Part shown: positions 1 to 64,000 of the stretch, piece after piece
Numbering within the stretch: position 1 is the first letter of the stretch
Layout: every line of letters starts with the position of its first letter
The notes under the pieces: generated by a model
The model's database searches: none
What the model saw: only the letters and a program-made list of their open reading frames with translations
What the model was told of the DNA's origin: nothing
Origin: an uncultured Methanosarcinales archaeon
Lineage (GTDB): Archaea; Nanobdellota; Nanobdellia; Woesearchaeales; JAHJBD01
Assembly: GCA_964534665.1 (NCBI GenBank)
Contig: CAZHRT010000002.1
Span: 42,231 to 106,230, forward strand
Reading direction: 5' to 3'
Length of the DNA: 64,000 nt
Made by a program: the position numbers and the translations under genes

Positions 1-1576
1 TGATATAACTATCGCCATTAAAATTGGTATTACCGTGTGTTCCAGCATACATTACAAAAACATCATTTCCATCAACTTTTCTTGCCATATCTTCTAATGT
101 TTTAGTAACATTAGCACGAGTTGCATCGTGATTATAACTTCCATCATCTAAAGCAGCTCTAAACTGATTATATCCAGCAGTAGCTTTAAAATATGATGTA
201 TCACGCGGAGCTTCATCTGGTGACAGAACCCTAATATTTTCAGGTTTAAATCCCATTTCAAGTAAATCAGTATATGCTTTACAAGTTTCATTCATAAACC
301 ATTGTGGGTTTGGTCTACTAGACGTTCCAAATATTCCACATTTTTCATCCCAATCAAATCCAGCAACAACAACTGCATATCTTTCTTCTGGGTTAATTCC
401 AACTAGTTCGCCAACATCTGTTGCAACTTTCATTCCAAAATTACCAGCAATAGCTGCTAAATCTTTTAACGGCTCAACACTTGTTACATAATCATATCCC
501 TCTTTAACATCCCCTTCTAATCCACCTTTGAATGTGTATTTGTAACTATTAACAACATCATCTTTAAGATCTCCACAAAAAACATATTTAGCAGAGTCTA
601 ATCCTTTATTAGCAACATTTTTTGCAAAATCTAAAACCCCATTTCCAACAAAAGTTGCTGCTCTACTAGCATCTTTTAGATAATTATGACTTGCAAAATA
701 ATTTTTAACATCTTCAACCATTTCACCATCTTTAACATATTTTACAGCTCCAACAGCCTCATCATTATACTCGCCCTTACAAGCTGCAACAACATCTCCT
801 TGTACATTTTGGACACCTTGTTTAAACACTAATGCAGACAATACATCTCCGAAGAAATTACTAACTATTCCAAGGCCTGCTCCAACAATTCCTGCTGTAT
901 ATTTAATTGGGTTCCATTTGGTATTAGCTTCAATTTCTTCAGCTAATTTTCCACCAATCTTTGCACCATATTTAGCTCCAACTATTGTTCCATAACCTTT
1001 CATACCAATTGCAGCATCTAATGCTATAGGGAAAACTTTTTCTTTGAAATATTGATCATCTTTTAATTTTCTCAAGAATTTATCCGTTTTATCTTTACTA
1101 AGTGCATTTCTTGTAGTTTGATAAGGTACACCAATCATGCTGCCAGCAGCTGCAGGAACAACACTCAACATATCAACCAGACCAGCAACTTTTCCTCTAG
1201 TTGCATCATGACTAACAGCTTCTTTTCCAAGATATGCTCCACCACCAATAGCCGCCCTTGTAACTAATAAAGGAACATACATACCAGTTGCAACTATACC
1301 TGTGTTAAACATTAAAGTTGCGAGATTGCCTTCACCTAGAAATTTACCTTCTTTTAAGTTTGCTTTATACTTTTCCCAAGTTGGTTTATTATTCCATATA
1401 TTCTTAGCAGCAGTGTAAGTGTTTTTTATATCTTTAATAGGATTAGCAGCAGATATTGCATGTTTAGTAGTTTCAATTACTGTTTCTAGAGTAGCTCTAG
1501 CAGCTTTCCCAACTTTCTTTTTAGTTATAGGTGCTGTTAATCTTCTATAAGATCTACCCACAATTCCATCTAACAT
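1..1576 (-). CDS. partial CDS (C-terminus runs past window start): Gly/Ala-rich N-terminal region plus caspase-fold (clan CD, legumain C13 / clostripain-like) peptidase-like domain
   Basis: My own minus-strand translation from ATG at 1576 (MLDGIVGRSYRRL...) stays open to position 1; absent from ORF track because no stop in window. C-terminal blocks RYAVVVAGFDWDE, ETCKAYTDLLEMGFKPENIRVL and DVFVMYAGTHGN resemble the legumain/caspase His-Gly region. Confidence 0.45.
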   Translation of the reverse strand, partial: MLDGIVGRSYRRLTAPITKKKVGKAARATLETVIETTKHAISAANPIKDIKNTYTAAKNIWNNKPTWEKYKANLKEGKFLGEGNLATLMFNTGIVATGMYVPLLVTRAAIGGGAYLGKEAVSHDATRGKVAGLVDMLSVVPAAAGSMIGVPYQTTRNALSKDKTDKFLRKLKDDQYFKEKVFPIALDAAIGMKGYGTIVGAKYGAKIGGKLAEEIEANTKWNPIKYTAGIVGAGLGIVSNFFGDVLSALVFKQGVQNVQGDVVAACKGEYNDEAVGAVKYVKDGEMVEDVKNYFASHNYLKDASRAATFVGNGVLDFAKNVANKGLDSAKYVFCGDLKDDVVNSYKYTFKGGLEGDVKEGYDYVTSVEPLKDLAAIAGNFGMKVATDVGELVGINPEERYAVVVAGFDWDEKCGIFGTSSRPNPQWFMNETCKAYTDLLEMGFKPENIRVLSPDEAPRDTSYFKATAGYNQFRAALDDGSYNHDATRANVTKTLEDMARKVDGNDVFVMYAGTHGNTNFNGDSYI

Positions 1577-1651
1577 ATCAGTTAATTAGTAGGCACTAAT
1601 ATATAAACCTTGCCTTTTTGTAACTACTGTCTGGTGAATTAAATTGTGTTC

Positions 1652-2191
1652 CTAAACAGAAATAAGCATTCCTGGTAAAATAAAATATAATAATAAGAAC
1701 CCAGCCAACCCAATCAAATATATCCAAAGGTCTTTAATTTCACCTTTATTTTTCTTAAAGATTGTAATTACAAAAAACAAATTATAAAAAACAATAATCA
1801 ATAATCCAGTTATTAATCCGTTAGGAACATTCTTGAACAATGGTGCAAATCCCGCGTCCAAAGAAATTGATGCAATCATATTAATTATTCTTAGATATAC
1901 TCCAATCAATATAGCTGCCAAACCTGATACAATCGTACCAGCAATAACTATAGCTTTCTTGTCTTCAGTTATATTCTTGATAAAATGTATTGTTAAACCG
2001 CCTAAAATAGCTGATAATATACTAACCATAACATATGTCGACAAGAAAGACTGTTTAGGTAAGAACATTGTGGCTAAGGCAGCTGAACCAACAAACGCTA
2101 AAATAGCAATTAACGAGACAATAATTGCTACAACATACCAAGTTTTCTTTTTCCTTATACTTTGATGTAACTTCTTAAAGCCTGTGTGCAT
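1652..2191 (-). CDS. multi-pass membrane protein, hypothetical
   Basis: 179 aa, 5-6 hydrophobic helices; the + strand ORF 1833..2165 is its shadow. Confidence 0.5.
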   Translation of the reverse strand: MHTGFKKLHQSIRKKKTWYVVAIIVSLIAILAFVGSAALATMFLPKQSFLSTYVMVSILSAILGGLTIHFIKNITEDKKAIVIAGTIVSGLAAILIGVYLRIINMIASISLDAGFAPLFKNVPNGLITGLLIIVFYNLFFVITIFKKNKGEIKDLWIYLIGLAGFLLLYFILPGMLISV

Positions 2192-2361
2192 ATACTTATT
2201 TTTATCATTTTAATATATAAATGTTGCTAAAAAATACATAATAGATAAGCGAAACCTTTATAAATGCAAACACATTCAAAATAGTTAGAAAAAGAGCTAA
2301 ATCCTCGACGGTAAAACGTAATTTTTTATATATCTAAAAAAACAAAGAAAATAGTGGGTAG

Positions 2362-4251
<1,890 letters not shown>

Positions 4252-4330
4252 TAACAAATTTATATTATCTAGACAGTAATATTTATAAACGGTCGCTAAT
4301 TCACAAAGTAAAACATAAAATATCGTTAAA

Positions 4331-5095
4331 ATGGCAGAAGGAAGAAGTAGCAAAATTAAAAAGAAGAAATGGCTTGATTTAATAGCACCAAAATCATTTG
4401 GTAGCAGAGTTATCGGTCAGACTTATGTTTATGAGTCAGGTACTATGAAAAATAAGTCTATGCAAGTTAATTTAATGAGTCTTACTAATGATCCTAAAAA
4501 GCAAAATACTAAAGTTGGCCTTGTGGTTGATGAAATTAAAGAAGATAAGGCATATACTAGAGTTGTTAGCTATAAATTAGTACCAGCATCAATAAAAAGA
4601 TTAGCAAGACGTGGTAGAAACAAAATTGATAGTTCTTTTGTATGTAAGACAAAAGATAACAAAATCATAAGAATTAAGCCTTTAATCATAACTCGTGCTA
4701 AAACAAAAGGTTCATCTTTAAGAGGCCTCTCAAACCAAGCTGAAATCAGTTTAAGAAGTTTAGTTAAGAAAACTAATTATGAAGGAGTTATTGATGCTTT
4801 AATTTATAAAAAATTCCAAAAAGAACTTAAGAATAAACTTAAGAACACTTATCCTTTAAGAGTTTGTGATATTCGAGAAATGTCTCTTGTTGTTGGAAAA
4901 AAAGCTGATAAAGCTGAGAAAATGTTAGCAGGCATAAAAATTGTTGAAGAACCTGAAGAGCCTAAAAAAGCTAAAGAAGAAAAAAAGCTAATTAAAGAAA
5001 AGATAGAAGTACCAAAAGTACCAGCAAAAGACGAACCAGTTAACAAAGAAATTCCAAAAGCACCTGAAAGTCCTGACGATAGTGAAGATTTTTAA
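4331..5095 (+). CDS. rps3ae: 30S ribosomal protein S3Ae (eS1) with Lys/Glu-rich C-terminal tail
   Basis: N-terminus MAEGRSSKIKKKKWLDLIAPKSFG matches archaeal S3Ae start (KKWY..APEMFG pattern); archaeal/eukaryal-specific protein. Confidence 0.7.
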   Translation: MAEGRSSKIKKKKWLDLIAPKSFGSRVIGQTYVYESGTMKNKSMQVNLMSLTNDPKKQNTKVGLVVDEIKEDKAYTRVVSYKLVPASIKRLARRGRNKIDSSFVCKTKDNKIIRIKPLIITRAKTKGSSLRGLSNQAEISLRSLVKKTNYEGVIDALIYKKFQKELKNKLKNTYPLRVCDIREMSLVVGKKADKAEKMLAGIKIVEEPEEPKKAKEEKKLIKEKIEVPKVPAKDEPVNKEIPKAPESPDDSEDF

Positions 5096-5103
5096 TTTCT
5101 AAA

Positions 5104-5183
5104 TATTTTTGATTTCTAAAATTTGTTATAACCTTACTCAAATTTTATGACCAAAAATTCTTTTGTATTTTTGATTTCTAAAA
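5104..5183. repeat. two identical 18-nt direct repeats TATTTTTGATTTCTAAAA (5104-5121, 5166-5183) upstream of ParA-like gene
   Basis: exact repeat read directly in sequence, 62 nt apart, ~75 nt upstream of 5260 start. Confidence 0.6.
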
Positions 5184-5259
5184 CCTATATATTTTACTAC
5201 CCGATGAATTTATAAATCATTTCTTAACCCATTATTAGTAATAAAGGAGGTTTTTTATT

Positions 5260-6030
5260 ATGGAAGAGGAAAGTAAACTAATAAGATCTATATGTGTTAT
5301 CAATCAAAAAGGCGGTGTTGGCAAAACTACAACCGCAATTAACCTTGCAGCAGGATTATCAAGAAAAGACAAAAATGTACTACTTGTCGACTTAGACCCT
5401 CAGGGAAATATCGACACAGCACTAAAACTTCAATCAGAATATGATATTTATGATGCAATGACTGGGAGACAGGATATCCTAAGTTGCATTTCAAATGTTG
5501 CTAAAAATTTTGATGTTATTGCTTCTAAAGAAAACTTAGCAAAAATAGAATATTATCTTTCAAGACAAGATGATTCTATTCAATTATTAAAGGATATTTT
5601 TGCCAAATTAAAATCTTATGACTTTATTATTTTTGATTGTCCACCATCATTAGGACTATTAAATCAAAACGCTTTAGCATTTTGTAAAGAAGCTTTTATT
5701 CCAGTATCAACAGATTATTTAGCATTTGACGGCCTCAAAAGAATGGAAGAGTTTATTACACATATTAGGAAGAACTACGAACATGATATTAAGATTACTA
5801 AGATCATTCCTACACTTTTTGATAAACGTAATAAGATTTGTTGTGAAACACTTACAGACATGCAAAATGAATATACTCAACTGTTATCTTACCCTATAAG
5901 AATAAATTCTAAACTAAAAGAAGCACCAAAATATGGGAAATCAATATTTTCTTATGCTAAATCCAGTTCAGGTGCAATAGACTATGGTAAGCTAGTTGAA
6001 GATGTTTTAGTTATGGATATTGCTGCATAA
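5260..6030 (+). CDS. ParA/MinD-family P-loop ATPase
   Basis: deviant Walker A NQKGGVGKTTTAINLAAGL, LVDLDPQGN, ParA/Soj-like length; SD AAGGAGG upstream. Confidence 0.8.
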   Translation: MEEESKLIRSICVINQKGGVGKTTTAINLAAGLSRKDKNVLLVDLDPQGNIDTALKLQSEYDIYDAMTGRQDILSCISNVAKNFDVIASKENLAKIEYYLSRQDDSIQLLKDIFAKLKSYDFIIFDCPPSLGLLNQNALAFCKEAFIPVSTDYLAFDGLKRMEEFITHIRKNYEHDIKITKIIPTLFDKRNKICCETLTDMQNEYTQLLSYPIRINSKLKEAPKYGKSIFSYAKSSSGAIDYGKLVEDVLVMDIAA

Positions 6031-6068
6031 CCCAATATTTAAATATCAGCAAACTAATTTAAATTTGT

Positions 6069-6464
6069 ATGAAACAATTTATTTTTTTATCTTTAATTTT
6101 AATTATTGGCTGTACTTCTAACTATGTTATTCTTGATGACCATAAAATCTCTGTTGAGATTGCAGACTCTCCATTAGAAAGAAGTAAAGGGTTAATGTAT
6201 AGAGAAAGCTTATGTGACGATTGTGGTATGCTATTTATCTTTGAGAGCGAATCTAAACATAGTTTCTGGATGAAGAATACATTAATACCTTTAGATATGG
6301 TATTTATTGATTCAGAAATGAATGTTGTTGATGTATTGCATGCACAACCGTGTAAAACTGAGAAATGTCCTTCATATATCCCAAAATCAACATCACTTTA
6401 TGTTCTTGAAACTAACATAGACATATTTGATAATAAGACAATTGGAAAAAAATTAAAAAAATAA
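6069..6464 (+). CDS. DUF192 (COG1430) family lipoprotein
   Basis: lipobox LILIIGC; GLMYRESL...GMLFIFESE...FWMKNTLIPLDMVFID typical of DUF192. Confidence 0.6.
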   Translation: MKQFIFLSLILIIGCTSNYVILDDHKISVEIADSPLERSKGLMYRESLCDDCGMLFIFESESKHSFWMKNTLIPLDMVFIDSEMNVVDVLHAQPCKTEKCPSYIPKSTSLYVLETNIDIFDNKTIGKKLKK

Positions 6465-6502
6465 ATAAAGAATTATATTAACTAAATTTTAAAGCTATAT
6501 GA

Positions 6503-6724
6503 TTATTCTGCTGCTTCTGAATTATCTGCTTCAGTATCTTTAGTAACATTAACTGCTTTTGGGCCTCTGTCGCCATCTTCAACATCGAAGCTTACTGCGT
6601 CATTTTCGTTTAGAGTTAGACCTTCTGTTAATCCACTTTGGTGAACAAAATACTCAGTTCCGTCATCTCCTTTTAAAAACCCAAATCCTTTACTTTCGTT
6701 AAAAAATTTTACTGTTCCTTTCAT
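6503..6724 (-). CDS. cold-shock protein (CspA family) with acidic C-terminal extension
   Basis: MKGTVKFFNESKGFGFL RNP motifs; start moved to internal Met with GAGGAAAT SD 8 nt upstream (ORF track starts at 6769). Confidence 0.8.
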   Translation of the reverse strand: MKGTVKFFNESKGFGFLKGDDGTEYFVHQSGLTEGLTLNENDAVSFDVEDGDRGPKAVNVTKDTEADNSEAAE

Positions 6725-6825
6725 TTTTGATTTCCTCGTTGTTAGTCTTACAAAACTAACTATTAACAAAGGATAAACAAGTTTCCTTTTTAAATGCTTC
6801 TATTATTTTGTGTTAAATTACAACT

Positions 6826-7563
6826 TTAAATCATAATAACCATTATTCCAATTCCAATAATAATTCCAATAAATTGCAATAATGACCTAGAAGGTTTACT
6901 TTCTTTATGTAATTCAGGTATAAGATCAGAACCAGCAATATAAATAAATCCTCCAGCTGTAAAAGGGACAATAAATACAACAAAGAAATCTAAAGCACTT
7001 CCTAACCAAAGTCCAAGAATTGCTCCTAATATAGCAGTAGTTGCTGTTAGAAAATTAAAAAATAAAGCTTTTGTTTTCTTAAAACCACCATGTATTAATA
7101 CTCCAAAATCACCAATCTCTTGTGGTATCTCATGAAAAAGAACAGCTAAAGAAGTTGTAATACCTAAAGGTATACTAACTAAGTATGTTGTTCCAATAAT
7201 TAACCCATCAATTAAATTATGAAGGGCATCACCTACTAAGTTCATATAAGCAAAAGGGTGTGGATGAGATTTGGATGTAGGAACATGACAATGTCTCCAA
7301 TGTATAAATTTCTCTAAAACAAAGAAAGTTAATATTCCTGTTAACAAGTAAATTCCTACTTCTATGCCTAGTCCTAGTTTTTCAAAAGCTTCAGGTAACA
7401 AATGTAAAAACGCTCCACCAAACAATGTACCTGTTGATAAGCTAACTAAGAATAATAATAGTTTACTCATGTGCTTTTTTGTTAAGTAAATAGTAAATAT
7501 ACCTAATATAGAAACTAAAGATATTATTACTACACTTATTATTGCATAAATCCATGCTGACAT
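6826..7563 (-). CDS. ZIP-family divalent metal transporter (ZupT-like)
   Basis: HEIPQEIGDFGVLIHGG ZIP signature, 8 TM-like segments, His-rich loop HWRHCHVPTSKSHPHP. Confidence 0.8.
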   Translation of the reverse strand: MSAWIYAIISVVIISLVSILGIFTIYLTKKHMSKLLLFLVSLSTGTLFGGAFLHLLPEAFEKLGLGIEVGIYLLTGILTFFVLEKFIHWRHCHVPTSKSHPHPFAYMNLVGDALHNLIDGLIIGTTYLVSIPLGITTSLAVLFHEIPQEIGDFGVLIHGGFKKTKALFFNFLTATTAILGAILGLWLGSALDFFVVFIVPFTAGGFIYIAGSDLIPELHKESKPSRSLLQFIGIIIGIGIMVIMI

Positions 7564-7619
7564 AAGTAAAAAATTAAATTAGTAGTTTAAATGTTTTACT
7601 AAAAATTAGAATTTATATT

Positions 7620-7985
7620 TTAAAATGTGGGATCTCTTTTATTTATTTCGCCACTCATTCCAAGTTCAAGATCATCTAAATTCTCTATATATACAACATA
7701 ACCACCAGTTTCTCTTAACTGTCTTCTTCTTGCTTCAGTTATAACATGATTAGTACTTTTATCAGCATCAACCAAATCGCATAAATGATTAACAGTCTCT
7801 CCAGAAACATAAGCTGCACGTGCAAGGACTTTTTCTTGCCCATCTTTTCTTTTAACACCAGTAATATTAACTAGCTTTGATTCTACTCCATTTGATTCTA
7901 CACCTTTGCCAACTTCAGACCAATGTTCTGTTAAAACATATATTGAACCGCTATCTGTGGTATATGAATATTGTTGTTTTGGCAT
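7620..7985 (-). CDS. hypothetical protein (last gene of AAA+/vWA operon)
   Basis: 121 aa ORF, no recognisable motif; co-directional, 36 nt after upstream gene. Confidence 0.4.
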   Translation of the reverse strand: MPKQQYSYTTDSGSIYVLTEHWSEVGKGVESNGVESKLVNITGVKRKDGQEKVLARAAYVSGETVNHLCDLVDADKSTNHVITEARRRQLRETGGYVVYIENLDDLELGMSGEINKRDPTF

Positions 7986-8021
7986 ATTAAACCTAGAATA
8001 ACTTATTTTATTTAAAGATAG

Positions 8022-8615
8022 TTATAATTCAATAAATTTACCATAAGGTCCGGGATTAATTATCAAAGTCTTCCCAATTTTATGTTCAACACCAGAATTT
8101 TCATGTAAATGTCCGCAAATTACTAAATCTGGCTTTGCTTTTATTACAAATTTTTTAATTGATTTATTACCTGCATGTTCCCCATAAACTAAATCAAGTT
8201 TTGTATTGTAAGGTGGTGCGTGAGTTATTAAAATTAACTTTTCAGGTTTAATTTTTTTAATTTTCTTTAACCATTTTTCAGCTTGTTTTTCAAACTCTTT
8301 TTCTATTCTTGAAAAACCGCCTCCACCCCAACCAAGAAATAAATAATTATCAATAATATGCTCCTTTTTATGTATGAATTCAATACTTTCAAACAATTCT
8401 GCTTGTACACAATCTTCTTCCATCTCATGATTTCCATGTATCAACAATAAAGGTTTCTTTAACTTACTCATCTTTTCAAAAAACTCATCCATTTTCTGTT
8501 CAAAAATAGAGAAATCCCCTGCATTTATGATTAAATCTGCTTTAGGAGATTTATTTTTAAGTTCTTTAAAAGCTTTAGAAGAACCATGCATATCTGTTAT
8601 TGCTAATATTTTCAT
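8022..8615 (-). CDS. calcineurin-like metallophosphoesterase
   Basis: ITDMHG, NAGDFS, GNHE, GHLH metal-binding motifs in canonical order. Confidence 0.8.
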   Translation of the reverse strand: MKILAITDMHGSSKAFKELKNKSPKADLIINAGDFSIFEQKMDEFFEKMSKLKKPLLLIHGNHEMEEDCVQAELFESIEFIHKKEHIIDNYLFLGWGGGGFSRIEKEFEKQAEKWLKKIKKIKPEKLILITHAPPYNTKLDLVYGEHAGNKSIKKFVIKAKPDLVICGHLHENSGVEHKIGKTLIINPGPYGKFIEL

Positions 8616-8650
8616 ATTACAAAAAACCCATAGGTTATATTTAAAATTAA

Positions 8651-9274
8651 TTAAAAACTACTAGCAAAGAAAATAATTCTTTGATTTCCAATAATATTTG
8701 CAAGACTCCTCATATTCTTTTCATCAGTAACCCTTTTTCCATGAACTTTTCTTCCATAAACTATAACCTGTTCTACAGTTCCAAAGTTTTCTAAAACACT
8801 TGACAAATCAGGATATGAATGTTGAATTAACTCAGCAATTTTATTAGCCCTCTTTTGTAAAACAGCCAATCGCTTTACTTCTGTTTCTGTAAGTCCAAGA
8901 TCTCCTGCATGCTCTATTCCATAAGTTGCAAGTTGGGCAATTGTACAATAATCAGGATGTTGAGCCATTACAGTATTGTCAGCTCTTTCTTCTAATCGTC
9001 TTTCTGTAAGTTCACATAATGTATCACGCGCCATAACAATCAGCCCTTCATCATTAAGAATTTTCCTCCATCCTTGATGATCATCTATAGAATTTCCATA
9101 CACTCTATAGAAGCTTTCATCATCTCCCACTCGAAAAGCTAAACTAATATCATTATACTTACGTTCACCTAATCCTCTAAAACCTTTAGCTACTTCAAGT
9201 GCATAATTAGTTCCAACTTTTTGAACAAGTAAAGGTTCTGTATTTGTTGATTCAGTAATATTATATTCTGGCAT
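8651..9274 (-). CDS. hypothetical protein
   Basis: 207 aa, Arg/Glu/Leu-rich composition unlike neighbours, no motif recognised. Confidence 0.4.
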   Translation of the reverse strand: MPEYNITESTNTEPLLVQKVGTNYALEVAKGFRGLGERKYNDISLAFRVGDDESFYRVYGNSIDDHQGWRKILNDEGLIVMARDTLCELTERRLEERADNTVMAQHPDYCTIAQLATYGIEHAGDLGLTETEVKRLAVLQKRANKIAELIQHSYPDLSSVLENFGTVEQVIVYGRKVHGKRVTDEKNMRSLANIIGNQRIIFFASSF

Positions 9275-9317
9275 ATTATAATCTAATTAAAAATCAATTT
9301 AAAAAGATTTAGTTATT

Positions 9318-10526
9318 TTATCTAACACTATAATAATCTTCTAGAACAATCTGGTCAACATCTTTAAGAGTTTTAGTTAAATAAAGTTTACCTTCACCTA
9401 ACTCAGTAATCTTTTCAGCTAACTTCTTACCTTCATTATCTAAACCAATACCAATCAAAGAAACAGTTATATCATGACTTCTTACTTGGCTTACAGCTTC
9501 TAAAGTCTCTTTTTCAGGTTCCTTTCCTACAGTCGGCACAGCATCTGTTATTAATATTAAATGTTTAGTAACATCTTTGTTTGGAAATAATTGAATAGAT
9601 TGTTTAATTGTTTTGGCAATATCTGTTTCTTTTGATGCAGTAATCCTTGTTATTTTATCCAATAATAAATTAAAATCTAATGTTGGCTTAACTTCTTCTT
9701 TTATGTCAGCACCAAAAACAAGTAATCCAACTTTATCCTTTTCTTCTATTGCTTTAAAAGCAAGAGCCACACCAGCTTTCTTTGATGTATCCAATTTATC
9801 ACCTTTCATTGAACCTGACGCGTCTAATGCATATACAAGATAAATTTGACCTTTACTTTGCCTTTCAAAAGTTTTTAAATTTGATTTATCTAAAGAAGTG
9901 CCTCGTCTTAAGGCCAATTTTATAGATTTTTTAATGGCAAGGTCTCTATACCTATCACCTTTTTTATAATCTTTAACATCCTGCTTATCACCATACATAA
10001 AAGTTTTTTTATGAATTTTATCTCCAGTTATACCTTTTGCAACTAATTTATCAAGTTCTTGTGTGTACAAAACCATTGAAGCAAGTTTAATACCTGTATC
10101 AGTTATTTCTCCACCTTTTCCTAATAACTTATTTTCTTTAAGCGAATCAATATTACTTGCAATATTACTCTTCAACTCTTTTTGAAACTCAGGAATTCTA
10201 ATATTCTTTTCACAATAGGATGAATCATAACTTGTTAATTGTCTAATTATAGTTGGTCCAAATATCTTTTTAGCAACAGAATAATTATTAACTAATTGTT
10301 CAAACATCAAGTCTGGTGTAAAACTACCAAGCCCCTTATTTATTGCATCTTTGATAAGATTACCTTGATCAACTGTTTTCTTATCATTTTCTAGAACAGA
10401 ACTCATTAATTTATCTTCTTCACTTTGTTTTGCTAACTTGCCTGAAAGTTCTTCAATCTCTTCTGTAATTGTTGCATCAACAGGATCGGTGTTACCCGTC
10501 ACCGCCTTTTTCTTCATGCTCATCAA
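9318..10526 (-). CDS. von Willebrand factor A domain protein
   Basis: MIDAS YALDASGSM, ...TDA...; overlaps upstream AAA+ gene by 35 nt. Confidence 0.75.
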   Translation of the reverse strand: MMSMKKKAVTGNTDPVDATITEEIEELSGKLAKQSEEDKLMSSVLENDKKTVDQGNLIKDAINKGLGSFTPDLMFEQLVNNYSVAKKIFGPTIIRQLTSYDSSYCEKNIRIPEFQKELKSNIASNIDSLKENKLLGKGGEITDTGIKLASMVLYTQELDKLVAKGITGDKIHKKTFMYGDKQDVKDYKKGDRYRDLAIKKSIKLALRRGTSLDKSNLKTFERQSKGQIYLVYALDASGSMKGDKLDTSKKAGVALAFKAIEEKDKVGLLVFGADIKEEVKPTLDFNLLLDKITRITASKETDIAKTIKQSIQLFPNKDVTKHLILITDAVPTVGKEPEKETLEAVSQVRSHDITVSLIGIGLDNEGKKLAEKITELGEGKLYLTKTLKDVDQIVLEDYYSVR

Positions 10527-11490
10527 GGTGTTTAGAAAACTCTTTAACTATGAAATTTTTAGGATTTTCTATATATTTAACAGAAGGTTTTAATTTAATT
10601 CTGTGTGATACAACAGAAACAACTGCATCTTTAATATCCTTAAAATTAACTTTTTTTCTACCATCCAGCAAACAATTACTTTGTGCACGTTCATATAAAC
10701 CTAAACTAGCTCTTACAGATGGATGTTTTTCAAGATTATCATTATCTCTTAACTCACGAATAAAAGTAATTGACAAATCAAGTAAATTTTCTGGAAAATC
10801 AACTTCAATTTTTTTACCTTGTTTCTTTACAATTTCTCTTTCAATATCCAATGATTGAGGGTAACCCATGTAAACAAAATCAAACCTGTCAACAAAAACA
10901 TCTGATAACCTTTCAGTTGAGAAATCCTCAGGATTCATTGTTCCGATAAAAATAAAATTAGCAGGAATATCAACATCATAACTTCCAAGTGTTGCCTTAC
11001 CTTCTTGTAATACTTGTAGTAAAGCGTTTTGAAGCTTTTCAGGACATCTATTAACTTCATCAAAGAAAAGTATCCCATTATTAGCTTTAAATATCTTACC
11101 TGGTGTAAACGCTTCTAAGCTCAATGGACCAGATTTTAAAGCTTTAATTGGATCAATATCTCCGAGTAAATCTTCAGCAGTTAAATCAGGTGAACCCTGA
11201 ATTCTAATAAACCTTTCTTCCCCTTTAATCTTAATTTTTTTCAAATCTTTTTTAGATTTACACTCAGGACAAACAGGATTTTTAGGTGAACAATTAAATT
11301 CACATCCCATAACTACTTCAATCTCAGGCAATAATCTAGCAATATTTCTTGCTAAAGTTGTTTTACCAATACCTGGAGGTCCAACAATAATAATATGCCT
11401 GTTCATAATAAGGGCAGATTTTAACTCTTTCTTAACTAGTTCTTGACCTAGAACATCTTCAAAATTCGTTTCTTTTAGGTTATCAATCAT
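10492..11490 (-). CDS. AAA+ ATPase, MoxR/ChlI (Mg-chelatase I-like) family, with Cys4 insertion
   Basis: Walker A VGPPGIGKTTLA, Walker B ILFFDEVNRCPE, sensor GTMNPEDF...VDRFDF; insertion CEFNCSPKNPVCPEC. Confidence 0.8.
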   Translation of the reverse strand: MIDNLKETNFEDVLGQELVKKELKSALIMNRHIIIVGPPGIGKTTLARNIARLLPEIEVVMGCEFNCSPKNPVCPECKSKKDLKKIKIKGEERFIRIQGSPDLTAEDLLGDIDPIKALKSGPLSLEAFTPGKIFKANNGILFFDEVNRCPEKLQNALLQVLQEGKATLGSYDVDIPANFIFIGTMNPEDFSTERLSDVFVDRFDFVYMGYPQSLDIEREIVKKQGKKIEVDFPENLLDLSITFIRELRDNDNLEKHPSVRASLGLYERAQSNCLLDGRKKVNFKDIKDAVVSVVSHRIKLKPSVKYIENPKNFIVKEFSKHLDEHEEKGGDG

Positions 11491-11515
11491 TTTGCAAGTT
11501 AAAAGGAATTATTGT

Positions 11516-12154
11516 TTATAAAGTTTCTCTATGTTGTGATCTTATAGGATCAACTGGATTAGAATTATGTCCATAAAATAAATCTAAATCTTCATTAAAA
11601 ATTAAAAGTTCTCTAAAATCACCACTTTTTTTCACTAATTCTCCTAATGTAACAATCTCTTCATGGTAATTTTTGCTTTGAAATTCTTTTGGCATCTCAC
11701 CAAAATATGGTAAATGGTGATCTAATCTATCTGCCATTAACGCTAAAACATTTGCTTTTCCTTCAAGATACATTTCATGACTTGGTTGTCCATTTTCATC
11801 TTTAACTTCTCTTGCTAGAAGATGCATGTGCTGGTCAAAATCATTGCATAACATTAATTTACCTTTATACATTATAGCAACAGGAACTTCAATACCTTCT
11901 TCTGTTACATTTGAATAATGTGAGAAAACTTGTGTAGGTCCATTAACTAGACTTTTTGTACAATCTTTATTATGTACTTCATATCCTGGAGTAAAGCTTC
12001 TAACAGCATAAAGTAAAGTTGAACCATCTGCAACCTTTATTACAGCACCTTTCATTGCACCATCAACTAATGTAGCTAACTCTGGCTGAGCCATTGTAGG
12101 CATTCTCCAGCCTTCTTCTTCTTCTTTTCCAGTTTCTATAGTTCCAGTTTCCAT
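11516..12154 (-). CDS. hypothetical protein
   Basis: 212 aa, His-rich, atypical composition; no motif recognised. Confidence 0.4.
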   Translation of the reverse strand: METGTIETGKEEEEGWRMPTMAQPELATLVDGAMKGAVIKVADGSTLLYAVRSFTPGYEVHNKDCTKSLVNGPTQVFSHYSNVTEEGIEVPVAIMYKGKLMLCNDFDQHMHLLAREVKDENGQPSHEMYLEGKANVLALMADRLDHHLPYFGEMPKEFQSKNYHEEIVTLGELVKKSGDFRELLIFNEDLDLFYGHNSNPVDPIRSQHRETL

Positions 12155-12172
12155 TTTATAAATTTATAAGAA

Positions 12173-13117
12173 TTATTGTTTATGATAATTACTAGGATGT
12201 AACATTAATGCAGCTTGTAATTTACGTGCATCAAGTACTTGTCTTTCAAATGCTTCTCTTGCTAAAATTCCATGTTCAGACTGCAAAGAACCTAACATAT
12301 TATCAACAAGGTCTTCATTAACATTTTTTAATGCAGTTCCTAATCTGCTTAATGCAGCAGTTGGATTATTAAAATTATAATTTCCTTTATCATACAAAGC
12401 AGCTCTTACTGTATACAATCCATTTAATATTTCACCTGAAGCTCTATGTATACCTCTTTTTAGATTACCATTAGAAATTACACTTCCATCACGACCAGTA
12501 ATCACTTCATCATCAATTTGATTTATAGAATCAACAAGGGCATCTGTTTCAGTTCCATGCCTTTCAATATTTTTCTCAATTATACTTATAATGATATGTT
12601 CAACAGCAGTTTTATATGTTCCTTCTCCCTGCATTGATGCATACCTTCTTTGTAATATCTCAGCAGCTTCCCCAAAAAGACTTGCCTCATATCTTAAACC
12701 ATCTAAAACTCTGTCATTTCCTGCATATTGCGCTTTTATATGTGGACTTTCTGGATTAAAAGCTGAATGATATGCCAAAATCTGGACTAATCCATAAACA
12801 TCTTTATCAATGGTACAATCTGTTGCTATAGCATCATCTGACCTTGTATTAGTGTGAACCCTTAATTCTGGATGATTAAGAGTAGCTTCAAGTTCTGCAA
12901 CCTCTAGATTAATAGTTTCAACATCTGGTAATTGTAGACCAATATTAGCTAATCTTTCTGTTTGAGCATCAATTTTTCCAAGAATCTCATCAACACTATC
13001 CATTTCAGCTGCCATTCTAGTAGCTTCATTATAACTAGCAGTTAAACTAACAAAATCTATTCCAATATCTGGGACAAACCCCAGCACACTAGCAAGTTTT
13101 TTTGTTATCGAATTCAT
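12173..13117 (-). CDS. hypothetical protein (first gene of AAA+/vWA operon)
   Basis: 314 aa, Ala/Glu/Leu-rich, no motif recognised. Confidence 0.4.
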   Translation of the reverse strand: MNSITKKLASVLGFVPDIGIDFVSLTASYNEATRMAAEMDSVDEILGKIDAQTERLANIGLQLPDVETINLEVAELEATLNHPELRVHTNTRSDDAIATDCTIDKDVYGLVQILAYHSAFNPESPHIKAQYAGNDRVLDGLRYEASLFGEAAEILQRRYASMQGEGTYKTAVEHIIISIIEKNIERHGTETDALVDSINQIDDEVITGRDGSVISNGNLKRGIHRASGEILNGLYTVRAALYDKGNYNFNNPTAALSRLGTALKNVNEDLVDNMLGSLQSEHGILAREAFERQVLDARKLQAALMLHPSNYHKQ

Positions 13118-13230
13118 TTTTAAAGATCCCTAGAACAAGAACCTATATCTTACATAATATATGTTCTCTACATTAAAGAATCCTGTATTCATTTATAAAC
13201 CTAACTGTTATATTTTATAATCTATATAAT

Positions 13231-13821
13231 TTATAAGAAAAATCTCAAAACCCAGATTACTACTCCAGAAACTAACGGAACAAGAAGATTATCATCAACT
13301 TTTTTCTCCCATAATTCAATATTTAACCCTTCAACAAACATAGCTAATACAGCAGCTAAGCCAGCTTCAATAGGATTGTTTAGTATAACAAAAGCAGCAA
13401 TAAAAGCAACAACTGCCCCAGCTACAGAACCTTCAACATATTTTTTACTATTAAACGGATGTTTTATACTCCCATACCTACCAACTAAATGACTAACAGA
13501 ATCTCCAAAAGCAAGTATCAAAATAGATGCCAAAGCAATATCTTTAGGAAATAATAAAATTACTAATGTAGCGCCACCAAGAAAAAATAATGCACCCTTA
13601 CCTGGAAACTTTTCAAGATCCTTTTCACGTTCAAAATATCTTAAAAATGAATAAATAACAGGGATCCTATTTTGTTTGCATCTCCAACAAATTAATGAAC
13701 CAATTAAGAATAGAATTGGAGCAGTAATCTTATTTAATATACCTAAGTATAATAATAAACCTAACACAACTCCAGATAACATGTGAATAAATTGCCTACG
13801 TCTTTCTAGTTGACTGATCAT
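13231..13821 (-). CDS. CTP-transferase family membrane protein (CDP-archaeol synthase CarS / dolichol kinase-like)
   Basis: ~190 aa, 5 TM; AFGDSVSHLVGRYGSIKHPF..KKYVEGSVAG resembles cytidylyltransferase-family motif. Confidence 0.4.
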   Translation of the reverse strand: MISQLERRRQFIHMLSGVVLGLLLYLGILNKITAPILFLIGSLICWRCKQNRIPVIYSFLRYFEREKDLEKFPGKGALFFLGGATLVILLFPKDIALASILILAFGDSVSHLVGRYGSIKHPFNSKKYVEGSVAGAVVAFIAAFVILNNPIEAGLAAVLAMFVEGLNIELWEKKVDDNLLVPLVSGVVIWVLRFFL

Positions 13822-14285
13822 TTTATAAAAATATTAAATACCTCAGACCCTGATAACATTACTGTGGTGACAATTATACCTGCAATCAATACTCCAGCAA
13901 TACAAGCAATTGCAAACCTTTTCTTACTCATCCCAATCAAATAAGCAGCTAAAGCTCCTGAATAAACTCCTGATCCTGGTAAAGGTATACCAATAAATAT
14001 TGCAACTGCCCACTCTCCATACTTTTCAACGGTTTTATGAATCTTTTTTTGTGTATATCCAACATACTTTTTATAAAATTTATTAACTGTTTTAATTCTT
14101 GTAAATAATTTTACACAAAAATCAAATACAAAATACAAAACTATGCCTAAAATAATATTAACAACAACAGCAATAACAAAAACAGGAACCCAATTCATTC
14201 CAGTTAATATACCGTATGGTATACTTGCTCTTAATTCTAAAGCCGGTGTTAAAGTTAATAAGATTAAGATTAATAATTGATTCAT
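13818..14285 (-). CDS. small membrane protein, hypothetical
   Basis: 155 aa, 4 hydrophobic helices; 4-nt overlap with downstream gene. Confidence 0.4.
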   Translation of the reverse strand: MNQLLILILLTLTPALELRASIPYGILTGMNWVPVFVIAVVVNIILGIVLYFVFDFCVKLFTRIKTVNKFYKKYVGYTQKKIHKTVEKYGEWAVAIFIGIPLPGSGVYSGALAAYLIGMSKKRFAIACIAGVLIAGIIVTTVMLSGSEVFNIFIK

Positions 14286-15229
14286 TCTACATCCTCTTTA
14301 ATATCTTTATCTTTAATATTTTTTCCAGGCCATATCTTAACACCTGGTTGAATAGTAACGCCTTCAAGTTTACAATCATCAGCTATAATTGCACCTAACT
14401 TACTATCTGATTCTATTTTACCATTAAAAATAACATTATCACCAATAATAGAATTTTTAACAATAGAACCTTTAGCTATTTTAACATTATCCATTATTAT
14501 TGAGTTTTCAACTTCTCCTTCAATTACACAATCTTCACCAATTGCATTTCCTTTAATACCAATCAATTCTTTAAACTTAAACAAATCTTCAGGATAACCA
14601 ATTGATGTCCACTGTTTAGCCTTAACATAATTAATATCTTCTTTTTTTGCTAACTCTTTGATACTATCAGTAATTTCATATTCGCCCCTCTTAGACTTCT
14701 TTAAATTCTCAATTAAAGGAAAAATCTTTTCATCCAAAACATACAAAGCACAATTTGCTAAGTTTGAGAAATATTTCTGAGGCTTTTCAACAATATTCTT
14801 AACTTTTGTTCCTATCAATTCCAAAACTCCAAAATTTTCAGGATTATTAACTTCTTGAGCTAAAACACAATAATCATATTCTAAACATTTTTTAATATCT
14901 TCTTTATAATAAAGGTCATCTCCCATCAAAAGCACAAACCTTTCTTTTATTATATCTTTAACTTGCAATACTGCATTGCCTGTTCCTAAAGCATCTGGTT
15001 GTTCAACATAACTTAATTTCAAATCTTGATATTTTTCACCAAAATACTCTTTAATCATTTCTTTTTTATAATTCACAACAAGAATTACTTCATCAACCAA
15101 CCCGTTTAATTGGTCTAAATTATACTCTAATAATGTTTTACCAGCTACTTTAAGCAAAGGTTTTGGCTTAGTTACTGTCAATGGATATGTCCTGGTAGAT
15201 TTACCAGCAGCGAGTATTACTGCTTTCAT
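14282..15229 (-). CDS. sugar-1-phosphate nucleotidyltransferase with C-terminal left-handed beta-helix (GlmU/RmlA-like)
   Basis: MKAVILAAGKSTRTYPLTVTKPKPLL; hexapeptide repeats IGDNVIFNGKIE... Confidence 0.8.
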   Translation of the reverse strand: MKAVILAAGKSTRTYPLTVTKPKPLLKVAGKTLLEYNLDQLNGLVDEVILVVNYKKEMIKEYFGEKYQDLKLSYVEQPDALGTGNAVLQVKDIIKERFVLLMGDDLYYKEDIKKCLEYDYCVLAQEVNNPENFGVLELIGTKVKNIVEKPQKYFSNLANCALYVLDEKIFPLIENLKKSKRGEYEITDSIKELAKKEDINYVKAKQWTSIGYPEDLFKFKELIGIKGNAIGEDCVIEGEVENSIIMDNVKIAKGSIVKNSIIGDNVIFNGKIESDSKLGAIIADDCKLEGVTIQPGVKIWPGKNIKDKDIKEDVE

Positions 15230-16473
15230 TTTAATTTGACTGATTTAGTACGTTCTTTAACATAAGGATCTTTAATCATTTTCTTGATAAGATCTTTTGC
15301 TGTTTTAAACGCCCTTTTATCTTTAGCATAAATTATTCCAGTTTTTATAAAGGTGTGCTTATGCTTTTTCTTAAAGTGCTTTACAAATTCTTTAGAACTA
15401 ACAGGTGGTCCTTTATGAACAATTGTTAAAGGTTTAACCTCTTTTTTAATTATAAAATAAATTGTTGACTTGTCTTCATTATATAACAATCCTTCATCAA
15501 TTAGATTAAATTCATGTCTTGCTAATTCATTTTTAATTAAAGAAATTATTTTTAATAATTTGCATCCAACAACATCTTCTTTACCTTTAACATTTTCAAT
15601 ATTTAAAGTAATTAATTCATTTTTACCAGCTTTTTTCTTAAGATCAATTTCATGCTTCTTAAAGAATTTTATTGATGGTCTTTTAAGAAATTGTTTTGAT
15701 TTCTTAATAAATAATTCAAAATTATCTTCACTCAATGCAGCTGCAGCATTTCTACCTGCTTGAACAGGATCAATTACAATTAAAGGTGATAATAACTTGC
15801 TTGTGTTAAGTTCCATCAACACATTTTTACCTTTATGATATCTTTCAAAATCAATTACATCTTTATCTTTCCATTTCGCTGCTGCTTTTATTAATTTAAG
15901 AAATGAACCATAATTTATAGTTAATATCTCACATACATATCCTGAAAATCCTTTGATATAAGATTCAGCACCATACAGATTATTTGCTTTACAAAATGCT
16001 TTGGTTAACCTAATTTCATCAACTACTTTCTTATGTTTAGAAACCCATTTAGCATGTAATGGAGATATATCAGTTATATTCCTAGCTTTATCAGCTTTAG
16101 TTATATTTAATATTGGAATTATTTCATATGTGAATCCTTTGATATCAACTTGAAAATAATCTCTTGAACCATGTAATCTTACTGCTTTAGGATAAACTTT
16201 TCTTAATGGTTTTTCTAATAAGTCAGATATTTTATCACTTTTATCTTTATATTTATTATAATCAAACATTACAAAGAAATCTGCATCATGCGCATCTTTA
16301 AGCCATGTGTTTTTAGCAGCTGAACCACCCACTACAACTTTCGCATCTTTAACATTAAATTTAACAAAATCATCCACACATTTCTGTGCTTTTTTCTTGT
16401 CTTCAATTGACGGCTTTACAAGTTCCATTGCTTGCGCTAAAACTTTCTTCATTTTAACTAAAAATGCCCTCAA
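15226..16473 (-). CDS. cca: CCA-adding tRNA nucleotidyltransferase, archaeal class I
   Basis: VVVGGSAAKNTWLKDAHDADFFVMF (GS...DxD polymerase-beta-type motif), ~415 aa. Confidence 0.8.
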   Translation of the reverse strand: MRAFLVKMKKVLAQAMELVKPSIEDKKKAQKCVDDFVKFNVKDAKVVVGGSAAKNTWLKDAHDADFFVMFDYNKYKDKSDKISDLLEKPLRKVYPKAVRLHGSRDYFQVDIKGFTYEIIPILNITKADKARNITDISPLHAKWVSKHKKVVDEIRLTKAFCKANNLYGAESYIKGFSGYVCEILTINYGSFLKLIKAAAKWKDKDVIDFERYHKGKNVLMELNTSKLLSPLIVIDPVQAGRNAAAALSEDNFELFIKKSKQFLKRPSIKFFKKHEIDLKKKAGKNELITLNIENVKGKEDVVGCKLLKIISLIKNELARHEFNLIDEGLLYNEDKSTIYFIIKKEVKPLTIVHKGPPVSSKEFVKHFKKKHKHTFIKTGIIYAKDKRAFKTAKDLIKKMIKDPYVKERTKSVKLK

Positions 16474-16586
16474 TCATTTAAAAAGGTTTCGACAGCAATG
16501 AATTTTAATGTATCAATGTATGAAATAAGAAAAAAAGAATACATCAAGCAAAAGGTTTATATATTACTTACCAGTGACAACAGAAC

Positions 16587-16946
16587 ATGGAAGCTAAAAA
16601 TGTAACTCTAGAACATGTTATGGAGGTACATCAAATATATAGGTCTGTTGGAGGAAATAGATATAGAAGAGATGCTCCACAAAAGCTATATGATAAAATT
16701 TGTAGTGCAAGAGATGGAGATGTGGCCAGTTTACAATCTCTTAGAGAAGGAGCACGTTATGGTTCAAGATATGGATCATCTAAACTCGTATTTGATATTA
16801 GACCAGATGGAACAATTCATGTAAGGTTAAATACAAACCTTGATACTAGCACACCTTGGGGTGAAACAATGGAATCTGAAGCACTCGGTGCTGAGAGTAG
16901 ATTTTTGGAGCTTGTTAATGGTTATTTTGATGAAATAGAATCATAA
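16587..16946 (+). CDS. hypothetical protein
   Basis: 119 aa, Arg/Gly/Ser-rich atypical composition. Confidence 0.35.
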   Translation: MEAKNVTLEHVMEVHQIYRSVGGNRYRRDAPQKLYDKICSARDGDVASLQSLREGARYGSRYGSSKLVFDIRPDGTIHVRLNTNLDTSTPWGETMESEALGAESRFLELVNGYFDEIES

Positions 16947-16958
16947 GGTTGATGTAAT

Positions 16959-17210
16959 ATGAATGAATGCTATGAATGTGATATTGGATACAAAGTAGAG
17001 TACTGTTGTGGGTCTCATCCAGAAACTGGAGAAATGACTGCTCTTGAAATTGAAGGTGGAAGGGTTGTTAGAGCGTGTCCAAATTTAGATGAATTAGGCG
17101 ATTGTAAAGTTTATGACAGTAGACCTGATCCATGTAGTGAATATGAATGTCCTAAATTAGGTGAAATGGATCTTTTTGAACGTCTTCAATCTAATATTGA
17201 TTCTTTCTAA
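16959..17210 (+). CDS. YkgJ/UPF0153-family zinc- or iron-chelating CxxCxxCC-type protein
   Basis: CYECDIGYKVEYCCGS ... CKVYDSRPDPCSEYECP matches the C..Y..RP..C..(Y/F)P block of the family. Confidence 0.45.
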   Translation: MNECYECDIGYKVEYCCGSHPETGEMTALEIEGGRVVRACPNLDELGDCKVYDSRPDPCSEYECPKLGEMDLFERLQSNIDSF

Positions 17211-17349
17211 GTAAAATATTGAGTAATTATTATCAGAAATGGTTAAATCTACTAGATTATCATCTTTCAGATTATTTAAATAAGTAAATCAACATATTGA
17301 GACGACAATAGAAATTCTTTTATACTTTACCTACTTTATAGTTGTTAAG

Positions 17350-17505
17350 ATGTATAATCAATGTGAATCTTGTAAAAAACAAATAAGCGATGCATCAGAT
17401 TGTAGACTATACACCAACGATAATGATGCAATTCATACATTATGTGTAGCTTGTTACGAACAAAGAAAAGCAGTTGAAAAACAAAAACAAGAGTTAGGAC
17501 AATAG
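17350..17505 (+). CDS. small zinc-ribbon protein (51 aa)
   Basis: own translation MYNQCESCKK...LCVACYEQRK; two CxxC pairs; below ORF-track size cutoff. Confidence 0.3.
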   Translation: MYNQCESCKKQISDASDCRLYTNDNDAIHTLCVACYEQRKAVEKQKQELGQ

Positions 17506-17536
17506 TTATTTAAACTACATTAATTCTTCTAATTAT

Positions 17537-19432
17537 ATGGAATATAAAGGTTTAACTTTAGACAAATTTCAAGTAGATTCAATTCATGAAATTGAAAATA
17601 ATAATTCTGTTATTGTTTCTGCTCCAACTGGAACAGGCAAAACTTTGATAGCTGATTATACTATTGAGAAATTTCTTAAAGAAAAGCGAAGAGTAATTTA
17701 CACTGCTCCAATTAAAGCATTATCCAATCAAAAGTATAAGGATTTTATCAGTGATTATGGTGTAGAAAATGTTGGCATAATGACTGGCGACGTTGTTATT
17801 AATCCAGATGCACCGTTACTTGTAATGACAACAGAAATTTACCGAAACATGCTTCTAGCAAATGATGAAATTATTGAACATCTTAGCTATGTTATCTTTG
17901 ACGAAATACATTACCTTTCAGATAGAGAACGAGGTGCTGTCTGGGAAGAATCAATTATATTTTCACCACAAAGGATAAGATTCTTATGTTTATCAGCTAC
18001 AATTCCAAATGCAGAAGAGTTTGCAGAATGGATAGAATCAATTAATAAACACCCTGTTAAAGTTATTAAACATCATGAACGAGCAGTTCCTTTAACCCAC
18101 TTTGTTTTTGAAAAAACATTAGGTATTTCAAAAATAAATGAATTAGATCAAATTAAAGACATTCCTAATTATAGATCTAAAAAAAGATTTCAAGAAAAAC
18201 CTGCACATCATACTGATGTTATTAAGGCTATAGGGGATAAACTACCTTGTATTTATTTTGCTTTTAGCAGAAAATCCTGTGAGAAATATGGACAAGAACT
18301 AAACAAAGATTTTACAACACCTGAACAAAAAGCAGAGATTGTAAGAATTATCAGAGCTCATTTAACACCAGAAGTAAGACAAATGGGTTCGTATCATAAA
18401 TTAAGACAATGTTTAAACAAGGGAATTGCTTATCATCATGCTGGACTTCTACCAAATCTTAAAGATATTGTTGAAAGATTATTTGAAGCAGGTTTAATCT
18501 CAGTTCTTTACGCAACAGAAACTTTTGCAGTTGGAATTAACATGCCAGCAAAAACCGTTTGTTTTGATTCTTTAGAAAAATACGATGGATACAATTTCAG
18601 ATACTTAAATTCAAAAGAATATTTTCAATTAGCAGGAAGAGCAGGTAGAAGGGGCATTGACAAAGAAGGTACGGTAATTGCTTTAGTTGATCGTATAAGG
18701 ACTGATATAAACAAAGTAAAAAAACTTACTTCAAAAGATATTGAACCAATTATCTCTCAGTTCAAGCTATCATTTAATACTGTATTAAATTTAGTTAAGA
18801 ACCATAATAATCAAGAAATTGATGTAATCTTAAAAAGTAATTTTGATTATTTTCAACGTACAAGATCTGATAAACAAGTCAGGATTTTAGCTTCATACAA
18901 AAATAAAATTAAAAAGCTAACACATATGGGTTATATTGGTAGGGATAAACTCTTAACAGTTAAAGGAAAGTTTGCAACCCATATATATTTTGAAGAATTA
19001 TTAATCAGTGAGATTTTTTCTTCTGAAATGTACAAACAGCTATCAGAAACAGAAATTAATTGTTTGGTCGCTGCAATTATTTATGAAGAACGTCGCTCTG
19101 ATAAATTTAAGTCTAAAGGGACTAAAGAACTTTGCATGAGAATCTTATCAGTAATAACCAAAAATAATTATGTTGAAGCACATATTAACAAAAAAGGTTT
19201 AGCTAGGTTAGCTGGTTTAGTTAGAGCATGGTCAGACGGTTCTGATTTTATCGATCTTTTAGATTATACTAATCAATTAGAAGGCGACCTTATTCGTTTA
19301 ATAAGAAGAATGATTGATATTGAAAAACAGATCATTAAAGCAACAAAAGACAGTGATTTACGAGAAAAAATGTTTCGTTGTGTTAAGCGTTTAGATAGAG
19401 ATATTGTACGTGCTGAATTTAGTGGAGATTAA
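17537..19432 (+). CDS. Ski2-like superfamily-2 helicase
   Basis: motif I APTGTGKT, II DEIHYL, III SAT, VI QLAGRAGRRG. Confidence 0.8.
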   Translation: MEYKGLTLDKFQVDSIHEIENNNSVIVSAPTGTGKTLIADYTIEKFLKEKRRVIYTAPIKALSNQKYKDFISDYGVENVGIMTGDVVINPDAPLLVMTTEIYRNMLLANDEIIEHLSYVIFDEIHYLSDRERGAVWEESIIFSPQRIRFLCLSATIPNAEEFAEWIESINKHPVKVIKHHERAVPLTHFVFEKTLGISKINELDQIKDIPNYRSKKRFQEKPAHHTDVIKAIGDKLPCIYFAFSRKSCEKYGQELNKDFTTPEQKAEIVRIIRAHLTPEVRQMGSYHKLRQCLNKGIAYHHAGLLPNLKDIVERLFEAGLISVLYATETFAVGINMPAKTVCFDSLEKYDGYNFRYLNSKEYFQLAGRAGRRGIDKEGTVIALVDRIRTDINKVKKLTSKDIEPIISQFKLSFNTVLNLVKNHNNQEIDVILKSNFDYFQRTRSDKQVRILASYKNKIKKLTHMGYIGRDKLLTVKGKFATHIYFEELLISEIFSSEMYKQLSETEINCLVAAIIYEERRSDKFKSKGTKELCMRILSVITKNNYVEAHINKKGLARLAGLVRAWSDGSDFIDLLDYTNQLEGDLIRLIRRMIDIEKQIIKATKDSDLREKMFRCVKRLDRDIVRAEFSGD

Positions 19433-19487
19433 ACTTATAGATTATAACTATCATCTTTAAATATTCAACACTAATTATATAATTAAA

Positions 19488-19613
19488 ATGGATTATTCAA
19501 GCAGTGTACAACAAGATTACAATTCAGGAGCAGATTATTCTAGTTCTAGTAATGAAAAAAGAGGCATGTGCACAGCTAACTGTTCAAATTGTACTGGTTG
19601 CCGTTTTCAATGA
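19488..19613 (+). CDS. small Cys-rich peptide (41 aa), speculative
   Basis: own translation ...KRGMCTANCSNCTGCRFQ; no clear SD; overlaps zwf stop convergently. Confidence 0.2.
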   Translation: MDYSSSVQQDYNSGADYSSSSNEKRGMCTANCSNCTGCRFQ

Positions 19614-20821
19614 ATCAATCCTTTAGGTTCTTTAGAATAAATAATAGGTTTTTTCTTTAACTTCTCAATCTTATCAGTTATTATCCAGCTCTGTTTTAAC
19701 TCATCAGATGTTGTAAACAATGTTTTATCTCCTTTAATAACATCTGAAAGTAATCTTTGGTACGCTTCAATAGTGTTAGGTCCAAACTTGCAAGTATGAC
19801 AAAATTGCATTTCAACAGGTTCAATTCTTCTTTCATCTGTTAATGTGTTTAAATCAAAAATAATGTCTTGTTTTGGCTGAATATTAATTATTAACTTATT
19901 AGATTTAACAAACGGGTTACAATAAAGCTTACAAAATGTTTTTTTAAATTCTATTTCAACGTAAGCTTGTTTTTTCTTAAGTTTCTTACCTGTTTTTAAC
20001 AAGATTGGAGTACCTTTCCATCTTTTTGCATTACATACCAATTTAACTTCTGCATAAGTTTCAATATTTGATTTAATCTTATAACCCTTATACTGTCCTG
20101 TTATAACTTTTGAAGGTTTTATACATTTTAAAATTTTAACTTTTTCATTGTGTACATCTACCGATTGCAAAGTTTTAGGCGGTTCCATCAAAACTAATGA
20201 AGCAATTTGCAAAAGATGTGATTGTATCATGTCTCTTATTGCACCAGCTTTATCATAATATTCTAAACGTTGTTCAACACCAATATTTTCTTCAGATACA
20301 ATATGTATGTGATTGATAAATTTATTATTCCAAACATTCTCAAATAACGGATTTGAAAATCTTATACCTAAAATATTTTGAACTGTTTGCTTAGCTAAGT
20401 AATGATCAATCCTGTATATGTTCTTATCAGCAAAAACCGATTTAATGGATTTATCTAACTTATTTGAAGAAGCTAGACTATGTCCAAACGGTTTTTCAAA
20501 TACCACTTTAGCATTTTTAAAACGTTTAAGTTGTTTAACAATTATTGGCATAAACTCATAACTTACAGCAAGATAAAATACAGGATTTTTAACTTTTAAA
20601 TTTCTTAAAAAATCTTTATCTTTAAAATCTGCTTTGTAATAAGAAAGATTGTTAAGAAACTTTTTACTAACTTTAGATCCTTTTTCAACAAACTTACGAA
20701 ATTCTTTATTATTAAGATTTTTTCTACCTATTCCAATAACTTTAGTATTTAATTTATCTAAAGCAGTATAAAGTTTTCTCTTTGCTAGGTCGCCTGTTGC
20801 TCCAAATATTACAAATGTCAT
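19607..20821 (-). CDS. zwf: glucose-6-phosphate 1-dehydrogenase
   Basis: FGATGDLAKRKLYTAL NADP site, IYRIDHYLAKQ active-site motif. Confidence 0.8.
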   Translation of the reverse strand: MTFVIFGATGDLAKRKLYTALDKLNTKVIGIGRKNLNNKEFRKFVEKGSKVSKKFLNNLSYYKADFKDKDFLRNLKVKNPVFYLAVSYEFMPIIVKQLKRFKNAKVVFEKPFGHSLASSNKLDKSIKSVFADKNIYRIDHYLAKQTVQNILGIRFSNPLFENVWNNKFINHIHIVSEENIGVEQRLEYYDKAGAIRDMIQSHLLQIASLVLMEPPKTLQSVDVHNEKVKILKCIKPSKVITGQYKGYKIKSNIETYAEVKLVCNAKRWKGTPILLKTGKKLKKKQAYVEIEFKKTFCKLYCNPFVKSNKLIINIQPKQDIIFDLNTLTDERRIEPVEMQFCHTCKFGPNTIEAYQRLLSDVIKGDKTLFTTSDELKQSWIITDKIEKLKKKPIIYSKEPKGLIH

Positions 20822-21510
20822 TTTAAGTTTGTTAATACATAATGATTTTTTATTTTATTAATTAATTTAACAGGACATTGGTTTATTGATAACTTATTAT
20901 TTTGATATCTCTTCAAAGCATCTCTTTTATCTTCATCAATAAATAATACTATTGCAGTATTAGCTTGCAAAAACAATTTTCTTGAACCAGTCATCCTTTC
21001 TGGCGGTGGTTTAGGTGAATCATCCATTGTAATAAACTGTTTAGTTATATTTTTAACAGAATGATGCTCTGGGTAAAGTGCACCTACATGTCCATCTTCA
21101 CCTACACCAAAAATAACTATATCAAATCCTCCAAACTCTTTAAGTTCTTTAGTATAAGTCTTAACACCTTTATCTTTTGCTTTAGTATTAAGATTAAATG
21201 AATGGATATTTGATTTAGATATCTTCTTTTGTTTGATTAATATTGAAATAAAACTATCATTTGCTAACTTATAATTTGAATCTTTACTATTATGTGTAAC
21301 TAATCTGTCATCAACCCAGAAAATATGAATTTTTTCCCATGGCATATTCTTTGCTAATTTAAAATAATGAAATAATTCTTTGACACTTCTTCCACCAGGT
21401 ATTCCTAATACAACTTTATCTTTCTTTTTTAACATTTCTTTTATAGTTCTAATTATAATATATATAGAATGTTTAGCAATAACTTTCTTATCTTGATAAT
21501 ACAGTTTCAT
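20818..21510 (-). CDS. pgl: 6-phosphogluconolactonase
   Basis: LGIPGGRSV, IFGVGEDGHVGALYP. Confidence 0.75.
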   Translation of the reverse strand: MKLYYQDKKVIAKHSIYIIIRTIKEMLKKKDKVVLGIPGGRSVKELFHYFKLAKNMPWEKIHIFWVDDRLVTHNSKDSNYKLANDSFISILIKQKKISKSNIHSFNLNTKAKDKGVKTYTKELKEFGGFDIVIFGVGEDGHVGALYPEHHSVKNITKQFITMDDSPKPPPERMTGSRKLFLQANTAIVLFIDEDKRDALKRYQNNKLSINQCPVKLINKIKNHYVLTNLK

Positions 21511-22400
21511 TTTGGTTGTTTATGTCCTCCAAAACCAAACCTTAGAGATTGTACAACTTTCCCTTGATATCTTTTTGATTTCTTTGACTTAATCCTAGCT
21601 TTAACACTATCTTCAATCACTTGTACAGGAACTTTAAGTTCTTTTGCAGTCTTAATTGTCCATTCACCTTCTCCAGATAAACCAACAACACCATTATAAC
21701 CTTTTAATGCCTTAGAACTCTTGTAAGCATCTCTTGCAAGTTCAATTAACCAAGACCTTATTACAGAACCATTTGCCCAAACATCACACAACTTTTCTTT
21801 ATCTGGATTAAACTTAGATTTTTCAATAACTTCCATTCCTTCACCAATAGCCTGCATCATACCATACTCAATTCCATTATGCACCATCTTAACAAAATGT
21901 CCTGCACCTGGCTTTCCAAAATAACCATAACCTTTCTTTACACTTAAATCATTAAACAACTTTTCAGTTTTATTATAAGCTGTTAAATCACCACCAATCA
22001 TAAAATTAGCACCATTCCTAGCTCCAGAAATTCCACCAGATGTTCCAACATCCAAAAACTTTATTCCTTTTTTGTTTAATAGTGTAGCATGTTTTATACT
22101 ATCTTTATAGAATGAATTTCCACCATCAATTACAATATCTCCTTTTCTAAGATAAGGAATAATTGATTTTAAAGTAGCATCAGTTGCTTTACCAGCAGTA
22201 ACCATCAGCCAAATAACTTTATTTTTGCCTAATTTCTTCATTAATTCTTCAATAGAATACGCAGTGTCAATTTTATACTTTTTAATCTTATCAACTTTTT
22301 CTTTTGAACGATTATAAGCTATAACTTTATGTTTATGATTTTTAGCATTCAAAGCTAGATTAAAACCCATCTTTCCTAAACCAATAATTCCAAATCGCAT
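21507..22400 (-). CDS. gnd: 6-phosphogluconate dehydrogenase, short (~300 aa) decarboxylating form
   Basis: MRFGIIGLGKMGFNLA Rossmann, GAGHFVKMVHNGIEYGMMQAIGEG. Confidence 0.8.
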   Translation of the reverse strand: MRFGIIGLGKMGFNLALNAKNHKHKVIAYNRSKEKVDKIKKYKIDTAYSIEELMKKLGKNKVIWLMVTAGKATDATLKSIIPYLRKGDIVIDGGNSFYKDSIKHATLLNKKGIKFLDVGTSGGISGARNGANFMIGGDLTAYNKTEKLFNDLSVKKGYGYFGKPGAGHFVKMVHNGIEYGMMQAIGEGMEVIEKSKFNPDKEKLCDVWANGSVIRSWLIELARDAYKSSKALKGYNGVVGLSGEGEWTIKTAKELKVPVQVIEDSVKARIKSKKSKRYQGKVVQSLRFGFGGHKQPK

Positions 22401-22455
22401 GCTATCACCAATTTGTTTGTCAGTTAAATACTATATAAACATTTCTTTAAAAAAT

Positions 22456-22782
22456 TTAGAAAGTTGCTAAGAAATCTTCTAGTTTAGCATTATCGCCTTC
22501 TTGAGTCATTTCAGCTCTAAGAAATGCATCAACTCTTTCAAAATCAGGTCTATTTTGTATAGCCCCATATAAACTAAGAAATTGTTCTCCTGATAAATAG
22601 TGGCTAGGCTTAGGATTGGTTGCTCTTTCAACACCAGAAACCATCTTTATAGTTAATACTCTTTCATAAGAATTAATTGGCCTTTTTAATATTCTAGCAC
22701 CTTCAGCATCTAGTCGATATTCTGAAAAATAAAGTGTAGCTCCATCTTCTAATGATTTTTGTTGTTTTACACCTGGTACCAT
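22456..22782 (-). CDS. hypothetical protein
   Basis: 108 aa, atypical Arg/Glu/Leu-rich composition. Confidence 0.35.
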   Translation of the reverse strand: MVPGVKQQKSLEDGATLYFSEYRLDAEGARILKRPINSYERVLTIKMVSGVERATNPKPSHYLSGEQFLSLYGAIQNRPDFERVDAFLRAEMTQEGDNAKLEDFLATF

Positions 22783-22874
22783 ACAATATTAAGAATAATC
22801 TACAATTTAAAAACCTTTAGGACTTTTGTTTAAAAGGAAAACTATTATATATTAGTAAACCAAAACTTGAGAAT

Positions 22875-23108
22875 ATGGTATCAGCAACTCAAGTATTATT
22901 TATTGCAGGTATAACAAACTTAATCTTTCTAGTACTTGTTGCTTTAACATGCAGATGTATAACAGGCTTTAAGTTTGGTATTAAATGGTTGCAAAAATCA
23001 AAATTCAAGAAATTATATGATTGGCATTGTTATTACTGGATTGGTTTTTTTGTTTCAGTTATAATTCATACATTTTTAGCATTTTATTTATTCGGGTGGC
23101 CCTCTTAG
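22875..23108 (+). CDS. small two-TM membrane protein
   Basis: 77 aa, two hydrophobic helices. Confidence 0.35.
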   Translation: MVSATQVLFIAGITNLIFLVLVALTCRCITGFKFGIKWLQKSKFKKLYDWHCYYWIGFFVSVIIHTFLAFYLFGWPS

Positions 23109-23117
23109 GTGATTAAT

Positions 23118-23561
23118 ATGGAAAAGAAATTTTGGAGATGTAATGTTTGCAATGATGTGCATTATGGTAATTTAGGACCAATAATTTGTCCAACATGTGC
23201 AGCTGAAAACGCTTATTGCCAGATTGATGAAAATGAAGCTAATAATATAATTTTCGGCAAAGTAACAAAAGAGAATCAAACTTCTAAAGAACAAATCATG
23301 GAATGGTGGAAAACATTTACTGAAAAAAGCCAATTTAAGTTAAATCCTGATAATAAAATTGTAGAAATGGTAGCAACCGGTGTTTTAAGAAATGAACTTA
23401 AACACGGTCTTAAGATGTGCCCTTGCAGGCTACCAGATGGTACAAGGGAACGAGATCTTACATTAATCTGTCCTTGCAATTTTAAGTTACATGAATCATG
23501 GAAAAAAAGGGGAAGTTGCCATTGCAATCTTTTCCATAAATCAAAACAAATTTTGAGGTGA
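23118..23561 (+). CDS. rubredoxin-domain / ferredoxin-thioredoxin-reductase catalytic-subunit-like fusion (ferredoxin:disulfide reductase-like)
   Basis: N-term WRCNVCN...CPTCAAE rubredoxin knuckles; C-term CPCRLP...ICPCNF...SCHCNLF = FTR CPC..CPC..CHC signature; start moved to ATG 9 nt after AGGTGA (ORF track GTG at 23109 lies inside the SD). Confidence 0.7.
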   Translation: MEKKFWRCNVCNDVHYGNLGPIICPTCAAENAYCQIDENEANNIIFGKVTKENQTSKEQIMEWWKTFTEKSQFKLNPDNKIVEMVATGVLRNELKHGLKMCPCRLPDGTRERDLTLICPCNFKLHESWKKRGSCHCNLFHKSKQILR

Positions 23562-23567
23562 AATAAA

Positions 23568-24077
23568 ATGAAATGGTTAATTAGTTTATTAGTTATTTTT
23601 TTAATTGCATGTTCAACACAACCGGTTGAGGTTAAAGATGTTTCAGCATCAAGTATTGATTGGAGAGATGTTGAATTTAAAGATGTTTTAACAGATCAAA
23701 CTTTTAAGATAAATGATTTAGATAAACCTATTTTAATTGAAACTTTTGCAGTTTGGTGTCCAACTTGTCGAAAACAGCAAGAGGAAATCCAAAAACTTCA
23801 TCTAGATGTAGGGGATTCTGTAACATCTGTTTCACTTGATGTGGACCCATCAGAAGATGAAGCAAAAGTCATTAAGCATGCTAACACTTATGGTTTTGAC
23901 TGGCTTTGGTCAGTGTCACCAGGTGAAGCAACAAAATCTTTGATTGACGAATTTGGGATTCAAGTTGCTAATGCACCTTCTGCACCAATTATATTAGTAT
24001 GTGAAACTAAAACTAAACTTTTAGATTTTGGTGTTAAATCAGTTGAAGAACTAAAACAAGAGGTAGAGGCCTGTTAA
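23568..24077 (+). CDS. thioredoxin-fold lipoprotein (TlpA/ResA-like thiol-disulfide oxidoreductase)
   Basis: lipobox LIACS, FAVWCPTCRKQ CxxC active site; GAGGTGA SD. Confidence 0.7.
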   Translation: MKWLISLLVIFLIACSTQPVEVKDVSASSIDWRDVEFKDVLTDQTFKINDLDKPILIETFAVWCPTCRKQQEEIQKLHLDVGDSVTSVSLDVDPSEDEAKVIKHANTYGFDWLWSVSPGEATKSLIDEFGIQVANAPSAPIILVCETKTKLLDFGVKSVEELKQEVEAC

Positions 24078-24745
24078 TGGTTTTTCTTGTTGAATTACTT
24101 TTATCTTTTGGACTAGGTTTTGCAGCAAACCTAAACCCCTGTGTTTTACCTTTATACCCAGGGTTTCTTTCTTATATTGCTAATAAACCAGAAGTTGCAG
24201 AAAAGAAAAATTTTACAAGAACTGCAGGTTTCTATGTTTTAGCAGGCTTAATGATTTTTATGATTCTAATTGGAGTAATAACAGCTTCTTTAGGATTATC
24301 AATTGGCAATTTTGTAAGCACTGTTTCCCCAATAGCTTTTGGCATCTTAGTAATCCTAGGTGTATTATTGTTATTTAACATTGACCTTACAAAATTACTT
24401 CCACAATGGAAAACACCTGTATTAAAAAATCCTTATACCTCAGCATTAATCTTTGGTTTTTTATATGGTCCAATTGTCATTCCTTGTAATGCTCCTTTAG
24501 TTTTTGCAGTATTTGCTTTCTCAGCTAGCGTTACTGGTTTTCTTAACACATTTGCTTTGTTCATGGCATTTGGTTTAGGTCTTGGAATACCTTTAGTAAT
24601 CATAGGTTTCCTTTCAGCTGCAAAAGGCTCTTGGCTTATCAAGAAGTTTGTTAAATATCACACATTGATAAATCGTATTGCAGGCACATTACTTATAATA
24701 TTAGGATTATATGAATTAATTTTTGTATTTAGAATATTTGGGTGA
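24077..24745 (+). CDS. ccdA: CcdA/DsbD-family transmembrane thiol-disulfide electron transporter
   Basis: NLNPCVLPLYPGF (TM1 Cys) and VIPCNAPLVF (TM4 Cys), 6 TM. Confidence 0.65.
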   Translation: MVFLVELLLSFGLGFAANLNPCVLPLYPGFLSYIANKPEVAEKKNFTRTAGFYVLAGLMIFMILIGVITASLGLSIGNFVSTVSPIAFGILVILGVLLLFNIDLTKLLPQWKTPVLKNPYTSALIFGFLYGPIVIPCNAPLVFAVFAFSASVTGFLNTFALFMAFGLGLGIPLVIIGFLSAAKGSWLIKKFVKYHTLINRIAGTLLIILGLYELIFVFRIFG

Positions 24746-25734
24746 AAAAATTGTACAGTACAAAAGATAGATGCTTGGTTGTACAGATGTTGCTCTTAGA
24801 TCAATGTAATCTTAGATGTAAGCACTGCTATGTAGGCGATCAAAAATTTACACCAAGACAGATGCCTACACTTGACACTGTTAAAGATTGGGTTGATAAA
24901 ATAGAGACATTTTCTAAAGAAAACCAGTTTAAATCAACCAGTCTGCATCTATCTGGTGGAGAGCCTTTTGCACGTCTTGATATCTTTGAGATATTAGATT
25001 ATTGTAAATCTAAAAACATCTCAACATTTATTCTTAGCAACGGAACATTGTTTACAAAAGAAACAGCCGACAAATTAATGTCAAGAGGAATTAAAAATAT
25101 TCAGTTCAGTATTGAAGGCCCAGAAGAAATTAATGATAATATTCGTGGAAAAGGAGTTTATCAAAAAGTTATGAATGCAATAAAGATTGCAAAAGAACAA
25201 GGTATGGGTGTAACTGTTAGTATAACACTAAGCAAAAATAATATTTCAATAATTAAAGATTTTATTAAAGAATTAGATCATCTTAATTTAATGTTTCATA
25301 TTAGAGAATTAATGCCTATTGGTGACGGTGCTCATATGAATATAATTACACCTAATCAAAGAAAGGATTTTTTTGAATTTTCTAGAGATTATTCAGGAAA
25401 ATCAATTGTTAAACCAGAAGATCCAATACAATGTAGTATAAAAGATGGAAAAGTTAGAAAAGGTGGTTGTGTTGCAATGAGAAACCATTTTTGCATAGAT
25501 GTTGATGGTTCTATATTTCCATGCGGATTATTACGTGAAAACATAGGAAATATCAATAATTTACAAAAAGTTTATAATTCTGAAATGTCTAGAAAGCTTA
25601 GAAACCGTGAATTAGAAGGAAAATGCGGTGAATGTGACATGTCAGATAGTTGCGGGGGTTGTCGTGCCTATGCTTTTTATGAAAGCAAAAGCATGTTAGC
25701 AGAAGACAACAGATGTTTGCTAGAAACTATGTGA
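24742..25734 (+). CDS. radical SAM enzyme with C-terminal SPASM/twitch Cys cluster
   Basis: CNLRCKHCY CxxxCxxC; C-term CGECDMSDSCGGCRAY; GTG start overlapping upstream stop (GTGA). Confidence 0.75.
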   Translation: MKKLYSTKDRCLVVQMLLLDQCNLRCKHCYVGDQKFTPRQMPTLDTVKDWVDKIETFSKENQFKSTSLHLSGGEPFARLDIFEILDYCKSKNISTFILSNGTLFTKETADKLMSRGIKNIQFSIEGPEEINDNIRGKGVYQKVMNAIKIAKEQGMGVTVSITLSKNNISIIKDFIKELDHLNLMFHIRELMPIGDGAHMNIITPNQRKDFFEFSRDYSGKSIVKPEDPIQCSIKDGKVRKGGCVAMRNHFCIDVDGSIFPCGLLRENIGNINNLQKVYNSEMSRKLRNRELEGKCGECDMSDSCGGCRAYAFYESKSMLAEDNRCLLETM

Positions 25735-25744
25735 GGTGAAATAA

Positions 25745-25804
25745 ATGGGTGATGAAGGTTCCTGCGGTGGCGGTGGAAGTTGCGGCGGAGACAAAAAAGA
25801 ATAG
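25745..25804 (+). CDS. 19-aa Cys/Gly-rich peptide MGDEGSCGGGGSCGGDKKE (candidate precursor peptide)
   Basis: own translation; GAGGTGA SD 5 nt upstream overlapping rSAM stop; followed by T-tract. Confidence 0.4.
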   Translation: MGDEGSCGGGGSCGGDKKE

Positions 25805-25831
25805 GTGAAAAATTTCATCTAAAATTGATTA

Positions 25832-25851
25832 TTATTTTTTATTTTTTTATT
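25832..25851 (+). terminator. T-tract (archaeal-type) terminator after peptide gene
   Basis: TTATTTTTTATTTTTTTATT immediately before next gene SD. Confidence 0.4.
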
Positions 25852-25862
25852 GAGGTGAAAAC

Positions 25863-26489
25863 ATGAAAAAATATTTATTAATTTTAATTATATTACTAGT
25901 TGGATGTGAAGCTTATGTTAGTTCTCAAGATGTAGTCCCACTTGATTCTGTTGAGATAAGGGAATACAAAGGAAAGGATTTATCCAGTGTTAATGATTTT
26001 AGAGAAAATTCAATTAAGGGTCCACAATATATTGATCTTGATAACTATGAACTTAAAATTAGTGGCTTAGTAGAAGAAGAAAAAACTTACACTTATGAAG
26101 AAGTTCTAGCACACCAATCATATTCAAAAGTTGTAACACTATACTGTGTTGAAGGTTGGGACGCAACTATTCTTTGGGAAGGTGTTTTAGTTAAAGACCT
26201 TATTGGCGATATAAATCCAGAAGCTAACACAATAATCTTCTCAGCATATGATGGTTACACTACTGCTTTACCCTTAGATTACATACTTGATAATGATATT
26301 TTATTAGCTTACAAGATGAATAATATAACAATGCCACCCGAACGCGGATATCCTTTTGAATTAGTTGCAGAAGATAAAGCTGGTTACAAATGGATAAAAT
26401 GGGTAACAGAGATTGAATTAAGTAATGATGAAAACTATCTAGGATACTGGGAAAAACGTGGTTGGGACAATGATGCTAATTTAGAATAA
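25863..26489 (+). CDS. lipoprotein with molybdopterin-oxidoreductase-like (sulfite oxidase/YedY-MsrP family) domain
   Basis: lipobox LLVGC; LYCVEGWDATILWEGVLVKDLI resembles Oxidored_molyb Cys-ligand region; assignment by memory only. Confidence 0.4.
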   Translation: MKKYLLILIILLVGCEAYVSSQDVVPLDSVEIREYKGKDLSSVNDFRENSIKGPQYIDLDNYELKISGLVEEEKTYTYEEVLAHQSYSKVVTLYCVEGWDATILWEGVLVKDLIGDINPEANTIIFSAYDGYTTALPLDYILDNDILLAYKMNNITMPPERGYPFELVAEDKAGYKWIKWVTEIELSNDENYLGYWEKRGWDNDANLE

Positions 26490-26499
26490 AGGTGATAAT

Positions 26500-27513
26500 A
26501 TGAAAAAAATAATAAGTTTAATTGCATTGTTTTTATTGATTGGATGTTCCCCAGTAGTACAAGATACAACAACTCCAGAAAGTGTTGAAGAATTAGACAT
26601 GTCTCAACCACCTTTTGCAGTATTACCAGCAGAAGCAGGTGAATCACCAAAGATCATGATGACTGATGATGGTATAAAATATATTATTGATCCAGATAAA
26701 ATTCGTGGTGGTGGCCCACCTAAAGATGGCATACCATCAATTGATAATCCTAAATACGTTACTGTTTCTAAGGCAGATGAATGGATCGAAGATAATGAAC
26801 TTGTTCTAGCAATAATTTACAATGGTGTTAAAAGAGTTTATCCATTACAAATATTAGTTTGGCATGAGATTGTTAATGATTTTATTGAAAACGATCCAAT
26901 CTTAATCACATATTGTCCTTTATGCGGTTCTGGAATTGCATATGAAAGAAAAATCAATAATCTGGAAGTTGAATTTGGAACCTCTGGTAAATTATACAAC
27001 TCTAATCTTGTTATGTATGATAGAAAAACAGACACTTACTGGAGCCAGATTGATGGATTAGCAATTGTTGGAGAACTTACAGGCTATCAACTTACAGCAA
27101 TATCAATTGATACAGTTGTTTGGAAAGATTGGAAAGCAGCTCATCCTGATTCAGAAGTTCTTAGCCAAGATACAGGACATTCTAGAAATTATGGCAGGGA
27201 TCCTTATGGTAATTATTATGAAGATAGCTTTCTTTTCTTCCCTGTTGAAGCTGAAGACAACCGTATCCATGCAAAAACAGTAATTTTTGGAATTAACGTT
27301 GACGGTGTTTACAAAGCCTACAAAGAAGAAGATTTATTGACAAGCGATATCATAGACCTTGTTAATGATATTAATCTCATAGTTGAACGAGATGATGTAG
27401 GGATTGTTAAGGTAACTAACACAGATAGTGGAGAAGAAATTGTTAAAGAAAGAGATTTTTGGTTTGCATGGTATGCATTCCATCCAGACACTTTGTTATA
27501 TGAGGTGAAATAA
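26500..27513 (+). CDS. lipoprotein, hypothetical
   Basis: lipobox LLIGCS; 337 aa; CPLCGSG motif; no family recognised. Confidence 0.45.
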   Translation: MKKIISLIALFLLIGCSPVVQDTTTPESVEELDMSQPPFAVLPAEAGESPKIMMTDDGIKYIIDPDKIRGGGPPKDGIPSIDNPKYVTVSKADEWIEDNELVLAIIYNGVKRVYPLQILVWHEIVNDFIENDPILITYCPLCGSGIAYERKINNLEVEFGTSGKLYNSNLVMYDRKTDTYWSQIDGLAIVGELTGYQLTAISIDTVVWKDWKAAHPDSEVLSQDTGHSRNYGRDPYGNYYEDSFLFFPVEAEDNRIHAKTVIFGINVDGVYKAYKEEDLLTSDIIDLVNDINLIVERDDVGIVKVTNTDSGEEIVKERDFWFAWYAFHPDTLLYEVK

Positions 27514-27514
27514 A

Positions 27515-27985
27515 ATAAAATATATATTAATTGTAATAACCATATTATTACTTATTGGATGTACAGCTGAACAAGCAGATGTCCAGCCAGATGTAACAGA
27601 TACAATTGCAGATCTGCCGCCTGTTAATCCAACTCAAGAAGAGCCTAATACAGAAGAACCTATTGAAGAACCAGGACCAGAAAGCCTGCCACCTGAAAAA
27701 GGAGTAGCAGAAGATCTAGAACCAGACGCAGTAACAGAATCCACAGTCAATATTATTACAGTTGAAGAACTAGCATTACACGATAATGAAGAAGATTGCT
27801 GGATTGTTTATGAAGGCAGCATTTTTGATTATACAGGTGCTGGATTTCATCCAGCTATGGCAAAAGTATTTTGGAAATATTGTGGCGATGAAACTGGTTT
27901 TGAAGAAGGTGCAAAAGATAGACATTCAAATAGTGGTGTAGAAAGAGTTGAGAATTATGGTGAATATATAGGTGAACTAGAATGA
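27515..27985 (+). CDS. lipoprotein with cytochrome b5-like heme/steroid-binding domain; no canonical start codon
   Basis: own translation of frame after TGA at 27506: ...ILLLIGCTAEQADV...HDNEEDCWIVYEGSIFDYTGAGFHPA; no ATG/GTG/TTG between upstream stop and lipobox (candidate ATA/ATT start or frameshift). Confidence 0.35.
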   Translation: MKYILIVITILLLIGCTAEQADVQPDVTDTIADLPPVNPTQEEPNTEEPIEEPGPESLPPEKGVAEDLEPDAVTESTVNIITVEELALHDNEEDCWIVYEGSIFDYTGAGFHPAMAKVFWKYCGDETGFEEGAKDRHSNSGVERVENYGEYIGELE

Positions 27986-28125
27986 ACATGAAAGAAAATG
28001 ATGATATTACGGAAGAAAAAGAAGATGCAAAACAAAGATGTAAAGTTTGTGGCAAAGACTCTGGTGAAGACGGCCTTCACAAATGTGGGTGTTGTGGTCA
28101 ATGTTGTGAGTGTGGTGAGAAATGA
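27982..28125 (+). CDS. 47-aa Cys-rich peptide (metallothionein-like), ATGA-coupled on both sides
   Basis: own translation MNMKENDDITEEKEDAKQRCKVCGKDSGEDGLHKCGCCGQCCECGEK; AGGTGA 7 nt upstream. Confidence 0.4.
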   Translation: MNMKENDDITEEKEDAKQRCKVCGKDSGEDGLHKCGCCGQCCECGEK

Positions 28126-28928
28126 AAATATTTATTGATAGTGCAGATATTGATGAAATAGAAAAAGCCTATTCTTATGGTGTATTAGATGGTGTAACAA
28201 CAAACCCTAGCTTAATAAAAAAAGCTTCACAAAAACATAAAGTAAAAGATATGAATTCTTACATCAAGAAAATTCTTAAAGTTGCTCGTGGTACACCTGT
28301 AAGTTTAGAAGTTATTGGAAGCACGTATGATTCTATGGTTAAAGAAGGTAAAAAACTTTACAAGATGTTTAACCCGGTTGCAAAGAACGTTTACATAAAA
28401 GTTCCAGTAAATCCAGTTTTTGGTGATAAAATTAACCATTTTGATGGTTTAAAAGCTATTCAAGCATTTTCAAAAGCCAAGATTCCTGTAAACTGCACTT
28501 TAATCTTTACACCTGAACAAGCATTGTTAGCTGCTAAAGCAGGCGCTGCTTTTGTAAGCCCCTTTGCAGGGCGTATTGATGATTATATAAGAAAAGATAA
28601 TGGCAGAAATTTCAACAAAACAGATTATTTTCCAGAAGATGGTATAGAATCAAGAAAAGGCCTTTTGAATGATAACGGAATAGTTTCTGGTGTAGATTTA
28701 ATTGCACAAATAGTAGAAATATTTGATAATTACCAATTAAATACAGAAGTTTTAGCAGCTTCTATTAGAAATTCAAGACAAGCAAGAGAATCAGCTTTAG
28801 CAGGAGCAAACATCGCTACACTTCCTTTATCTGTAATTGAAGAATTACTTATACATCCAAAAACAATTGAAGGTATGGCAAAATTCACAGAAGATATTGT
28901 TCCTGAATATGCTAAATTGTTAAAATAG
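28122..28928 (+). CDS. tal: transaldolase / fructose-6-phosphate aldolase family
   Basis: MKIFIDSADIDEI...GVTTNPSLI signature. Confidence 0.75.
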   Translation: MKIFIDSADIDEIEKAYSYGVLDGVTTNPSLIKKASQKHKVKDMNSYIKKILKVARGTPVSLEVIGSTYDSMVKEGKKLYKMFNPVAKNVYIKVPVNPVFGDKINHFDGLKAIQAFSKAKIPVNCTLIFTPEQALLAAKAGAAFVSPFAGRIDDYIRKDNGRNFNKTDYFPEDGIESRKGLLNDNGIVSGVDLIAQIVEIFDNYQLNTEVLAASIRNSRQARESALAGANIATLPLSVIEELLIHPKTIEGMAKFTEDIVPEYAKLLK

Positions 28929-28930
28929 AA

Positions 28931-29416
28931 TTAACCTAAATAATTACTTGCTTCAGTACGTAAATTATCAATTTTTACTCCAAAACCACTAAGTCTTTCA
29001 ACTACAGCATCAAGTGCAGGAACTAATTGTTTGGCAGCTGATTGAACAGCTTCATATCTTTGATCTCTTGTTTCTAATCTTGCACTTGCAAGTGCTCTTG
29101 CTTCCCTAACAGGTGCATCTAAAGATTCTATTGTAGTATCAACACATTGCTGATAATTTGCTTCAATTTCTGCTCCAGCAGCTGGTTCACACATTGATAA
29201 ATCCATAAGAGGTTGCATATGGCTTTTACTTTGAGCTGCAGTTGCTGCATATTCAGTAGCAGTTTGTTCAGCAGCACGATATTCTGCATCAGCACTTTCA
29301 AATGTATCTCTAGCAGCTTCATATAATATAGTTTTTGAAACAAGAGAATGCAAATCTAGACTTAATCTTTGTATTTCCCCTAATTTAGGCATTCCATTAT
29401 CGTCGTTTTTAGCCAT
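28931..29416 (-). CDS. hypothetical Ala/Glu-rich coiled-coil protein
   Basis: 161 aa, atypical composition. Confidence 0.35.
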   Translation of the reverse strand: MAKNDDNGMPKLGEIQRLSLDLHSLVSKTILYEAARDTFESADAEYRAAEQTATEYAATAAQSKSHMQPLMDLSMCEPAAGAEIEANYQQCVDTTIESLDAPVREARALASARLETRDQRYEAVQSAAKQLVPALDAVVERLSGFGVKIDNLRTEASNYLG

Positions 29417-29508
29417 AATCTTGTTAACAGTTATGACTTTATAAAGCTGATCATTTTGTTACTACCCACAAGAAATAATGAAATAGCTTTGATTAAAATT
29501 TTAAATAT

Positions 29509-29541
29509 TTTTAACATAACCTTAATTTTAACATAACCTTA
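29509..29541. repeat. tandem 16-nt direct repeat TTTTAACATAACCTTA x2 in promoter region
   Basis: read directly; ~28 nt upstream of 29569 ATG; BRE/TATA-like content. Confidence 0.5.
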
Positions 29542-29568
29542 TATACTAACACAATTTCTAATCAATTT

Positions 29569-29952
29569 ATGGCAGAATTCGAACGTTCAAGAGGGAGAGG
29601 AAGAGGTTCTAGAGATAGTTCTTCAAGTAGAGGTAGACGTAGTTTTGATGATGGCCCAAGACGTAGTTTTGATGATGGTCCTAGAAGAAGAGATTCTAGT
29701 AGAGGGTCTGGTGGTTATGGCAGAGGTCGACGTGATGTTGAAATGACCAAAGTAACTTGTTCTTCTTGCGGTGTTGAATGTGAAGTCCCTTTCAAACCAA
29801 CTTCAAGCAAACCTGTTTATTGTAGTGAATGTTTTAGAAAAGATAAACCAGATTCTGGTTCTGATAGATCTTCTAAAGGAATTTCTGATAAAGACATTGA
29901 TCAAATTAACGAGAAACTTAATAAGATCATGAAAGCTTTAAAGATTGAGTAA
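29569..29952 (+). CDS. RG/RGG-rich protein with C-terminal CxxC...CxxC zinc ribbon
   Basis: RGRGRGSRDSSSSRGRR, internal tandem RRSFDDGP x2, CSSCGVEC...YCSECF. Confidence 0.5.
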   Translation: MAEFERSRGRGRGSRDSSSSRGRRSFDDGPRRSFDDGPRRRDSSRGSGGYGRGRRDVEMTKVTCSSCGVECEVPFKPTSSKPVYCSECFRKDKPDSGSDRSSKGISDKDIDQINEKLNKIMKALKIE

Positions 29953-30024
29953 ACTAATCCTATATTTGTAATTTATTAAATCCTATAACAAACATTTAAA
30001 AACATTGTAGATATCAACATTTTT

Positions 30025-32751
30025 ATGAACAAAAATTGGTTTATGAGGATGATTATTTTTGTTATAGTTCTATTATTTATGTCTATATCAGGCCTAACTG
30101 GACTAATTACTGATTTCTTGTGGTTTAATGCATTAGGGTTTGAAGATATTTTCTTAATAACACTTTTCTCTAAGATTAGATTATTTGTAATCTCAGCAGC
30201 AATTTTTTTCACTTTTGCAATTACTAATATTTGGATATCTTCAAAAATAACTAAGAAAGATAAATATCCCTTCAAATTAAAATTATCAATCATAACAGTA
30301 TTATCCATTGTAATTGGTATGGGGGTTTCTTCAGAATGGTTTAAGTTCTTACAATTTATTAATCAAACACCATTTAATATAATTGACCCAATTTTTGCAA
30401 AAGATGTTTCATTCTATATTTTCTCATTACCTTTCTATCAATTTATTTTAGGATTTTTGATGAGCACAATAGTTATAACAACCATACTAGTTGTATTAAA
30501 TTATTTAAGTTCATTTATAGATTTTAATCAAACCTTAACTAAACCAAAAGTCGTTTCTGAAGGAGCAATTCCCATACAATCACCTAAATTATTTGATTTT
30601 AAGACACTATTTACTAAAAGAAAAGCAATAATTCATTCAGGAACCTTAATCTCAATATTCTTTTTATTTTTAGCCGTAAAGCATTATCTTTCAAGATTTT
30701 CAATAATGTATTCACAGCAAGGCATTGTTGTAGGTGCTGGTTATTCAGATGTTGTTGCATATTTACCAATGATCAAAATTATGATGTTTTTAGCTATTGT
30801 TGTCGCAGTATTGCTTTTAGTTTGGGTATTTGTTATTTCAAAACAACCTAAGTTAAGAAAAAGACATATTTTTGTTTATGCACTAGTTCTTTATATCATG
30901 TTTGGGTTTGTAGGACCAACTGTCATTCCAGGTATTGTGCAAACTTTAAAAGTTTCGCCCAATGAAATCAACCTTGAAAAACCTTACATTGAAAACAACA
31001 TAAAATTTACAAGAATGGCTTACGGTTTAGGCGATGTTGAAGAAAAAGATTTCGATGTTAATATGGGATTAACTTCCAATATTTTGGATGAAGCAAAAGA
31101 AACTATTGATAATGTTAGAATCCTAGATTGGAGACCTCTAACAAAAACCTATAAACAAACTCAAGAAATAAGATTGTATTATGATCTTGCAGGTATAGAC
31201 ATTGACAGATATAATATTGATGGAAAATATACACAAGTAATGCTTGCTCCAAGAGAACTAGATCAGAACCAGATTACTGAAAATGCAAAAACATGGGTAA
31301 ATTTGCATATGGTTTATACACATGGTTTTGGAGTTGTAATGAGTCCAGTAAACCAAGTTACAAAACAAGGTTTGCCTGATTATTTTATTAAAGATATTCC
31401 TCCAATTTATACAGTTGATGAAGAAAACTTAAAAATTTCAAAACCTCAAGTATATTATGGGGAAAAAGATAATGGGTTTGTTTTAGTTAATACTAAAACA
31501 AATGAGTTTGATTATCCTAAAGGCAATACTAATGAATATATTAATTATGGCGGTAAAGGCGGCATAGTATTAAATTCTTTTTTAAGAAAAGTATTAATGG
31601 CTATAAGGTTTGGAGACTTTAAGATACTATTATCTTCAGACATATCAGAAGAAAGCAAAATAATGTTTACAAGGCACATTGTAAAAAGAATTTCAAAGAT
31701 AACTCCATTTATAGAATTAGACAATGACCCATACTTAGTTATTGATAATGGTAAGTTATTATGGTTAGTAGATGGATATACTGTCTCTGGAAATTATCCT
31801 TATTCTGAGAAATACGGGCAAATAAATTACATAAGAAATTCTGTAAAAGTTGTTGTTGATGCTTACGATGGGTCTGTTACATATTATGTTATGAATACAA
31901 ATGATCCAATCATAGAAACTTATACAAAGATTTTTCCAAAACAGTTTAAACAATTTGAAGATATGCCTGAAAGTATAAGGGAACATATTAGATATCCAGT
32001 TGACTTGTTTAAGATACAATCTCAAATCTATAGTACTTATCATATGGACGATGTTAAAGTCTTTTACAATAAAGAAGATGCATGGCAGATTCCTAATGAG
32101 GTTTATGGTGTTGGCCAGAAAGTTAAAGTAGAGCCTTATTATATAATAATCAAACTTCCAAATGAAGATAAAGAAGAATTTGTTTTAATGACTTCCTTTA
32201 CACCAATAAAAAAAGATAATATGATAGCATGGATGGCCGCACGTTCAGATGGGGATAATTATGGAAAGCTGATATTATATAAATTCCAAAAAGATAAATT
32301 AATTTATGGTCCTTTACAAATTGAAGCAAAAATTGATCAAGATTCTGAAATTTCACAACAACTTACCCTTTGGAGTCAGCAGGGTTCTAGGGTAACAAGG
32401 GGGAATTTATTGATTATACCTATAAATGATAGCATCCTTTATATCGAGCCATTATATATTCAGGCAGAAACAGGGCAATTGCCTGAACTAAAACGTGTTT
32501 TGGTTTCTGATGGTGAAAGGGTTGTAATGGAAGAAAACCTAGTGTTAGCTTTGGAAGCTTTGTTTGGTCAATCCAAAGTTGTTAAAGAAAAAATTACAAC
32601 AGGGATTGAGAAATCAGAAACTAATCTTGTGAAAGAAGCACAGACATATTATAGCCTTGTAGAAGAATCTATGAGGAAAGGAGATTGGCAAGGTATTGGT
32701 GATAATCTTGATAAGTTAGGTATTGTTATTGAAGCATTGAAGATTGAGTAA
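30025..32751 (+). CDS. large polytopic membrane protein, UPF0182-like
   Basis: 908 aa, ~8 N-terminal TM helices then large soluble region; family call by overall architecture only. Confidence 0.35.
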   Translation: MNKNWFMRMIIFVIVLLFMSISGLTGLITDFLWFNALGFEDIFLITLFSKIRLFVISAAIFFTFAITNIWISSKITKKDKYPFKLKLSIITVLSIVIGMGVSSEWFKFLQFINQTPFNIIDPIFAKDVSFYIFSLPFYQFILGFLMSTIVITTILVVLNYLSSFIDFNQTLTKPKVVSEGAIPIQSPKLFDFKTLFTKRKAIIHSGTLISIFFLFLAVKHYLSRFSIMYSQQGIVVGAGYSDVVAYLPMIKIMMFLAIVVAVLLLVWVFVISKQPKLRKRHIFVYALVLYIMFGFVGPTVIPGIVQTLKVSPNEINLEKPYIENNIKFTRMAYGLGDVEEKDFDVNMGLTSNILDEAKETIDNVRILDWRPLTKTYKQTQEIRLYYDLAGIDIDRYNIDGKYTQVMLAPRELDQNQITENAKTWVNLHMVYTHGFGVVMSPVNQVTKQGLPDYFIKDIPPIYTVDEENLKISKPQVYYGEKDNGFVLVNTKTNEFDYPKGNTNEYINYGGKGGIVLNSFLRKVLMAIRFGDFKILLSSDISEESKIMFTRHIVKRISKITPFIELDNDPYLVIDNGKLLWLVDGYTVSGNYPYSEKYGQINYIRNSVKVVVDAYDGSVTYYVMNTNDPIIETYTKIFPKQFKQFEDMPESIREHIRYPVDLFKIQSQIYSTYHMDDVKVFYNKEDAWQIPNEVYGVGQKVKVEPYYIIIKLPNEDKEEFVLMTSFTPIKKDNMIAWMAARSDGDNYGKLILYKFQKDKLIYGPLQIEAKIDQDSEISQQLTLWSQQGSRVTRGNLLIIPINDSILYIEPLYIQAETGQLPELKRVLVSDGERVVMEENLVLALEALFGQSKVVKEKITTGIEKSETNLVKEAQTYYSLVEESMRKGDWQGIGDNLDKLGIVIEALKIE

Positions 32752-32765
32752 ATATATAACAATTC

Positions 32766-33155
32766 TTATTCTTCTCTAATCATTGGTGGTACAGGATAAT
32801 AAAAATAATTGTAAATAATATCATACATTACATTTATACAAAACTCAAACTGTGTTGCACTTGTTAAATTATTCAACTCTTGAACCATCATGTCAATAAC
32901 TCCAACAGATTCTCTATTTTCAGGGGTAACTTTTTCCCAATCTGGCATATGATCTTCAAATCTTAAAGAAGGATTCCTTGTTTTTTTCATTCTATAATCT
33001 TGTTCTTTAAAATCTAGATAATGTTCTCTCCATGTTTTTATTGGATGTTCTTGTATATATCCTACAACAGCATTAAAGCCGTTTTCATCATACACCCTTC
33101 TAGCCATATAAATAGAATTATAATAATCTTGATTTAGTGGTATTCTTTGTGCCAT
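32766..33155 (-). CDS. hypothetical protein, operon gene 8
   Basis: 129 aa; tight spacing (10 nt) after upstream gene. Confidence 0.4.
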   Translation of the reverse strand: MAQRIPLNQDYYNSIYMARRVYDENGFNAVVGYIQEHPIKTWREHYLDFKEQDYRMKKTRNPSLRFEDHMPDWEKVTPENRESVGVIDMMVQELNNLTSATQFEFCINVMYDIIYNYFYYPVPPMIREE

Positions 33156-33164
33156 ATTTTTATA

Positions 33165-33956
33165 TTACTCTAAAAACAAGTCTCTACCTAACCTTCTTAG
33201 CTTATCTCTGTTCCAGTTAACAACAGCTTGCAAGAAAACTACATTCATTGGATTATCCATGTTTAACAACTCTTCTAAGTCTTCTTGTTTAACTTCAGGA
33301 TCAGATATCCTTTCATGGAATGCTTTGTAACACAATAATTCTCTTAGTTCAGTCATTGTTTGAGCAGCTTCAAGCCTTGCTTCATATCCTGGTAAAACTT
33401 CTTCATCCTCACCAAAGAAAGCTAGATAACAATTTGCAGCATACGCAGGGTCAGCACCTTCAGAAATGTCAGTAAATGCCGGATGTTTTCTAAAAAAATC
33501 AACATATTCATCAGAATTCATATCATTTTTTGGTAACTCTGATTGAACTTCCCCTTCAGGTGTTTTCAATATTGCTTTATACAATTTTGTGCCTGCAACC
33601 ATAACTACTTTATCTAAACTACTTCCTTTATAACACGCACCTAACCTAACTGGTTCTTTCTTTTCTTCCTCTTCTTCATCACCATGATAACCTCTACGTC
33701 GTCTTTTATTTGGTATTAAAATAATTCTCTTTTTAGTATACCTATAACATTCATCAGCCAAAGCTAATTTAGGAACACAATTCTCAGAACCGTCTGCTTT
33801 AGTTGTTAACATTGTAACTTGTGCAGGTAAATGTTCAATCATGTAATGTGCAAGTAAACTATTTCTTACACTTCTTGATGATAAATGTGTATATTGTACA
33901 TATGGTACTTGATGTGCAAATACATTTGTAACATTATCTGCGTGGTCTTGCAACAT
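33165..33956 (-). CDS. hypothetical protein, operon gene 7
   Basis: 263 aa; acidic EEEEEKKE patch; overlaps upstream gene. Confidence 0.4.
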   Translation of the reverse strand: MLQDHADNVTNVFAHQVPYVQYTHLSSRSVRNSLLAHYMIEHLPAQVTMLTTKADGSENCVPKLALADECYRYTKKRIILIPNKRRRRGYHGDEEEEEKKEPVRLGACYKGSSLDKVVMVAGTKLYKAILKTPEGEVQSELPKNDMNSDEYVDFFRKHPAFTDISEGADPAYAANCYLAFFGEDEEVLPGYEARLEAAQTMTELRELLCYKAFHERISDPEVKQEDLEELLNMDNPMNVVFLQAVVNWNRDKLRRLGRDLFLE

Positions 33957-34944
33957 TTTTCATTACCTCACAACATTTTAAGAATTGATCATAATCAATT
34001 TCTGCCATATAAATTTGATGATCAGCTTCATCAGTAAAATTAGGTCCACAAATTGTAAGCAATTGTCTTACAACACCAGATTTACGGAATATTCCTTTTC
34101 TTTCATAATAATCATAAACTGTTTTTCTTATTGTTTCTCTAAATGCATCCGCAGGGGTTTCATTAGGTCCAGGAATCTCATTTTTTCTAACTTCTTTTAT
34201 ACTAACAGTCTCAACACCATAATCATGATATAAACATACCCTCTTTCCTTCTCTTTTTAAAACAAGGTATCTTCCAGAAAAAGTAGCTTCTACATGCCCC
34301 CTTCTTTTTTGAGCACTATTATGCATTACTCTAATATGACTTTTTCCACCTCTATAATTACCTGTTTCAAACTCTTCAGCAAGAATTTCTAATGGGTCTT
34401 CTTCTTCAAAAGGTTCCTCATCAACAATTTCTGCCATATCTGTTCTTTGTCTTAATGCAACATAATCTCCAACTCTTATCTTAGTACCAGGACTTTGTGT
34501 TGGTATTAATCTTTGTAATGATGTTGGATCATAATTTGCTTGTTCTTCACATGTTCTTACTGTAGTTTGTGTTCCATCCCAATGACTCTGTCTTTTTGCT
34601 GTAACAACACCAATACCTGTTCCACGATTATATCCACCATAAAAACTAAATGAACCAAAAGCAGGAATTCCAACAGCAACAACATCGCCCTCATTAATCT
34701 CTCCACCTTTGTCCATTTTTAAATAAGTGTGTTCTAAACCTAAAGCTCTGATAGTATAATCTAAAAAATTTTCATCTGCTTTTGGTCCATCAACAAACAC
34801 TCCAGTATCAGCCATAATATCTTCCCATAATTGAAATTTAAACCTATCATGGAATAAAGTATTAGCAGTATTTCTAAGTCTCTGAACTAGTGTTTCTAGT
34901 TGAGGTGTTTGTGTTTGTGCAAATGCTCTTACTGCTTTAATCAT
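33934..34944 (-). CDS. hypothetical protein, operon gene 6
   Basis: 336 aa; 4-nt overlap with gene 5. Confidence 0.4.
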   Translation of the reverse strand: MIKAVRAFAQTQTPQLETLVQRLRNTANTLFHDRFKFQLWEDIMADTGVFVDGPKADENFLDYTIRALGLEHTYLKMDKGGEINEGDVVAVGIPAFGSFSFYGGYNRGTGIGVVTAKRQSHWDGTQTTVRTCEEQANYDPTSLQRLIPTQSPGTKIRVGDYVALRQRTDMAEIVDEEPFEEEDPLEILAEEFETGNYRGGKSHIRVMHNSAQKRRGHVEATFSGRYLVLKREGKRVCLYHDYGVETVSIKEVRKNEIPGPNETPADAFRETIRKTVYDYYERKGIFRKSGVVRQLLTICGPNFTDEADHQIYMAEIDYDQFLKCCEVMKNVARPRR

Positions 34945-35849
34945 CTTAGCTTCTCCTCGCCTAGTGCTAAAGTATATTGCAATACAGTATGATAAAACAT
35001 AGTTGGGATATCTATTCTTCCCTGTAATAATCTATCAATATTACATTCTATTACTTGATCATCAACAAATTCTTGGTATGTTTTTATTCCTGTTAATAAA
35101 ACAAGATCAAAAGCAGACTTTGCTTTTCTTAATGGTGCTTCAAAACCTTCAATTGAAGGATAAAAAACATTTGCAGCAATAACTGCTCTTGGGTCTAATG
35201 GTACTAGACATTGACCAGGTTTTTCATAAGGTTCAGTTCTTTCTTTTTTGAAAGTTTTAGGTGTCTTTATTGTGCCTGATTCAGGAAGCCCCCAATGCTG
35301 ATAATAAAGGTGCACCAAAGATTTTGTATAAATTCCAAGGGCAATACCTCTTGCTAACTCATCAATTGGTTTTTGAGCAAAAGCATGTCTTTTTTCTTTA
35401 TACTTTTCCTTATCATCTCTATGTACAAATTCTTCTTCATGTTTATGATTAATTAAATAAGTTTGATGAATTCTTATTAAAGAAATTCTTTTAATTGCAT
35501 CATTGATATTGCCTGCTGAAGCAGCAAGTACAACCCCTAAGAAAGGACTAGTAGCAGAACTCATTGATTTAGTTTCAGAACATAAGTACTCAAGTAAGCA
35601 TATTGTTGAAGCATCGTATAATTCAGGTAAATCACCTTCTACTGTAGCATCATGATCATCCCACATCATAGCCCTTCTTCTACTTTGTCCAACCTCAAAC
35701 TTTGCAGTCTTGCTTCTTGCAAGACAACTAGCTATTTTCATGATAGGATCAAAAGGTTGTCCTTCTAATTCAACCATCTCTTCTTCAGGCGCTTGAACTG
35801 TTTGTTGCCTTAATTCTCTTATAATTGATGCAGTAAGATCATCTGACAT
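34941..35849 (-). CDS. hypothetical protein, operon gene 5
   Basis: 302 aa; 11-nt overlap with E1-like gene. Confidence 0.4.
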   Translation of the reverse strand: MSDDLTASIIRELRQQTVQAPEEEMVELEGQPFDPIMKIASCLARSKTAKFEVGQSRRRAMMWDDHDATVEGDLPELYDASTICLLEYLCSETKSMSSATSPFLGVVLAASAGNINDAIKRISLIRIHQTYLINHKHEEEFVHRDDKEKYKEKRHAFAQKPIDELARGIALGIYTKSLVHLYYQHWGLPESGTIKTPKTFKKERTEPYEKPGQCLVPLDPRAVIAANVFYPSIEGFEAPLRKAKSAFDLVLLTGIKTYQEFVDDQVIECNIDRLLQGRIDIPTMFYHTVLQYTLALGEEKLR

Positions 35850-37287
35850 TGTGTTCTAAAGCACCTCCTTTAACATGGTTGCAAACTCCATCCTTATTTT
35901 GTACAAATAATCTTCCAGGTTGTTGTGGATCATAGGTGACCATTCCATTAAATACAGCACCATATTGTTCTGGAAGAAATATGTTAGCTAACATCATTGA
36001 TGATAAAGCACCAACACTTTGATTTATCCAAGTATTTTGTGGAGTAAATTCTCTACCACAACTCTGTCTTCTTTTAGCTTCATCTTTTTCTCCAAGATCA
36101 TTAATACCAAAATTACAATCAAAACATAATGTTGTATTAGGAACATAAACTTCAAGGTCAAAACCATCAGACCGTCCTGATGCACTTACTAAAGGTGTAA
36201 AATCTCCTATTGCTCTATGGCTTACTAACATTCTAGAATATAAATTATCAAACCCATCAAAATATACATCATATCCTCTTGAAGGGTTCCAATCAGGTGT
36301 AAGTTTCTCTATTATTGCATCTGATTTAGTATCTTGATCAGAGATAAAACTAACTTTACCTTGAGCTGCAAAAGCTTTATCAAAACCTACTCTATCATAA
36401 TAAAGAAATGTTCTAATTACATTTGATCTTTCAACATCATCATAATCAAGAAAATCTACTCTGCCAAAACCTAACCTTGCAAGCCAATAACCAACATTAG
36501 CACCTACAGCACCTGCACCATAAACTAAAGCACTTTTTTCTCTAAACATCTCTGGGTCTAATACCATAAGTTCATCATCAATTGTTTTAGGTCTAAACAT
36601 ATCATCATTATCCCCTAATTTAAAATACAAAGGTGCTGTTGTTGTTTCATCTTTTCCTAATACTGCTTTAACTGCTTCATCAGCAGCAATACCAGACATA
36701 AAAGCAGCTACAATTTCTGTTGTAACATCTAAAGCAGCCCTACTAGCATCAACTTTTTGTTCAAGTGTACTCATGCCATTCATAAAAAGGTGTTTAGATG
36801 GATCTTGACCAGGACGCCAAACTGCCATCTTAGCATAACCTGGTATTGTAGAAGTACTGATAAAAGGAATTTGATTTTTTAATGCATAACTAAGTGCAAC
36901 AGCTTTTGACCTTTCATCTGTAGTACAATCAATTATTACCTTTGAATTTTCTAAAAATAGTGCAGGGTTTCCATATCCTAATTGCCCTTCAATTCCAGCA
37001 ACATTTTGCATGGGGGTCATTTGATTAAAAGCAGAATCATAAGCATGAGCTCTTGCTCCAGGAGAAGTTTCAATATCAATAACTTTTTCATCTTCTCCAG
37101 TTTGCGATGCCCCAACAAGTTTTACTGGCATACCAGACATTGCAAAGGGTAAACCAAAATATTTGCCTGCAACACTATCAAATACAACAGTAACAACAGA
37201 TTTCTGAAGTTTTTCAAGGCCATCTCTACCTACTGCTCTTATCAACCTATCAAATCTATCCATATCTAAATTAGGCACGGCTATCAC
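35839..37287 (-). CDS. tandem-domain ThiF/MoeB/E1-like enzyme (degenerate N-terminal E1-like domain + intact C-terminal adenylation domain)
   Basis: C-domain KSALVYGAGAVGANVGYWLARLGFGRVDFLDYDDVERSNVIRT, YDVYFDGFDNLYSRMLV, PLVSASGRSDGFDLEVYV...LCFDC align block-for-block with E. coli MoeB; N-domain RFDRLIRAVGRDGLEKLQKSVVTVVFDSVAG and KVIIDCTTDERSKAV keep the fold signature but lose the GxGxxG loop. Confidence 0.75.
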   Translation of the reverse strand: MIAVPNLDMDRFDRLIRAVGRDGLEKLQKSVVTVVFDSVAGKYFGLPFAMSGMPVKLVGASQTGEDEKVIDIETSPGARAHAYDSAFNQMTPMQNVAGIEGQLGYGNPALFLENSKVIIDCTTDERSKAVALSYALKNQIPFISTSTIPGYAKMAVWRPGQDPSKHLFMNGMSTLEQKVDASRAALDVTTEIVAAFMSGIAADEAVKAVLGKDETTTAPLYFKLGDNDDMFRPKTIDDELMVLDPEMFREKSALVYGAGAVGANVGYWLARLGFGRVDFLDYDDVERSNVIRTFLYYDRVGFDKAFAAQGKVSFISDQDTKSDAIIEKLTPDWNPSRGYDVYFDGFDNLYSRMLVSHRAIGDFTPLVSASGRSDGFDLEVYVPNTTLCFDCNFGINDLGEKDEAKRRQSCGREFTPQNTWINQSVGALSSMMLANIFLPEQYGAVFNGMVTYDPQQPGRLFVQNKDGVCNHVKGGALEHNVR

Positions 37288-38758
37288 CCATACTAATCAA
37301 TAAAGGAATATAATGTTCAATTATACCTGAAAGATATGCTAAATCTGTTCCTTTAAACCGATCAATAAATTCTCTTCCTAATTCATCTGTTTCAGCATCT
37401 GCCCACGATATTATCATAGGTTTGCTAAGTTTATCAACAGGGGGTTTTAACATCATACCTTCTGCATTTACAATATCTTCAAACAAGGGACCAACTCCTT
37501 GAACAGCATCATCTAAATGATATTCTGATTGTTGCCATTGGTTATCTAAGAATTCTGAAAAAAGTGAAAACATATACATTGAATATTTTGCTTGTTCATC
37601 TGTGCAATGTTCTGTATAATATCTTACGGCATCATAAAATTGCTCAGCAGGGGTTGTTTCTTTGCTACCTTTTGCAACCATTGTTACAGATTCAGATGGC
37701 CAATATTTTTTCCATAAATCATAAGCAGCATCGCCAAACAAACCTTCTTTTGCTCTAAGTGCATTTCTTTTATCTGCATGATGAGAACCAGCATAATGGA
37801 CAGATACAGTCTTTTTATTCCAACTAACTTTTCTGTCAACTTCTTCTTCTAAACTATCCCATGTAAAAGGAATTCCTCTTCCAGAATCAATAACATTAAC
37901 ATCAACAAAAAATGATTCTTCATATGTTCCATCAACTGCACCTTGTGCAAGCAATGCAATCTCACCAAATACTTGGGATGCATCTTGATTATATATCAAA
38001 CTTGTTGCAGTACTAACAAACCTATTTTGTTCAGCAGTAATTCTTACTTGTCTTTCAAGATGTCTTGCAATAACTGCTCTTAAACCACCAACAGGTTCAA
38101 GAACTTGCGCATCTAAACCAATATCTCTAAGAAAAGCTCTTTCTTCATCAACACTACCTAACCCATAAATCAATGTAATGTCATTTTGATCAGCACCAAC
38201 TAACCTTAAACTATCTCCATCTAAAGAAGTTCTAAACCCACTAGTGTGATCAAAACAGTCTGGATGTTGGCTAAGAAATTCAGTTGCTCTTGCTTGCCAA
38301 TGTAAATAATCAGACAAATTCCTAACATCTTTACTCAAAGACCTTACTGGCATTCCAGTACAAAAACCATGTCTATGCACAATACCAGTCATTATTAATT
38401 CTTGATCTGTACCTAATCTACCTTCCCCTTGATTTCTTTGATATAATTCATCTAATGCTCTTTTAGCTTCTATTGGATTAAAATCAACATCACCACCAGT
38501 TACAATCTGTTTAACTTGTAATAATGTATCAATTATCAGTGCTGGGTTATCAGCTTCAGATAAATTATAACCATACCATTCATAATGGTTGCCACTAAGT
38601 TCATCTAATATTACACCTACTGCACTATTTTTTTCATGAGCAACAGTATCAATTGTTACTTCTTGAAAAGGTAAAAGATATGATCTATCTTCTTTTGGAG
38701 CTAAAGCTGCTTGTACTGCCATTAATTCTCTTTCATCAGCTGATCTATCTCCTTGCAC
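37271..38758 (-). CDS. hypothetical protein, operon gene 3
   Basis: 495 aa; overlaps neighbours by 17 and 14 nt. Confidence 0.4.
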   Translation of the reverse strand: MQGDRSADERELMAVQAALAPKEDRSYLLPFQEVTIDTVAHEKNSAVGVILDELSGNHYEWYGYNLSEADNPALIIDTLLQVKQIVTGGDVDFNPIEAKRALDELYQRNQGEGRLGTDQELIMTGIVHRHGFCTGMPVRSLSKDVRNLSDYLHWQARATEFLSQHPDCFDHTSGFRTSLDGDSLRLVGADQNDITLIYGLGSVDEERAFLRDIGLDAQVLEPVGGLRAVIARHLERQVRITAEQNRFVSTATSLIYNQDASQVFGEIALLAQGAVDGTYEESFFVDVNVIDSGRGIPFTWDSLEEEVDRKVSWNKKTVSVHYAGSHHADKRNALRAKEGLFGDAAYDLWKKYWPSESVTMVAKGSKETTPAEQFYDAVRYYTEHCTDEQAKYSMYMFSLFSEFLDNQWQQSEYHLDDAVQGVGPLFEDIVNAEGMMLKPPVDKLSKPMIISWADAETDELGREFIDRFKGTDLAYLSGIIEHYIPLLISMGDSRA

Positions 38759-40178
38759 CCTTTTTTACCTCATGTATATTTGTTAACATATAACCTTGGG
38801 CTTGAGCAGAATCTTTTGTTAATAAAAAACCAGAATCAAGTAATTCTGCTTGTTGATCAAGGTTATAATGTCTATCAATAAAATCTTGTCTAAAACTATC
38901 TAAGAAATTTGTAGTTGCATAATTAAGAAATTCTATAAATCCTTCAGCACTCATAGGAAAATTAGGATATCCACCTACATGACATATTGTTCTTAATTTT
39001 CCATATCTTGTTCTCATGACTGGATCAACAATATTTACTTCTGAATAGAATGGTGCATCTTCTTTTATAGACCCACGATAAGTTACTCCACCTTCATTTT
39101 CATGATAACCAAGATATTGAATTTTTCCTTGTCTAAATACTAAGCCAATTCCAAAATCTCCAGCAAAACCATCATCATCACAATCTTTTGGTAAAAATAG
39201 ATTAGCATCATAAGTTGTTTGTCTTGCAAATTTAGGAATTCTCTTAAACACATAATAAATTTCACCATTACGATAAAAACCAATGTCTCTAAACCTAAAT
39301 TCATCACAATCCATTAACGGCATATACTCAACATCTTTCATAACAACCTTTTCCATATTATGTACTGCATCTCTAATCATTTCAAGTGCAGCAATTCTTA
39401 TTGTATGGGAAAACATACTAGAATAATTAGATTTTATTCTTGAAGCACTGAATAATTTAGGATTGTAAGTTCTAGTTTGACCATCAACACATACATGGAG
39501 GTCTTTATCATCTCCTTCTTTATCTAATTGGTATACTTTTCCTCCCAATATTAACATAGGCACATTTCTACTTACTTTTGAAAATATTGATGCTTCTCTT
39601 ACACTAAGTTCTCTTATTGCATGAGTATCATTTGGTAATTCCTCTGAAGCTAATCCAAAATTATCCCTAAAATCTCTATCCAGTTGTTCTTCAAGCCTTG
39701 CAACAGCGTGTGTCCTAACCTCAACAGTCTTTACTTGTCTCTCAATCTGATCACCCATTGCTTCAGCAATAATTTCTGAACCAGTTGGTACTTCTGTTTT
39801 ACCAGAGACTATTGCATCTACTCTATCTTCTAAAGGTGCAGCTATCATCTTAGGAAATATTTCATCAACAATAAACTTTAACAAATTATATCTGTGCGTA
39901 AAATCAAGAACACTTTTCCCATCCCTTTGTAGATGATCTTCAATATAATCAGTTTTTACAGTTTCAATTTCATCTCTGCTTTCTAATCTTGTTGCTCTTT
40001 CAATATCACTTATAGGTGTTCCACAACTTAAAGGGAAAAAAACTTGGCTGTCACCAACTCTTTGAACTAATGTATTTTCTGTTGCATTAGTTGTTGGCAT
40101 TCCAATAGAATATAGTCTATCACCAAAAAGCACCATGCTTTGACGATTATCAATAGCATGATCCAAAAAGGTCTTCAT
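38745..40178 (-). CDS. hypothetical protein, operon gene 2
   Basis: 477 aa. Confidence 0.4.
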   Translation of the reverse strand: MKTFLDHAIDNRQSMVLFGDRLYSIGMPTTNATENTLVQRVGDSQVFFPLSCGTPISDIERATRLESRDEIETVKTDYIEDHLQRDGKSVLDFTHRYNLLKFIVDEIFPKMIAAPLEDRVDAIVSGKTEVPTGSEIIAEAMGDQIERQVKTVEVRTHAVARLEEQLDRDFRDNFGLASEELPNDTHAIRELSVREASIFSKVSRNVPMLILGGKVYQLDKEGDDKDLHVCVDGQTRTYNPKLFSASRIKSNYSSMFSHTIRIAALEMIRDAVHNMEKVVMKDVEYMPLMDCDEFRFRDIGFYRNGEIYYVFKRIPKFARQTTYDANLFLPKDCDDDGFAGDFGIGLVFRQGKIQYLGYHENEGGVTYRGSIKEDAPFYSEVNIVDPVMRTRYGKLRTICHVGGYPNFPMSAEGFIEFLNYATTNFLDSFRQDFIDRHYNLDQQAELLDSGFLLTKDSAQAQGYMLTNIHEVKKGARR

Positions 40179-40180
40179 TT

Positions 40181-40918
40181 TTACTGAACCATATATTCAA
40201 GATTACCTGGGCTACCCTTTCTTGCTACTGTAGCAGGAGCTCTGTAAACAGTCGGCTTTTTAGGTTGAGCAACCTCAGCAGCTGTTGGTTTACCATCTCC
40301 TTCAGCAATTGTAGCTTGGGCTCTATGTTTACCTTTATGAATTCTAAAATATTGCCTAAATTTCCTTGTTGTTCCTTTATTTACAGGTTGTCCATCTAAA
40401 GTCATAATAACTTCTTCTAAAGCATCATCCCCATGAGCCCTTTCATATGTATCATATAATCCTCTTGCAATTCTTCTATCTGTAGAATCAGTAAATACAC
40501 CTTTATCTTGATTTTGTCTGATTAACTGAACTAGAGCATCATAAGCAGGCATGTCTAATACTGTTGGATTACATACAGCAATTGCACAATCATCAGCTCT
40601 GCTTGTTGGACCAATATGTGCTAAATAAACATCTTGTACTGTTGGTGTAGCAGCAGGCCTTGCGGTTTGTGCAGGTCTAGAAGCAGGTGTAGGTTCTTGG
40701 GTTCTACTTTCTCCTGTAGTAGGTGGTTGATAGCTTGCAAAATCAGCTCTACCAGCACCAGGCCTATACCCTGTAATTTCAATTTCTGTTTGGCCTTTAG
40801 GAACACCAGAAACAAAACAAGTTTTACCACTTGGTAAATTTATTCTTGCATCCTCCTGTCTTCCAAAACCTAGAACTCTAAACTTTTGACCTTCAAATGG
40901 ATTTTCATCATTTGCCAT
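40181..40918 (-). CDS. hypothetical protein, operon gene 1 (Pro/Ala/Thr-rich linker between N- and C-terminal regions)
   Basis: 245 aa; 2 nt before gene 2. Confidence 0.4.
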   Translation of the reverse strand: MANDENPFEGQKFRVLGFGRQEDARINLPSGKTCFVSGVPKGQTEIEITGYRPGAGRADFASYQPPTTGESRTQEPTPASRPAQTARPAATPTVQDVYLAHIGPTSRADDCAIAVCNPTVLDMPAYDALVQLIRQNQDKGVFTDSTDRRIARGLYDTYERAHGDDALEEVIMTLDGQPVNKGTTRKFRQYFRIHKGKHRAQATIAEGDGKPTAAEVAQPKKPTVYRAPATVARKGSPGNLEYMVQ

Positions 40919-41029
40919 ATTAATGCCCCCTATATATGATTATATTTATAGAGAAAAAGGATTGAATTTATAAATATTTATATCCTTAGTGGTGGTAAAA
41001 ATGTTATTATAATAACGAATATTTTATCC

Positions 41030-41494
41030 TCAAAGCTTTTTTTCATAATAAATAGAATCAATACCTTTTCCCCTATCATTTTTCACAACTTTAGAAACTT
41101 TAAAACCAATTTTAGGATAGAATCTTGTTGTAATTTCATTTGTTGACCAAGTTCTTAATTTAACCAAACCTATATCCTTAGATTTTAAATCTTTAAGACA
41201 TTTATCAATCAACATTTTGCCTAAACCCTTTCGCCTATGATCCTTAATTATTGAAATTGTATCAATATAAGCTGAATTAAATTTTTCATTGAAATAAAAA
41301 TAAGTAATCATAGCAATTATCTTGCCTTTTTCCTTGATATAGATAATATTTCCTTCTTTGATGACTGGATCAATAAACTCTCTAAGGGAACACCTTTTTG
41401 ATAATTGTGGATAATAATAAGAATCAATAACTTTAAAGAAATCTAAGACTCCATCATACTCTCCAGGTTTATCAGAATATTCAATTGTTTCCAT
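41030..41494 (-). CDS. GNAT-family N-acetyltransferase
   Basis: motif A DHRRKGLGKMLI. Confidence 0.7.
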   Translation of the reverse strand: METIEYSDKPGEYDGVLDFFKVIDSYYYPQLSKRCSLREFIDPVIKEGNIIYIKEKGKIIAMITYFYFNEKFNSAYIDTISIIKDHRRKGLGKMLIDKCLKDLKSKDIGLVKLRTWSTNEITTRFYPKIGFKVSKVVKNDRGKGIDSIYYEKKL

Positions 41495-41607
41495 GATAGA
41501 ATTAAAAGCACTATGATTTATATTCTTTGTGTAAATTCTTCCTCCTTATTCCAATAAGAATATTTACCTCAAGAGTTTATTTAAATAGCAGCGAATCATA
41601 TTAGATT

Positions 41608-42534
41608 ATGCCAATTAAAATAAAAAATGGTTTGCCTGCAATCTCAGAGCTAAAAGTTGAAAATATATTCATTATGCCTGAATCTATAGCTTCGCACCAG
41701 GATATAAGGCCATTAAAAATAGCAATAATTAATTTAATGCCTGATAAAGAAAAAACAGAATTACAATTGCTAAGAAGACTTTCTAACACTCCTATTCAAA
41801 TTGAAGTAGATTTGGTCCATACTGAGACACATCTATCAAAAACAACTCCTAAAGAACACCTTGATGCATTCTATACAACTTTTAGTAAGATTAAATCAAA
41901 CAAATATGATGGATTAATTATTACTGGAGCTCCAGTAGAACAAATGGATTTTAAAGACGTAAACTATTGGGAAGAACTTAAAGAAATAATGGACTGGTCA
42001 AAAGATAATGTTAATTCTGTATTATACCTATGTTGGGCTGCGCAAGCCGGACTTTACCATCATTTTGGTATTAACAAATACTCAGTTAAAAAAAAACATT
42101 CAGGAATATTCAAACATAAGAAAAATGATGAACATTGTTTATTAATACGTGGTTTTGATGATACTTTCTGGGCACCACATTCACGACACACAACTATTAA
42201 AAAAGAAGATATTGAAGCATGTAATGACCTAAAGATAATCTCAGAGTCTGATGAAGCAGGTATTTATATTGTAACTTCAAGCGATAACAAACATGTTTTT
42301 ATCACAGGACATTCAGAATATGATCCCTTAACATTAAAACAAGAATATTTAAGAGATAAAGAGAAAGGTCTTGATGTTGATATCCCTAAAAATTATTTCC
42401 CTGATAATAATCCTATTAATAAACCAATAGTTAAATGGCGTTCACATTCAAGTCTTCTTTTTAGTAATTGGATTAATTATTATGTTTATCAAAAAACACC
42501 TTTTAATATAAATGATATATCTCCTAATAATTAA
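41608..42534 (+). CDS. metA: homoserine O-acyltransferase (MetA type)
   Basis: near-collinear match to E. coli MetA blocks: [72 protein letters not shown]. Confidence 0.85.
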
Positions 42535-42547
42535 TAGTAAAAAATGT

Positions 42548-43114
42548 TTATTGATCATCAAAAGATTTTATACAAGTTTTACATTCCTGTTTACAATTTG
42601 TTTGTTTAGAATTCTCTGGGTCAATGTTTAAAGGCATTATAAAATCCTTTACAGTTGAAATTACAATATTTAATTCAACATCTTTAACTTTAGGGTTTCC
42701 TCTTAGATGATGGTTTACAATTCCCTCTAATTGTTCAAGTCCTGTTGCCATAAAAAATAAACATAGATTATGTTTACCTGAAGTAATTAATGCATTAATA
42801 AAAAAAGGACAATCCTTAAATTCCTCAACTATCGCATTAGTATCCGTTGAAGTAACATCAATTTTTGCTAATGATAAATCAACTGTCTTAAAATTAATAC
42901 CATTTATCGTGTTTATTACACCTTTTTGTTGCAACTTTTTTATCCTTGCACCAACTGAGGGCTGTGAAAGTTTAATTTTTTTAGCAATCTCTTCTTGTGA
43001 TACGTTTGGATTTTTTTGAAGTAGGCTGATTATGATATTGTCTCTATTATCTAAATCTAACTTAGATTCAATACCACAACTATGTTCTTCAATTTTATTA
43101 AAATTCTTAGTCAT
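42548..43114 (-). CDS. HTH (Lrp/AsnC-like) transcriptional regulator with Cys-rich C-terminus
   Basis: N-terminal IISLLQKNPNVSQEEIAKKIKLSQPSVGARIKKLQQKGVI; C-term CKQECKTC. Confidence 0.45.
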   Translation of the reverse strand: MTKNFNKIEEHSCGIESKLDLDNRDNIIISLLQKNPNVSQEEIAKKIKLSQPSVGARIKKLQQKGVINTINGINFKTVDLSLAKIDVTSTDTNAIVEEFKDCPFFINALITSGKHNLCLFFMATGLEQLEGIVNHHLRGNPKVKDVELNIVISTVKDFIMPLNIDPENSKQTNCKQECKTCIKSFDDQ

Positions 43115-43256
43115 TTTCCTCTCAACTAGAGGATAATAACCCCTAATATTTAAATATTTCCTTTTTATTATAATCTTAATAAAGTAAAAACTTATATTCT
43201 ATAGTAATACTATTTATATATCTCTGCGTTACTTAATACTATAATGAGAAAAATTG

Positions 43257-43292
43257 TCCTGCAACTAACACCTTTTAATTGCAGGACGATAA
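43257..43292. promoter_or_regulatory. 9-bp GC-rich perfect hairpin GTCCTGCAA-N14-TTGCAGGAC in divergent intergenic region
   Basis: read directly; the only GC-rich element in an AT-rich spacer. Confidence 0.4.
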
Positions 43293-43311
43293 CATCTCAT
43301 AGGTGGTTAAA

Positions 43312-43425
43312 ATGGAATACAAATGTGATTGCGGAAATGTCTGTAATGTTGAAAAACAAACAGAAGGATTTGGTGATGATAGTATAACCATTAAGTGTAC
43401 TTGTTGTGGTGCAGAATTACAATAG
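43312..43425 (+). CDS. 37-aa Cys-rich peptide MEYKCDCGNVCN...KCTCCGAELQ
   Basis: own translation; AGGTGG SD 5 nt upstream. Confidence 0.35.
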   Translation: MEYKCDCGNVCNVEKQTEGFGDDSITIKCTCCGAELQ

Positions 43426-43487
43426 CAAAGCTATAGGTTTAGGCCCCTTTTCCTTAGCTGCTAAAAAATAGAGTGAGGTGATTACAA

Positions 43488-43511
43488 ATGTGTGGAGATG
43501 GATGTTGTTAA
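43488..43511 (+). CDS. 7-aa micro-ORF MCGDGCC with perfect SD and T-tract terminator
   Basis: GAGGTGA 6 nt upstream of ATG; followed by TTTTTTTATTTTTTTATTTTTT (43531-43551). Confidence 0.3.
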   Translation: MCGDGCC

Positions 43512-43566
43512 AAAATAAGTAAAAACAGATTTTTTTATTTTTTTATTTTTTATCATTCTACATGAG

Positions 43567-44067
43567 GTGATTAAAACATCAATTAACGATATTATTCAGG
43601 AATTAAGACAAGGTAAGATTGATCAGATTGAATTATATTTAGATTATAATGGTCAAGTTAACAAGATTATGATAAATAATGCAATGAAAAAACAAAAAGA
43701 AGTCAGGAAGGTAAGTCTAAAAGGAAATAAATTGCCAAATGTAAATTTTAGTCAAACAAGAATAAAAGGAAATTTCTCAGGACTTACCCTTTCTGGCTCA
43801 AACTTTTCATATTCAACAATTGAGACAGCAGACTTTTCAAGCACTAATCTGTATGGTGCTGATTTTAATAAAGCAAAAATCTCACAAACAAACATGTCAT
43901 CAGCATATAACGCAAATTTGGGAAATGCATATATGACTGGATCAGTTAATTTATATAATGTTAATCCAGAAAATACACATTCATATAATCCAAGAACAAC
44001 AGAAGTAAAAATGCTTGATGATACACAAGATATAAATAGGGTAATCCTATCAAAGAGAAATTATTAA
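43567..44067 (+). CDS. pentapeptide-repeat protein
   Basis: tandem A(D/N)LxG-like pentapeptides NFSQTRIKGNFSGLTLSGSNFSYSTIETADFSSTNLYGADFNKAKI; start uncertain (track GTG lies inside SD; in-frame ATG at 43669). Confidence 0.6.
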   Translation: MIKTSINDIIQELRQGKIDQIELYLDYNGQVNKIMINNAMKKQKEVRKVSLKGNKLPNVNFSQTRIKGNFSGLTLSGSNFSYSTIETADFSSTNLYGADFNKAKISQTNMSSAYNANLGNAYMTGSVNLYNVNPENTHSYNPRTTEVKMLDDTQDINRVILSKRNY

Positions 44068-44077
44068 AGGTGATATT

Positions 44078-44662
44078 ATGAAAATAATTAATAAAAGAAA
44101 AACAAATTATGATGTGAACTCTATTTTTCCAAAGAGGTGGTCTCCTAGAGCCCTTTCAGGAGAAAAGATAACAAAAACACAGTTAATGAAACTATTTGAA
44201 GCTGCACGTTGGTCTCCTTCATCTTATAACAACCAGTCATGGAGATTTATTTATGCAATGAAAGGAACTAAACAATTCCAGACATTGTTTAAAATATTAG
44301 CACCACCAAACCAAGTATGGTGTAAAAATGCTTCAGTTTTAATTGTAATTGTATCAAAGAAAACATTTGATTATAATAAAAAACCATCAATTACACATTC
44401 TTTTGATACAGGCGCAGCTTGGATGAGTTTAGCTTTGCAAGCTTCTATGTCTGGTTTAGTAGCGCATGGTATGCAAGGGTTAGATTATGTTAAAGCACAA
44501 AAACAACTTAACATACCTAAAGATTATCAAGTTGAAGCAATGTGTGCAATTGGAAAAAAAGGCAAAAAATCCTTACTTCCAAAAGAAATGCAAGCAATAG
44601 AAATGCAATCAGACAGGAAACCAATAACCAAGATTGCCTTTGAAGGCAAATTTAAAAGGTGA
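44078..44662 (+). CDS. nitroreductase-family protein
   Basis: RWSPRALSGEKI...AARWSPSSYNNQSWRF. Confidence 0.7.
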   Translation: MKIINKRKTNYDVNSIFPKRWSPRALSGEKITKTQLMKLFEAARWSPSSYNNQSWRFIYAMKGTKQFQTLFKILAPPNQVWCKNASVLIVIVSKKTFDYNKKPSITHSFDTGAAWMSLALQASMSGLVAHGMQGLDYVKAQKQLNIPKDYQVEAMCAIGKKGKKSLLPKEMQAIEMQSDRKPITKIAFEGKFKR

Positions 44663-44666
44663 TAAA

Positions 44667-45230
44667 ATGGTAAATATAAATGATAAAGCACCTGAATTTA
44701 CAGAAGATGCTTTAATAAACAATGAAATTAAAAAAATTAGTCTATCAGATTATAAAGGTAAATGGGTAGTATTATTCTTCTATCCAGCAGATTTCACATT
44801 TGTCTGTCCAACAGAACTTGGATCTTTAGCTGATAACTATGATACTATTAAGTCAATGAATACAGATGTTATTAGTGTAAGCACAGACACAGCTTTTGTA
44901 CATAAAGCCTGGCACGACCATTCAGATACAATCAAAAAAATTAAGTTTCCAATGTTAGCAGATCCTACAAGAAGAGTATGTAAATCATATTGGACATTAA
45001 TTGAGAATGAAGGCCTTTCACTCAGAGCAACTTTCATCATTGATCCAGAAGGAATTGTAAAAGCCTTTGAATTTAATGACTTAAGTATTGGAAGAAGTAG
45101 TGAAGAAATTATCAGAAAACTTCAAGCTGCACAATTTGTGGCAGAACATGGTGATCAAGTGTGTCCAATGAACTGGAAACCCGGTGAAAAAACATTAACA
45201 CCTGGATTAGATTTAATAGGTAAGATATAA
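44667..45230 (+). CDS. peroxiredoxin (AhpC/2-Cys Prx type)
   Basis: FFYPADFTFVCPTEL peroxidatic Cys motif; start at ATG after AGGTGA (track starts 44634). Confidence 0.8.
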   Translation: MVNINDKAPEFTEDALINNEIKKISLSDYKGKWVVLFFYPADFTFVCPTELGSLADNYDTIKSMNTDVISVSTDTAFVHKAWHDHSDTIKKIKFPMLADPTRRVCKSYWTLIENEGLSLRATFIIDPEGIVKAFEFNDLSIGRSSEEIIRKLQAAQFVAEHGDQVCPMNWKPGEKTLTPGLDLIGKI

Positions 45231-45236
45231 TAACAA

Positions 45237-45280
45237 AAACTTTACAATTAAGATTATAAATTATAATTAATGTAAAGTTT
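45237..45280. promoter_or_regulatory. near-perfect 14-bp inverted repeat AAACTTTACAATTAA-N15-TTAATGTAAAGTTT between prx and grx/trxB operon
   Basis: read directly; one bulged A. Confidence 0.45.
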
Positions 45281-45357
45281 GTGGAATTGAAAAATATAAT
45301 GATTTTTCAATAAAATATATAAAGAAAGAGAACAAAAACGACTATGAGGTGTTTATT

Positions 45358-45591
45358 ATGGGAAATATAACTGTATATTCAACACCAACTTGCCCTTGGT
45401 GTAAGAAAGTTAAAGAATGGCTAAAAGAAAAGAAAATTGAGTTTAAAGATATTGATGTATCAGAAAACGAAGATGCTAGAAATGTAATGGTTGAAAAATC
45501 AGGACAAATGGGTGTTCCAGTTATTGATGCAAACGGCACAGTTATAGTTGGCTTTGATGTCGATAAACTAGAAAAAGCAATCAAATCATAA
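45358..45591 (+). CDS. glutaredoxin-like / NrdH-like small redoxin
   Basis: YSTPTCPWCKKVKEWL CPxC; GAGGTG SD. Confidence 0.7.
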   Translation: MGNITVYSTPTCPWCKKVKEWLKEKKIEFKDIDVSENEDARNVMVEKSGQMGVPVIDANGTVIVGFDVDKLEKAIKS

Positions 45592-45592
45592 G

Positions 45593-46531
45593 ATGTATGA
45601 TATAGCAATAATCGGTAGCGGCGTATCAGGCTTAGGTGCTGCACTTTATGCAGGTCGATTTGAACTAAAAACTATTGTAATAGGTGATAAATCAGGGGGT
45701 ACAATCATCTTAACAGATGAAATTGCCAATTATCCTGGTTTTTCTAACATTTCTGGTATTGACCTTGCAGACAAACTAAAAAAACATGTGCAAGATTATG
45801 ATGTAGAATTTCTAGATTCTAAAGTAAAAGATATTAAGAAAGGAAAAACATGTTTTGGTTTATCTACAGTTAATAAGAACATCAGAACAAAAACAATAAT
45901 CTTCGCTACAGGAACTGAATGGAAAAAATTAAAAGTTCCAGGAGAGTCAGAATTCACAGGTAAAGGCGTACATTATTGTGCACTATGCGATGGTGCATTC
46001 TATAAAAATAAAATTGTTGCAGTTGTTGGTGGTTCTGATTCAGCTGCAAAAGAAGCACTTTTATTAACAAAATATGCTAAAAAAGTCTACATCATCTATC
46101 GTGGTGAAAAGATTAAACCTGAACCAATCAATGAAAAGAAAGTTGCAGCAAATAAACAAATAGAAATTATCAATTATACTAATGTTACTAAAATAAAAGG
46201 GGATAAGTTTGTTTCTTCAATTATTTTAGATAAAGAATACAAAGGCAATAAAGAATTGAAGCTTGATGGGTTATTTGTTGATATTGGTCATATTGCATTA
46301 TCAAAAGAAGCTAAAGATCTTGGAGTAAAACTAAATGAAAAAGGCGAGATAATAATCAACTGTGATGGTAATACAAACATTCCCGGAGTTTTTGGTGCAG
46401 GTGATGTTTGCAATACAAAATTCAAGCAAGCAATAACTGGTGTTGCTGAAGGTGTTAGTGCAACTTATTCAGCATATACTTATGTAACAAACACAAAAAT
46501 ATTATGTACAGACGATGAGGTAGAAAAATGA
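45593..46531 (+). CDS. trxB: thioredoxin-disulfide reductase
   Basis: FAD site YDIAIIGSGVSGLGAA, redox CALCDGAFY, NAD site VVGGSDSAAKEAL. Confidence 0.85.
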   Translation: MYDIAIIGSGVSGLGAALYAGRFELKTIVIGDKSGGTIILTDEIANYPGFSNISGIDLADKLKKHVQDYDVEFLDSKVKDIKKGKTCFGLSTVNKNIRTKTIIFATGTEWKKLKVPGESEFTGKGVHYCALCDGAFYKNKIVAVVGGSDSAAKEALLLTKYAKKVYIIYRGEKIKPEPINEKKVAANKQIEIINYTNVTKIKGDKFVSSIILDKEYKGNKELKLDGLFVDIGHIALSKEAKDLGVKLNEKGEIIINCDGNTNIPGVFGAGDVCNTKFKQAITGVAEGVSATYSAYTYVTNTKILCTDDEVEK

Positions 46532-47049
46532 TAAAAAAGAAAATTATAGATGCGATAAATAAACAAATTAATGCTGAGTTTTACTCTTCATTTTTATATT
46601 TGTCAATGGCAGCATATTTTGAAGATCAAAATCTTCCTGGCATGGCAAATTGGGAAAGGGTTCAAGCTAAAGAAGAAACAACACATGCAATGAAATTTTA
46701 TAATTTCTTATCTGAACGTGGTGGACGTATTGTCCTTGATACTATTGCAAAACCTTCATCAGACTGGAAAAGTCCATTAGACGTTTTTCAAACTGGATTA
46801 GCTCACGAACAAAAAGTAACAGCAATGATAAACACTTTAATGGACTTAGCTGTTGCTGAAAAAGATCATGCAACTATCTCAGTACTTCAATGGTTTGTTG
46901 ATGAACAAGTTGAAGAAGAAGCAAACGCAGATGCAATTGTTAAAAAGCTAAAACTTGCAGGAAATATGGCTGGTGCATTATTTATGATTGATAAAGAACT
47001 TGAAGCAAGAGTTTTTGTTGATGAAACTCAAGTTGGGGCAGAAAAATGA
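46528..47049 (+). CDS. ftn: ferritin (non-haem, FtnA-like)
   Basis: INAEFYSSFLYLSMAAYF...EETTHAMKFYNFL aligns with E. coli FtnA ferroxidase-site helices. Confidence 0.75.
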   Translation: MIKKKIIDAINKQINAEFYSSFLYLSMAAYFEDQNLPGMANWERVQAKEETTHAMKFYNFLSERGGRIVLDTIAKPSSDWKSPLDVFQTGLAHEQKVTAMINTLMDLAVAEKDHATISVLQWFVDEQVEEEANADAIVKKLKLAGNMAGALFMIDKELEARVFVDETQVGAEK

Positions 47050-47429
47050 CTAAATTACATGAAATCTATAAATGCAGTGTTTGTGGTAATGTTGTATCAG
47101 TTATGGTTCTTGGTGGCGGTACACTAGTTTGCTGTGGCAAAGAAATGGATTTGCAAGAGGAAAAAACTGGTGAACAAGAAGGTAATGAAAAACACGTGCC
47201 AGTTGTTTCAGTTGAATCTGGTCAAGTTAGTGTTAATGTGGGCTCTGTTGATCATCCAATGGAAGAAGACCATTATATTGTTTTAATACAATTGGTTAAA
47301 GATGGAGAAGTAATTGCTGGCAAACGCTTAAAACCAGGTGATAAACCAAATGCAACTTTCTGTTTAGACAGTATAGAAGGCGTTAAAGCAAGAATCTTTT
47401 GCAACCTGCATGGTGTCTGGGTTAATTAG
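47046..47429 (+). CDS. dfx: desulfoferrodoxin-type superoxide reductase
   Basis: N-term CSVCGN...LVCCGKEM desulforedoxin site; C-term EKHVPV...H...CNLHGVW centre-II ligands. Confidence 0.8.
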   Translation: MTKLHEIYKCSVCGNVVSVMVLGGGTLVCCGKEMDLQEEKTGEQEGNEKHVPVVSVESGQVSVNVGSVDHPMEEDHYIVLIQLVKDGEVIAGKRLKPGDKPNATFCLDSIEGVKARIFCNLHGVWVN

Positions 47430-47881
47430 AGTATTTCTTTATTTTTTATTTTCTTTATATTTATTATATCTGAATTATCAATATTCTTTCCTAATTGTCT
47501 ATTGATAACTGAACTTTTCATAAAATACAGTTTAAAACCTACAACATATACTATATAGACAAATAACAAAATCAATTCTATAAAGAATTCACCAAATCCC
47601 TGCAAAGCCCAAATTAATGATAAGATAAAATCTACAAAAGCAAAAATAACTACTGCATTAAAATATCTATCAATATAATCAATAAATTTAGTAGGCATTT
47701 TAGCAAAGATAAACACAGTTTTTAGCGAAGTAATTACAACAATTATAGCTATTAAGACATTTATGATATAAAAAACACTTAACAATCGTTGAAAAACGTA
47801 AAATCCTGCTACAATTAAGTTAAACATTACTGTAAATATAAAAAAAACTACAATTAGATTAAGATTCTTTAAAACTCCCAT
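47426..47881 (-). CDS. small membrane protein, hypothetical
   Basis: 151 aa, 4 TM. Confidence 0.4.
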   Translation of the reverse strand: MGVLKNLNLIVVFFIFTVMFNLIVAGFYVFQRLLSVFYIINVLIAIIVVITSLKTVFIFAKMPTKFIDYIDRYFNAVVIFAFVDFILSLIWALQGFGEFFIELILLFVYIVYVVGFKLYFMKSSVINRQLGKNIDNSDIINIKKIKNKEIL

Positions 47882-48006
47882 AAAACATCAATAAAAACAC
47901 AAATATAAAAGCTTTTTCTTTCTATTTTGAATGCCTATTTGAACAATAGAAATCTTTATATATATCTAGTCCTAACTAAAAGATAATATTTAAGGAGGGT
48001 TTCAAA

Positions 48007-48450
48007 ATGGGGTTTTTATCAAGATTAAAAGAAAAAGTTTCTGCATCAGACGAGGTTATGGAAGAAGCAACAGATTCAGGATATGTTGAGCTTGATACTA
48101 GCTCTGCTGAAGATCGTGCAAAAATTGTTGTTAAACCATACATTGTTACTGATTTTGAGAATGTAAAAGACATTCTAGATGACCTAAGAGATGGTCATAC
48201 AATTGCTTTAGTTAATATTAAACCATTAAAAGATAAAGATATTGTTGAGTTAAAAAGGGCAATTAATAAGCTAAAAAAGACTTGTGACGCTATTGAAGGA
48301 GACATTGCTGGCTTTGGTGAAGATTGGATTGCAGCTGTTCCATCATTTGCTCATATCCATAGGGTTAAGAAAGAAGCACCTAAAGAACAACCAGAAGCTG
48401 GTGTTGCTGCAGCTGCCTCATTTGGAGAAGTAAGCGAATATAGCGATTAA
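48007..48450 (+). CDS. sepF: cell-division protein SepF-like
   Basis: C-terminal domain IVVKPYIVTDFENVKDILDDLRDGHTIALVNIKPLKDKDIVELKRAINKLKKTCDAIEGDIAGFGEDWIAAVP matches SepF/DUF552 pattern; SD AAGGAGGG. Confidence 0.6.
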   Translation: MGFLSRLKEKVSASDEVMEEATDSGYVELDTSSAEDRAKIVVKPYIVTDFENVKDILDDLRDGHTIALVNIKPLKDKDIVELKRAINKLKKTCDAIEGDIAGFGEDWIAAVPSFAHIHRVKKEAPKEQPEAGVAAAASFGEVSEYSD

Positions 48451-48488
48451 TCAAAACATTTATATATTTTTTTATTTACTATTTCTTT

Positions 48489-49016
48489 ATGTCAAAAATT
48501 GATAAATTAGAAGGTCAACAATGTCCTGCATGTATGAAAAAAACTCTTACTTTAATAGAAGAAGAAACAGAAATACCCTATTTTGGTAAAACCTTTATCT
48601 TTTCAATGAGCTGTAGTAATTGTGATTATCATAAAGCAGATATTGAGGCAGCTGAACATAAAGAACCAGTAAAATTCAGCCTTGATATTACTACAAAAGA
48701 AGATCTTAATGCTAGAATTATAAAAAGCTCAGAAGCAACAATTAAAATTCCTTATATTAGTACAATTGAACCTGGACCAGCATCTGAAGGTTATGTTTCA
48801 AATGTTGAAGGCGTTTTAAATAGAATAAAAGAACAAATTCAGAAAGTTTATGATTCTGAAGAAGATAAAGATAAAAAGAAAACTGCTTATAAATTAATCA
48901 AGAAAGTTAATAAAATTCTTTGGGGTTCTGAAAAAGGCAAGATTATTATCCAGGACCCAACAGGTAATTCAGCAATTATTTCTGAAAAAGCAGTTAAAGC
49001 TAAGTTAAAAAAGTAA
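48489..49016 (+). CDS. ZPR1-type zinc-finger protein
   Basis: CPACMKK...EIPYFGKTFIFSMSCSNCDY (CxxC-x25-CxxC, ZPR1 zf pattern). Confidence 0.55.
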   Translation: MSKIDKLEGQQCPACMKKTLTLIEEETEIPYFGKTFIFSMSCSNCDYHKADIEAAEHKEPVKFSLDITTKEDLNARIIKSSEATIKIPYISTIEPGPASEGYVSNVEGVLNRIKEQIQKVYDSEEDKDKKKTAYKLIKKVNKILWGSEKGKIIIQDPTGNSAIISEKAVKAKLKK

Positions 49017-49079
49017 ATTAATCAAATAATCTTTGTTATTCACAAACCTTTATATATAAGTTAGGTCAACCTAACTATT

Positions 49080-49472
49080 GTGAAACAATCAAAAGAAGAT
49101 TATCTTATAACCATGTATTCATTGCATGAAAAAGGTGAGATTAAATCTGTAGATATAGCTAATATCCTTAGGGTTTCTAAGCCAAGTGTATCAGAAATGA
49201 TAAAGAAGTTAGCTAGTGAACTATTAGTAGATGCAAAACCTTATTCTAAAATTAAATTTACAAAAAAAGGTTTAGATGAAGCAAAACGTATCATGCACAA
49301 CCATCGAGTTATAGAAGTATTTTTAAAAAAAGTTCTCAAATATGATATCAACAAAGTTCATGAAGAAGCACATAGATTAGAACATGCTTTTTCAGAAGAG
49401 TCTATCAAAAGATTAGACGAATTAGTAAAAAATCCAAAAAAATCACCGTTTGGAAAGGATATACCACATTAA
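49080..49472 (+). CDS. DtxR/MntR-family metal-dependent transcriptional repressor
   Basis: EDYLITMYSLHEKGEIKSVDIANILRVSKPSVSEMIKKL HTH; GTG start. Confidence 0.65.
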   Translation: MKQSKEDYLITMYSLHEKGEIKSVDIANILRVSKPSVSEMIKKLASELLVDAKPYSKIKFTKKGLDEAKRIMHNHRVIEVFLKKVLKYDINKVHEEAHRLEHAFSEESIKRLDELVKNPKKSPFGKDIPH

Positions 49473-49689
49473 TATGAAAACATTAGAAGATTTAAAAGCC
49501 AAACAAAAAGGCATTGTAAAAGAAGTTAAAGATAAAGAACTTAGTAATCATTTGATTAGATTTGGTATTGGTAAGGGCTCTAAGATAACGTGTAATGAAA
49601 AAATACCTTTAGGTCCAATAATAATTAAATTTAATTTACAAGAAATAGCTATTGCAAGAAATTTAGCTAAAATGGTAGTATTAAAATGA
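49450..49689 (+). CDS. feoA: FeoA-like protein
   Basis: 79 aa SH3-like; LKAKQKGIVKEV...IRFGIGKGSKI; overlaps feoB start. Confidence 0.6.
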   Translation: MERIYHINMKTLEDLKAKQKGIVKEVKDKELSNHLIRFGIGKGSKITCNEKIPLGPIIIKFNLQEIAIARNLAKMVVLK

Positions 49690-51395
49690 AAAATATTGTT
49701 TTAGCTGGCAACCCAAATGTTGGAAAATCTGTTTTCTTTAATTATTTTGGTGGTGTGTATGCAGATGTCAGTAATTTTCCAGGTACAACAGTTGAAGTAG
49801 CAAAAACACATTACAAAAATCATCAAATTCTTGATACTCCAGGAATTTATAACTTAGGAAAAGAAAATGATGAAGAAAAAGTAGCATTTGATATAATTAA
49901 AAAGGGAGATGCAATCCTAAATATTGTTGATGCAACCCATTTAGAAAGAGATATTTTCTTAACATTACAATTGATCGAATTAGGTAAACCCTTGATTGTT
50001 GCTTTAAATTTTATGGATGATGCTAAAGAAAATGGTGTTGATATAGATACTAAAAAACTAACAAAACTACTTGGTGTTGATATTATTGAAACAGTTGCAA
50101 CAAAAAATAAAGGATTGGATAAAATTAATTTTAAAAATTTTAAAAAAGGGCATTTAGTAAAATTAACAAAAATAGATTCTTGTAAATCAGCATGTAATGG
50201 TTGCGATCTTGATATGTTTCGAAGAAACAAAGTTGATAACATTATCAATAGCACTGTTAAATATAATTCAGGACCAAAGAAAGTTGGTGAAGTATTTGCT
50301 CGCTTATCAACACACCCTTTTGCTGGTGTAATAATTTTACTATTAATTATGTACTTATTATACTTGTTTGTGGGTGTGTTTGTTGCTCAAACAGTTGTTG
50401 GTGTAACAGAAGAGACAATTATGCAAGGTTATTACGAACCATTTATCATAAATACCCTCAGTAATTTAATTCCTCAAGGATCTGCTATTGGTACAATTGT
50501 ATATGGTGAGTTTGGTTTAATTACTATGACTATAACTTACTTACTAGGTTTATTATTACCCTTAGTGCTAGGTTTTTATCTAGTTCTTTCAATATTAGAA
50601 GATAGTGGTTATCTTCCAAGGTTAGCTGCATTAGTTGATAGATTACTAAATTTTATAGGTTTGAATGGCAAAGCAGTAATTCCTTTAATTCTTGGTCTTG
50701 GTTGTGTTACATGTGCAACAATAACAACAAGAATTCTTAAAACAAAGCGAGAAAAAACAATTGCAACTTCTATCTTACAGTTTGTCATACCTTGTTCTGC
50801 ACAAATAGGCGTTATAGCAGCATTACTTGCAATTGCAGGCAAAAAATACTTGATAGGTTATGTTTTAATCATATTCATTATTCTTGTCTTATTAGGCACA
50901 ATATTAAACAAATTCTTGCCAGGAAAATCTTCACAATTATTATTACACTTGCCTAGAATGAGACTACCAAGAATTAACAATGTTTTAAAGAAAACTTATA
51001 CTAAAACTAAATGTTTTATGAAAGAAGCAACTGTATGGTTCTTTATTGGTGCTTTTATTGTTGGTTTTATGCAAGTTACTGGATTATTGATTAGAATTCA
51101 GGAATGGATAAAACCTTTTGTTGTAGGTTTTTTACAACTTCCAAAAGAAGCAGCTGTTGCTTTTATCATGGGGCTAGTAAGACGAGATTTTGGGGCAGCT
51201 GGTTTTTATAACATGTCATTATCTCCACCACAAATACTAGTTGCTATGGTTACCATCACTTTATTTGTACCATGTATTGCTTCTGCAATGATTTTGTTTA
51301 AAGAACGTGGCTGGAAAACAGGATCTTTTATATGGTTAGGTACATGGATATTTGCTTTCTTAATTGGTGGTATAGTTTCCCATTTAATTATCTAA
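49686..51395 (+). CDS. feoB: ferrous iron transporter FeoB
   Basis: G1 IVLAGNPNVGKS, G-domain then ~8 TM with gate motif regions. Confidence 0.85.
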   Translation: MKNIVLAGNPNVGKSVFFNYFGGVYADVSNFPGTTVEVAKTHYKNHQILDTPGIYNLGKENDEEKVAFDIIKKGDAILNIVDATHLERDIFLTLQLIELGKPLIVALNFMDDAKENGVDIDTKKLTKLLGVDIIETVATKNKGLDKINFKNFKKGHLVKLTKIDSCKSACNGCDLDMFRRNKVDNIINSTVKYNSGPKKVGEVFARLSTHPFAGVIILLLIMYLLYLFVGVFVAQTVVGVTEETIMQGYYEPFIINTLSNLIPQGSAIGTIVYGEFGLITMTITYLLGLLLPLVLGFYLVLSILEDSGYLPRLAALVDRLLNFIGLNGKAVIPLILGLGCVTCATITTRILKTKREKTIATSILQFVIPCSAQIGVIAALLAIAGKKYLIGYVLIIFIILVLLGTILNKFLPGKSSQLLLHLPRMRLPRINNVLKKTYTKTKCFMKEATVWFFIGAFIVGFMQVTGLLIRIQEWIKPFVVGFLQLPKEAAVAFIMGLVRRDFGAAGFYNMSLSPPQILVAMVTITLFVPCIASAMILFKERGWKTGSFIWLGTWIFAFLIGGIVSHLII

Positions 51396-52613
51396 CCAAG
51401 GTTCAATAACTCTATCTAAAGCACCTTGAATATAACTTAAGAAAACTCCATAATTAGTATATGGTATACCTAAACTATTAAGGTCTCTTAATCTTGCAGC
51501 AATTTTTTGAGAAGATATCATGCAACCACCACAATGTATAATCAACTTATATTCCATTAATTTATTATTTTCTTGAAACTCTCTCCCAAAATTATGTTGA
51601 ACAACAACACCAGGATATTTCTGAGACATATATTCAGGAATTTGTTTTGTTCCAATATCTTCACCAATCCTTGAATGATTGCACGCTTCTACAATTAATA
51701 TCTTATCACCCACAACTAAACTATCAAGCATCTTAACACCTTCAACAAATTCATTTAAACGCCCTTTTGAAACATAATTTATCATAACTATGGAAAAAGT
51801 AGTTAACATAATATCCTCTGGCACAAGTTTATGCATGATATCCATTGCTTGACTATCTGTTATAATTGCTTTAGGCCTTTTCTTAAAACTTTCAAGATAA
51901 CTATGAAAACGCATAATTTCTGTTTCATCACCTTGCCTTATTTTAACTAAATCCATTCGATAACAACTAGGATATGCCCAATTTCTTGTGATAAACTCAT
52001 CCACCATTGCTTGAGGCCTTAGATATCTTCCAGTAGGTGTTTCAATATCCATTGGAATATTCAATACATAAAATTCATCTTTTTCAATAAATGGCAATAA
52101 CTCAATTTTCTTATTTTTTGATTCAAAGTTTTCTAAAATAAAATTTAGTAACTCTTGCCTATAATTTTCATCATTAGCTTTAATTCTAATCTTTTTATAA
52201 AACTTCAATAATTTGATTTTATCATCAGCATTATTTTCATCCTCAAACAAATTATAAACTATCAATATTTGTTTATTTAATTCTCGAGCATTTTTTAATA
52301 TCTTATCTTCAGTATCAAGATATTCTTTAGATGGATCAATAACTAACAATACAAGGTCACATTCTTTTAGATCAGAAATAATTTTTAATCGCTTTTTTTC
52401 TCCAAGTTGATCTGTTTCATCATAACCAGCAGTATCAAACAGTTTAACAGGTCCTAAACCATGAATCTCTTGTAAAGTAGTCTTTGTATCAGCAGTTGTT
52501 CCAGGTGTTGAATCAACAATTGAAGTTATTTGTTGAGTTAAAAGATTCATAACACTACTTTTTCCCACATTCATCCTTCCAAATATTCCAATATTATCTC
52601 TGTCTATTAGCAT
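51384..52613 (-). CDS. hydF: [FeFe]-hydrogenase maturase GTPase HydF
   Basis: GIFGRMNVGKSS G1; C-term EACNHSRIG (CxH) and IIHCGGCM (HCxxC) cluster motifs. Confidence 0.7.
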   Translation of the reverse strand: MLIDRDNIGIFGRMNVGKSSVMNLLTQQITSIVDSTPGTTADTKTTLQEIHGLGPVKLFDTAGYDETDQLGEKKRLKIISDLKECDLVLLVIDPSKEYLDTEDKILKNARELNKQILIVYNLFEDENNADDKIKLLKFYKKIRIKANDENYRQELLNFILENFESKNKKIELLPFIEKDEFYVLNIPMDIETPTGRYLRPQAMVDEFITRNWAYPSCYRMDLVKIRQGDETEIMRFHSYLESFKKRPKAIITDSQAMDIMHKLVPEDIMLTTFSIVMINYVSKGRLNEFVEGVKMLDSLVVGDKILIVEACNHSRIGEDIGTKQIPEYMSQKYPGVVVQHNFGREFQENNKLMEYKLIIHCGGCMISSQKIAARLRDLNSLGIPYTNYGVFLSYIQGALDRVIEPWLDN

Positions 52614-53607
52614 AGTTTAACGAGTCACCCCATTCTCCAAACGCAGGTGTCAGACCAGTAGATTTAATCCTTTGCGTTATACAACCTAAACATTCTTCAG
52701 AAGTTTCATTGATGCAAGGTTTATCATCATATAATAGATATTGATTACGATACTTTGTTGGTGTAGTTATTGGCATTATAATATTAGCACCCGCTTTTAA
52801 TCCTAACTCTCTTCCAATAGGATTTAACACCTGTAATGCTGTTGTTGATGCAATATTTATGTTAGGCATTAATATTCTTAAGGCAGCAATCATATTTAAT
52901 GATAAATCAAGATCAGCATTAACATCTTTTCTTAGATATGGTCCCATGCCAACCATATCAACATCAATTTCTTTAAAGAATAAAAGGTCTTTAGCAAGAT
53001 TCTCAATTGTTTGGAACGGAGAATTAATCATAACACCTGTTCCAACCTGAAAACCAATATCTTTTAGATCTTTAAGACACTGTTTTCTAGTATCAAAACT
53101 CATATTAGCTGGGTGTAATCTTTCATAATGTTTTTTATCAGAAGTTTCAATCCTTAATAGATATCTGTGAGCACCAGCATCAAAGAACCTTTGAAATATT
53201 TCTTTAGTTTGTTCACCAACACATAAGGTAATCCCAAGCTTTGGAAATTTCTCTTTAATTTGCTTAACAACATCTTCAACAAAGTCAATAAACTTATAAT
53301 CTTGTCTTTCACCTGATTGTAATACAATTGAACCATAATTAACATCATTACAAAATTTAGCACTATCTAAAATCTCTTGTTTAGTCATCTTATATCTTTT
53401 AACATCTTTACTTTTGCTAATACCACAATACCCACAATCATTATCACAGATATTCGAAAACTCAATTAATCCTCTAAAATAAACCTTATTTTTTACAGTT
53501 TTATCTCTAATTTCAGCAGCTTTCTTATGCAAACTCTTTTGCTCTTCTCCTTTAGCATTCAACTGTTCTAATAATTCAGAAATATAAGTCTCGTTCTCCA
53601 TTTTCAA
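52594..53607 (-). CDS. hydE: [FeFe]-hydrogenase maturase radical SAM HydE (biotin-synthase-like)
   Basis: NICDNDCGYCG CxxxCxxC near N-terminus, ~340 aa BioB-like. Confidence 0.65.
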   Translation of the reverse strand: MKMENETYISELLEQLNAKGEEQKSLHKKAAEIRDKTVKNKVYFRGLIEFSNICDNDCGYCGISKSKDVKRYKMTKQEILDSAKFCNDVNYGSIVLQSGERQDYKFIDFVEDVVKQIKEKFPKLGITLCVGEQTKEIFQRFFDAGAHRYLLRIETSDKKHYERLHPANMSFDTRKQCLKDLKDIGFQVGTGVMINSPFQTIENLAKDLLFFKEIDVDMVGMGPYLRKDVNADLDLSLNMIAALRILMPNINIASTTALQVLNPIGRELGLKAGANIIMPITTPTKYRNQYLLYDDKPCINETSEECLGCITQRIKSTGLTPAFGEWGDSLNYANRQR

Positions 53608-54952
53608 TTCTTTTTAGATATTTGTTTGTTAATTCCTTTCTTTCTTCACTTGGAATATTTTCAATTTCTTTTTTTATAATCTCATTACCTGATTGTTTTG
53701 TTTCAATATCAGCATAATCAACTAAATATTCTTTTAATGTTGTTAGAGCATTTGGTAAACAATGTAATTTAATCAATCCAGGTTTTGCTAAATCCATAAA
53801 ATCCTTGCCAACTCTTCCTAACCTATAACATCCAGTACAAAATGAAGGAACATAACCTTGATTTAGAACTGAACTGATAATTTCCCCTGTAGATCTTGTA
53901 TCATTTAAAGAAAACTGTTCTTCATTTTCAGGGTTTACTATAGATTCTTCATATCCACCAGGGTTAGTTTTTGAACCAGCACTAATTTGGCTAACTCCAA
54001 GATCAAAAACTTGTTTACGCATGTCAGCAGATTCTCTTGTTGATAATATTATCCCTGTATAAGGGACAGCACATCTTAGTACAGCAACTATTTTTTTAAA
54101 ATCCTTATCTGATACTGGGTGAGGTATATTATTTGCAGCAGGTGCGTTCTGTGCAGGTTCTAACCTAGGAACAGATATGGTATGTGGTCCAACATTAAAT
54201 TTTTCATCTAAATGTTTAGCATGTTGTATTAATGCTAACACTTCAAACCTGTAATCATACAATCCAAACAATGCACCAATACCAACATCATTTATTCCAT
54301 TACTTAATGCACGATCCATACATTCGATTCTCCAATTATAATCTGCTTTCTTTCCAGTTGGATGCATTTCCTTATATGTGTCATGATGGTATGTTTCCTG
54401 AAAAACAGTATATGTTCCAATTTTTACATTATTTAAAATCTTAAATTGGTCGTCTGTTAAAGGAGCAATTTCAATATTTATTCTTCTGATTGAATTACCT
54501 TTTGAATCTTTAACAGAATACACAGCTTTTATAGATTTAAAGAAATAATCTAGACTACATTCAGAATTCTCCCCCATTAACATTAATATTCTTTTGTGCC
54601 CTTGTTCAAGAATAAATTTTGTTTCTTTTTTAATTTGATCTAATGTAAGGCAAGTTCTTTTCATAGAAGTATTATCAATTCTAAAACCACAATAAAGACA
54701 ATTATTAGAACAATGATTAGAAACATACAAAGGTGCAAACAAAACTAACCTATTACCATAAATCAATTGCTTAATCTTTGAAGCAGTTTTGAATAACTTT
54801 TGTAGGTTTTCATCATCCTTAATATTAATTAATTTTGCAACATCTTCTAAAGACAATCCTTTAAGCTGTAATGCTTTGTCTAATACGAAATCAACATTCT
54901 GGGGATTAATATCTAACAAAGAGTTAATCAGATTTTCATCAATAAAATTCAT
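53576..54952 (-). CDS. hydG: [FeFe]-hydrogenase maturase radical SAM HydG (ThiH-like tyrosine lyase)
   Basis: SNHCSNNCLYCGF; C-terminal CTGC-x22-C auxiliary-cluster motif. Confidence 0.7.
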   Translation of the reverse strand: MNFIDENLINSLLDINPQNVDFVLDKALQLKGLSLEDVAKLINIKDDENLQKLFKTASKIKQLIYGNRLVLFAPLYVSNHCSNNCLYCGFRIDNTSMKRTCLTLDQIKKETKFILEQGHKRILMLMGENSECSLDYFFKSIKAVYSVKDSKGNSIRRINIEIAPLTDDQFKILNNVKIGTYTVFQETYHHDTYKEMHPTGKKADYNWRIECMDRALSNGINDVGIGALFGLYDYRFEVLALIQHAKHLDEKFNVGPHTISVPRLEPAQNAPAANNIPHPVSDKDFKKIVAVLRCAVPYTGIILSTRESADMRKQVFDLGVSQISAGSKTNPGGYEESIVNPENEEQFSLNDTRSTGEIISSVLNQGYVPSFCTGCYRLGRVGKDFMDLAKPGLIKLHCLPNALTTLKEYLVDYADIETKQSGNEIIKKEIENIPSEERKELTNKYLKRIENGERDLYF

Positions 54953-55025
54953 AAATTAAACTAAATTTATGATTATAAAATAGTATCGTTAAATATTTAA
55001 ACTATAAAGTTAAACTAAGTTTAAA

Positions 55026-55460
55026 ATGTTAACTAAGAATGAAAAAAAGGTATTATCCATATTAATCAACAATGCTAGAGTTAGTGATAGTGAAATATCT
55101 AACAAAATAGGTATTACACCTCAAGGTGTTAGAAAGATAAGGAAGAAATTAGAAAACAATTACATAAATCAATACAGAACAATTGTTGATTATGATAAAA
55201 TTGGCATAAAAGTTTTTGCAATTGCACAAATTAAGTTATTAAATACAGAATTATTAAAAAGTAAGAATATAATTGGTGCATTTGAAATAAACGAAGCAAA
55301 CCTTACCCACATCCTAATTCTCGGATTTAATTCTCTTGAAGAAGTTGACGATTATAAAAGATTCATTAAAAAAGATGCTTTAATTCAAAAGATGAATCTT
55401 ATATCAAACAAAGGTATGTTAAAAAATTCCCCAGTAGAATTAATAAGAAATCAGTTATAA
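55026..55460 (+). CDS. HTH transcriptional regulator (Lrp/AsnC-like)
   Basis: NEKKVLSILINNARVSDSEISNKIGITPQGVRKIRKKLE. Confidence 0.45.
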   Translation: MLTKNEKKVLSILINNARVSDSEISNKIGITPQGVRKIRKKLENNYINQYRTIVDYDKIGIKVFAIAQIKLLNTELLKSKNIIGAFEINEANLTHILILGFNSLEEVDDYKRFIKKDALIQKMNLISNKGMLKNSPVELIRNQL

Positions 55461-55673
55461 TAGTAAAGGATCTTTAGATCCCCTTTGTTCTTGATACATT
55501 GAAGAAATTCTTTCATATAATCCAGGTCCAAACTTAGTTCTACGATGGATATGACTTCTTACCTCAGGGAAAGTAAATTCAAATACGTCAGTTTTTATTC
55601 TTGCATTATCTCCAAAACGATCACATAATTGATTAAGAAAATCCATTACTAAATAATTTGGTTTTTCATCCAT
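55455..55673 (-). CDS. small hypothetical protein
   Basis: 72 aa ORF. Confidence 0.3.
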   Translation of the reverse strand: MDEKPNYLVMDFLNQLCDRFGDNARIKTDVFEFTFPEVRSHIHRRTKFGPGLYERISSMYQEQRGSKDPLLL

Positions 55674-55706
55674 AATAAAAGAAAAAATAAGATTGCTTAT
55701 AAAAAT

Positions 55707-56141
55707 CTAAGCAACTTCAATAATTTTAATCTTAAAGTTTAAGTTTTTACCAGCTAAAGGATGGTTTAAATCAATTGTAACTTCTTTATCATTAATTTCA
55801 ACAATTTTAGCAGGCATTTTTTGACCTTCAGGACTTTGTAACATCAAAGCCATACCAACTTTTGGTTCCGGTTCTTTAGGCATTTTATCACGTGGAACTT
55901 TTTGAAGTAATGCAGGATTATTATCTCCATAAGCATTTTTACTTTCAATCTTAAATTCTTTTTCTTCATCTTTTTCCATACCCATTACAGCATCATCAAA
56001 ACCTTTGATCACTTTGCCTTCACCAGCAACAAATTCTAAAGGATGTGAATGATCACCATGTGTTGAGCTGTCAAAAACAGTCCCATCATCTAATTTCCCT
56101 TCATATTCAACTTTAATTTTATCTCCTTTCTTAATTGGCAT
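55707..56141 (-). CDS. FKBP-type peptidyl-prolyl isomerase (SlyD-like, with IF insert)
   Basis: KGDKIKVEYEGKLDDGTVFDSS...LEFVAGEGKVIKGFDDAVMGM. Confidence 0.75.
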   Translation of the reverse strand: MPIKKGDKIKVEYEGKLDDGTVFDSSTHGDHSHPLEFVAGEGKVIKGFDDAVMGMEKDEEKEFKIESKNAYGDNNPALLQKVPRDKMPKEPEPKVGMALMLQSPEGQKMPAKIVEINDKEVTIDLNHPLAGKNLNFKIKIIEVA

Positions 56142-56194
56142 TTTATCAACTCCATATAATTTTAATAAAAGGCAATAAAGTGAATTATATAAGA

Positions 56195-56490
56195 GTTTGG
56201 GTTATGTCAAAAACCACCCATCAATAGATTGGTGGCATGTTTGGCAAAGCCTAGCAAGCAATAGGCTCCTGACGTGGTTTTTGAGCATGTTCAGAATACC
56301 GCCAGTCAACAGACTGATGGTATACTGACATGTGAAAAACACAAAGGTTTATAAATGGAAGAGTACTATTAACCATTGGTACCTCACAGGTTTAATCGGA
56401 GGTGGTAACATGAGAGACTATATATTGGTTGGAAACGACCATATGAGTGATTTCCTCGATAAGTAGGAAATCATACCTTCTAATCATTCT
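56195..56490. ncRNA. candidate structured non-coding RNA (GC-enriched, hairpin-rich island in 430-nt ORF-free spacer); identity unresolved
   Basis: local GC far above surroundings; verified stems: ~16-bp imperfect hairpin CAGAATACCGCCAGTC-AACA-GACTGATGGTATACTG (56292-56327), AGCCT-N10-AGGCT, CCACC-N12-GGTGG, GATTTCCT-N8-AGGAAATC (56449-56472). Confidence 0.3.
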
Positions 56491-56571
56491 TACCAAAACT
56501 TAAATTTTAAGTATTTGGTATATGATTCTAAGGAACCATTCTATTATTTTAAACAATAAAAAAGAAATAAT

Positions 56572-56820
56572 TTATTTTTCAGGCATAATAATCCATGCTA
56601 TAAAATATGCTAATAAACCTACTCCTGATAATCCAAGAATTACCCATATTACCCTAATCAAAACTGGGTCAACATCAAAGTAATCACCAAGTCCCCCACA
56701 TACTCCACCAAATACCTTATTATTTTTTGACCGGTAAAGTCTTTTAACTTTTTTTGTCATAAAACCCATAAAATAATACAGAATTATAAACTTTTCCATT
56801 ACAACAAAATATATAAACAA
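56572..56820 (-). CDS. pspC: PspC-domain membrane protein
   Basis: RLYRSKNNKVFGGVCGGLGDYFDVDPVLIRVIWVIL. Confidence 0.7.
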   Translation of the reverse strand: MFIYFVVMEKFIILYYFMGFMTKKVKRLYRSKNNKVFGGVCGGLGDYFDVDPVLIRVIWVILGLSGVGLLAYFIAWIIMPEK

Positions 56821-56836
56821 GTAATTCTAATTTTTT

Positions 56837-57574
56837 TTGATGTTAAAGAATACTTTTTGTCATATTCCGGGTGTAGGCAAAGAAACAGAAGCAAATATAT
56901 GGAGAAATAATACACTAAATTGGGAAGAATTTCTAACTAAAAATCAGAATCACAATCTTAATAACCATATAGAACAGTCATTAAACGCATACAGAAACAA
57001 AGATTACAAATATTTTATAGATAATATACCAGGGAAAGATCATTGGCGAACTTATCCAGATTTTAAAGAACAATGCTGTTTTCTTGATATTGAAACAACT
57101 GGTTTAGATAAACATAGGGATGACATTACTTTGATTGGTCTGTATAATGGTACTGAAAGTAAAATCTTCACTCAAGGCGAGAATATTAAAGATTTTGCTC
57201 TTGAATTAGACAAATATCCTTTAGTTGTTACATTTAATGGTCGTTGCTTTGATATACCATTTATTAGAAGAAAATATCCTGAAGTTAACTTAAATAAATT
57301 TCATATTGATTTAAGGTTTGCAATGAAAAACTTAGGTTATAGTGGTGGATTAAAGAAAATTGAAAAACAGCTTGGCATAAACAGAGGAGAAGAACTAGAT
57401 GGTGTTGACGGTTTTGAAGCAGTGAGATTATGGTATAGCTATAAGAAAGGTAATGATGATTCACTTACTTTACTCAAGAAATATCTTAAAGCAGATATTG
57501 AAAACTTAAAGACTATAATGGACTTTGCATTTGATAAATTAAAAGAAAAAGAATTCTTATCAGTAATTGACTAA
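56837..57574 (+). CDS. RNase H-like fold 3'-5' exonuclease (DEDD-type, YprB-like)
   Basis: FLDIETTGLD motif I; FNGRCFDIPF. Confidence 0.45.
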   Translation: MMLKNTFCHIPGVGKETEANIWRNNTLNWEEFLTKNQNHNLNNHIEQSLNAYRNKDYKYFIDNIPGKDHWRTYPDFKEQCCFLDIETTGLDKHRDDITLIGLYNGTESKIFTQGENIKDFALELDKYPLVVTFNGRCFDIPFIRRKYPEVNLNKFHIDLRFAMKNLGYSGGLKKIEKQLGINRGEELDGVDGFEAVRLWYSYKKGNDDSLTLLKKYLKADIENLKTIMDFAFDKLKEKEFLSVID

Positions 57575-57607
57575 ACCTTTAAAAAACCATTAAGGTTTTT
57601 CTTAGTT

Positions 57608-58276
57608 ATGGACAACATAATTTTATGGATATTATTTATGATTGTAGATTTAAGCATGGTATTGATAGCTTACAAATTATTTGGTAAGAACGGATTATAT
57701 GCTATGATTGTAATGAGCATCATTGTTGCTAATATCCAAGTTCTAAAAACAGTTAACATGCTTGGCATGGTAGTTACCTTAGGAAATGTTTTGTATGGTT
57801 CAATATTTTTAGCAACAGACCTATTAAATGAATTTTATGGTAAGAAATCAGCTAAAAAAGGAGTTTGGCTAGGTTTTTTTGTTTTAATATTAACAACATT
57901 ATACATGCAAATAGCTTTATTATTTACTCCAGACATCAGCGATTTTGCACACCCTTTACTTGAAGGTTTATTTGGCTTTTTCCCAAGAATAGTTTTTGCT
58001 TCTCTAGTTGCTTATTTACTTAGTCAGATGCATGATGTATGGGCTTTTTCATTTTGGAAAAAATTTACTCATGGTAAACATCTATGGCTAAGAAACAACG
58101 CATCAACTGTTATCAGTCAGTTAATTGATAGTGTTATATTCTCTGTAATTGCATTCTTAGGAGTATTTCCTTTAGATATATTCTGGCAAATATTACTAAC
58201 AACTTATTTGTTTAAGTTATTTGTAGCGGTAATAGATACGCCGTTTATGTACTTTGCAAAGTTGATAAAGAAATAA
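57608..58276 (+). CDS. yhhQ: queuosine-precursor transporter YhhQ (DUF165)
   Basis: ANIQVLKTV...GNVLYGSIFLATDLLNEFYGKKSAKKGV, 6 TM. Confidence 0.6.
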   Translation: MDNIILWILFMIVDLSMVLIAYKLFGKNGLYAMIVMSIIVANIQVLKTVNMLGMVVTLGNVLYGSIFLATDLLNEFYGKKSAKKGVWLGFFVLILTTLYMQIALLFTPDISDFAHPLLEGLFGFFPRIVFASLVAYLLSQMHDVWAFSFWKKFTHGKHLWLRNNASTVISQLIDSVIFSVIAFLGVFPLDIFWQILLTTYLFKLFVAVIDTPFMYFAKLIKK

Positions 58277-58314
58277 GACATAGGTTTAAAAATGCAGATT
58301 TATTTTACTATATT

Positions 58315-59259
58315 ATGAGTCAAGATAATATGCCTCCAGTGTTAGACAATTTTCCAGATTTAGCTTTAAGTATAGATGAATTAGCACGAAGGGAAATTGA
58401 AGATAATAAAGCAAAGAATAGAGTTGCTTTAGTAGTTGGTGCATGTAAAAGAGAAGGTAATCATCCAGGTATTGGGATGGCAACTGCTTATAAACTTGGA
58501 CTTGGAATGGGTTTTCACGTTGCAGGAACTTATAATTCTAGTGCATCTGGTGCTGAAGAATTAGCTGAACATTTCTCAAGATATAGTGATGGAAGAGACT
58601 TCTTAGGTATTCAAGCAAATATGGATGATTATAGAGAAAGTGTACCAGCTATGATGGAACAAATCAAAGAACGGTTTGGAAGATTAGATGTAGTTGTTTA
58701 TAGTGTTTCTCGTACTGTAAGAGCAAAACAATTATTAGCTTTACAAGATGGTGAAGTAGAATTAACAGATGATGATTGGGAAGACATAATTACTGGAAAT
58801 GTTCATGGATTTAGAAAAACTGCAATCTCTGCAGTTGAATTGATGAGAGAAAATGATTATACCCCTGGACCTAATGGATATCGTGGAAAAATAATTAATT
58901 TAGGTTCTAGTTCTGGAGTTTACTTTTGGTCACCGAATAGAGCACCATACGATGCTTCAAAAGTTGCAGAAGATACTATAGTTAAAGATGTAGCTCTTGA
59001 AACAGGTAGAGACGGAATTTTAGTTATGAATTTAATTACTTCTGTTGTAGACAGTGCAACAATAGAACCAGTTCGTGCTAAATATCACGCTTGGGCTGGG
59101 GAAAAAGATGATACAGGAAGATTTAGGCACGCAGCTTTAGGAAGAATCGCTTCTCCTGAAGAGATAACTAATGTTGTTAGTCATTTAGTTTCTCAAGGAA
59201 CTACATTTTCTACTGGTGGTACTTACGAAGCAACAGGTGGAATCCTAACTCGACTTTAG
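58315..59259 (+). CDS. NAD(P)-binding Rossmann oxidoreductase, SDR-like
   Basis: VALVVGACKREGNHPGIGMATA glycine-rich turn, YDASK (YxxxK); atypical composition. Confidence 0.4.
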   Translation: MSQDNMPPVLDNFPDLALSIDELARREIEDNKAKNRVALVVGACKREGNHPGIGMATAYKLGLGMGFHVAGTYNSSASGAEELAEHFSRYSDGRDFLGIQANMDDYRESVPAMMEQIKERFGRLDVVVYSVSRTVRAKQLLALQDGEVELTDDDWEDIITGNVHGFRKTAISAVELMRENDYTPGPNGYRGKIINLGSSSGVYFWSPNRAPYDASKVAEDTIVKDVALETGRDGILVMNLITSVVDSATIEPVRAKYHAWAGEKDDTGRFRHAALGRIASPEEITNVVSHLVSQGTTFSTGGTYEATGGILTRL

Positions 59260-59267
59260 TGATGTAG

Positions 59268-59816
59268 ATGGTATTCATAAAAGGATCCCTAGAAAGTATG
59301 GTCAGAGAAGTAAATGCAGACCTGTCTTCTCCAATTATTGATCAAATTGTAGGTTATGGCGTAGATACTTTTGAAAGAGTACATTCTGATTATATTGAAA
59401 GATTAAGAGAACATATATTTAATAGAAAAGATATTGAAGCGCTAAAGTGCGATTCTGATTTTTCAAATATTGTTCCAGAACTTGATGTGGAAATGTCTGT
59501 TGTGGATATGCTTCTGGAAAATGCCCACTATAGAGGGTATTTAGGTGATTCTTCAAAACAAATTACAATGAAATATTATTTTGGTAAAGAAGGGGTTGTA
59601 ATTCAAGTTATTGATCAAGGAGTTGGTTTTGATGCTCAAAAAGTAATTAATGCTTTTGAACAACAAGCTCAAAATAAAGGAGAACATTACCAAGATAATG
59701 GGTGGGCTATGCGAACATTGCTAAAACCAGAATTTCATGTTAATATTCAGAGTTCAACCGATAAACCAACAGGAACTACAGTAACGCTCATGTATAAATA
59801 TCAACATTTAAAATAA
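59268..59816 (+). CDS. hypothetical protein (weak GHKL/Bergerat-fold ATPase-like motif)
   Basis: VVIQVIDQGVGFD resembles HATPase DxGxG box; weak. Confidence 0.3.
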   Translation: MVFIKGSLESMVREVNADLSSPIIDQIVGYGVDTFERVHSDYIERLREHIFNRKDIEALKCDSDFSNIVPELDVEMSVVDMLLENAHYRGYLGDSSKQITMKYYFGKEGVVIQVIDQGVGFDAQKVINAFEQQAQNKGEHYQDNGWAMRTLLKPEFHVNIQSSTDKPTGTTVTLMYKYQHLK

Positions 59817-59834
59817 TTTTTTAAAAAATCACAA

Positions 59835-60470
59835 TCACTCAAGAACCTTTATAGCAACAGTACTAGCACTTTTTCTGCCAATTATTGGACCATCAATAAC
59901 TTTAAATCCAGCTCCCACCATATTGGCTCTAATCCATTTTGCACAAGAATAAGTTGTTAACCTGCCACCAACTTTAAGCACTCTAAAACATTCTTTGAAT
60001 ATCTCTAAAGACCACATTTCTTTATGTTTACCTGGACTAAATGGATCAAATAATACAGCATTAAAAGAATCACTAGGTAATCTTTTTATTTCTTCTTCAG
60101 CATCACCAACAATAATGTTAATTTTTTCATCATTTGTTTTATTAATAGTATTAAGTACAGCTTTTCGTACCATTTCATTTTGAAGAGCGTATTCAACAGG
60201 CACATCATTTGTTAGTATTTCTTTTAGTATTCCTATATCAAGCTCTATTCCAGTTACTTTAATATTCTCACAGATTTTTAACGCAGCTAAAGTATTATAA
60301 CCAAGTCCAAAACAAAAATCAAGAACTTGATCTCCATCTTTAAGATTAACAGGTTCTGCATACTTAACACGTGCTTCCTCAATAGCCCCAATAAACTTAC
60401 AATGATACCATTCATCATACTTCTCGCTATAGTAAGTAAATGAACCATCCCTTGTTTCAATTTTTTCCAT
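59835..60470 (-). CDS. SAM-dependent methyltransferase, MnmC-C-terminal-domain-like (DUF752)
   Basis: TRDGSFTYYSEKYDEWYH...GAIEEA and motif I VLDFCFGLGYN. Confidence 0.45.
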   Translation of the reverse strand: MEKIETRDGSFTYYSEKYDEWYHCKFIGAIEEARVKYAEPVNLKDGDQVLDFCFGLGYNTLAALKICENIKVTGIELDIGILKEILTNDVPVEYALQNEMVRKAVLNTINKTNDEKINIIVGDAEEEIKRLPSDSFNAVLFDPFSPGKHKEMWSLEIFKECFRVLKVGGRLTTYSCAKWIRANMVGAGFKVIDGPIIGRKSASTVAIKVLE

Positions 60471-60546
60471 AATGAATAAGAAATATCTGGATTTTAAAAG
60501 TGTTTGTTTTAAATATATTTTATTATGATAAGAAAAAAAGAAAAAG

Positions 60547-60864
60547 TTACTTTAATTTAAGTTCTTCTGATAGTATTCTCTCAGTTACGCCCCTCATTAA
60601 TTTTACAAGGTTCCTTGCTTCATCAATCCACCCATCAACTTCTGACTTATGTGCAGCCCATGTTTCATGACTTTGTACATAATCATGAATTTTATCAATC
60701 AAAGTAATGTACTCAGAATTGTATCTAAAAAGAATATTAATATCACTATTAACATTGTGGTCCTCTGCTAAATGTGTTTCTATAGTCTGTTTTCCTTTTT
60801 TCCATTCTTTATCACTATTTAATAATTTTTTTGCATCACCTAATGTTTTATGAAATATTACCAT
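60547..60864 (-). CDS. hypothetical protein
   Basis: 105 aa. Confidence 0.3.
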   Translation of the reverse strand: MVIFHKTLGDAKKLLNSDKEWKKGKQTIETHLAEDHNVNSDINILFRYNSEYITLIDKIHDYVQSHETWAAHKSEVDGWIDEARNLVKLMRGVTERILSEELKLK

Positions 60865-60981
60865 TTTTATTAACCTCCTTAAATAGTTATAAAATAAATT
60901 AACTACTATTTAATTTTTCCTTTTTTCTTAAACTAATTTAAGATAATTAAATATTTAAATAACTATTACTTCTCTATAAAC

Positions 60982-61365
60982 ATGGCAAAAGAAACTAATC
61001 AAAGAACACCTCTAAATAAAGTAATATTCTATTCTGTATCATCAGGAGATGAAAGTACTGCTATTGAATATCACTCTCATGGAATTGATGAAGCAACAGC
61101 TTTGAGACGTCGTCCTACTTCAAAATCAGTAGAAATAATACCCGGGTTTATTGATGATACAGTAGAAGGAGAACCTGTTTTTGAATATGTAATGGAAGGT
61201 GAAAGATTAATAAGGGATAGAATGGGAGCTTTAGGATCTCTCCCTGTAATGGTAACTGATATGTTAGCAAGAGAAGCAGCATTACTTGCAATACGTTTAG
61301 AAGTAGACCCATTAGCAGATATAACACAATACGGATACACTACTCATTATTGGCATCCAGAATAA
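60982..61365 (+). CDS. hypothetical protein
   Basis: 127 aa, atypical composition. Confidence 0.3.
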   Translation: MAKETNQRTPLNKVIFYSVSSGDESTAIEYHSHGIDEATALRRRPTSKSVEIIPGFIDDTVEGEPVFEYVMEGERLIRDRMGALGSLPVMVTDMLAREAALLAIRLEVDPLADITQYGYTTHYWHPE

Positions 61366-61412
61366 TTTTAATAAAAGTTACATAATAATATTATAACTTA
61401 GGAAACAAGATA

Positions 61413-61682
61413 TTACTTTTTCTTTTTTCCAGATTTATTTAATTTTTTATCTAAATGTGACCTAACAAATGAATATTTTTCTAGAAATAAAAGAAATAAT
61501 ACGAATAAAATAATAAATAATGCAATCAGAGTAAAATCTCTATTTTCAGTCTTAAAAATAATATCCATAACATCTCGTGATATAATTATTATTGAAACAA
61601 TTAGTCCACCTATTATAGAAAGATAAAGAGATTTTGCATCTTCTGGATATCTTGGTACCTTCATATTCTTAAATAAATTCAT
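61413..61682 (-). CDS. small membrane protein
   Basis: 89 aa, 2 TM, C-terminal KKKK. Confidence 0.3.
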   Translation of the reverse strand: MNLFKNMKVPRYPEDAKSLYLSIIGGLIVSIIIISRDVMDIIFKTENRDFTLIALFIILFVLFLLFLEKYSFVRSHLDKKLNKSGKKKK

Positions 61683-61808
61683 TCAAATTAATATAATTTT
61701 TGGTTTTATTGTTAATGGGTGTTATTTGACATCTATATTAAACTAAATTAGATATTTCTTAAAATAGGATTTATATGAAGACAGTTTTAAATATGGGTCA
61801 ATTATATA

Positions 61809-62225
61809 ATGCCTATGTTAAATATAAATTCAATATTTCAATGGACACATAAATGTTATATTCAAGCAAAGAAAGATCATACTTCTGTATGTACTAGTCG
61901 GTCTCAACTATTATTTCTTGCATTTAAAAATATTGGATATAAACCAAATTTGTTACGATATAAAGTTAATGATAATATTAATAATGATAATAATTTAAAA
62001 TTAATTTCTGGTGAGAGGTTTATTTCTCATGTAGTAGTTGAATTAAATAAAATCATATATGATTCAAATTTACAAGTAACTTATTTGAAAGAAGAATACG
62101 ATAAAGAAATAAATAAGATTAATTCTAAAGAAGTTATTTCAAAGATATATCCCATTAAAATACATAAAGAAGAATTAAGGGATATTTGTGATAAGTGTGG
62201 TTTGCCTTCTTTCTTTAAACCATAG
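61809..62225 (+). CDS. hypothetical protein
   Basis: 138 aa. Confidence 0.3.
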   Translation: MPMLNINSIFQWTHKCYIQAKKDHTSVCTSRSQLLFLAFKNIGYKPNLLRYKVNDNINNDNNLKLISGERFISHVVVELNKIIYDSNLQVTYLKEEYDKEINKINSKEVISKIYPIKIHKEELRDICDKCGLPSFFKP

Positions 62226-62409
62226 TGAGCAAGATATTCAATCAATCTTTAAGAGATTTGAACTTGAAGTGAAAGATTCAGAAGACCCTTTTCTAAAAGG
62301 TTGTAATCTTCCATACGGAGAACCATAATTTATTTATTGTCAATAAATAGAAAATTTTATATCTACCTTACCTTTACTATATTATAATAATAGTTAAGAT
62401 GGTAAAGGA

Positions 62410-63462
62410 ATGAGTTTCTTAAAAGAATTGAAAACAATATTAATCATTACTTTAATAGGTTATATAGTTTCAAAATTAATTATGGCTGCAGGATTTAAAA
62501 TTCTAGGTGCAATAAGTTATATTGTTGTAGTAGTAATTCTAATGTTATATAGTTCAATAAGTAATATTAGAAAAAATTACCATCTACCTGCACATTATTT
62601 ACGTAATCTTATAACCATTATTTTGATTGTCTTTTTTTATTTTTCACTTGTATTCTACATGATTCCTATAAATGGTAACAATTATATTGAAGTGAATGGT
62701 AATGCTACTAATTTAACTTTTGCTGAAGCAGCATATTTCTCAGCTGTTACTTTAACTACATTAGGTTATGGGGATATGGCACCCCATGGATTTTTTAGGG
62801 CGTTTTCTGCTGTAGAAGCAATTTTGGGTTTGGTATTTTTAGGTTTATTTGTTTCAGGGATTAATTTGTTGTTAAAAAAACAAGGCGGAAATTTTGTAGT
62901 AAAAAATAAAATAATAACTCCTATTGAGGTAAAAAAAGGTTTTTTTGAAAAAAATAAATCCATTATTCAAGGAATTTCTAGTATTATTCAGGCCGTTACC
63001 GTAATAATATTAGTTATTGTAACGATTTTTTATGCAGTTTCTACTAAAAATATGGCAAATGTCATGATTGATGAATTTGAATTGTCCAAAAAACCTTATT
63101 TGAAGATAAATGATATAAACCTAGAAGAAAATTCCAATAATAGCATTCTCAATATCTTACTAGCTAACGTAGGTAACGTTCCAATTTTAATTGATAGGTT
63201 GGAGACTAATATCTTTGGAAGTGATCTTCCGTCTAGGGAATCGCTAGTTATAACAGAATTAGGACCTGGCCAAATAGGGAATTATAAATCAACGTTATTG
63301 TTTTATAAGATGGGTAAAGGACAATTAATTAGAATTAAGGCTTTTTATACAAATGCCCTATATAATGAACAGGAATACTGTCATGAATCAATAGCAGCTT
63401 ATAAATATGGGAAACTAATTCTAATTTCTTCAAAATCATGTGATCTTATTTTACAAGATTAA
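62410..63462 (+). CDS. potassium channel (2-TM pore type) with C-terminal soluble domain
   Basis: selectivity filter TLTTLGYGD between two TM helices. Confidence 0.7.
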   Translation: MSFLKELKTILIITLIGYIVSKLIMAAGFKILGAISYIVVVVILMLYSSISNIRKNYHLPAHYLRNLITIILIVFFYFSLVFYMIPINGNNYIEVNGNATNLTFAEAAYFSAVTLTTLGYGDMAPHGFFRAFSAVEAILGLVFLGLFVSGINLLLKKQGGNFVVKNKIITPIEVKKGFFEKNKSIIQGISSIIQAVTVIILVIVTIFYAVSTKNMANVMIDEFELSKKPYLKINDINLEENSNNSILNILLANVGNVPILIDRLETNIFGSDLPSRESLVITELGPGQIGNYKSTLLFYKMGKGQLIRIKAFYTNALYNEQEYCHESIAAYKYGKLILISSKSCDLILQD

Positions 63463-63594
63463 TATTAATTTAGTATAAATATTTAATATTTATAGTAAAA
63501 TCTTTAGGCTTTAGCTGTTTAATGCCTTATATCAAACAAAGCATCCCAATTAACAAACTAACCCTTAAATACCAACAACACTTTCTAAACTAAA

Positions 63595-64000
63595 ATGAAA
63601 CTACTCTTACACGTGTGCTGTGCACCTTGTTCAACTCACGCAATTGAAACAGTGATGAAAGATTATGAAGTAACTTTACTATTTTCTAATTCAAACATTT
63701 CACCAAAAGAAGAATATGATAAACGTCTAGAACAAGCAAGAAAAATAGCTAAAATATACAAATTAAAATTAATTGAAGATGATTATAACCATGAAGCTTG
63801 GTTAAAATATATCAAAGGGTTTGAACAAGAACCAGAAGGTAAATTAAGGTGTGAAAAATGCTTTGAATTCAACCTTAAACAAACTAATAACTTTGCAAAA
63901 GACTTTGACTACTTCACTACTACATTAACTATCTCACCACATAAAGATTCTACTAAGATTTTTAAAGTGGGCAAAACTACTAGTAATAAGTTCTTAGAAA
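63595..64000 (+). CDS. queH: partial CDS: epoxyqueuosine reductase QueH (DUF208), N-terminal part
   Basis: MKLLLHVCCAPCSTHAIE N-terminal Cys motif; runs off window end. Confidence 0.55.
   Translation, partial: MKLLLHVCCAPCSTHAIETVMKDYEVTLLFSNSNISPKEEYDKRLEQARKIAKIYKLKLIEDDYNHEAWLKYIKGFEQEPEGKLRCEKCFEFNLKQTNNFAKDFDYFTTTLTISPHKDSTKIFKVGKTTSNKFLE

Follow-up and report, generated by a model that had tools for sequence, protein, structure and literature searches.

An asymmetric E1-like enzyme encoded in an archaeal operon

The archaeal open reading frame described here probably encodes a single-chain, pseudo-dimeric E1 enzyme, in which a dead inactive adenylation domain (IAD) would serve as the built-in partner of an active adenylation domain (AAD), and which would act within an operon for conjugation of a ubiquitin-like protein (Ubl); we hold this reading with moderate confidence. 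The gene lies in a window of 64,000 nucleotides, i.e. the whole stretch of DNA that was analysed, and the features of the locus are collected in Table 1. A Ubl conjugation pathway is the most likely function that we infer for the operon, and the locus as such is most likely a new variant, found in archaea, of conjugation of the Bil type.

The asymmetric core of E1 enzymes, composed of an inactive and an active half, has long been taken as a eukaryotic hallmark, until BilD showed in 2023-24 that it also exists in bacteria. The E1 family described here places this design in archaea, and does so in a form in which the dead half is still a ThiF domain and the candidate catalytic cysteine sits in a simple crossover loop. 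Such a form is the state expected shortly past a duplication, before a Cys domain was gained. The enzyme (about 480 aa) offers a small, tractable model for studying the origin of the canonical E1 and the way in which an E1 turns asymmetric, and its operon adds protein families that may be new, among them a modifier, three unannotated partners and a possible E2.

Table 1. Features of the E1 locus, in coordinates of the window
Feature	Coordinates	Strand	Basis or remark
E1-like activating enzyme	35839..37287	-	ORF, GTG start, 482 aa; Pfam ThiF; family alignment; AF2 model
Inactive adenylation domain (IAD), aa 1-227	36607..37287	-	PF00899; PDB profile search; hhalign vs AAD
Linker and active adenylation domain (AAD), aa 228-482	35842..36606	-	PF00899; PDB matches
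R11-F-D-R14, candidate arginine finger for AAD ATP site	37246..37257	-	both Arg invariant
Degenerate nucleotide loop FDSVAGKY at GxGxxG position	37159..37182	-	E1 family alignment
IIDCTTDE, IAD counterpart of DxxDN Mg/catalytic motif	36913..36936	-	second Asp lost
Intact GxGxxG loop G257-A-G259-A-V-G262	36502..36519	-	invariant in family alignment
YFDGFDNL, Mg-binding/catalytic Asp motif (D344, D347)	36241..36264	-	invariant in family alignment
C388-x-x-C391, first half of structural Zn site	36115..36126	-	invariant; aligns with ThiF CxxC
C469 ... H479, probable second half of Zn site	35851..35883	-	invariant; near C-terminus
Cys410, short crossover loop, candidate thioester-forming cysteine	36058..36060	-	invariant in family alignment
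Candidate modifier, 245 aa (F245)	40181..40918	-	first gene of conserved operon
C-terminal motif R233-K-G-S-P-G238, presumably the mature end and the place of adenylation	40205..40222	-	conserved
Seven-residue extension NLEYMVQ, presumed pro-peptide for JAMM removal	40184..40204	-	varies among homologues
477-aa protein, candidate E2-like carrier	38745..40178	-	one universally invariant Cys
Cys399 of 477-aa protein	38982..38984	-	sole invariant column, 24 homologues
495-aa protein, N-terminal JAMM/MPN+ metallopeptidase domain	37271..38758	-	motif and PDB profile matches
JAMM motif H128-x-H130 ... S140 ... D144	38327..38377	-	E60 at 38579..38581
302-aa conserved partner	34941..35849	-	start overlaps E1 gene end; syntenic in close and distant loci
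336-aa conserved partner	33934..34944	-	synteny in close subfamily; no family match
263-aa conserved partner	33165..33956	-	C-terminus resembles that of 302-aa protein
129-aa ORF at operon end, membership doubtful	32766..33155	-	no counterpart in other operons

Both halves of the E1 are ThiF adenylation domains

The whole protein matches Pfam ThiF (PF00899) at E=1.7e-33 in two stretches. When the two halves were searched separately, a check proposed in the initial annotation, the N-terminal 227 aa gave E=6.3e-11 (42.3 bits) and the C-terminal 255 aa gave E=8.9e-22 (77.8 bits), against a curated cut-off of 28.1 bits. The suggestion of a two-domain E1 with an inactive-like and an active half is thus borne out, as each half passes PF00899 alone; at 42.3 bits the N-terminal half neither fails ThiF profiles nor looks like an unrelated fold. 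The NCBIfam model PRK08328 also covers this half, its profile positions 5-170 aligning to E1 aa 7-166. An alternative ATG start at 37263 would give a protein of 474 aa, which is the form found in databases.

A profile made of 18 N-terminal halves found MoeB (3e-23) and ThiF (6.5e-22) in the PDB, as well as the inactive subunits NAE1 and SAE1 at ~1e-12; taken together, NAE1, SAE1 and the IADs of UBA6, UBA7 and Uba1 were detected at 1e-9 to 1e-13. Compared with each other, the IAD and AAD profiles align over 190 columns (hhalign probability 99.3%, E=1e-20), a sequence match far beyond chance. For the AAD, ThiF was found in the PDB at 2e-8 by sequence and MccB at 7e-13 by the family profile, which scored MccB at 51 bits, ThiF at 45.5 and Uba5 at 41.7, with PaaA also among the matches and BubCD matching weakly (E=3e-6). 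Judged by such PDB bit scores, which are a rough proxy of affinity to reference E1s, neither half is specifically eukaryote-like in sequence, the best matches being MoeB, ThiF, Uba4, MccB and Uba5. By these comparisons both domains of the ORF are true members of the ThiF/E1 adenylation family, the inactive one first and the active one second.

Catalytic motifs are lost in the IAD and retained in the AAD

The family alignment shows that the loss of motifs in the IAD and their retention in the AAD are kept across the E1 family. All strings quoted in the initial annotation are present, namely RFDRLIRAVGRDGLEKLQKSVVTVVF at aa 11-36, FDSVAG at aa 36-41 and VIIDCTTDERSKAV at aa 117-130. Replacement of GxGxxG by FDSVAG in the N-terminal half, claimed there, is borne out; the consensus of the close subfamily is FDSxxGKY, with a partial GxGxxx kept in more distant relatives. 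At the position of IIDCTTDE, relatives have IIDCTNN or IIDATNDP. The C-terminal domain, said to have intact motifs, indeed has its ATP/Mg residues invariant in the family alignment (G257/G259/G262, D281, N289/R292, K304 and D344/D347), and the same set is degenerate throughout in the IAD. The relatives’ counterpart of YFDGFDNL is DCVDNF.

The N-terminal R11-F-D-R14, which corresponds to RYDRQ in relatives, may donate an arginine to the ATP site, by analogy with Arg9 of BilD (PMC10557695). By a similar analogy C469 and H479 probably form the second half of the Zn site, as the Zn site of BilD has the same arrangement (PMC10557695). Cys410 occupies the crossover-loop position of ThiF Cys184 in the alignment and would be the residue that forms the thioester. 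The ‘SC’ at this site is kept in most of the wider family, and the crossover-loop Cys is missing in a minority of distant relatives.

The predicted fold is that of a minimal eukaryotic E1 core

The AlphaFold2 model of the E1 has a pLDDT of 84 and a pTM of 0.89, with a helix at residues 395-405 followed by a low-confidence, probably flexible loop at 406-417. Foldseek matched this model to single-chain eukaryotic E1s over ~580-630 aligned columns and the whole query length (UBA7, 8oif_A, E=7e-20, TMq 0.67; UBA6 and Uba1, TMq ~0.6). Because the match to single-chain E1s is whole-length, the two halves are predicted to pack as an intramolecular IAD-AAD pseudo-dimer. The model thus supports the arrangement for which the initial annotation had suggested structure prediction as a check.

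It was also claimed that the protein mirrors Uba1 and that this is unusual in archaea. The likeness holds for the IAD-AAD core only. The order of IAD and then AAD and the core fold are common to the archaeal protein and the eukaryotic E1s (Uba1, UBA6, UBA7; NAE1-UBA3, SAE1-SAE2), but the former is at most half the size of a canonical eukaryotic E1 and, in sequence, appears nearer to MoeB/ThiF. It has no FCCH or SCCH Cys domains: only ~25 residues separate C391 from the next helix, and there is no large insertion in the IAD. It also has no ubiquitin-fold domain (UFD) at its C-terminus, as it stops ~12 residues past C469, inside the AAD/Zn-site beta-strands. As for unusualness, bacteria are already known to have a single-chain E1 of IAD-AAD type, namely BilD (PMC10557695), so the architecture is rare in prokaryotes but not unprecedented.

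The E1 gene is part of a conserved operon with a JAMM peptidase and a candidate modifier

In close loci the gene order is conserved: modifier, 477-aa protein, JAMM peptidase, E1 as the fourth gene, and then the 302-, 336- and 263-aa proteins. The core of Ubl-like, 477-like, JAMM and E1 genes is kept in distant loci and in many of 80 metagenome loci. Searches of Pfam, PADLOC, NCBIfam and PHROGs with all seven neighbours of the E1 returned nothing usable, and the same searches with distant homologues of these neighbours gave nothing usable apart from weak Prok-JAB/JAB matches for homologues of the 495-aa protein (for one of them Prok-JAB at 8e-5, 22.9 bits versus a cut-off of 25). In this protein the JAMM/MPN+ motif itself is complete, as judged from sequence, and all 8 diverse members compared have its residues E60, H128, H130, S140 and D144; 16 of the 17 PDB matches of its profile are JAMM deubiquitinases, aligned at the motif.

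The candidate modifier is composed of an N-terminal domain, a low-complexity linker, a Ubl-like middle domain and a long tail. It has no Pfam or PDB sequence match, and the profile of the small Ubl-like proteins of other loci found no Ubl, ThiS or MoaD in the PDB and Pfam; one relative of the modifier gave a marginal TGS (beta-grasp) match (E=0.053). The middle domain, on the other hand, aligns with the small GG-terminal proteins at E=9e-5 (hhalign). A C-terminal Gly that is exposed directly or would be exposed by processing, as expected of a Ubl modifier, is found at RKGSPG, although the window protein ends in Pro-Gly after a ~35-residue tail and not in Gly-Gly directly past a beta-strand. 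The pattern T[VAM]xR[KRI]G[SRG]PG occurs in 7 of the 8 close F245 homologues that were read, two of which (L004 and L009) end exactly at the G; the more diverged L018 ends in ...VVGHPG with no extension. Extensions after RKGSPG are absent or of 5-15 aa, variable in both length and sequence, and more widely in the family, the product of the gene lying upstream of the 477-like one has ...VQxGG at its end, with either a short extension behind the GG or none.

Extension and JAMM gene occur together in 22 loci, a JAMM gene alone in 1, neither in 3, and an extension alone in 0 (one-sided Fisher p=0.0015, a value that overstates independence, as the loci are phylogenetically related). The exception is L018, which has a JAMM gene without an extension. 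We thus dropped the idea of perfect covariation in favor of a weaker statement, that the extension never occurs without JAMM.

The 24 homologues of the 477-aa protein share 14-23% identity. In most of them Cys399 is preceded by HP[FCY]-x~10, where the window protein has DPV. Among the remaining partners, the N-terminal part of the 302-aa protein sits inside proteins of 826-965 aa in distant operons.

A proposed conjugation pathway

For the reactions of the pathway, an E2 function, the targets and what the operon is for, we propose a provisional scheme. The JAMM peptidase (495 aa) would trim the extension of the modifier and thereby expose Gly238 (...RKGSPG), the carboxylate of which would be adenylated by the AAD of the E1 with ATP-Mg. 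In this reaction the catalytically dead IAD would be a built-in dimer partner, from which the single ATP site would probably receive R11 or R14. The modifier would then form a thioester on Cys410 in the flexible crossover loop, move to Cys399 of the 477-aa protein acting as an E2-like carrier (a possible role of this protein), and finally be ligated to a lysine of a target, in the choice of which the 302-, 336- and 263-aa proteins may help.

Relation to known systems

Bil is among the nearest known systems, especially in its Type II form in Ensifer aridi (PMC10557695; PMC11601603). The Bil order BilA(Ubl)-BilB(E2)-BilC(JAB)-BilD(E1) (PMC11601603) matches that of the archaeal operon (Ubl, possible E2, JAB, E1). 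In both, a Ubl with a C-terminal extension is paired with a JAB peptidase that removes it, a removal which in the archaeon is our proposal. Both E1s presumably donate an N-terminal Arg to the ATP site, have a Zn site made of crossover-loop Cys residues and C-terminal ligands, and lack FCCH, coiled-coil and UFD domains. Among the components of a Bil operon, the archaeal locus has the JAB and the Gly-terminal modifier, and a candidate for the E2.

The differences are nevertheless considerable. Bil hosts are bacteria, whereas the host here is archaeal. The N-domain of BilD is annotated as PF14459 (Prok-E2_C) (PMC10557695), while hmmscan of the archaeal IAD up to E=10 lists PF00899 only. BilD bears a mobile alpha-helical CYS domain of ~80 aa in the AAD crossover loop (PMC10557695), in contrast to the archaeal Cys, which lies in a ~25-residue loop as in ThiF, MoeB and Uba5. 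BilD is absent among the PDB sequence matches of the archaeal E1, and on these three grounds we rejected its membership in BilD. Furthermore, the archaeal E2 candidate, the 477-aa protein, has no detectable E2 family signature; the archaeal modifier ends in PG after a long tail; and three extra conserved genes lie 3' of the archaeal E1.

BubCD is a homodimeric JAB-E1 fusion that has no catalytic Cys and forms oxyesters (10.1101/2024.11.21.623953). In contrast to Bub (BubAB, BubCD, BubE), the archaeal JAB and E1 are separate genes, Cys410 is conserved and no DUF6527 protein is present. Cap2 of type II CBASS is a homodimeric E2-E1 fusion, whereas the archaeal N-terminal half is a ThiF domain and there is no CD-NTase; PADLOC E1-E2 models match mostly aa ~245-317, i.e. 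~60-80 residues around the P-loop. The E1-like proteins of the Haloferax, Caldiarchaeum and Asgard systems have a single adenylation domain. What these archaeal Ubl systems (Haloferax SAMP/UbaA; Caldiarchaeum/Asgard) share with the present locus is a host among the archaea, an enzyme of E1 type, a peptidase of JAMM/Rpn11 type and a modifier that is made as a precursor and has a terminal Gly (PMC6043591; PMC5654768). In those systems the Ub, E2 and RING proteins can be told from their sequences, whereas the partners in the present operon, except for the E1, have no family match.

Alternative explanations

In sequence, both halves of the E1 are closest to MoeB, ThiF, Uba4 and UbaA, with which the protein shares the CxxC Zn motif and the crossover-loop Cys, and one could therefore propose that the operon activates a sulfur carrier, as ThiS/ThiF, MoaD/MoeB, CysO/MoeZ/Mec+ or QbsE/QbsC/QbsD do: the Gly-terminal protein would be thiocarboxylated for biosynthesis, and JAMM would only mature the carrier. 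The small modifiers do have a ThiS/MoaD-like ‘...VNGK...GG’ look, and QbsD and Mec+ are reportedly JAMM peptidases that cut residues past the GG of sulfur carriers. We nevertheless find this improbable. MoeB, ThiF, Uba4 and UbaA consist of single-domain chains that pair into symmetric homodimers, each with two active sites, while the archaeal E1 joins two domains in one chain, one of them inactivated; neither the single-domain homodimer nor the partners of MoeB/ThiF/MoeZ sulfur-carrier enzymes were found. No NCBIfam equivalog cut-off was reached (ThiF 72.8 versus 275 bits, MoeB 59.5 versus 266 bits), and the operons examined contain no rhodanese, cysteine desulfurase, ThiS/MoaD or synthase partner, or recognisable biosynthetic enzyme. 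A placement among the two-domain ThiF paralogues known from bacterial sulfur-carrier pathways, which the initial annotation named as an outcome that would speak against it, was not seen. The window modifier has 245 aa, several domains and a long flexible tail, and pseudo-dimeric E1s are so far known from conjugation pathways only (PMC10557695).

Conjugation might also proceed in the absence of any E2, the E1 conjugating the modifier directly as in SAMP/UbaA, and the 477-aa protein being something else, for instance an adaptor, a cysteine deconjugase or the principal target. This is unlikely, though less so than sulfur-carrier activation. In its favor, the 477-aa protein shows no tie to E2 folds by sequence or Foldseek, and beta/helical modules with no relation to E2s make up its first 280 residues; for Haloferax SAMPylation, UbaA alone is said to be sufficient. 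The family profile has its best PDB sequence match in MccB, with PaaA also present, which might in turn suggest tailoring of a peptide or small molecule, in which the AAD would adenylate a C-terminal carboxylate to make a natural product and no protein would be tagged. We regard this as highly improbable: MccB leads ThiF and Uba5 by a small margin, the operon has no gene for a short precursor peptide, for export or for immunity and no MccB-type N-terminal peptide clamp, and a JAMM peptidase next to GG/PG-terminal proteins of 120-270 aa suits Ubl logic.

Ubl conjugation remains our preferred reading. More specifically, and as a tentative proposal to which we give somewhat less than an even chance, the locus would represent an undescribed ubiquitination-like pathway of DPANN/Woesearchaeota-type archaea, comprising a modifier that ends in Gly and has a cleavable tail, a Cys carrier of a new kind with an HPx...C motif, a JAMM peptidase, the pseudo-dimeric E1 and lineage-specific partners. 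Its E1 would have arisen by tandem duplication of a MoeB/ThiF-type domain, still visible in either half, as either an independent origin of the IAD-AAD arrangement or a surviving intermediate that links homodimeric ThiF/MoeB enzymes to canonical and BilD E1s. We found no earlier description of such an archaeal system in the literature searched, the coverage of which was incomplete, so an earlier description may exist. DPANN archaea have minimal genomes and host-dependent lifestyles; if conjugation is confirmed, this would be, as far as we searched, the first Ubl-conjugation system in this group.

Host and distribution of the operon

The host of the E1 gene, a tiny organism of DPANN type, is an archaeon, since it encodes a class I CCA-adding enzyme, TBP, MCM and eIF2 genes are present at homologous loci, and the source names among E1-family members are Woesearchaeota or ‘archaeon’, with no others. 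Patterns of the close subfamily, derived from the E1 family alignment, matched 2 of 185,579 species genomes and had no match in metagenome contigs or viral contigs. Related loci in groundwater and sediment metagenomes number at least several hundred. The distribution of the operon is sporadic, and an accessory, stress or antiviral role is therefore plausible. Recent horizontal transfer, considered as a cause of the operon’s odd amino-acid composition, was rejected because the GC3 of the operon is equal to or below that of the host (0.14 versus 0.17). The codon-position GC of the 129-aa ORF is host-like.

Two adenylation domains in a single E1 chain

The E1 gene comprises 482 codons when counted from a GTG at position 37287. 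Its start is ambiguous: this GTG lies 17 nt inside the upstream gene, and an in-frame ATG at 37263, 8 nt past the upstream stop, gives a 474-aa product; both forms are used by public gene callers. The strings quoted in the initial annotation were all recovered from the translation (RFDRLIRAVG…VVTVVF, FDSVAG and VIIDCTTDERSKAV, spanning aa 11-36, 36-41 and 117-130 respectively).

The Pfam ThiF profile (PF00899) matched the whole protein in two stretches (E=1.7e-33) and recognized each half separately, the N-terminal 227 aa at 42.3 bits (E=6.3e-11) and the C-terminal 255 aa at 77.8 bits, against a curated cut-off of 28.1. Positions 5-170 of the ThiF-type NCBIfam model PRK08328 (231 positions) were aligned with aa 7-166. 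A profile built from 18 N-terminal halves detected MoeB (3e-23), ThiF (6.5e-22) and Uba4 (5e-21), and also the eukaryotic inactive partners NAE1 (7e-13), SAE1 (8.5e-13) and the N-terminal domain of UBA6 (1.6e-12). Finally, the N-half and C-half profiles of the family matched one another with 99.3% probability (E=1e-20, 190 aligned columns). As both halves match ThiF profiles and each other, the protein consists of two E1 adenylation domains in tandem, and its identity as a pseudo-dimeric E1 is very probable.

Active-site motifs are retained in the C-terminal domain

The intact motifs claimed for the active C-terminal adenylation domain (AAD) are all present and are invariant among the nine closest E1 homologues: the nucleotide loop G257-x-G259-x-x-G262, D281, N289/R292, K304, the Mg/catalytic motif D344-G-F-D347 and C388-x-x-C391, together with C469 and H479 close to the C-terminus. 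The crossover-loop cysteine C410 is likewise invariant, and pairwise alignment places it at ThiF Cys184.

In the same alignment, the inactive N-terminal adenylation domain (IAD) reads FDSxxGKY where GxGxxG is expected, so that the loss of this loop, first read from FDSVAG, holds for the whole subfamily. The ribose-binding Asp is absent, the counterpart of DxxDN is IIDCT[TN][DNS] with the second Asp missing, and neither the CxxC motif nor the crossover Cys is found. R11 and R14, at the extreme N-terminus, are both invariant and correspond to the RYDRQ motif of relatives. In BilD, the E1 of the bacterial Bil pathway, and in eukaryotic E1s, a residue from this IAD region is the arginine given to the sole ATP site (PMC10557695). 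By analogy, R11/R14 may supply the arginine donated to the ATP site of the AAD.

The predicted fold is that of an intramolecular pseudo-dimer

AlphaFold2, run on the nine-sequence alignment, gave a model with mean pLDDT 84.3 and pTM 0.89, in which only residues 1-13 and the C410-bearing crossover loop (406-417) are poorly defined. The best Foldseek match in the PDB was UBA7 (8oif_A, E=6.8e-20, TMq 0.67), followed by UBA6 and Uba1 (TMq about 0.6); all top matches were eukaryotic single-chain E1s. Because these alignments, of about 570-630 columns each, cover the entire query, the two halves are predicted to pack like a canonical IAD-AAD core. The proposed pairing of an inactive and an active domain in one chain is thus upheld by the half-by-half matches, the motifs and the predicted fold. 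There is no space in this protein for FCCH/SCCH cysteine domains or a ubiquitin-fold domain (UFD).

The E1 family and its host

Word-indexed searching across 5.8 billion clusters returned nine close homologues only (46-54% identity), two of which bear the name 'Candidatus Woesearchaeota archaeon', and a pattern scan covering 185,579 species, each represented by a single genome, gave two hits, both in Woesearchaeota MAGs. Exhaustive HMMER searching of 1.84 billion representatives showed that the family is much larger, with 62 proteins at E<1e-30. Among the best 150 matches, 126 have lengths of 420-560 aa and many span both domains; names, where any are attached, are Woesearchaeota or 'archaeon' only. 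The wider family reads RYDRQxRIWG … IxGxxxLAxY … IIDATNDP in the IAD and VVGAGALGNF … DCVDNF … CLDCQ … SC in the AAD. When metagenomes were scanned again, with a wider-clade alignment of six members, at least 369 of the first 600 pattern matches proved to be relatives.

The host of the window is archaeal, since a class I CCA-adding enzyme is encoded in it. The homologous loci on other contigs (denoted by L numbers) encode TBP, MCM, eIF2, RNA polymerase Rpo subunits and Nop10.

E1 belongs to an operon of conserved order

E1 stands fourth in a compact gene cluster, with some overlaps, whose products are 245, 477, 495, 482 (E1), 302, 336, 263 and 129 aa long. None of its seven neighbours matched Pfam, PADLOC, NCBIfam or PHROGs. 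The order 245-477-(495)-E1-302-336-263 is repeated at all close loci and the flanking genes are different at each; this marks it as a module that is either mobile or kept sporadically. No equivalent of the 129-aa ORF exists in the operons of the other loci. The 302-, 336- and 263-aa proteins are kept throughout the close subfamily, and the N-terminal part of the 302 type recurs in distant operons inside 826-965-aa proteins directly after E1. The last ~60 residues of the 263-aa protein are similar to the C-terminal end of the 302-aa family (blastp at 1e-4 to members from L010 and L002, and an HMM cross-match in L018), which suggests a common domain.

Coordinates of features in the window and at homologous loci
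Feature	Position	Strand	Remark
DNA gyrase B subunit	2365..4251	+	
MoxR-type AAA+ ATPase and von Willebrand factor A protein	9318..11490	-	332 aa and 402 aa
Class I CCA-adding enzyme	15226..16473	-	archaeal type
E1 operon	32766..40918	-	
263-aa protein	33165..33956		
302-aa protein	34941..35849		
E1	35839..37287	-	
C-terminal extension of the 245-aa protein	40184..40204		
HydF GTPase, radical-SAM/BATS protein and an ORF	51384..54952	-	409, 458 and 337 aa
MCM helicase gene with intein	L004:2540-6946		1468 aa
Two adjoining related systems	L032:3-7188		
Remoter operon type, example	L078:9001-10152		

In amino acid composition the operon differs from the rest of the window (Lys 5.1% vs 9.9%, Ile 5.2% vs 9.9%, Arg 6.5% vs 3.6%, Ala 7.6% vs 4.8%), as it does in GC at codon positions 1/2 (0.50/0.38 vs 0.41/0.31). 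At the third position GC is no higher (0.14 vs 0.17 elsewhere), so the synonymous sites look fully adapted to an AT-rich genome, while the protein composition looks still 'foreign' or strongly constrained.

A candidate modifier, a peptidase and a possible E2

The 245-aa protein has the look of the modifier. Of the eight close homologues, seven have T-[VAM]-x-R-[KRI]-G-[SRG]-P-G as a C-terminal motif. Two of the seven stop at the motif Gly and the rest carry 5-15 poorly conserved extra residues (NLEYMVQ in the window; SRLELLV, GYDMARPASLDYLLK, IESLL and HETLDDLI in others). The more diverged L018 protein terminates in …VVGHPG, likewise Pro-Gly. In the wider family, the immediate upstream neighbour of the 477-like gene usually encodes a 110-150-aa protein ending in …E[IL]EVSAVQxGG and a short extension (e.g. 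LYSLLK, LKLYM, YRN); at L064 the terminus is exactly GG, and three loci have 224-340-aa versions ending in …IIIPG plus an extension. In the window's protein, the middle domain (aa 94-205) aligned with the small GG proteins (hhalign E=9.2e-5, probability 59%), relative to which this protein has gained an N-terminal domain and a ~35-residue tail before the terminal Pro-Gly.

The 495-aa protein is, as judged from its sequence, a JAMM/MPN+ peptidase. E60, H128-x-H130, S140 and D144 are invariant in eight members, distant ones included. Its N-terminal 230-aa profile matched 17 PDB sequences at E<10, 16 of them JAMM deubiquitinases (BRCC36 at 0.012, Rpn11, archaeal JAMM1, Caldiarchaeum Rpn11-like, AMSH-like) aligned at HxH…S..D, and two distant homologues match Pfam Prok-JAB or JAB slightly under threshold (8e-5; 0.035).

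Among loci in which both features are readable, 22 have the extension and the JAMM gene, none has the extension without the gene, one (L018) has the gene without the extension, and three (L004, L009, L064) have neither (one-sided Fisher p = 23/14950 = 0.0015, the shared ancestry of the loci being ignored). Such co-occurrence is expected if the peptidase matures a precursor, as BilC does for BilA (PMC10557695). The extensions, also seen at L002, L015, L016, L019 and L027-L057, are variable and often of a small hydrophobic form, L-[ED/x]-x-[LMY]-[LVI] (e.g. NLEYMVQ, SRLELLV, IESLL, LYSLLK, LYGLLR and LETYL), by which the peptidase may recognize them.

An E2 role is possible for the 477-aa protein. 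Cys399 is the sole invariant column across 24 homologues with only 14-23% identity to the window's protein; most members have HP[FCY] about ten residues before this Cys and a long helix after it, an arrangement reminiscent of HPN…C…α2 in E2s. In the window's own subfamily, HPx is replaced by DPV.

Proposed pathway and alternatives

From these components we infer a conjugation pathway, which we regard as somewhat more probable than not. The JAMM peptidase would cut the modifier after Gly238, which the active domain of E1 would adenylate, the inactive domain acting as structural partner and arginine donor. Cys410 in the flexible crossover loop would form the modifier thioester, and the modifier would move on to Cys399 of the 477-aa protein and finally be ligated to some target.

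The passage through Cys399 would fall away in a SAMP-like conjugation without an E2, with the 477-aa protein doing another job; we consider this rather unlikely. In a sulfur-carrier pathway the JAMM peptidase would mature the carrier, but sulfur-transfer and biosynthetic genes are absent from the operons examined and the scores to the sulfur-pathway models are far under threshold, and we hold this reading to be improbable. Peptide tailoring of the MccB/PaaA kind seems highly improbable.

Comparison with known systems

The closest known system is the bacterial Bil pathway, whose gene order, BilA (Ubl)-BilB (E2)-BilC (JAB peptidase)-BilD (E1), is that of the putative counterparts in the window's operon (PMC11601603). 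BilD likewise joins an IAD and an AAD in one E1 chain; it has an arginine in its IAD and a Cys-rich Zn site, and it lacks a UFD (PMC10557695). The initial annotation was right in its observation and interpretation of a pseudo-dimeric archaeal E1, but the architecture is not without precedent, because BilD exists. On the other hand, the window's E1 is not itself a BilD: it lacks the PF14459 N-domain and the 80-residue CYS domain of BilD and has no detectable sequence match to it, and the partners in the two operons are unrelated at the sequence level.

The remaining comparisons set it further apart. BubCD is a homodimeric JAB-E1 fusion with oxyester chemistry (10.1101/2024.11.21.623953), Cap2 is an E2-E1 fusion, eukaryotic E1s bear Cys domains and a UFD, and MoeB/ThiF-type enzymes have a single domain per chain, NCBIfam cut-offs for the latter being nowhere near reached. 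No description of an archaeal IAD-AAD E1 or of a Woesearchaeota/DPANN Ubl system was found in the part of the literature covered. The protein is a new archaeal variant, whose two halves both remain ThiF-like in sequence and whose cysteine sits in a simple crossover loop, and it is embedded in an apparently complete, unannotated Ubl-conjugation operon present at hundreds of environmental loci.

Other observations

A third, remoter operon type occurs at L067-L099 (e.g. L078, L092, L096, L098). It has a two-domain E1-like protein of ~413-427 aa, preceded by a ~90-aa ORF and followed by proteins of ~127, 372, 150 and 370 aa; JAMM and 477-like HMMs found no match there, and it may represent a different pathway on the same E1 architecture. 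At L032, two related systems adjoin on one contig, the first with 477-like, JAMM and 302-like genes and the second with 477-like and E1 genes without a JAMM gene. A few kb upstream of the operon at L004, an MCM helicase gene is split by an intein with a LAGLIDADG endonuclease. Elsewhere in the window, the MoxR and von Willebrand factor A genes form a classic MoxR-VWA pair, and the HydF cluster resembles a set of maturation genes for [FeFe]-hydrogenase, here in an archaeon of DPANN type.

Follow-up and report, generated by a model that had tools for sequence, protein, structure and literature searches.

A conserved seven-codon reading frame ending in two cysteine codons ahead of antioxidant genes of DPANN archaea, a candidate cysteine-codon leader

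What might be the role of reading frames as short as seven codons that stand between a regulator and a row of antioxidant genes? The question is raised by a 64 kb stretch of DNA (the whole of which is referred to here as the window), in which a preliminary description had placed a GC-rich hairpin, a 37-aa ORF and a 7-codon ORF between a regulator gene and a pentapeptide-repeat gene. All three elements are present where they had been read and both flanking genes were found with Pfam; a second, conserved hairpin, omitted from that list of elements, lies between the 37-aa ORF (p37) and the 7-codon ORF (the micro-ORF). This interval forms the 5' portion of a transcription unit for redox stress in a DPANN (Woesearchaeota-like) archaeon, with the first hairpin, p37 and the micro-ORF in the region divergent from an Lrp/AsnC-type regulator and upstream of the antioxidant gene row. 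The micro-ORF is most likely a translated sensor of thiol or cysteine, or else it encodes a tiny dithiol peptide.

The divergent regulator and the start of the unit

The regulator (42548-43114, - strand) is a Cys-bearing wHTH protein of the Lrp/AsnC type, with Pfam matches to HTH_24 / HTH_AsnC-type / AsnC_trans_reg. Its cysteines, C101 in DCPFF and C173, C177 and usually C180 in a C-x-Q-x-C-x-x-C tail, are conserved in an alignment of 24 sequences, where they were called invariant (C180 being usual). There are 335 homologues at E <= 1e-10, the best 120 of the 335 being 63-78% identical, and, among loci whose flanking sequence suffices, about half have the gene in divergent linkage with Prx/Grx/TrxR/ferritin-like/SOR genes. 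It is a candidate redox-sensing Lrp-type regulator.

On the + strand, the divergent unit has a TATA box, TTTATATA (43213-43220), the column of which is kept in 17 aligned loci, and an operator-like block upstream of it, TTATAT..TA.AG...TTA (~43191-43212, + strand), is likewise conserved in 17 aligned loci. Transcription is predicted, from the usual archaeal spacing between TATA box and start, to begin near 43244; in loci L012 and L024 a leaderless ATG is found at this same distance from the TATA box. The unit would then run from p37 through a hairpin, the translated micro-ORF with its two terminal Cys codons and an oligo-T tract to the antioxidant genes. These open with the pentapeptide-repeat gene (43567-44067, + strand, Pfam), which has a GTG start at 43567 overlapped by GAGGTGA at 43564-43570 and a product whose N-terminus agrees with that of its orthologue in locus L036. 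The row continues with nitroreductase, peroxiredoxin, glutaredoxin-like, thioredoxin reductase, ferritin-like and desulfoferrodoxin genes (Pfam and gene tables), the peroxiredoxin being of the 1-Cys type.

Hairpin 1 (43254-43289, + strand) has an 11-12 bp stem and the loop CUAACACCUUUUAA; its perfect 9-bp arms are GTCCTGCAA (43256-43264) and TTGCAGGAC (43279-43287), with the pairing extending to 43254-43289. It folds with -17.9 kcal/mol (z = -7.8 to -8.1), a stability matched by none of 200 shuffled sequences, and it would occupy approximately +10 to +46 of the predicted transcript, 11 nt upstream of the p37 SD. A repeated operator was rejected, the GTCCTGCAA half-site having no second copy within the 64-kb window. 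As an intrinsic terminator it has no + strand T-run; it matches on the - strand only, which has no gene there that it could terminate.

p37 and the conserved hairpin family

p37 (43312-43425, + strand; ATG at 43312, TAG at 43423-43425; product MEYKCDCGNVCNVEKQTEGFGDDSITIKCTCCGAELQ) has the SD AGGTGG at 43301-43306, 5 nt upstream of its ATG, and six Cys (C5, C7, C11, C29, C31, C32) in the spacing C-x-C-x3-C ... C-x-C-C. Its codon-usage log-likelihood is +0.39 bit/codon, the genes of the window having 0.50 +/- 0.11, and the competing frames have -0.18 (an overlapping 47-aa frame) and -0.32 bit/codon (an antisense frame). The antisense ORF was discarded, its codon usage being non-coding-like. p37 is annotated as 'hypothetical protein' on 21 identical contigs; five p37-carrying contigs are 100% identical to the window and, since the contigs of this species are 100% identical, population variation is uninformative. 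No relatives were found in a word search of 5.8e9 clusters or in a full HMMER scan of 1.84e9 representative proteins. There is no Pfam match, the PDB offers nothing better than S27e at E = 1, and Foldseek found no match to the single-sequence AlphaFold2 model (pLDDT 74, one beta-hairpin). p37 is probably a real lineage-specific small protein, an orphan with gene-like codon usage, and probably one that binds metal.

It is extremely improbable that p37 is replaced by a leaderless 47-aa ORF (43244-43387) whose ATG coincides with the predicted start of transcription, or that the small ORFs are products of chance in an AT-rich spacer. The ATG at 43244 does lie 24 nt past the TATA box, as do the leaderless starts in L012 and L024, but the codon usage of this frame is non-coding-like where that of p37 is gene-like, its translation would have to pass through the very stable hairpin 1, and gene callers picked p37 rather than the 47-aa frame. 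Nor is the conservation of the micro-ORF explicable by chance.

In relatives the slot of p37 is filled by a 45-aa C-x-KGKC family (alignment A4) with the profile M-x-Q-x-I-x-C-x-K-G-K-C ... N-I-V-x-Q-I-x-x-D-L. That p37 is a diverged member was rejected, hhalign of A4 against p37 giving a probability of 0.2%. Neither the 45-aa family nor the conserved hairpin described below has a Pfam or Rfam match. Zinc-ribbon and rubredoxin-like small proteins have two CxxC(G)-type knuckles on beta-hairpins and bind one metal. p37 is like the archaeal zinc-finger/zinc-ribbon micro-proteins and rubredoxin-like knuckles in its ~40 residues, in its two Cys clusters ~20 residues apart, in the predicted beta-hairpin and in its position in a redox gene cluster, but its Cys spacing differs from the two CxxC(G) knuckles and there is no sequence or fold match.

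Hairpin 2 (43429-43459, + strand; stem AGCUAUAGG/CCUUAGCU, loop UUUAGGCCCCUUUU) lies between the p37 stop codon and the micro-ORF SD and belongs, in degenerate form, to a hairpin family that is conserved. Model R1, trained on this family, gives it 21.8 bits, and gives 17 relatives 24-40 bits (15.1 in L030); hairpin 1 has a similar loop, yet scores just 18.5 bits. The matches are confined to loci of this type, with none elsewhere in 370 kb, so that a genome-wide terminator or repeat was rejected for the family. All 10 stem pairs are changed on both sides within the family, and the covariation score was reached by none of 500 shuffles; because the MAFFT alignment is here and there shifted by one register, these counts understate the pairing. 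Folding z values are -2.0 to -6.6 for the hairpins of relatives and just -0.9 for the window copy. The relatives often have flanking A- and T-runs, which the window copy does not, and the conserved loop is atypical for terminators. A search of the 64 kb against Rfam 15 gave no match at the gathering threshold, with noise only (E >= 0.7) in 43100-43620. The hairpin precedes the micro-ORF in many relatives.

Conservation and setting of the micro-ORF

The micro-ORF (43488-43511, + strand; ATG TGT GGA GAT GGA TGT TGT TAA, encoding MCGDGCC) has the SD GAGGTGA at 43475-43481 with a 6-nt spacer. With 1.5 copies of this heptamer expected per strand, the window has six on the + strand, each just 5' of an ORF, and none on the - strand. 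Four of the copies have an ATG at SD spacing, and those at 27502 and 43564 have no canonical start at the usual spacing.

Conservation in relatives, proposed earlier as a check, was found for the micro-ORF and its SD alike. As M-x-G-[D/G/P/K]-G-C-C-stop, and led by an SD, it is kept in 7 species-level genomes (the window and 6 others) and 10 distinct metagenome contigs, with the variants MEGGKCC and MCGGGKCC (one species-level genome each), MGCGCG, MGPGCGNC and MCGGC. The pattern scan of metagenomes gave 11 loci, 10 of them distinct, where chance would give one match per >1e12 nt; a collection of viral contigs gave zero matches. Among 127 SD-led ORFs of 4-13 codons in 370 kb, 9 end in Cys-Cys (~0.16 expected, P ~1e-13), and all 9 hold one position, divergent from the regulator. 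Judged by this conservation, the micro-ORF is a real element, kept in ~20 related tiny archaea beside antioxidant genes.

Codons 3, 6 and 7 vary synonymously only, codon 4 also has synonymous pairs, codon 5 is near-constant (GGA in 14/16) and codon 2 is free. Differences in length are of whole codons (5, 6, 7, 8 and 10 codons), with ATG and TAA kept throughout. Two adjacent Cys codons are present in 16/16 seven-codon copies, the variants having 2-5 Cys codons, and at the amino-acid level the copies keep Gly at codons 3 and 5 and a turn former (D/G/P/K) at codon 4. The SD in every copy is the strongest possible (GGAGGTGA). The micro-ORF would appear to be translated, because the synonymous changes and whole-codon indels point that way; the substitution pattern is of the coding type.

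This pattern bears on the very unlikely reading that the conserved stretch is an RNA element with an incidental ORF, in which a purine/G-rich segment (GGAGGUGA...GGNGGN) pairs with the pyrimidine-rich hairpin loop as a pseudoknot or in riboswitch-like fashion. The stem of the family covaries, but its loop CC(U/C)CUUU, a complement of GGAGG/AGAGG, is conserved, and the hairpin is more widely distributed than the micro-ORF. The micro-ORF SDs are all near-identical, so that a covariation test of a loop-SD pseudoknot has no power. Against such an element are the three-nucleotide periodicity, the invariant ATG and TAA, the in-frame indels, the codons 2 and 4 that are not G-rich (CCT, GAT, AAA), the micro-ORFs that have no hairpin (loci L021, L033, L036 and L052-L061) and the lack of an Rfam family match.

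In ~17/19 loci the micro-ORF is followed, 80-300 nt downstream, by genes of its own strand, and these differ by locus: Prx, Grx-TrxR, nitroreductase, pentapeptide repeat, Fe-S proteins, rhodanese and ArsR/YHS/Trx-type clusters. Its genomic distribution thus seems riboswitch-like, the downstream genes being different but functionally related. Thioredoxin reductase and a glutaredoxin-like protein are both encoded in the neighbourhood in the window. In locus L036 the micro-ORF is the first ORF past the regulated promoter. In L052 and L058 its translation is coupled to that of a membrane-protein gene upstream, and its T-tract is followed by a TATA-like sequence with room for a separate promoter; there it looks like a terminal cistron.

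The micro-ORF is followed by a T-tract in most relatives. That of the window (T7-A-T7-A-T6, 22 nt, 43530-43551, + strand) is one of just 3 such tracts in 64 kb, a super T-tract being defined as at least 17 T in 20 nt. Both of those on the + strand come after SD-led Gly/Cys micro-ORFs, and both end 3-12 nt short of the GAGGTGA at the start of the next gene, a gap that leaves no room for a promoter plus 5'UTR. U-tracts are described as acting in archaeal termination (PMC8716108), and the 43530-43551 tract is a candidate archaeal terminator or attenuator; it could also be a TATA-like element for a leaderless pentapeptide-repeat mRNA. It is like the archaeal U-tract and internal terminators (PMC8716108, PMC10450193) in being a T-tract after a stop codon inside a row of co-oriented genes. 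Those terminators are described as constitutive and graded, and their descriptions, as far as they extend, do not include a translated Cys-rich micro-ORF just upstream.

The second such tract belongs to a device of like design (25733-25848, + strand), consisting of GAGGTGA, a 19-codon ORF (MGDEGSCGGGGSCGGDKKE, 25745-25804, + strand), a T-tract (25829-25848) and a further GAGGTGA that belongs to the next gene, which encodes a molybdopterin oxidoreductase. The 19-aa ORF comes after a radical SAM/SPASM gene. In locus L026 a related micro-ORF, MCCCCGCRDKKKEDK (MCCCCGC...), is directly before SOR, and in L017 there is MGCCGCGSKDKKKKK before rubrerythrin in addition to MEGGKCC. Cys-rich micro-ORFs, several per locus or genome, thus front distinct redox operons (the 7-aa and 19-aa ORFs of the window, L017, L026), and they vary widely in sequence outside the Cys codons.

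The other small Cys ORFs of the preliminary description are also present (17350-17505, 19488-19613, the 19-aa ORF at 25745-25804 and a 47-aa ORF at 27982-28125), and further Cys-rich micro-ORFs, in support of that description, stand upstream of redox genes in this lineage. The small Cys ORFs do not form one homologous family, as had been suggested: p37 has no detectable relative and does not match the 45-aa C-x-KGKC family. That they are invisible to standard annotation holds for the 7- and 19-codon ORFs, which are below gene-caller limits, but not for the ORFs of 37, 41, 47, 51 and 83 aa, which are in public protein collections, four as 'hypothetical protein' and the 41-aa one unnamed. A RiPP precursor of the sactipeptide/ranthipeptide type was rejected for the 7-aa ORF, which is too short for a leader and core and has no adjacent maturase at any locus.

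A cysteine-codon leader and its rivals

Beyond the observed existence of the micro-ORF, its conservation, coding-type substitutions and genomic association, and the conserved hairpin, we infer translation itself, a sensing of Cys and a link to termination. The leader-type, Cys-dependent role raised in the preliminary description stays the leading explanation, held tentatively: the micro-ORF may be a cis-acting Cys-codon leader that controls read-through of the T-tract. A conserved promoter, facing the Cys-bearing Lrp/AsnC-type regulator, would drive the unit, and ribosomes would load on the perfect SD of the micro-ORF. Their passage over the tandem Cys codons would depend on charged tRNA-Cys, and so on the supply of reduced cysteine or thiol, and their position would set the share of transcripts that pass the U-tract terminator, or the accessibility of the next start. 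The expression of the antioxidant genes would in this way be coupled to thiol status.

In amino-acid leader attenuators (trpL, hisL, pheL) and short drug-sensing leaders (cat, cmlA, erm) the ORF is tiny and either has regulatory codons in tandem or gives a specific nascent peptide. Hallmarks of a leader are present here, namely a very short same-strand ORF with a start signal and tandem Cys codons, just ahead of a terminator and structural genes as in those systems, and the layout of micro-ORF, super T-tract and GAGGTGA of the next gene is attenuator-like. The terminator/antiterminator hairpin pair of trpL/hisL/pheL-type leaders is, however, not evident, the candidate terminator being an archaeal oligo-U tract.

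The closest comparison is with the mycobacteria, where short ORFs with two or more consecutive Cys codons are Cys-responsive attenuators (Canestrari et al., bioRxiv 10.1101/834739). Those ORFs, too, have no annotation, are very short, carry their run of Cys codons at the 3' end and precede operons of their own strand; a genome has several of them (a 'ribulon'), and two consecutive Cys codons suffice there (bioRxiv 10.1101/834739). The mycobacterial ORFs are leaderless, whereas the archaeal ones are SD-led, and their targets are genes of cysteine and sulfur metabolism, whereas here they are antioxidant and thiol-redox genes; the hosts are bacteria there and DPANN archaea with U-tract terminators here, where Gly residues are conserved too. 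The mycobacterial mechanism pairs the UGY tract with a downstream SD, and such pairing, tested here, is not conserved: masking the micro-ORF frees the downstream SD in two cases only, the window (0.12 to 0.48) and L011, so that pairing of this type was rejected. No conserved alternative RNA structure pairing the micro-ORF with the downstream SD was found across the loci, and the fold of 43480-43566 is no better than that of shuffles (z -1.4).

Other points also count against a cis-acting leader. The downstream genes (pentapeptide repeat, nitroreductase, Prx, Grx, TrxR, ferritin-like, SOR) are antioxidant, not for cysteine biosynthesis or import; archaeal U-tract termination requires no hairpin; the micro-ORF looks like a terminal cistron in L052 and L058; and the conserved Gly 3 and 5 and turn formers at 4 argue against a pure tRNA-Cys sensor, because such a sensor needs none of them.

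These same residues favour a possible, somewhat doubtful reading, that the micro-ORF is a true gene whose product, a flexible Gly-rich heptapeptide with a vicinal dithiol at its C-terminus, works in trans. Candidate roles for it are those of a ribosomally made low-molecular-weight thiol or redox shuttle serving the neighbouring Prx/Grx/TrxR system, of a soft-metal binder and of an effector of the adjacent Lrp-type regulator. G3, G5, C6 and C7 are kept as amino acids with turn formers at position 4, the variants retain a dithiol with other spacings (CC, CGC, CGGC, CGNC), every copy has the strongest possible SD, and the neighbours are always thiol-redox or metal genes. In L052/L058 it is coupled to the upstream gene as a terminal cistron ahead of a T-tract. 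By inference, 1 mM in a cell of ~0.02 fL would be just ~1e4 molecules. Leader peptides can act in trans too, as does peTrpL (PMC7298713).

High-Mr thioredoxin reductases and MerA have C-terminal redox tails with a Gly/Ser-flanked Cys-Cys, Cys-Sec or C-x4-C. The heptapeptide is like these tails in being a flexible Gly-rich segment ending in a vicinal or close dithiol, a resemblance only and to be taken as a lead; the tails belong to a ~55-kDa enzyme, whereas here it would be a free 5-8-mer, and the TrxR at the locus is of the low-Mr type, which needs no tail. Against a peptide acting in trans, a directly translated functional peptide of 5-8 residues is not known in prokaryotes, rapid degradation is expected for peptides so short, there is no constant partner gene, the downstream genes varying as with cis-regulatory elements, and the Cys-rich micro-ORFs share little beyond Cys codons. 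The more specific proposal, that the DPANN heptapeptide (M)xG[D/G/P]GCC is a ribosomally made dithiol cofactor, a glutathione-type stand-in for Prx/Grx/TrxR, or a redox effector of the Lrp-type regulator, is rather unlikely.

It is improbable that the micro-ORF is a translated short terminal or spacer cistron in which neither the peptide nor the sensing of Cys matters. On this reading it would keep the ribosome near RNA polymerase or the mRNA 3' end, set the efficiency of termination at the internal U-tract or protect the transcript, and hand ribosomes on to the next start. Its position between a terminator-like hairpin and a U-tract would suit such a role, as would the relatives that have the hairpin and no micro-ORF, in which a T-run directly follows the hairpin and is itself followed by the next SD, and operon-internal terminators that tune operon stoichiometry are described as common in an archaeon (PMC10450193). 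It leaves unexplained why G-x-G-C-C is conserved, why the length is nearly constant and why independent classes of micro-ORF have Cys codons again and again.

The literature searched had neither a leader-peptide or uORF sensor in archaea nor a conserved 5-8-codon ORF in DPANN archaea, and to our knowledge none of either has been described. The locus is a concrete, sequence-defined candidate, with a perfect SD, M-x-G-x-G-C-C-stop and a U-tract ahead of antioxidant genes, and it bears on a possible influence of translation on archaeal termination of the U-tract or FttA type. It also yields a hairpin motif with a covarying stem and an anti-SD-like loop, the candidate redox-sensing Lrp-type regulator and the 45-aa family, and it indicates that the length limits of gene callers conceal conserved elements of this size. 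Were the peptide itself what the micro-ORF is for, thiols encoded by genes would gain a new class; and if the reading as a dithiol cofactor or redox effector is true, no smaller conserved protein-coding gene whose product acts in trans is known in prokaryotes. For the organisms themselves, the locus bears on how oxidative and thiol stress may be sensed in genome-reduced anaerobic symbionts.

The regulator-linked spacer and its hairpins

The features of this locus all lie in a 452 bp spacer between an Lrp/AsnC-type regulator gene on the minus strand (42548-43114) and a pentapeptide-repeat gene (43567-44067), which heads a row of nitroreductase, peroxiredoxin (Prx), glutaredoxin-like, thioredoxin reductase (TrxR), ferritin-like and desulfoferrodoxin genes. 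Everything listed in the preliminary description is present in the sequence, after small corrections to the coordinates. The window has a G+C content of ~30%, and contigs identical to it occur in several marine metagenomes. Since it carries archaeal marker genes (class-I CCA-adding enzyme, Ski2/DSHCT helicase, SepF) and since the MAGs holding orthologues of the regulator are named Woesearchaeota, Pacearchaeota or Nanoarchaeota, the host is a DPANN archaeon.

Among 24 aligned homologues the regulator retains Cys101, Cys173, Cys177 and usually Cys180, within the contexts DC101PFF and a C-terminal C-x-Q-x-C-x-x-C. In roughly half of the loci whose flanks are long enough, it is faced by Prx, glutaredoxin (Grx), TrxR, ferritin-like, desulfoferrodoxin-type (SOR) or rubrerythrin genes. 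The regulator of the window and of loci L006-L050 is a candidate redox sensor of the Fe-S or thiol type. More distant relatives, at 40-48% identity, are held by ANME-1/Methanophagales. The intergenic promoter/operator block between the regulator and the antioxidant genes is conserved and includes a TATA box at 43213-43220, with transcription predicted to start near 43244, and the first, GC-rich hairpin (43254-43289) would therefore be near the 5' end of the predicted transcript.

This first hairpin folds at -17.9 kcal/mol (z ~-8). Its loop, ACACCUUUU, resembles that of a hairpin family found in the relatives; the rest of it is specific to the window, where a search with its half-site found no further copy. 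In many of the relatives, the stretch separating the upstream small gene from the Shine-Dalgarno (SD) sequence of the 7-codon ORF contains a stable hairpin (z -2.0 to -6.6). The stem of this hairpin varies between genomes, while its loop, 5'-UU..(A/G)CC(U/C)CUUU-3', is kept and is similar to the anti-SD, the 3' tail of 16S rRNA. Run over 370 kb, a covariance model detects 20 copies, each of them in this type of locus; the rest of the 370 kb has none. Double changes are seen for 10 out of 10 stem pairs, and the observed covariation was not reached in any of 500 shuffles. A- and T-runs border many of the copies, as in bidirectional terminators; no Rfam family matches the RNA of the locus. The corresponding second hairpin of the window (43429-43459) is degenerate (z -0.9).

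Conservation of the 7-codon ORF

The divergent side was inspected in 45 retrieved loci with orthologues of the regulator. The 370 kb contain 127 SD-led ORFs with lengths of 4-13 codons; nine of these end in Cys-Cys, where ~0.16 would be expected (P ~1e-13), and all nine share one type and one position. They are MCGDGCC, present in the window (43488-43511, with the SD GAGGTGA at 43475-43481) and in L011, and MGGDGCC, MIGDGCC, MNGPGCC, MGGGGCC (twice), MEGGKCC and MCGGGKCC. A pattern scan of metagenome contigs, in which less than one match per 1e12 nt would be expected by chance, adds 11 loci, 10 of them distinct, several adjoining SOR, Grx, TrxR, nitroreductase or rubrerythrin genes; the same scan of a viral collection gave 0 matches. 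Shorter and longer variants (MCGGC, MGCGCG, MGPGCGNC, MHCGDDYGSC) also occur. In L052 and L058 a membrane protein of ~75 aa (...GMMG...WF.LAAF.FS.IFWSTYKW...) lies upstream, its TGA stop within the GGAGGTGA of the micro-ORF; L015 and L043 encode the same protein in their regulator-linked units.

On sequence comparison, the pattern of substitution is that of coding sequence. The ATG and TAA are unchanged in all copies compared, changes at codons 3, 6 and 7 are all synonymous (GGA/GGC/GGT, TGT/TGC), and codon 5 is GGA in 14 of 16; the triplets at codon 4 are unrelated and encode D, G, P or K, codon 2 is unconstrained, and indels are of whole codons. A spacer cistron that acts independently of its sequence is improbable, an untranslated RNA element in this region more so, and other reading frames or chance are very improbable indeed.

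The 37-aa ORF and other small Cys-rich ORFs

The 37-aa ORF, p37 (43312-43425, SD AGGTGG at 43301-43306), is on record as 'hypothetical protein' in 21 contigs, every one identical to the window. Searches of 5.8e9 clusters and of 1.84e9 representatives detected no relative; Pfam has no family for it, and a PDB search returned only a chance-level match to the zinc-ribbon protein S27e (E = 1). Its codon usage is gene-like (+0.39 bit/codon, against 0.50 +/- 0.11 for genes of the window), while a leaderless 47-aa frame overlapping it and an antisense frame score negatively. AlphaFold2, run on the single sequence, predicts one beta-hairpin (pLDDT 74), with no fold match. On balance p37 is likely to be a real, lineage-specific and probably metal-binding small protein.

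The slot of p37 is taken in relatives by a DUF1858 protein together with a conserved C-x-KGKC protein of 45 aa, to the family of which p37 shows no match on profile comparison. Proteins of 43-54 aa with the pattern M-x-Q-x-I-x-C-x-K-G-K-C...N-I-V-x-Q-I-x-x-D-L are found in L008, L010, L012, L014, L016, L017, L023, L025, L027, L031-L034, L039 and L062-L064; they have no Pfam family and make up only 24 of 5.8e9 clusters. Where examined (e.g. L010, L063, L064), the gene has a DUF1858 gene on one side and the conserved hairpin on the other. Relatives also encode, in the micro-ORF slot or close to it, small CxxC...CxxC proteins whose C-terminal tail is helix-like (...EQRKAVEKQKQEL / ...QEKQAQRQELL); they are seen in L036 (37 aa, after the micro-ORF), L023 (51 aa, after the hairpin) and L019. 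Another lies elsewhere in the window (17350-17505), and together they may be a small zinc-finger family. A 47-aa ORF with 8 Cys (27982-28125; ...CKVCGK...HKCGCCGQCCECGEK), publicly annotated as a hypothetical protein, has an ATGA overlap at each end, with the stop of the cytochrome-b5-like gene before it and with the transaldolase start after it, an arrangement indicating that it is tightly translationally coupled to both.

The preliminary description had proposed a family of Cys-rich peptides invisible to annotation. Its interpretation is supported in part. The conservation of the micro-ORF holds good, and a leader-type role is kept as the leading explanation; the proposed family is not sustained, because public protein collections already include the ORFs of at least 37 aa, mostly under the name 'hypothetical protein', and these show no relationship among themselves.

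A second class of Cys-rich micro-ORFs is present in these genomes. MCCCCGCRDKKKEDK (L026, about 200-247, minus strand) and MGCCGCGSKDKKKKK (L017, about 5797-5844, minus strand) are polycysteine with a Lys-rich tail, the former ending 13 nt before the SD of an SOR gene and the latter ahead of a rubrerythrin-Prx pair. The third, in the window (25733-25862), is an SD-led 19-codon ORF, MGDEGSCGGGGSCGGDKKE, immediately downstream of a radical SAM/SPASM gene (24742-25734); next come TTATTATTTTTTATTTTTTT and the GAGGTGA belonging to a molybdopterin oxidoreductase gene. Its operon also encodes FTR-like, Trx-like and CcdA/DsbD proteins. The 19-codon ORF might act as a leader-type device, the second in the window, or specify a RiPP-like precursor.

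Start signals, T-tracts and the role of the micro-ORF

GAGGTGA is the SD consensus of this genome. There are 6 copies on the plus strand of the window and 0 on the minus strand, all directly upstream of an ORF, usually 4-7 nt ahead of ATG, with 2 of the 6 having no canonical start at that spacing. The copy at 43564-43570 contains the GTG start of the pentapeptide-repeat gene and so cannot be its SD. Another lies 6 nt ahead of an ATA at a cytochrome-b5-like lipoprotein ORF (27502-27984, signal peptide KYILIVITILLLIGC) that lacks a canonical start at the spacing expected from an SD; the ATA appears to be a non-canonical initiation codon.

A T-tract lies downstream of the micro-ORF in most loci; that of the window is T7-A-T7-A-T6 (43530-43551). 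Only three 'super T-tracts' are present in the 64 kb, and both of those on the plus strand come after an SD-led Gly/Cys micro-ORF (one the 7-codon ORF, the other the 19-codon ORF at 25745-25804), ending 3-12 nt before the GAGGTGA of the next gene. The T-tract, centred ~26 nt upstream of the pentapeptide-repeat start, could be a TATA-like element for a leaderless mRNA, in which case terminator and promoter would overlap.

Two readings of the micro-ORF agree with the data. The less probable, though not remote, is that it makes a dithiol heptapeptide acting in trans. The conservation of G-x-G-C-C at the amino-acid level, the dithiol in every variant and the maximal SD argue for it, as do loci that couple the micro-ORF to an upstream gene and place a terminator and an apparent new promoter after it. 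A cis-acting Cys-codon leader is tentatively preferred. It is favoured by the riboswitch-like spread upstream of diverse but related genes, the several Cys-rich micro-ORFs per genome ahead of distinct redox operons, the position of the micro-ORF as first cistron in L036, and the order of micro-ORF, T-tract and SD in the window, which leaves no room for a promoter. Against it, a conserved alternative RNA structure was looked for in the locus and none was found, and archaeal termination at U-tracts requires no hairpin. Efficacy of termination in archaea is linked to the U-tract together with aCPSF1, in the account given in PMC8716108. Since trans action is also possible for leader peptides (PMC7298713), the two readings are not mutually exclusive.

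The polycysteine sORF attenuators of mycobacteria are the closest in action and a precedent for the cis-acting leader (bioRxiv 10.1101/834739). The micro-ORF element is not placed in their family, because it has neither the structural switch nor the Cys-metabolism target genes that define them, and because it differs in domain of life, in its start signal and in the type of terminator. No description of a comparable element in archaea was found in the literature. Acting in cis, the leader would report charged tRNA-Cys, and with it thiol status, through the passage of the ribosome over the tandem Cys codons, and this passage would set how much transcription runs past the U-tract and reaches the antioxidant genes.

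What the first reader, a model, noticed from the sequence alone, without database searches (positions are those of the whole stretch)
51384..54952. hydG-hydE-hydF maturase operon in an archaeal context with no hydrogenase structural gene nearby
All three [FeFe]-hydrogenase H-cluster maturases are recognisable (HydF CxH/HCxxC, HydE CxxxCxxC, HydG CxxxCxxC plus C-terminal CTGC-x22-C). They are tightly overlapped, but no HydA-like gene lies within the window. [FeFe]-hydrogenase machinery is uncommon in archaea, so the location and identity of the client hydrogenase, or an alternative substrate, is of interest.
Basis: partly seen in the sequence, partly recalled or inferred. Interest (0 to 1): 0.5.

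Follow-up and report, generated by a model that had tools for sequence, protein, structure and literature searches.

The report
Archaeal hydGEF hydrogenase-maturase operon with regulator
A tiny-genome (DPANN, Woesearchaeota-like) archaeon carries a genuine three-gene set for building the iron-iron hydrogenase active site, plus its own dedicated regulator; this is rare but already reported in archaea, and the hydrogenase it serves was not found and probably lies elsewhere in the genome.

Summary
Three overlapping minus-strand genes at 51384-54952 are bona fide hydG, hydE and hydF. HydG and HydE pass NCBIfam equivalog cut-offs. HydF misses by 6 bits but has both HydF-specific Pfam domains. All cluster-binding motifs are present, and all three align full-length to solved maturases. 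The context is archaeal (S3Ae, L15e, TFIIE-alpha, A-type ATPase), and the nearest relatives are Woesearchaeota MAGs. No HydA lies in the window or 10 kb either side (84 kb). New here: the conserved unit has four genes, because a divergent Lrp/AsnC regulator (55026-55460) and an invariant 16-bp element (54987-55002) accompany hydGEF in 8 related loci. One relative (L093) has hydC-hydB-hydA directly abutting this module, so the clade's client is an ordinary group-A trimeric [FeFe] hydrogenase. Two relatives carry SHMT between hydE and hydF, which fits serine-derived bridge synthesis. The HydG tree gives one archaeal clade sister to spirochaete/planctomycete sequences, and codon usage is fully host-like, so the transfer is old. 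Seven HydA candidates were tested for this genome and rejected by codon usage, so its own HydA remains unlocated. Verdict: a new member of a known, rare kind (Greening 2024), of moderate interest.

The parts
53576..54952 (-). hydG: radical-SAM tyrosine lyase that makes the Fe(CO)2(CN)-cysteine synthon
   Evidence: TIGR03955 517.9 bits vs cut-off 312. Full-length match to solved HydG 4WCX, E 4e-151. CX3CX2C, C-terminal CX2CX22C and the GPHTISVPR motif are conserved across 82 HydG sequences.
52594..53607 (-). hydE: radical-SAM maturase (start TTG 53607 or ATG 53601); overlaps the hydG stop by 26-32 nt
   Evidence: TIGR03956 359.6 bits vs cut-off 254.6. Match to solved T. maritima HydE 3CIW, E 3e-74, over residues 14-326. 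CDNDCGYC motif present.
51384..52613 (-). hydF: scaffold/carrier NTPase; overlaps hydE by 20 nt and the convergent feoB stop by 12 nt
   Evidence: TIGR03918 319.2 bits (cut-off 325.55). Pfam MMR_HSR1, HydF_dimer and HydF_tetramer all above threshold. Solved HydF 5KH0, E 2e-54, full length. G1-G3 and CxHx46HCxxC intact; G4 NKxD replaced by NLFE.
55026..55460 (+). Divergently transcribed Lrp/AsnC (FFRP) family regulator, conserved partner of hydGEF
   Evidence: Directly upstream and divergent from hydG in the window plus 7 related loci (L006, 007, 008, 010, 013, 015, 093). Pfam HTH_24/HTH_AsnC. AF2 model pLDDT 84 with wHTH + beta-alpha-beta-beta-alpha-beta domain. Top 37 PDB fold matches are all Lrp/AsnC, probability 1.00. 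49 homologue clusters, all >=54% identical; every source name that gives an organism is DPANN.
54987..55002 (.). Invariant 16-bp element GTTTAAATATTTAACG (written on the hydG strand) containing the 12-bp palindrome TTAAATATTTAA; putative operator overlapping the regulator's own TATA position and abutting the hydG promoter
   Evidence: Unique in the 64 kb window (expected 0.2 at <=2 mismatches). Identical in 6 related loci and 2 mismatches in L010, always at the same position in a 66-75 bp intergenic region. Absent from clade loci lacking the regulator and from all hydrogenase loci held.
54973..54980 (-). TATA-like box TTTTATAA, 21-28 nt upstream of the hydG ATG
   Evidence: Conserved as TTTT(T)TATAA in the aligned intergenic regions of the related loci. 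The position matches an archaeal TATA box for a leaderless or short-leader transcript (inference from general knowledge of archaeal promoters).

Best explanation
This is a functional hydG-hydE-hydF operon for building the [2Fe] subcluster of the [FeFe]-hydrogenase H-cluster, in a Woesearchaeota-like DPANN archaeon. HydG makes the Fe(CO)2(CN)-cysteine synthon from tyrosine, HydE processes it into a di-iron precursor, and HydF receives it, the azadithiolate bridge is completed, and HydF hands the cluster to apo-HydA. The three genes are translationally coupled through overlaps. They are transcribed from a promoter shared head-to-head with a dedicated Lrp/AsnC-type regulator, which most likely binds the invariant palindromic 16-mer between the two genes. 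That binding would control its own promoter and hydGEF, probably in response to a small molecule such as an amino acid. The module was acquired once, long ago, from bacteria (the sister group is spirochaete/planctomycete HydG). It then diversified within Woesearchaeota and behaves as a movable four-gene cassette. Its client is an ordinary group-A, HydABC-type (NuoE/NuoF-partnered) [FeFe] hydrogenase encoded elsewhere in this genome. Shown: gene identities, motifs, conservation of the four-gene module and the 16-mer, physical linkage to hydCBA in one relative, and the phylogeny. Inferred: regulator-operator binding, the effector, and the presence of an unlinked hydA in this particular genome.
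For: Identities. Motifs conserved. Real organism: identical proteins in 27-32 collection blocks, on contigs up to 325 kb. Module conservation: Lrp + hydGEF in 8 loci, with intergenic length 73-75 bp in 7 of 8 and an invariant 16-mer. Client: L093 carries hydC-hydB-hydA (Fe_hyd_lg_C 3e-91, NuoE- and NuoF-like partners) immediately next to the same Lrp-hydGEF module. L093's HydG falls inside the archaeal clade with the window. The HydA's 120 best homologues form a DPANN clade named Woesearchaeota/Nanoarchaeota/Altiarchaeota. Cassette behaviour: P0005's locus (HydA 86% identical to L093's) has the same backbone, hydC-hydB-hydA-BioY...CysRS-ValRS, without the module. SHMT inserted between hydE and hydF in L006 (the window's closest relative) and L009 matches the published role of serine/SHMT in azadithiolate synthesis (PMC8148037; PMC11736057). 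Ancient transfer: hydGEF GC3 0.16-0.19 equals the genome's 0.166; the archaeal clade has 70% NJ bootstrap. Prior: 191 of 200 HydF-bearing genomes score positive for the hydrogenase large subunit (PMC3226654); Woesearchaeales are reported to carry group A3 enzymes (PMC11216029).
Against: No HydA was found for this genome. None lies in 84 kb around the operon. Seven HydA candidates were tested: two shared samples with the window's organism, and the rest were chosen for matching sources, long contigs, AT-biased composition or a possible link to related MAGs. All failed the synonymous-codon test: RSCU r 0.78-0.98 against a within-genome range of 0.988-0.998, and GC3 0.18-0.35 against 0.166. No listed DPANN-type HydA shares the 325,693 / 299,148 / 296,503 bp contigs that carry the window. 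Only 1 of 13 clade loci has hydA adjacent. HydF scores 6 bits under the NCBIfam cut-off and lacks the NKxD guanine-specificity motif, so its nucleotide chemistry may differ from characterised HydF. Regulator-operator binding is untested. The 16-mer overlaps a TATA-like sequence, so it could be partly promoter rather than operator.
Confidence: 0.72

Rival explanations
1. Orphan maturases. This genome has no HydA at all. The HydGEF products serve a non-HydA client, or supply a [2Fe] precursor to another cell, or the operon is a leftover after loss of the hydrogenase.
For: Searches for a matching HydA were all negative: with seven candidates rejected. The window's proteins are each on record in about 28 blocks, so a group-A HydA of the same clonal population should also be abundant, yet none with that signature was listed. 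Greening et al. note a general mismatch between hydrogenases and maturases in archaea.
Against: A reduced DPANN genome keeping 3.6 kb of intact, motif-perfect, host-adapted genes plus a dedicated regulator implies a client under selection. A clade member has hydCBA fused to the module. 191 of 200 HydF genomes have the hydrogenase. The search was blind to more than 240 kb of the same contig and to the rest of the genome. It also only listed HydAs >=55-65% identical to two queries, so groups B, C, E and minimal forms were not covered.
Confidence: 0.15
2. The adjacency to DtxR-FeoA-FeoB is functional. The maturase operon would be part of an iron-uptake/iron-homeostasis regulon, with Feo feeding Fe(II) to HydG.
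For: feoB and hydF are convergent and overlap by 12 nt. A DtxR-type iron repressor and FeoA precede FeoB. HydG needs ferrous iron (general knowledge). Thioredoxin reductase and desulfoferrodoxin lie near hydF both here and in L015.
Against: None of the 11 related genome loci has feoA, feoB or dtxR within 10 kb of hydGEF. The genes are convergent, hence separate transcripts. The conserved regulator of the module is the Lrp-like protein, not DtxR.
Confidence: 0.08
3. Mis-identified paralogues: ThiH/BioB/PylB-type radical-SAM enzymes and a generic Der/Era-type GTPase, unrelated to hydrogenase.
For: HydF is 6 bits under the NCBIfam cut-off and has a degenerate G4 motif. JGI's automatic name for HydG is '2-iminoacetate synthase'.
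Against: ThiH scores 318.8, under its own cut-off of 380, against 517.9 for HydG. The HydG-specific C-terminal CX2CX22C domain is present. BioB and PylB score 79-116 against 359.6 for HydE. The HydF-specific dimerisation and tetramerisation domains and CxHx46HCxxC are present. All three are linked in one operon, next to hydCBA in L093.
Confidence: 0.02
4. Bacterial contamination or a chimeric contig: the operon is bacterial DNA mis-joined to archaeal sequence.
For: HydEFG are mainly bacterial, and a spirochaete-symbiont sequence nests in the clade.
Against: The same junctions were recovered independently in many assemblies from ENA, JGI and Logan. hydGEF GC3 (0.16-0.19) and codon usage match the flanking archaeal genes. 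Twelve archaeal-labelled genomes and contigs carry the same clade.
Confidence: 0.01

Closest known systems
Archaeal HydE/HydF/HydG sets reported by Greening et al. 2024 (Cell 187:3357; PMC11216029)
   Same: Complete maturase trio in DPANN-type archaea. Inferred multiple or ancient lateral acquisitions from bacteria. Woesearchaeales associated with group A3 trimeric [FeFe] hydrogenases.
   Different: That survey started from hydrogenase-encoding genomes and found only 5 of 130 with all three maturases. Its main text as searched did not mention a conserved regulator, operator or SHMT insertion. Here the operon was found without a hydrogenase in view. I could not read its Table S3, so overlap with the relatives found here is unknown.
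Bacterial hyd maturase operons (hydG/hydE/hydF next to hydA, e.g. the Smithella/Syntrophaceae loci fetched here; characterised proteins from Thermotoga, Thermoanaerobacter, Thermosipho)
   Same: Same three proteins, same cluster-binding motifs, same domain architecture, 50-57% identity for HydG. Operons often carry accessory genes for bridge-atom supply (aspA, sdaA; PMC11736057).
   Different: In about 25 of the bacterial loci hydA lies within 10 kb of hydG; here it does not. The bacterial HydF sequences from Smithella and solved HydF 5KH0 keep NKID in G4; this clade has N-[LIV]-F-x. The divergent Lrp/AsnC regulator and the 16-mer were seen only in the archaeal clade. The accessory gene in two archaeal relatives is SHMT rather than an ammonia-lyase.
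Archaeal Lrp/AsnC (FFRP) regulators such as Pyrococcus LrpA/FL11 (PH1519), Sulfolobus ST1022
   Same: About 145-aa wHTH plus RAM-like beta-alpha-beta-beta-alpha-beta domain. Divergent arrangement next to the regulated operon. AT-rich palindromic target overlapping the promoter region.
   Different: Only 14-24% sequence identity to solved members. The C-terminal domain is not recognised by Pfam AsnC_trans_reg. The effector is unknown. Association with hydrogenase maturation genes has not, to my knowledge, been described.
ThiH / BioB / PylB / HmdB-type radical-SAM paralogues
   Same: Shared radical-SAM TIM-barrel core and BATS domain.
   Different: They lack the HydG C-terminal CX2CX22C domain, score below their own family cut-offs here, and are not found in a hydG-hydE-hydF arrangement.

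Membership tests
HydG (TIGR03955) | Score above the curated equivalog cut-off and above the paralogue ThiH | tested here: met
   517.9 bits vs cut-off 312.15; ThiH 318.8, under its cut-off of 380
HydG (TIGR03955) | N-terminal CX3CX2C radical-SAM motif and C-terminal CX2CX22C auxiliary-cluster motif | tested here: met
   CSNNCLYC and CTGC-x22-C read from the sequence; conserved in an alignment of 82 HydG; aligned to solved HydG 4WCX over residues 22-458
HydG (TIGR03955) | Tyrosine lyase activity giving CO and CN- on an Fe-cysteine synthon | not testable with these tools
   Requires enzymology
HydE (TIGR03956) | Score above the curated equivalog cut-off and above BioB/PylB; CX3CX2C motif; full-length similarity to solved HydE | tested here: met
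   359.6 vs 254.6; PylB 115.8, BioB 79.5; CDNDCGYC; 3CIW E 2.6e-74, residues 14-326
HydF (TIGR03918) | Score above the curated equivalog cut-off | tested here: not met
   319.2 vs 325.55, 6 bits short; profile covered 7-392 of 392
HydF (TIGR03918) | Three-domain architecture: GTPase + HydF dimerisation + HydF tetramerisation/cluster domain | tested here: met
   PF01926 78.7, PF18128 50.2 and PF18133 129.1 bits, all above gathering scores; 5KH0 E 2.4e-54 over residues 6-406
HydF (TIGR03918) | [4Fe-4S] ligands CxH...HCxxC | tested here: met
   CNH-x46-HCGGC; EACNHSR and [IV]HCGGCM present in all 14 other clade sequences examined
HydF (TIGR03918) | Canonical GTPase motifs G1-G4 | tested here: inconclusive
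   G1 GRMNVGKS, G2 TPGTT and G3 DTAG are present. G4 NKxD is replaced by NLFE in the window and N-[LIVT]-F-x in the whole clade. It is also degenerate in Acidobacteriota, Brachyspira, Spirochaetes and Planctomycetota HydF. Nucleotide specificity is therefore uncertain.
[FeFe]-hydrogenase maturation system (HydA + HydEFG) | A HydA (PF02906, H-cluster motifs L1-L3) in the same genome | tested here: inconclusive
   Absent from window +-10 kb. Seven candidates rejected by codon usage. Present next to the same module in relative L093.
Lrp/AsnC (FFRP) transcription regulators | N-terminal winged HTH plus C-terminal RAM-like beta-alpha-beta-beta-alpha-beta domain | tested here: met
   Pfam HTH_24/HTH_AsnC; AF2 secondary structure; Foldseek top 37 PDB hits all Lrp/AsnC, E 5e-8 to 1e-5, probability 1.00
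Lrp/AsnC (FFRP) transcription regulators | Sequence-specific binding to a palindromic operator, modulated by a small-molecule effector | not testable with these tools
   A conserved 16-mer with a 12-bp palindrome co-occurs strictly with the regulator, but binding and effector need experiments

The most novel reading that the evidence does not exclude
This Woesearchaeote carries the maturases but no hydrogenase. Meanwhile, co-resident Woesearchaeota in the same samples carry HydABC at a locus where, in a relative, the maturase cassette sits (P0040 and P0005 in samples ERZ27250217 and SRR7617950). If those neighbours lack HydEFG, as most archaeal hydrogenase carriers are reported to, H-cluster maturation in DPANN communities could be split between cells, or the maturases here could serve a non-HydA client. 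Either would bear on the open question of how maturase-less archaeal [FeFe] hydrogenases are activated.
Probability: 0.05. Interest if true: 0.85.

Novelty: new member of a known kind. Interest (0 to 1): 0.38.

Why it matters
Greening et al. 2024 showed that archaea have active [FeFe] hydrogenases but found complete HydEFG in only 5 of 130 such genomes, and they suggested an unknown alternative maturation route. This window, with the relatives gathered here, shows a coherent and apparently vertically inherited Woesearchaeal lineage of the canonical maturases. That lineage comprises 12 archaeal-labelled sequences (the window, 10 species-representative MAGs and the metagenome contig L093), and about 49 90%-identity clusters of its dedicated regulator exist in metagenomes. 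The lineage has its own regulator, a conserved cis-element, occasional SHMT recruitment, and one case fused to hydCBA. That gives concrete archaeal maturases to test with archaeal hydrogenases in place of synthetic cofactors. It also offers a candidate regulator-operator pair for hydrogenase maturation, and a natural HydF variant lacking the guanine-specificity motif. The operon itself is what it looks like, so the surprise to a specialist is moderate.

Tried and rejected
1. Looking for the window organism's own HydA. Two large protein searches were run, with L093 HydA and with the paralogue P0123, plus expansion of 20 clusters. This was needed because I found that the contigs/longest-contig columns describe only the cluster representative. 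Candidates fetched and rejected by GC3 / RSCU r against the window (window GC3 0.166; leave-out r 0.988-0.997):
- P0040: 0.257 / 0.957
- P0036: 0.249 / 0.893
- P0005: 0.235 / 0.959
- P0144: 0.183 / 0.977
- P0145: 0.19 / 0.980
- P0020: 0.35 / 0.776
- P0297: 0.28 / 0.88
Tetranucleotide correlation alone was not discriminating.

2. Pairing any hydGEF locus with any HydA locus by codon usage: no pair reached 0.988.

3. The metagenome scan with HydF gave only 8 loci, 7 of them too short to be informative.

4. The supplementary tables of Greening 2024 are not held, so I could not check whether the relatives are among their five genomes.

5. FeoAB/DtxR as part of the system: rejected, because the synteny is not conserved.

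6. The HydF G4 loss as an archaeal novelty: rejected, because several bacterial HydFs share it.

7. The 16-mer as a regulon marker: it has no other copy in the window or upstream of any hydrogenase operon held.

8. The first tree attempt timed out and was redone with vectorised distances. It is NJ only, with no ML tree and no outgroup, so the rooting is by midpoint.

9. tRNA and Rfam scans of the window found nothing.

Full report
**1. The observation**

One search lists three minus-strand ORFs at exactly the stated coordinates: 53576-54952 (458 aa), 52594-53607 (337 aa) and 51384-52613 (409 aa). They overlap head-to-tail. The hydG stop overlaps the hydE start by 26-32 nt, depending on whether the TTG at 53607 or the ATG at 53601 is used; public gene calls use the latter. 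hydE and hydF overlap by 20 nt. This is typical of a translationally coupled operon.

- HydG: CSNNCLYC and C-terminal CTGC-x22-C
- HydE: CDNDCGYC
- HydF: P-loop GRMNVGKS and CNH-x46-HCGGC

**2. Family assignment**

Against NCBIfam:

| Protein | Model | Score (bits) | Cut-off | Best paralogue models |
|---|---|---|---|---|
| HydG | TIGR03955 | 517.9 | 312 | ThiH 318.8 (below its own cut-off of 380) |
| HydE | TIGR03956 | 359.6 | 254.6 | PylB 115.8, BioB 79.5 |
| HydF | TIGR03918 | 319.2 | 325.55 | Der/EngA 89 |

HydF falls 6 bits short, but the match covers the whole profile. Pfam finds both HydF-specific domains, HydF_dimer and HydF_tetramer, well above threshold. All three proteins align over essentially their full length with solved maturases: HydG with 4WCX (E 4e-151), HydE with 3CIW (3e-74) and HydF with 5KH0 (2e-54).

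**3. Organism and reality of the locus**

The window has about 30% GC, with no tRNA, rRNA or Rfam hit. Archaeal and eukaryal-type markers are spread through it and its flanks: ribosomal proteins S3Ae and L15e, ZPR1, TFIIE-alpha, an A/V-type ATPase operon, wyosine synthase and the archaeal CCA-adding enzyme. The exact HydG protein occurs in 28 blocks of the public collection, from ENA, JGI, Logan and NCBI, on contigs up to 325,693 bp. Other window proteins behave the same way. hydGEF have GC3 of 0.16-0.19 against 0.166 +/- 0.027 for the window's genes. The operon is therefore native, not a chimera or a recent import.

**4. No hydrogenase nearby**

A regex for the H-cluster motifs found nothing in six frames. 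The same regex found HydA beside hydG in about 25 bacterial loci fetched later, which serves as a positive control. An HMM built from those 27 HydA sequences gave a best E of 1.8 in the window with all filters off. It found nothing in the 10 kb beyond each end. Pfam annotation of every called gene across those 84 kb shows no hydrogenase subunit of any class.

**5. Relatives and phylogeny**

A scan of one genome per GTDB species with HydG returned as best hits ten MAGs titled archaeon or Candidatus Woesearchaeota, plus some TPA bins titled 'uncultured Methanosarcinales archaeon' (56-77% identity). An Olavius spirochaete symbiont followed at 64%, and then Smithella/Syntrophaceae and many other bacteria at about 53-59%. 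The window's own species is not among the representatives.

An NJ tree was built from 54 sequences and 452 columns with 100 bootstraps. It puts the window, the ten MAGs, the metagenome contig L093 and the spirochaete symbiont in one clade (support 70). The window is sister to L006 (DeMMO1_7). The sister group of the clade is Spirochaetes/Brachyspira/Planctomycetota. Within the clade, GC3 ranges from 0.17 to 0.61. This means long residence and diversification after a single old transfer. The tree is distance-based and midpoint-rooted, so the donor and direction are provisional.

**6. The conserved unit is four genes plus a cis-element**

Mapping window proteins onto the related loci shows the small gene at 55026-55460 conserved immediately upstream of hydG and divergent from it. 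This holds in L006, L007, L008, L010, L013, L015 and L093. The gene has a wHTH by Pfam. With a 35-sequence alignment it models at pLDDT 84 as wHTH plus a beta-alpha-beta-beta-alpha-beta domain. Its best 37 PDB fold matches are all Lrp/AsnC 'feast/famine' regulators at probability 1.00. A database search found 49 clusters of this protein, all at least 54% identical. Every source name that gives an organism names a DPANN lineage.

The intergenic region is 73-75 bp in seven of the eight loci. It contains an invariant GTTTAAATATTTAACG (window 54987-55002) with a perfect 12-bp palindrome, and a TATA-like TTTTATAA lies 21-28 nt before the hydG ATG. The 16-mer is unique in the window (0.2 expected at up to two mismatches). 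It is present in all eight loci that have the regulator, with two mismatches in L010. It is absent from the clade loci without the regulator and from every hydrogenase locus held. It is kept even where GC3 is 0.49-0.61.

Its centre lies about 31 nt from the regulator's ATG, where an archaeal TATA box would sit. Its edge is 6 nt upstream of the hydG TATA-like box, which is the BRE position. I infer autoregulation and control of hydGEF by this regulator. Binding and the effector are not shown.

**7. The client**

The single metagenome scan, with HydF, gave eight loci. One of them, L093 (24 kb, 34% GC, HydF 66% identical), carries three genes ending 3 bp before the regulator gene:
- hydC: NuoE-like, PF01257
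- hydB: NuoF-like, PF01512 + PF10589
- hydA: 570 aa, Fe_hyd_lg_C 3e-91, Fe_hyd_SSU, with motifs TTCCPAW, MPCTAKKYE and EIMACYGGCIGGGGQP

The regulator gene is followed by the 16-mer and hydG-hydE-hydF. The 120 best homologues of that HydA are a DPANN clade named Woesearchaeota, Nanoarchaeota and Altiarchaeota. This matches the report that Woesearchaeales carry trimeric group A3 enzymes (PMC11216029).

A closely related HydA (P0005, 86% identical) sits in the same backbone, hydC...hydB-hydA-BioY...CysRS-ValRS, without the module. The four-gene unit therefore behaves as a cassette that is inserted, moved or lost. A probable second linkage exists: regulator homologue P0341 and HydA P0146 both list a longest contig of 41,570 bp from the same sources. 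It could not be fetched.

**8. Accessory gene**

In L006 (the window's nearest relative) and L009, a serine hydroxymethyltransferase (PF00464, E 1e-137 and 7e-135) is inserted between hydE and hydF. Serine is the source of the CH2-NH-CH2 bridge (PMC8148037). SHMT, with the H- and T-proteins, is part of the defined maturation system, and hyd operons are known to recruit genes that supply bridge atoms (PMC11736057). This is independent support that the clade's maturases make a normal azadithiolate-bridged cluster. The window itself has no glyA or gcv genes within 84 kb. FTHFS and 5-formyl-THF cyclo-ligase lie just upstream.

**9. Does this genome have a HydA?**

I could not settle this. Candidates were taken from two searches and from inside 20 multi-member clusters. 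They were fetched and compared with the window by synonymous codon usage. Within-genome controls gave RSCU r of 0.988-0.998 and GC3 of 0.166-0.178.

| Candidate | GC3 / RSCU r | Note |
|---|---|---|
| P0040 | 0.257 / 0.957 | same ENA sample as window contigs |
| P0005 | 0.235 / 0.959 | same Logan sample as window contig |
| P0036 | 0.249 / 0.893 | |
| P0144 | 0.183 / 0.977 | |
| P0145 | 0.19 / 0.980 | NCBI GCA_053986505.1 and GCA_054000255.1; TNF r 0.983 |
| P0020 | 0.35 / 0.776 | |
| P0297 | 0.28 / 0.88 | |

The P0144/P0145 lineage is the nearest in composition. It carries hydCBA next to pta-ackA, PFOR and AOR, a fermentative H2-evolving layout, and is probably a related genus. No listed HydA shares the window's long contigs.

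The search could not see the other roughly 240 kb of the same contig or the rest of the genome. It only listed HydAs at least 55-65% identical to two group-A queries. Given the 191/200 co-occurrence of HydF with the large subunit (PMC3226654) and the L093 linkage, I put about 0.75-0.8 on an unlinked HydA and about 0.15 on a true orphan.

**10. Differences from textbook maturases**

HydF in the whole clade keeps G1-G3 and the cluster ligands but has N-[LIVT]-F-x (NLFE here) in place of the NKxD guanine-specificity motif. Smithella-type HydF and solved 5KH0 keep NKID. The same loss occurs in Acidobacteriota, Brachyspira, Spirochaetes and Planctomycetota HydF, most of which are the sister group in the HydG tree. 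It therefore marks a HydF subfamily, not an archaeal invention. It probably explains the slightly sub-threshold TIGR03918 score.

The adjacent DtxR-FeoA-FeoB genes (49080-51395) are convergent with hydF and thematically tempting, but they are not conserved neighbours in any of 11 related loci.

**11. Verdict**

The finding is real and correctly interpreted. It is a new member of a known but rare kind: canonical HydEFG in DPANN archaea. The added value lies in the clade-wide regulator-operator pair, the cassette behaviour, the SHMT recruitment and the physical link to HydABC in a relative. The one potentially surprising reading, maturases without a hydrogenase, is neither excluded nor favoured.

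Noticed in passing
window 32766-40918 (minus strand): Eight consecutive, mostly overlapping genes (129-495 aa) with GC about 0.34 against about 0.30 for the window. None has a Pfam, PADLOC or PHROG hit except the 482-aa protein at 35839-37287. That one has a ThiF/E1-like adenylation core and matches defence-type 'E1-E2' models only over about 60-130 residues (best 1.9e-11). It looks like an uncharacterised operon built around an E1-like enzyme.
   Followed up: partly
window 57608-58276 and 63595-64000; L086 11186-13964: A bacterial-type queuosine set in an archaeon: YhhQ/Vut_1 precursor transporter, QueH, and, just past the window end, QueA and a TGT. Archaea normally make archaeosine, not queuosine.
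   Followed up: no
L006 3517-4740; L009 2434-3711: Serine hydroxymethyltransferase (PF00464, E 1e-137 and 7e-135) inserted between hydE and hydF in two Woesearchaeal relatives. This is a genomic link between maturases and the serine-derived azadithiolate bridge.
   Followed up: yes
window 52230-52260 region of hydF (protein motif VYNLFEDE); all clade loci: The HydF G4 motif NKxD is replaced by N-[LIVT]-F-x throughout the archaeal clade and in several bacterial phyla (Acidobacteriota, Brachyspira, Spirochaetes, Planctomycetota). Nucleotide specificity of this HydF subfamily may differ from characterised GTP-specific HydF.
   Followed up: partly
L011 (Olavius algarvensis spirochete endosymbiont, NZ_UWYT01000239.1) 9986-13609: A bacterial symbiont's hydGEF nests inside the otherwise archaeal clade (64% HydG identity to the window) and lacks the regulator and the 16-mer. 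This is either archaeon-to-bacterium back-transfer or a clue to the donor lineage.
   Followed up: partly
L100 4296-11710 (ENA ERZ27237645 k141_777983): A co-resident Woesearchaeote carries two tandem hydC-hydB-hydA sets of different subtypes (HydB 367 aa vs 575 aa; the two HydA are only about 52% identical), followed by a LAGLIDADG homing-endonuclease-like gene.
   Followed up: no
window 43567-47429: A compact oxidative-stress cluster: pentapeptide-repeat protein, nitroreductase, 1-Cys peroxiredoxin, glutaredoxin, thioredoxin reductase, ferritin-like protein and desulfoferrodoxin. It sits 4 kb from the oxygen-sensitive maturase operon. Thioredoxin reductase and desulfoferrodoxin also lie 2-4 kb from hydF in L015.
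   Followed up: partly
window 19607-22400 (minus strand): Glucose-6-phosphate dehydrogenase, 6-phosphogluconolactonase-like and 6-phosphogluconate dehydrogenase together: an oxidative pentose-phosphate branch, which is unusual for archaea.
   Followed up: no
Genome contigs record titles for L008, L010, L012, L013: Several TPA bins titled 'uncultured Methanosarcinales archaeon' carry this DPANN-type module and group with Woesearchaeota MAGs in the HydG tree. The record titles are probably placeholder or wrong taxonomy.
   Followed up: no
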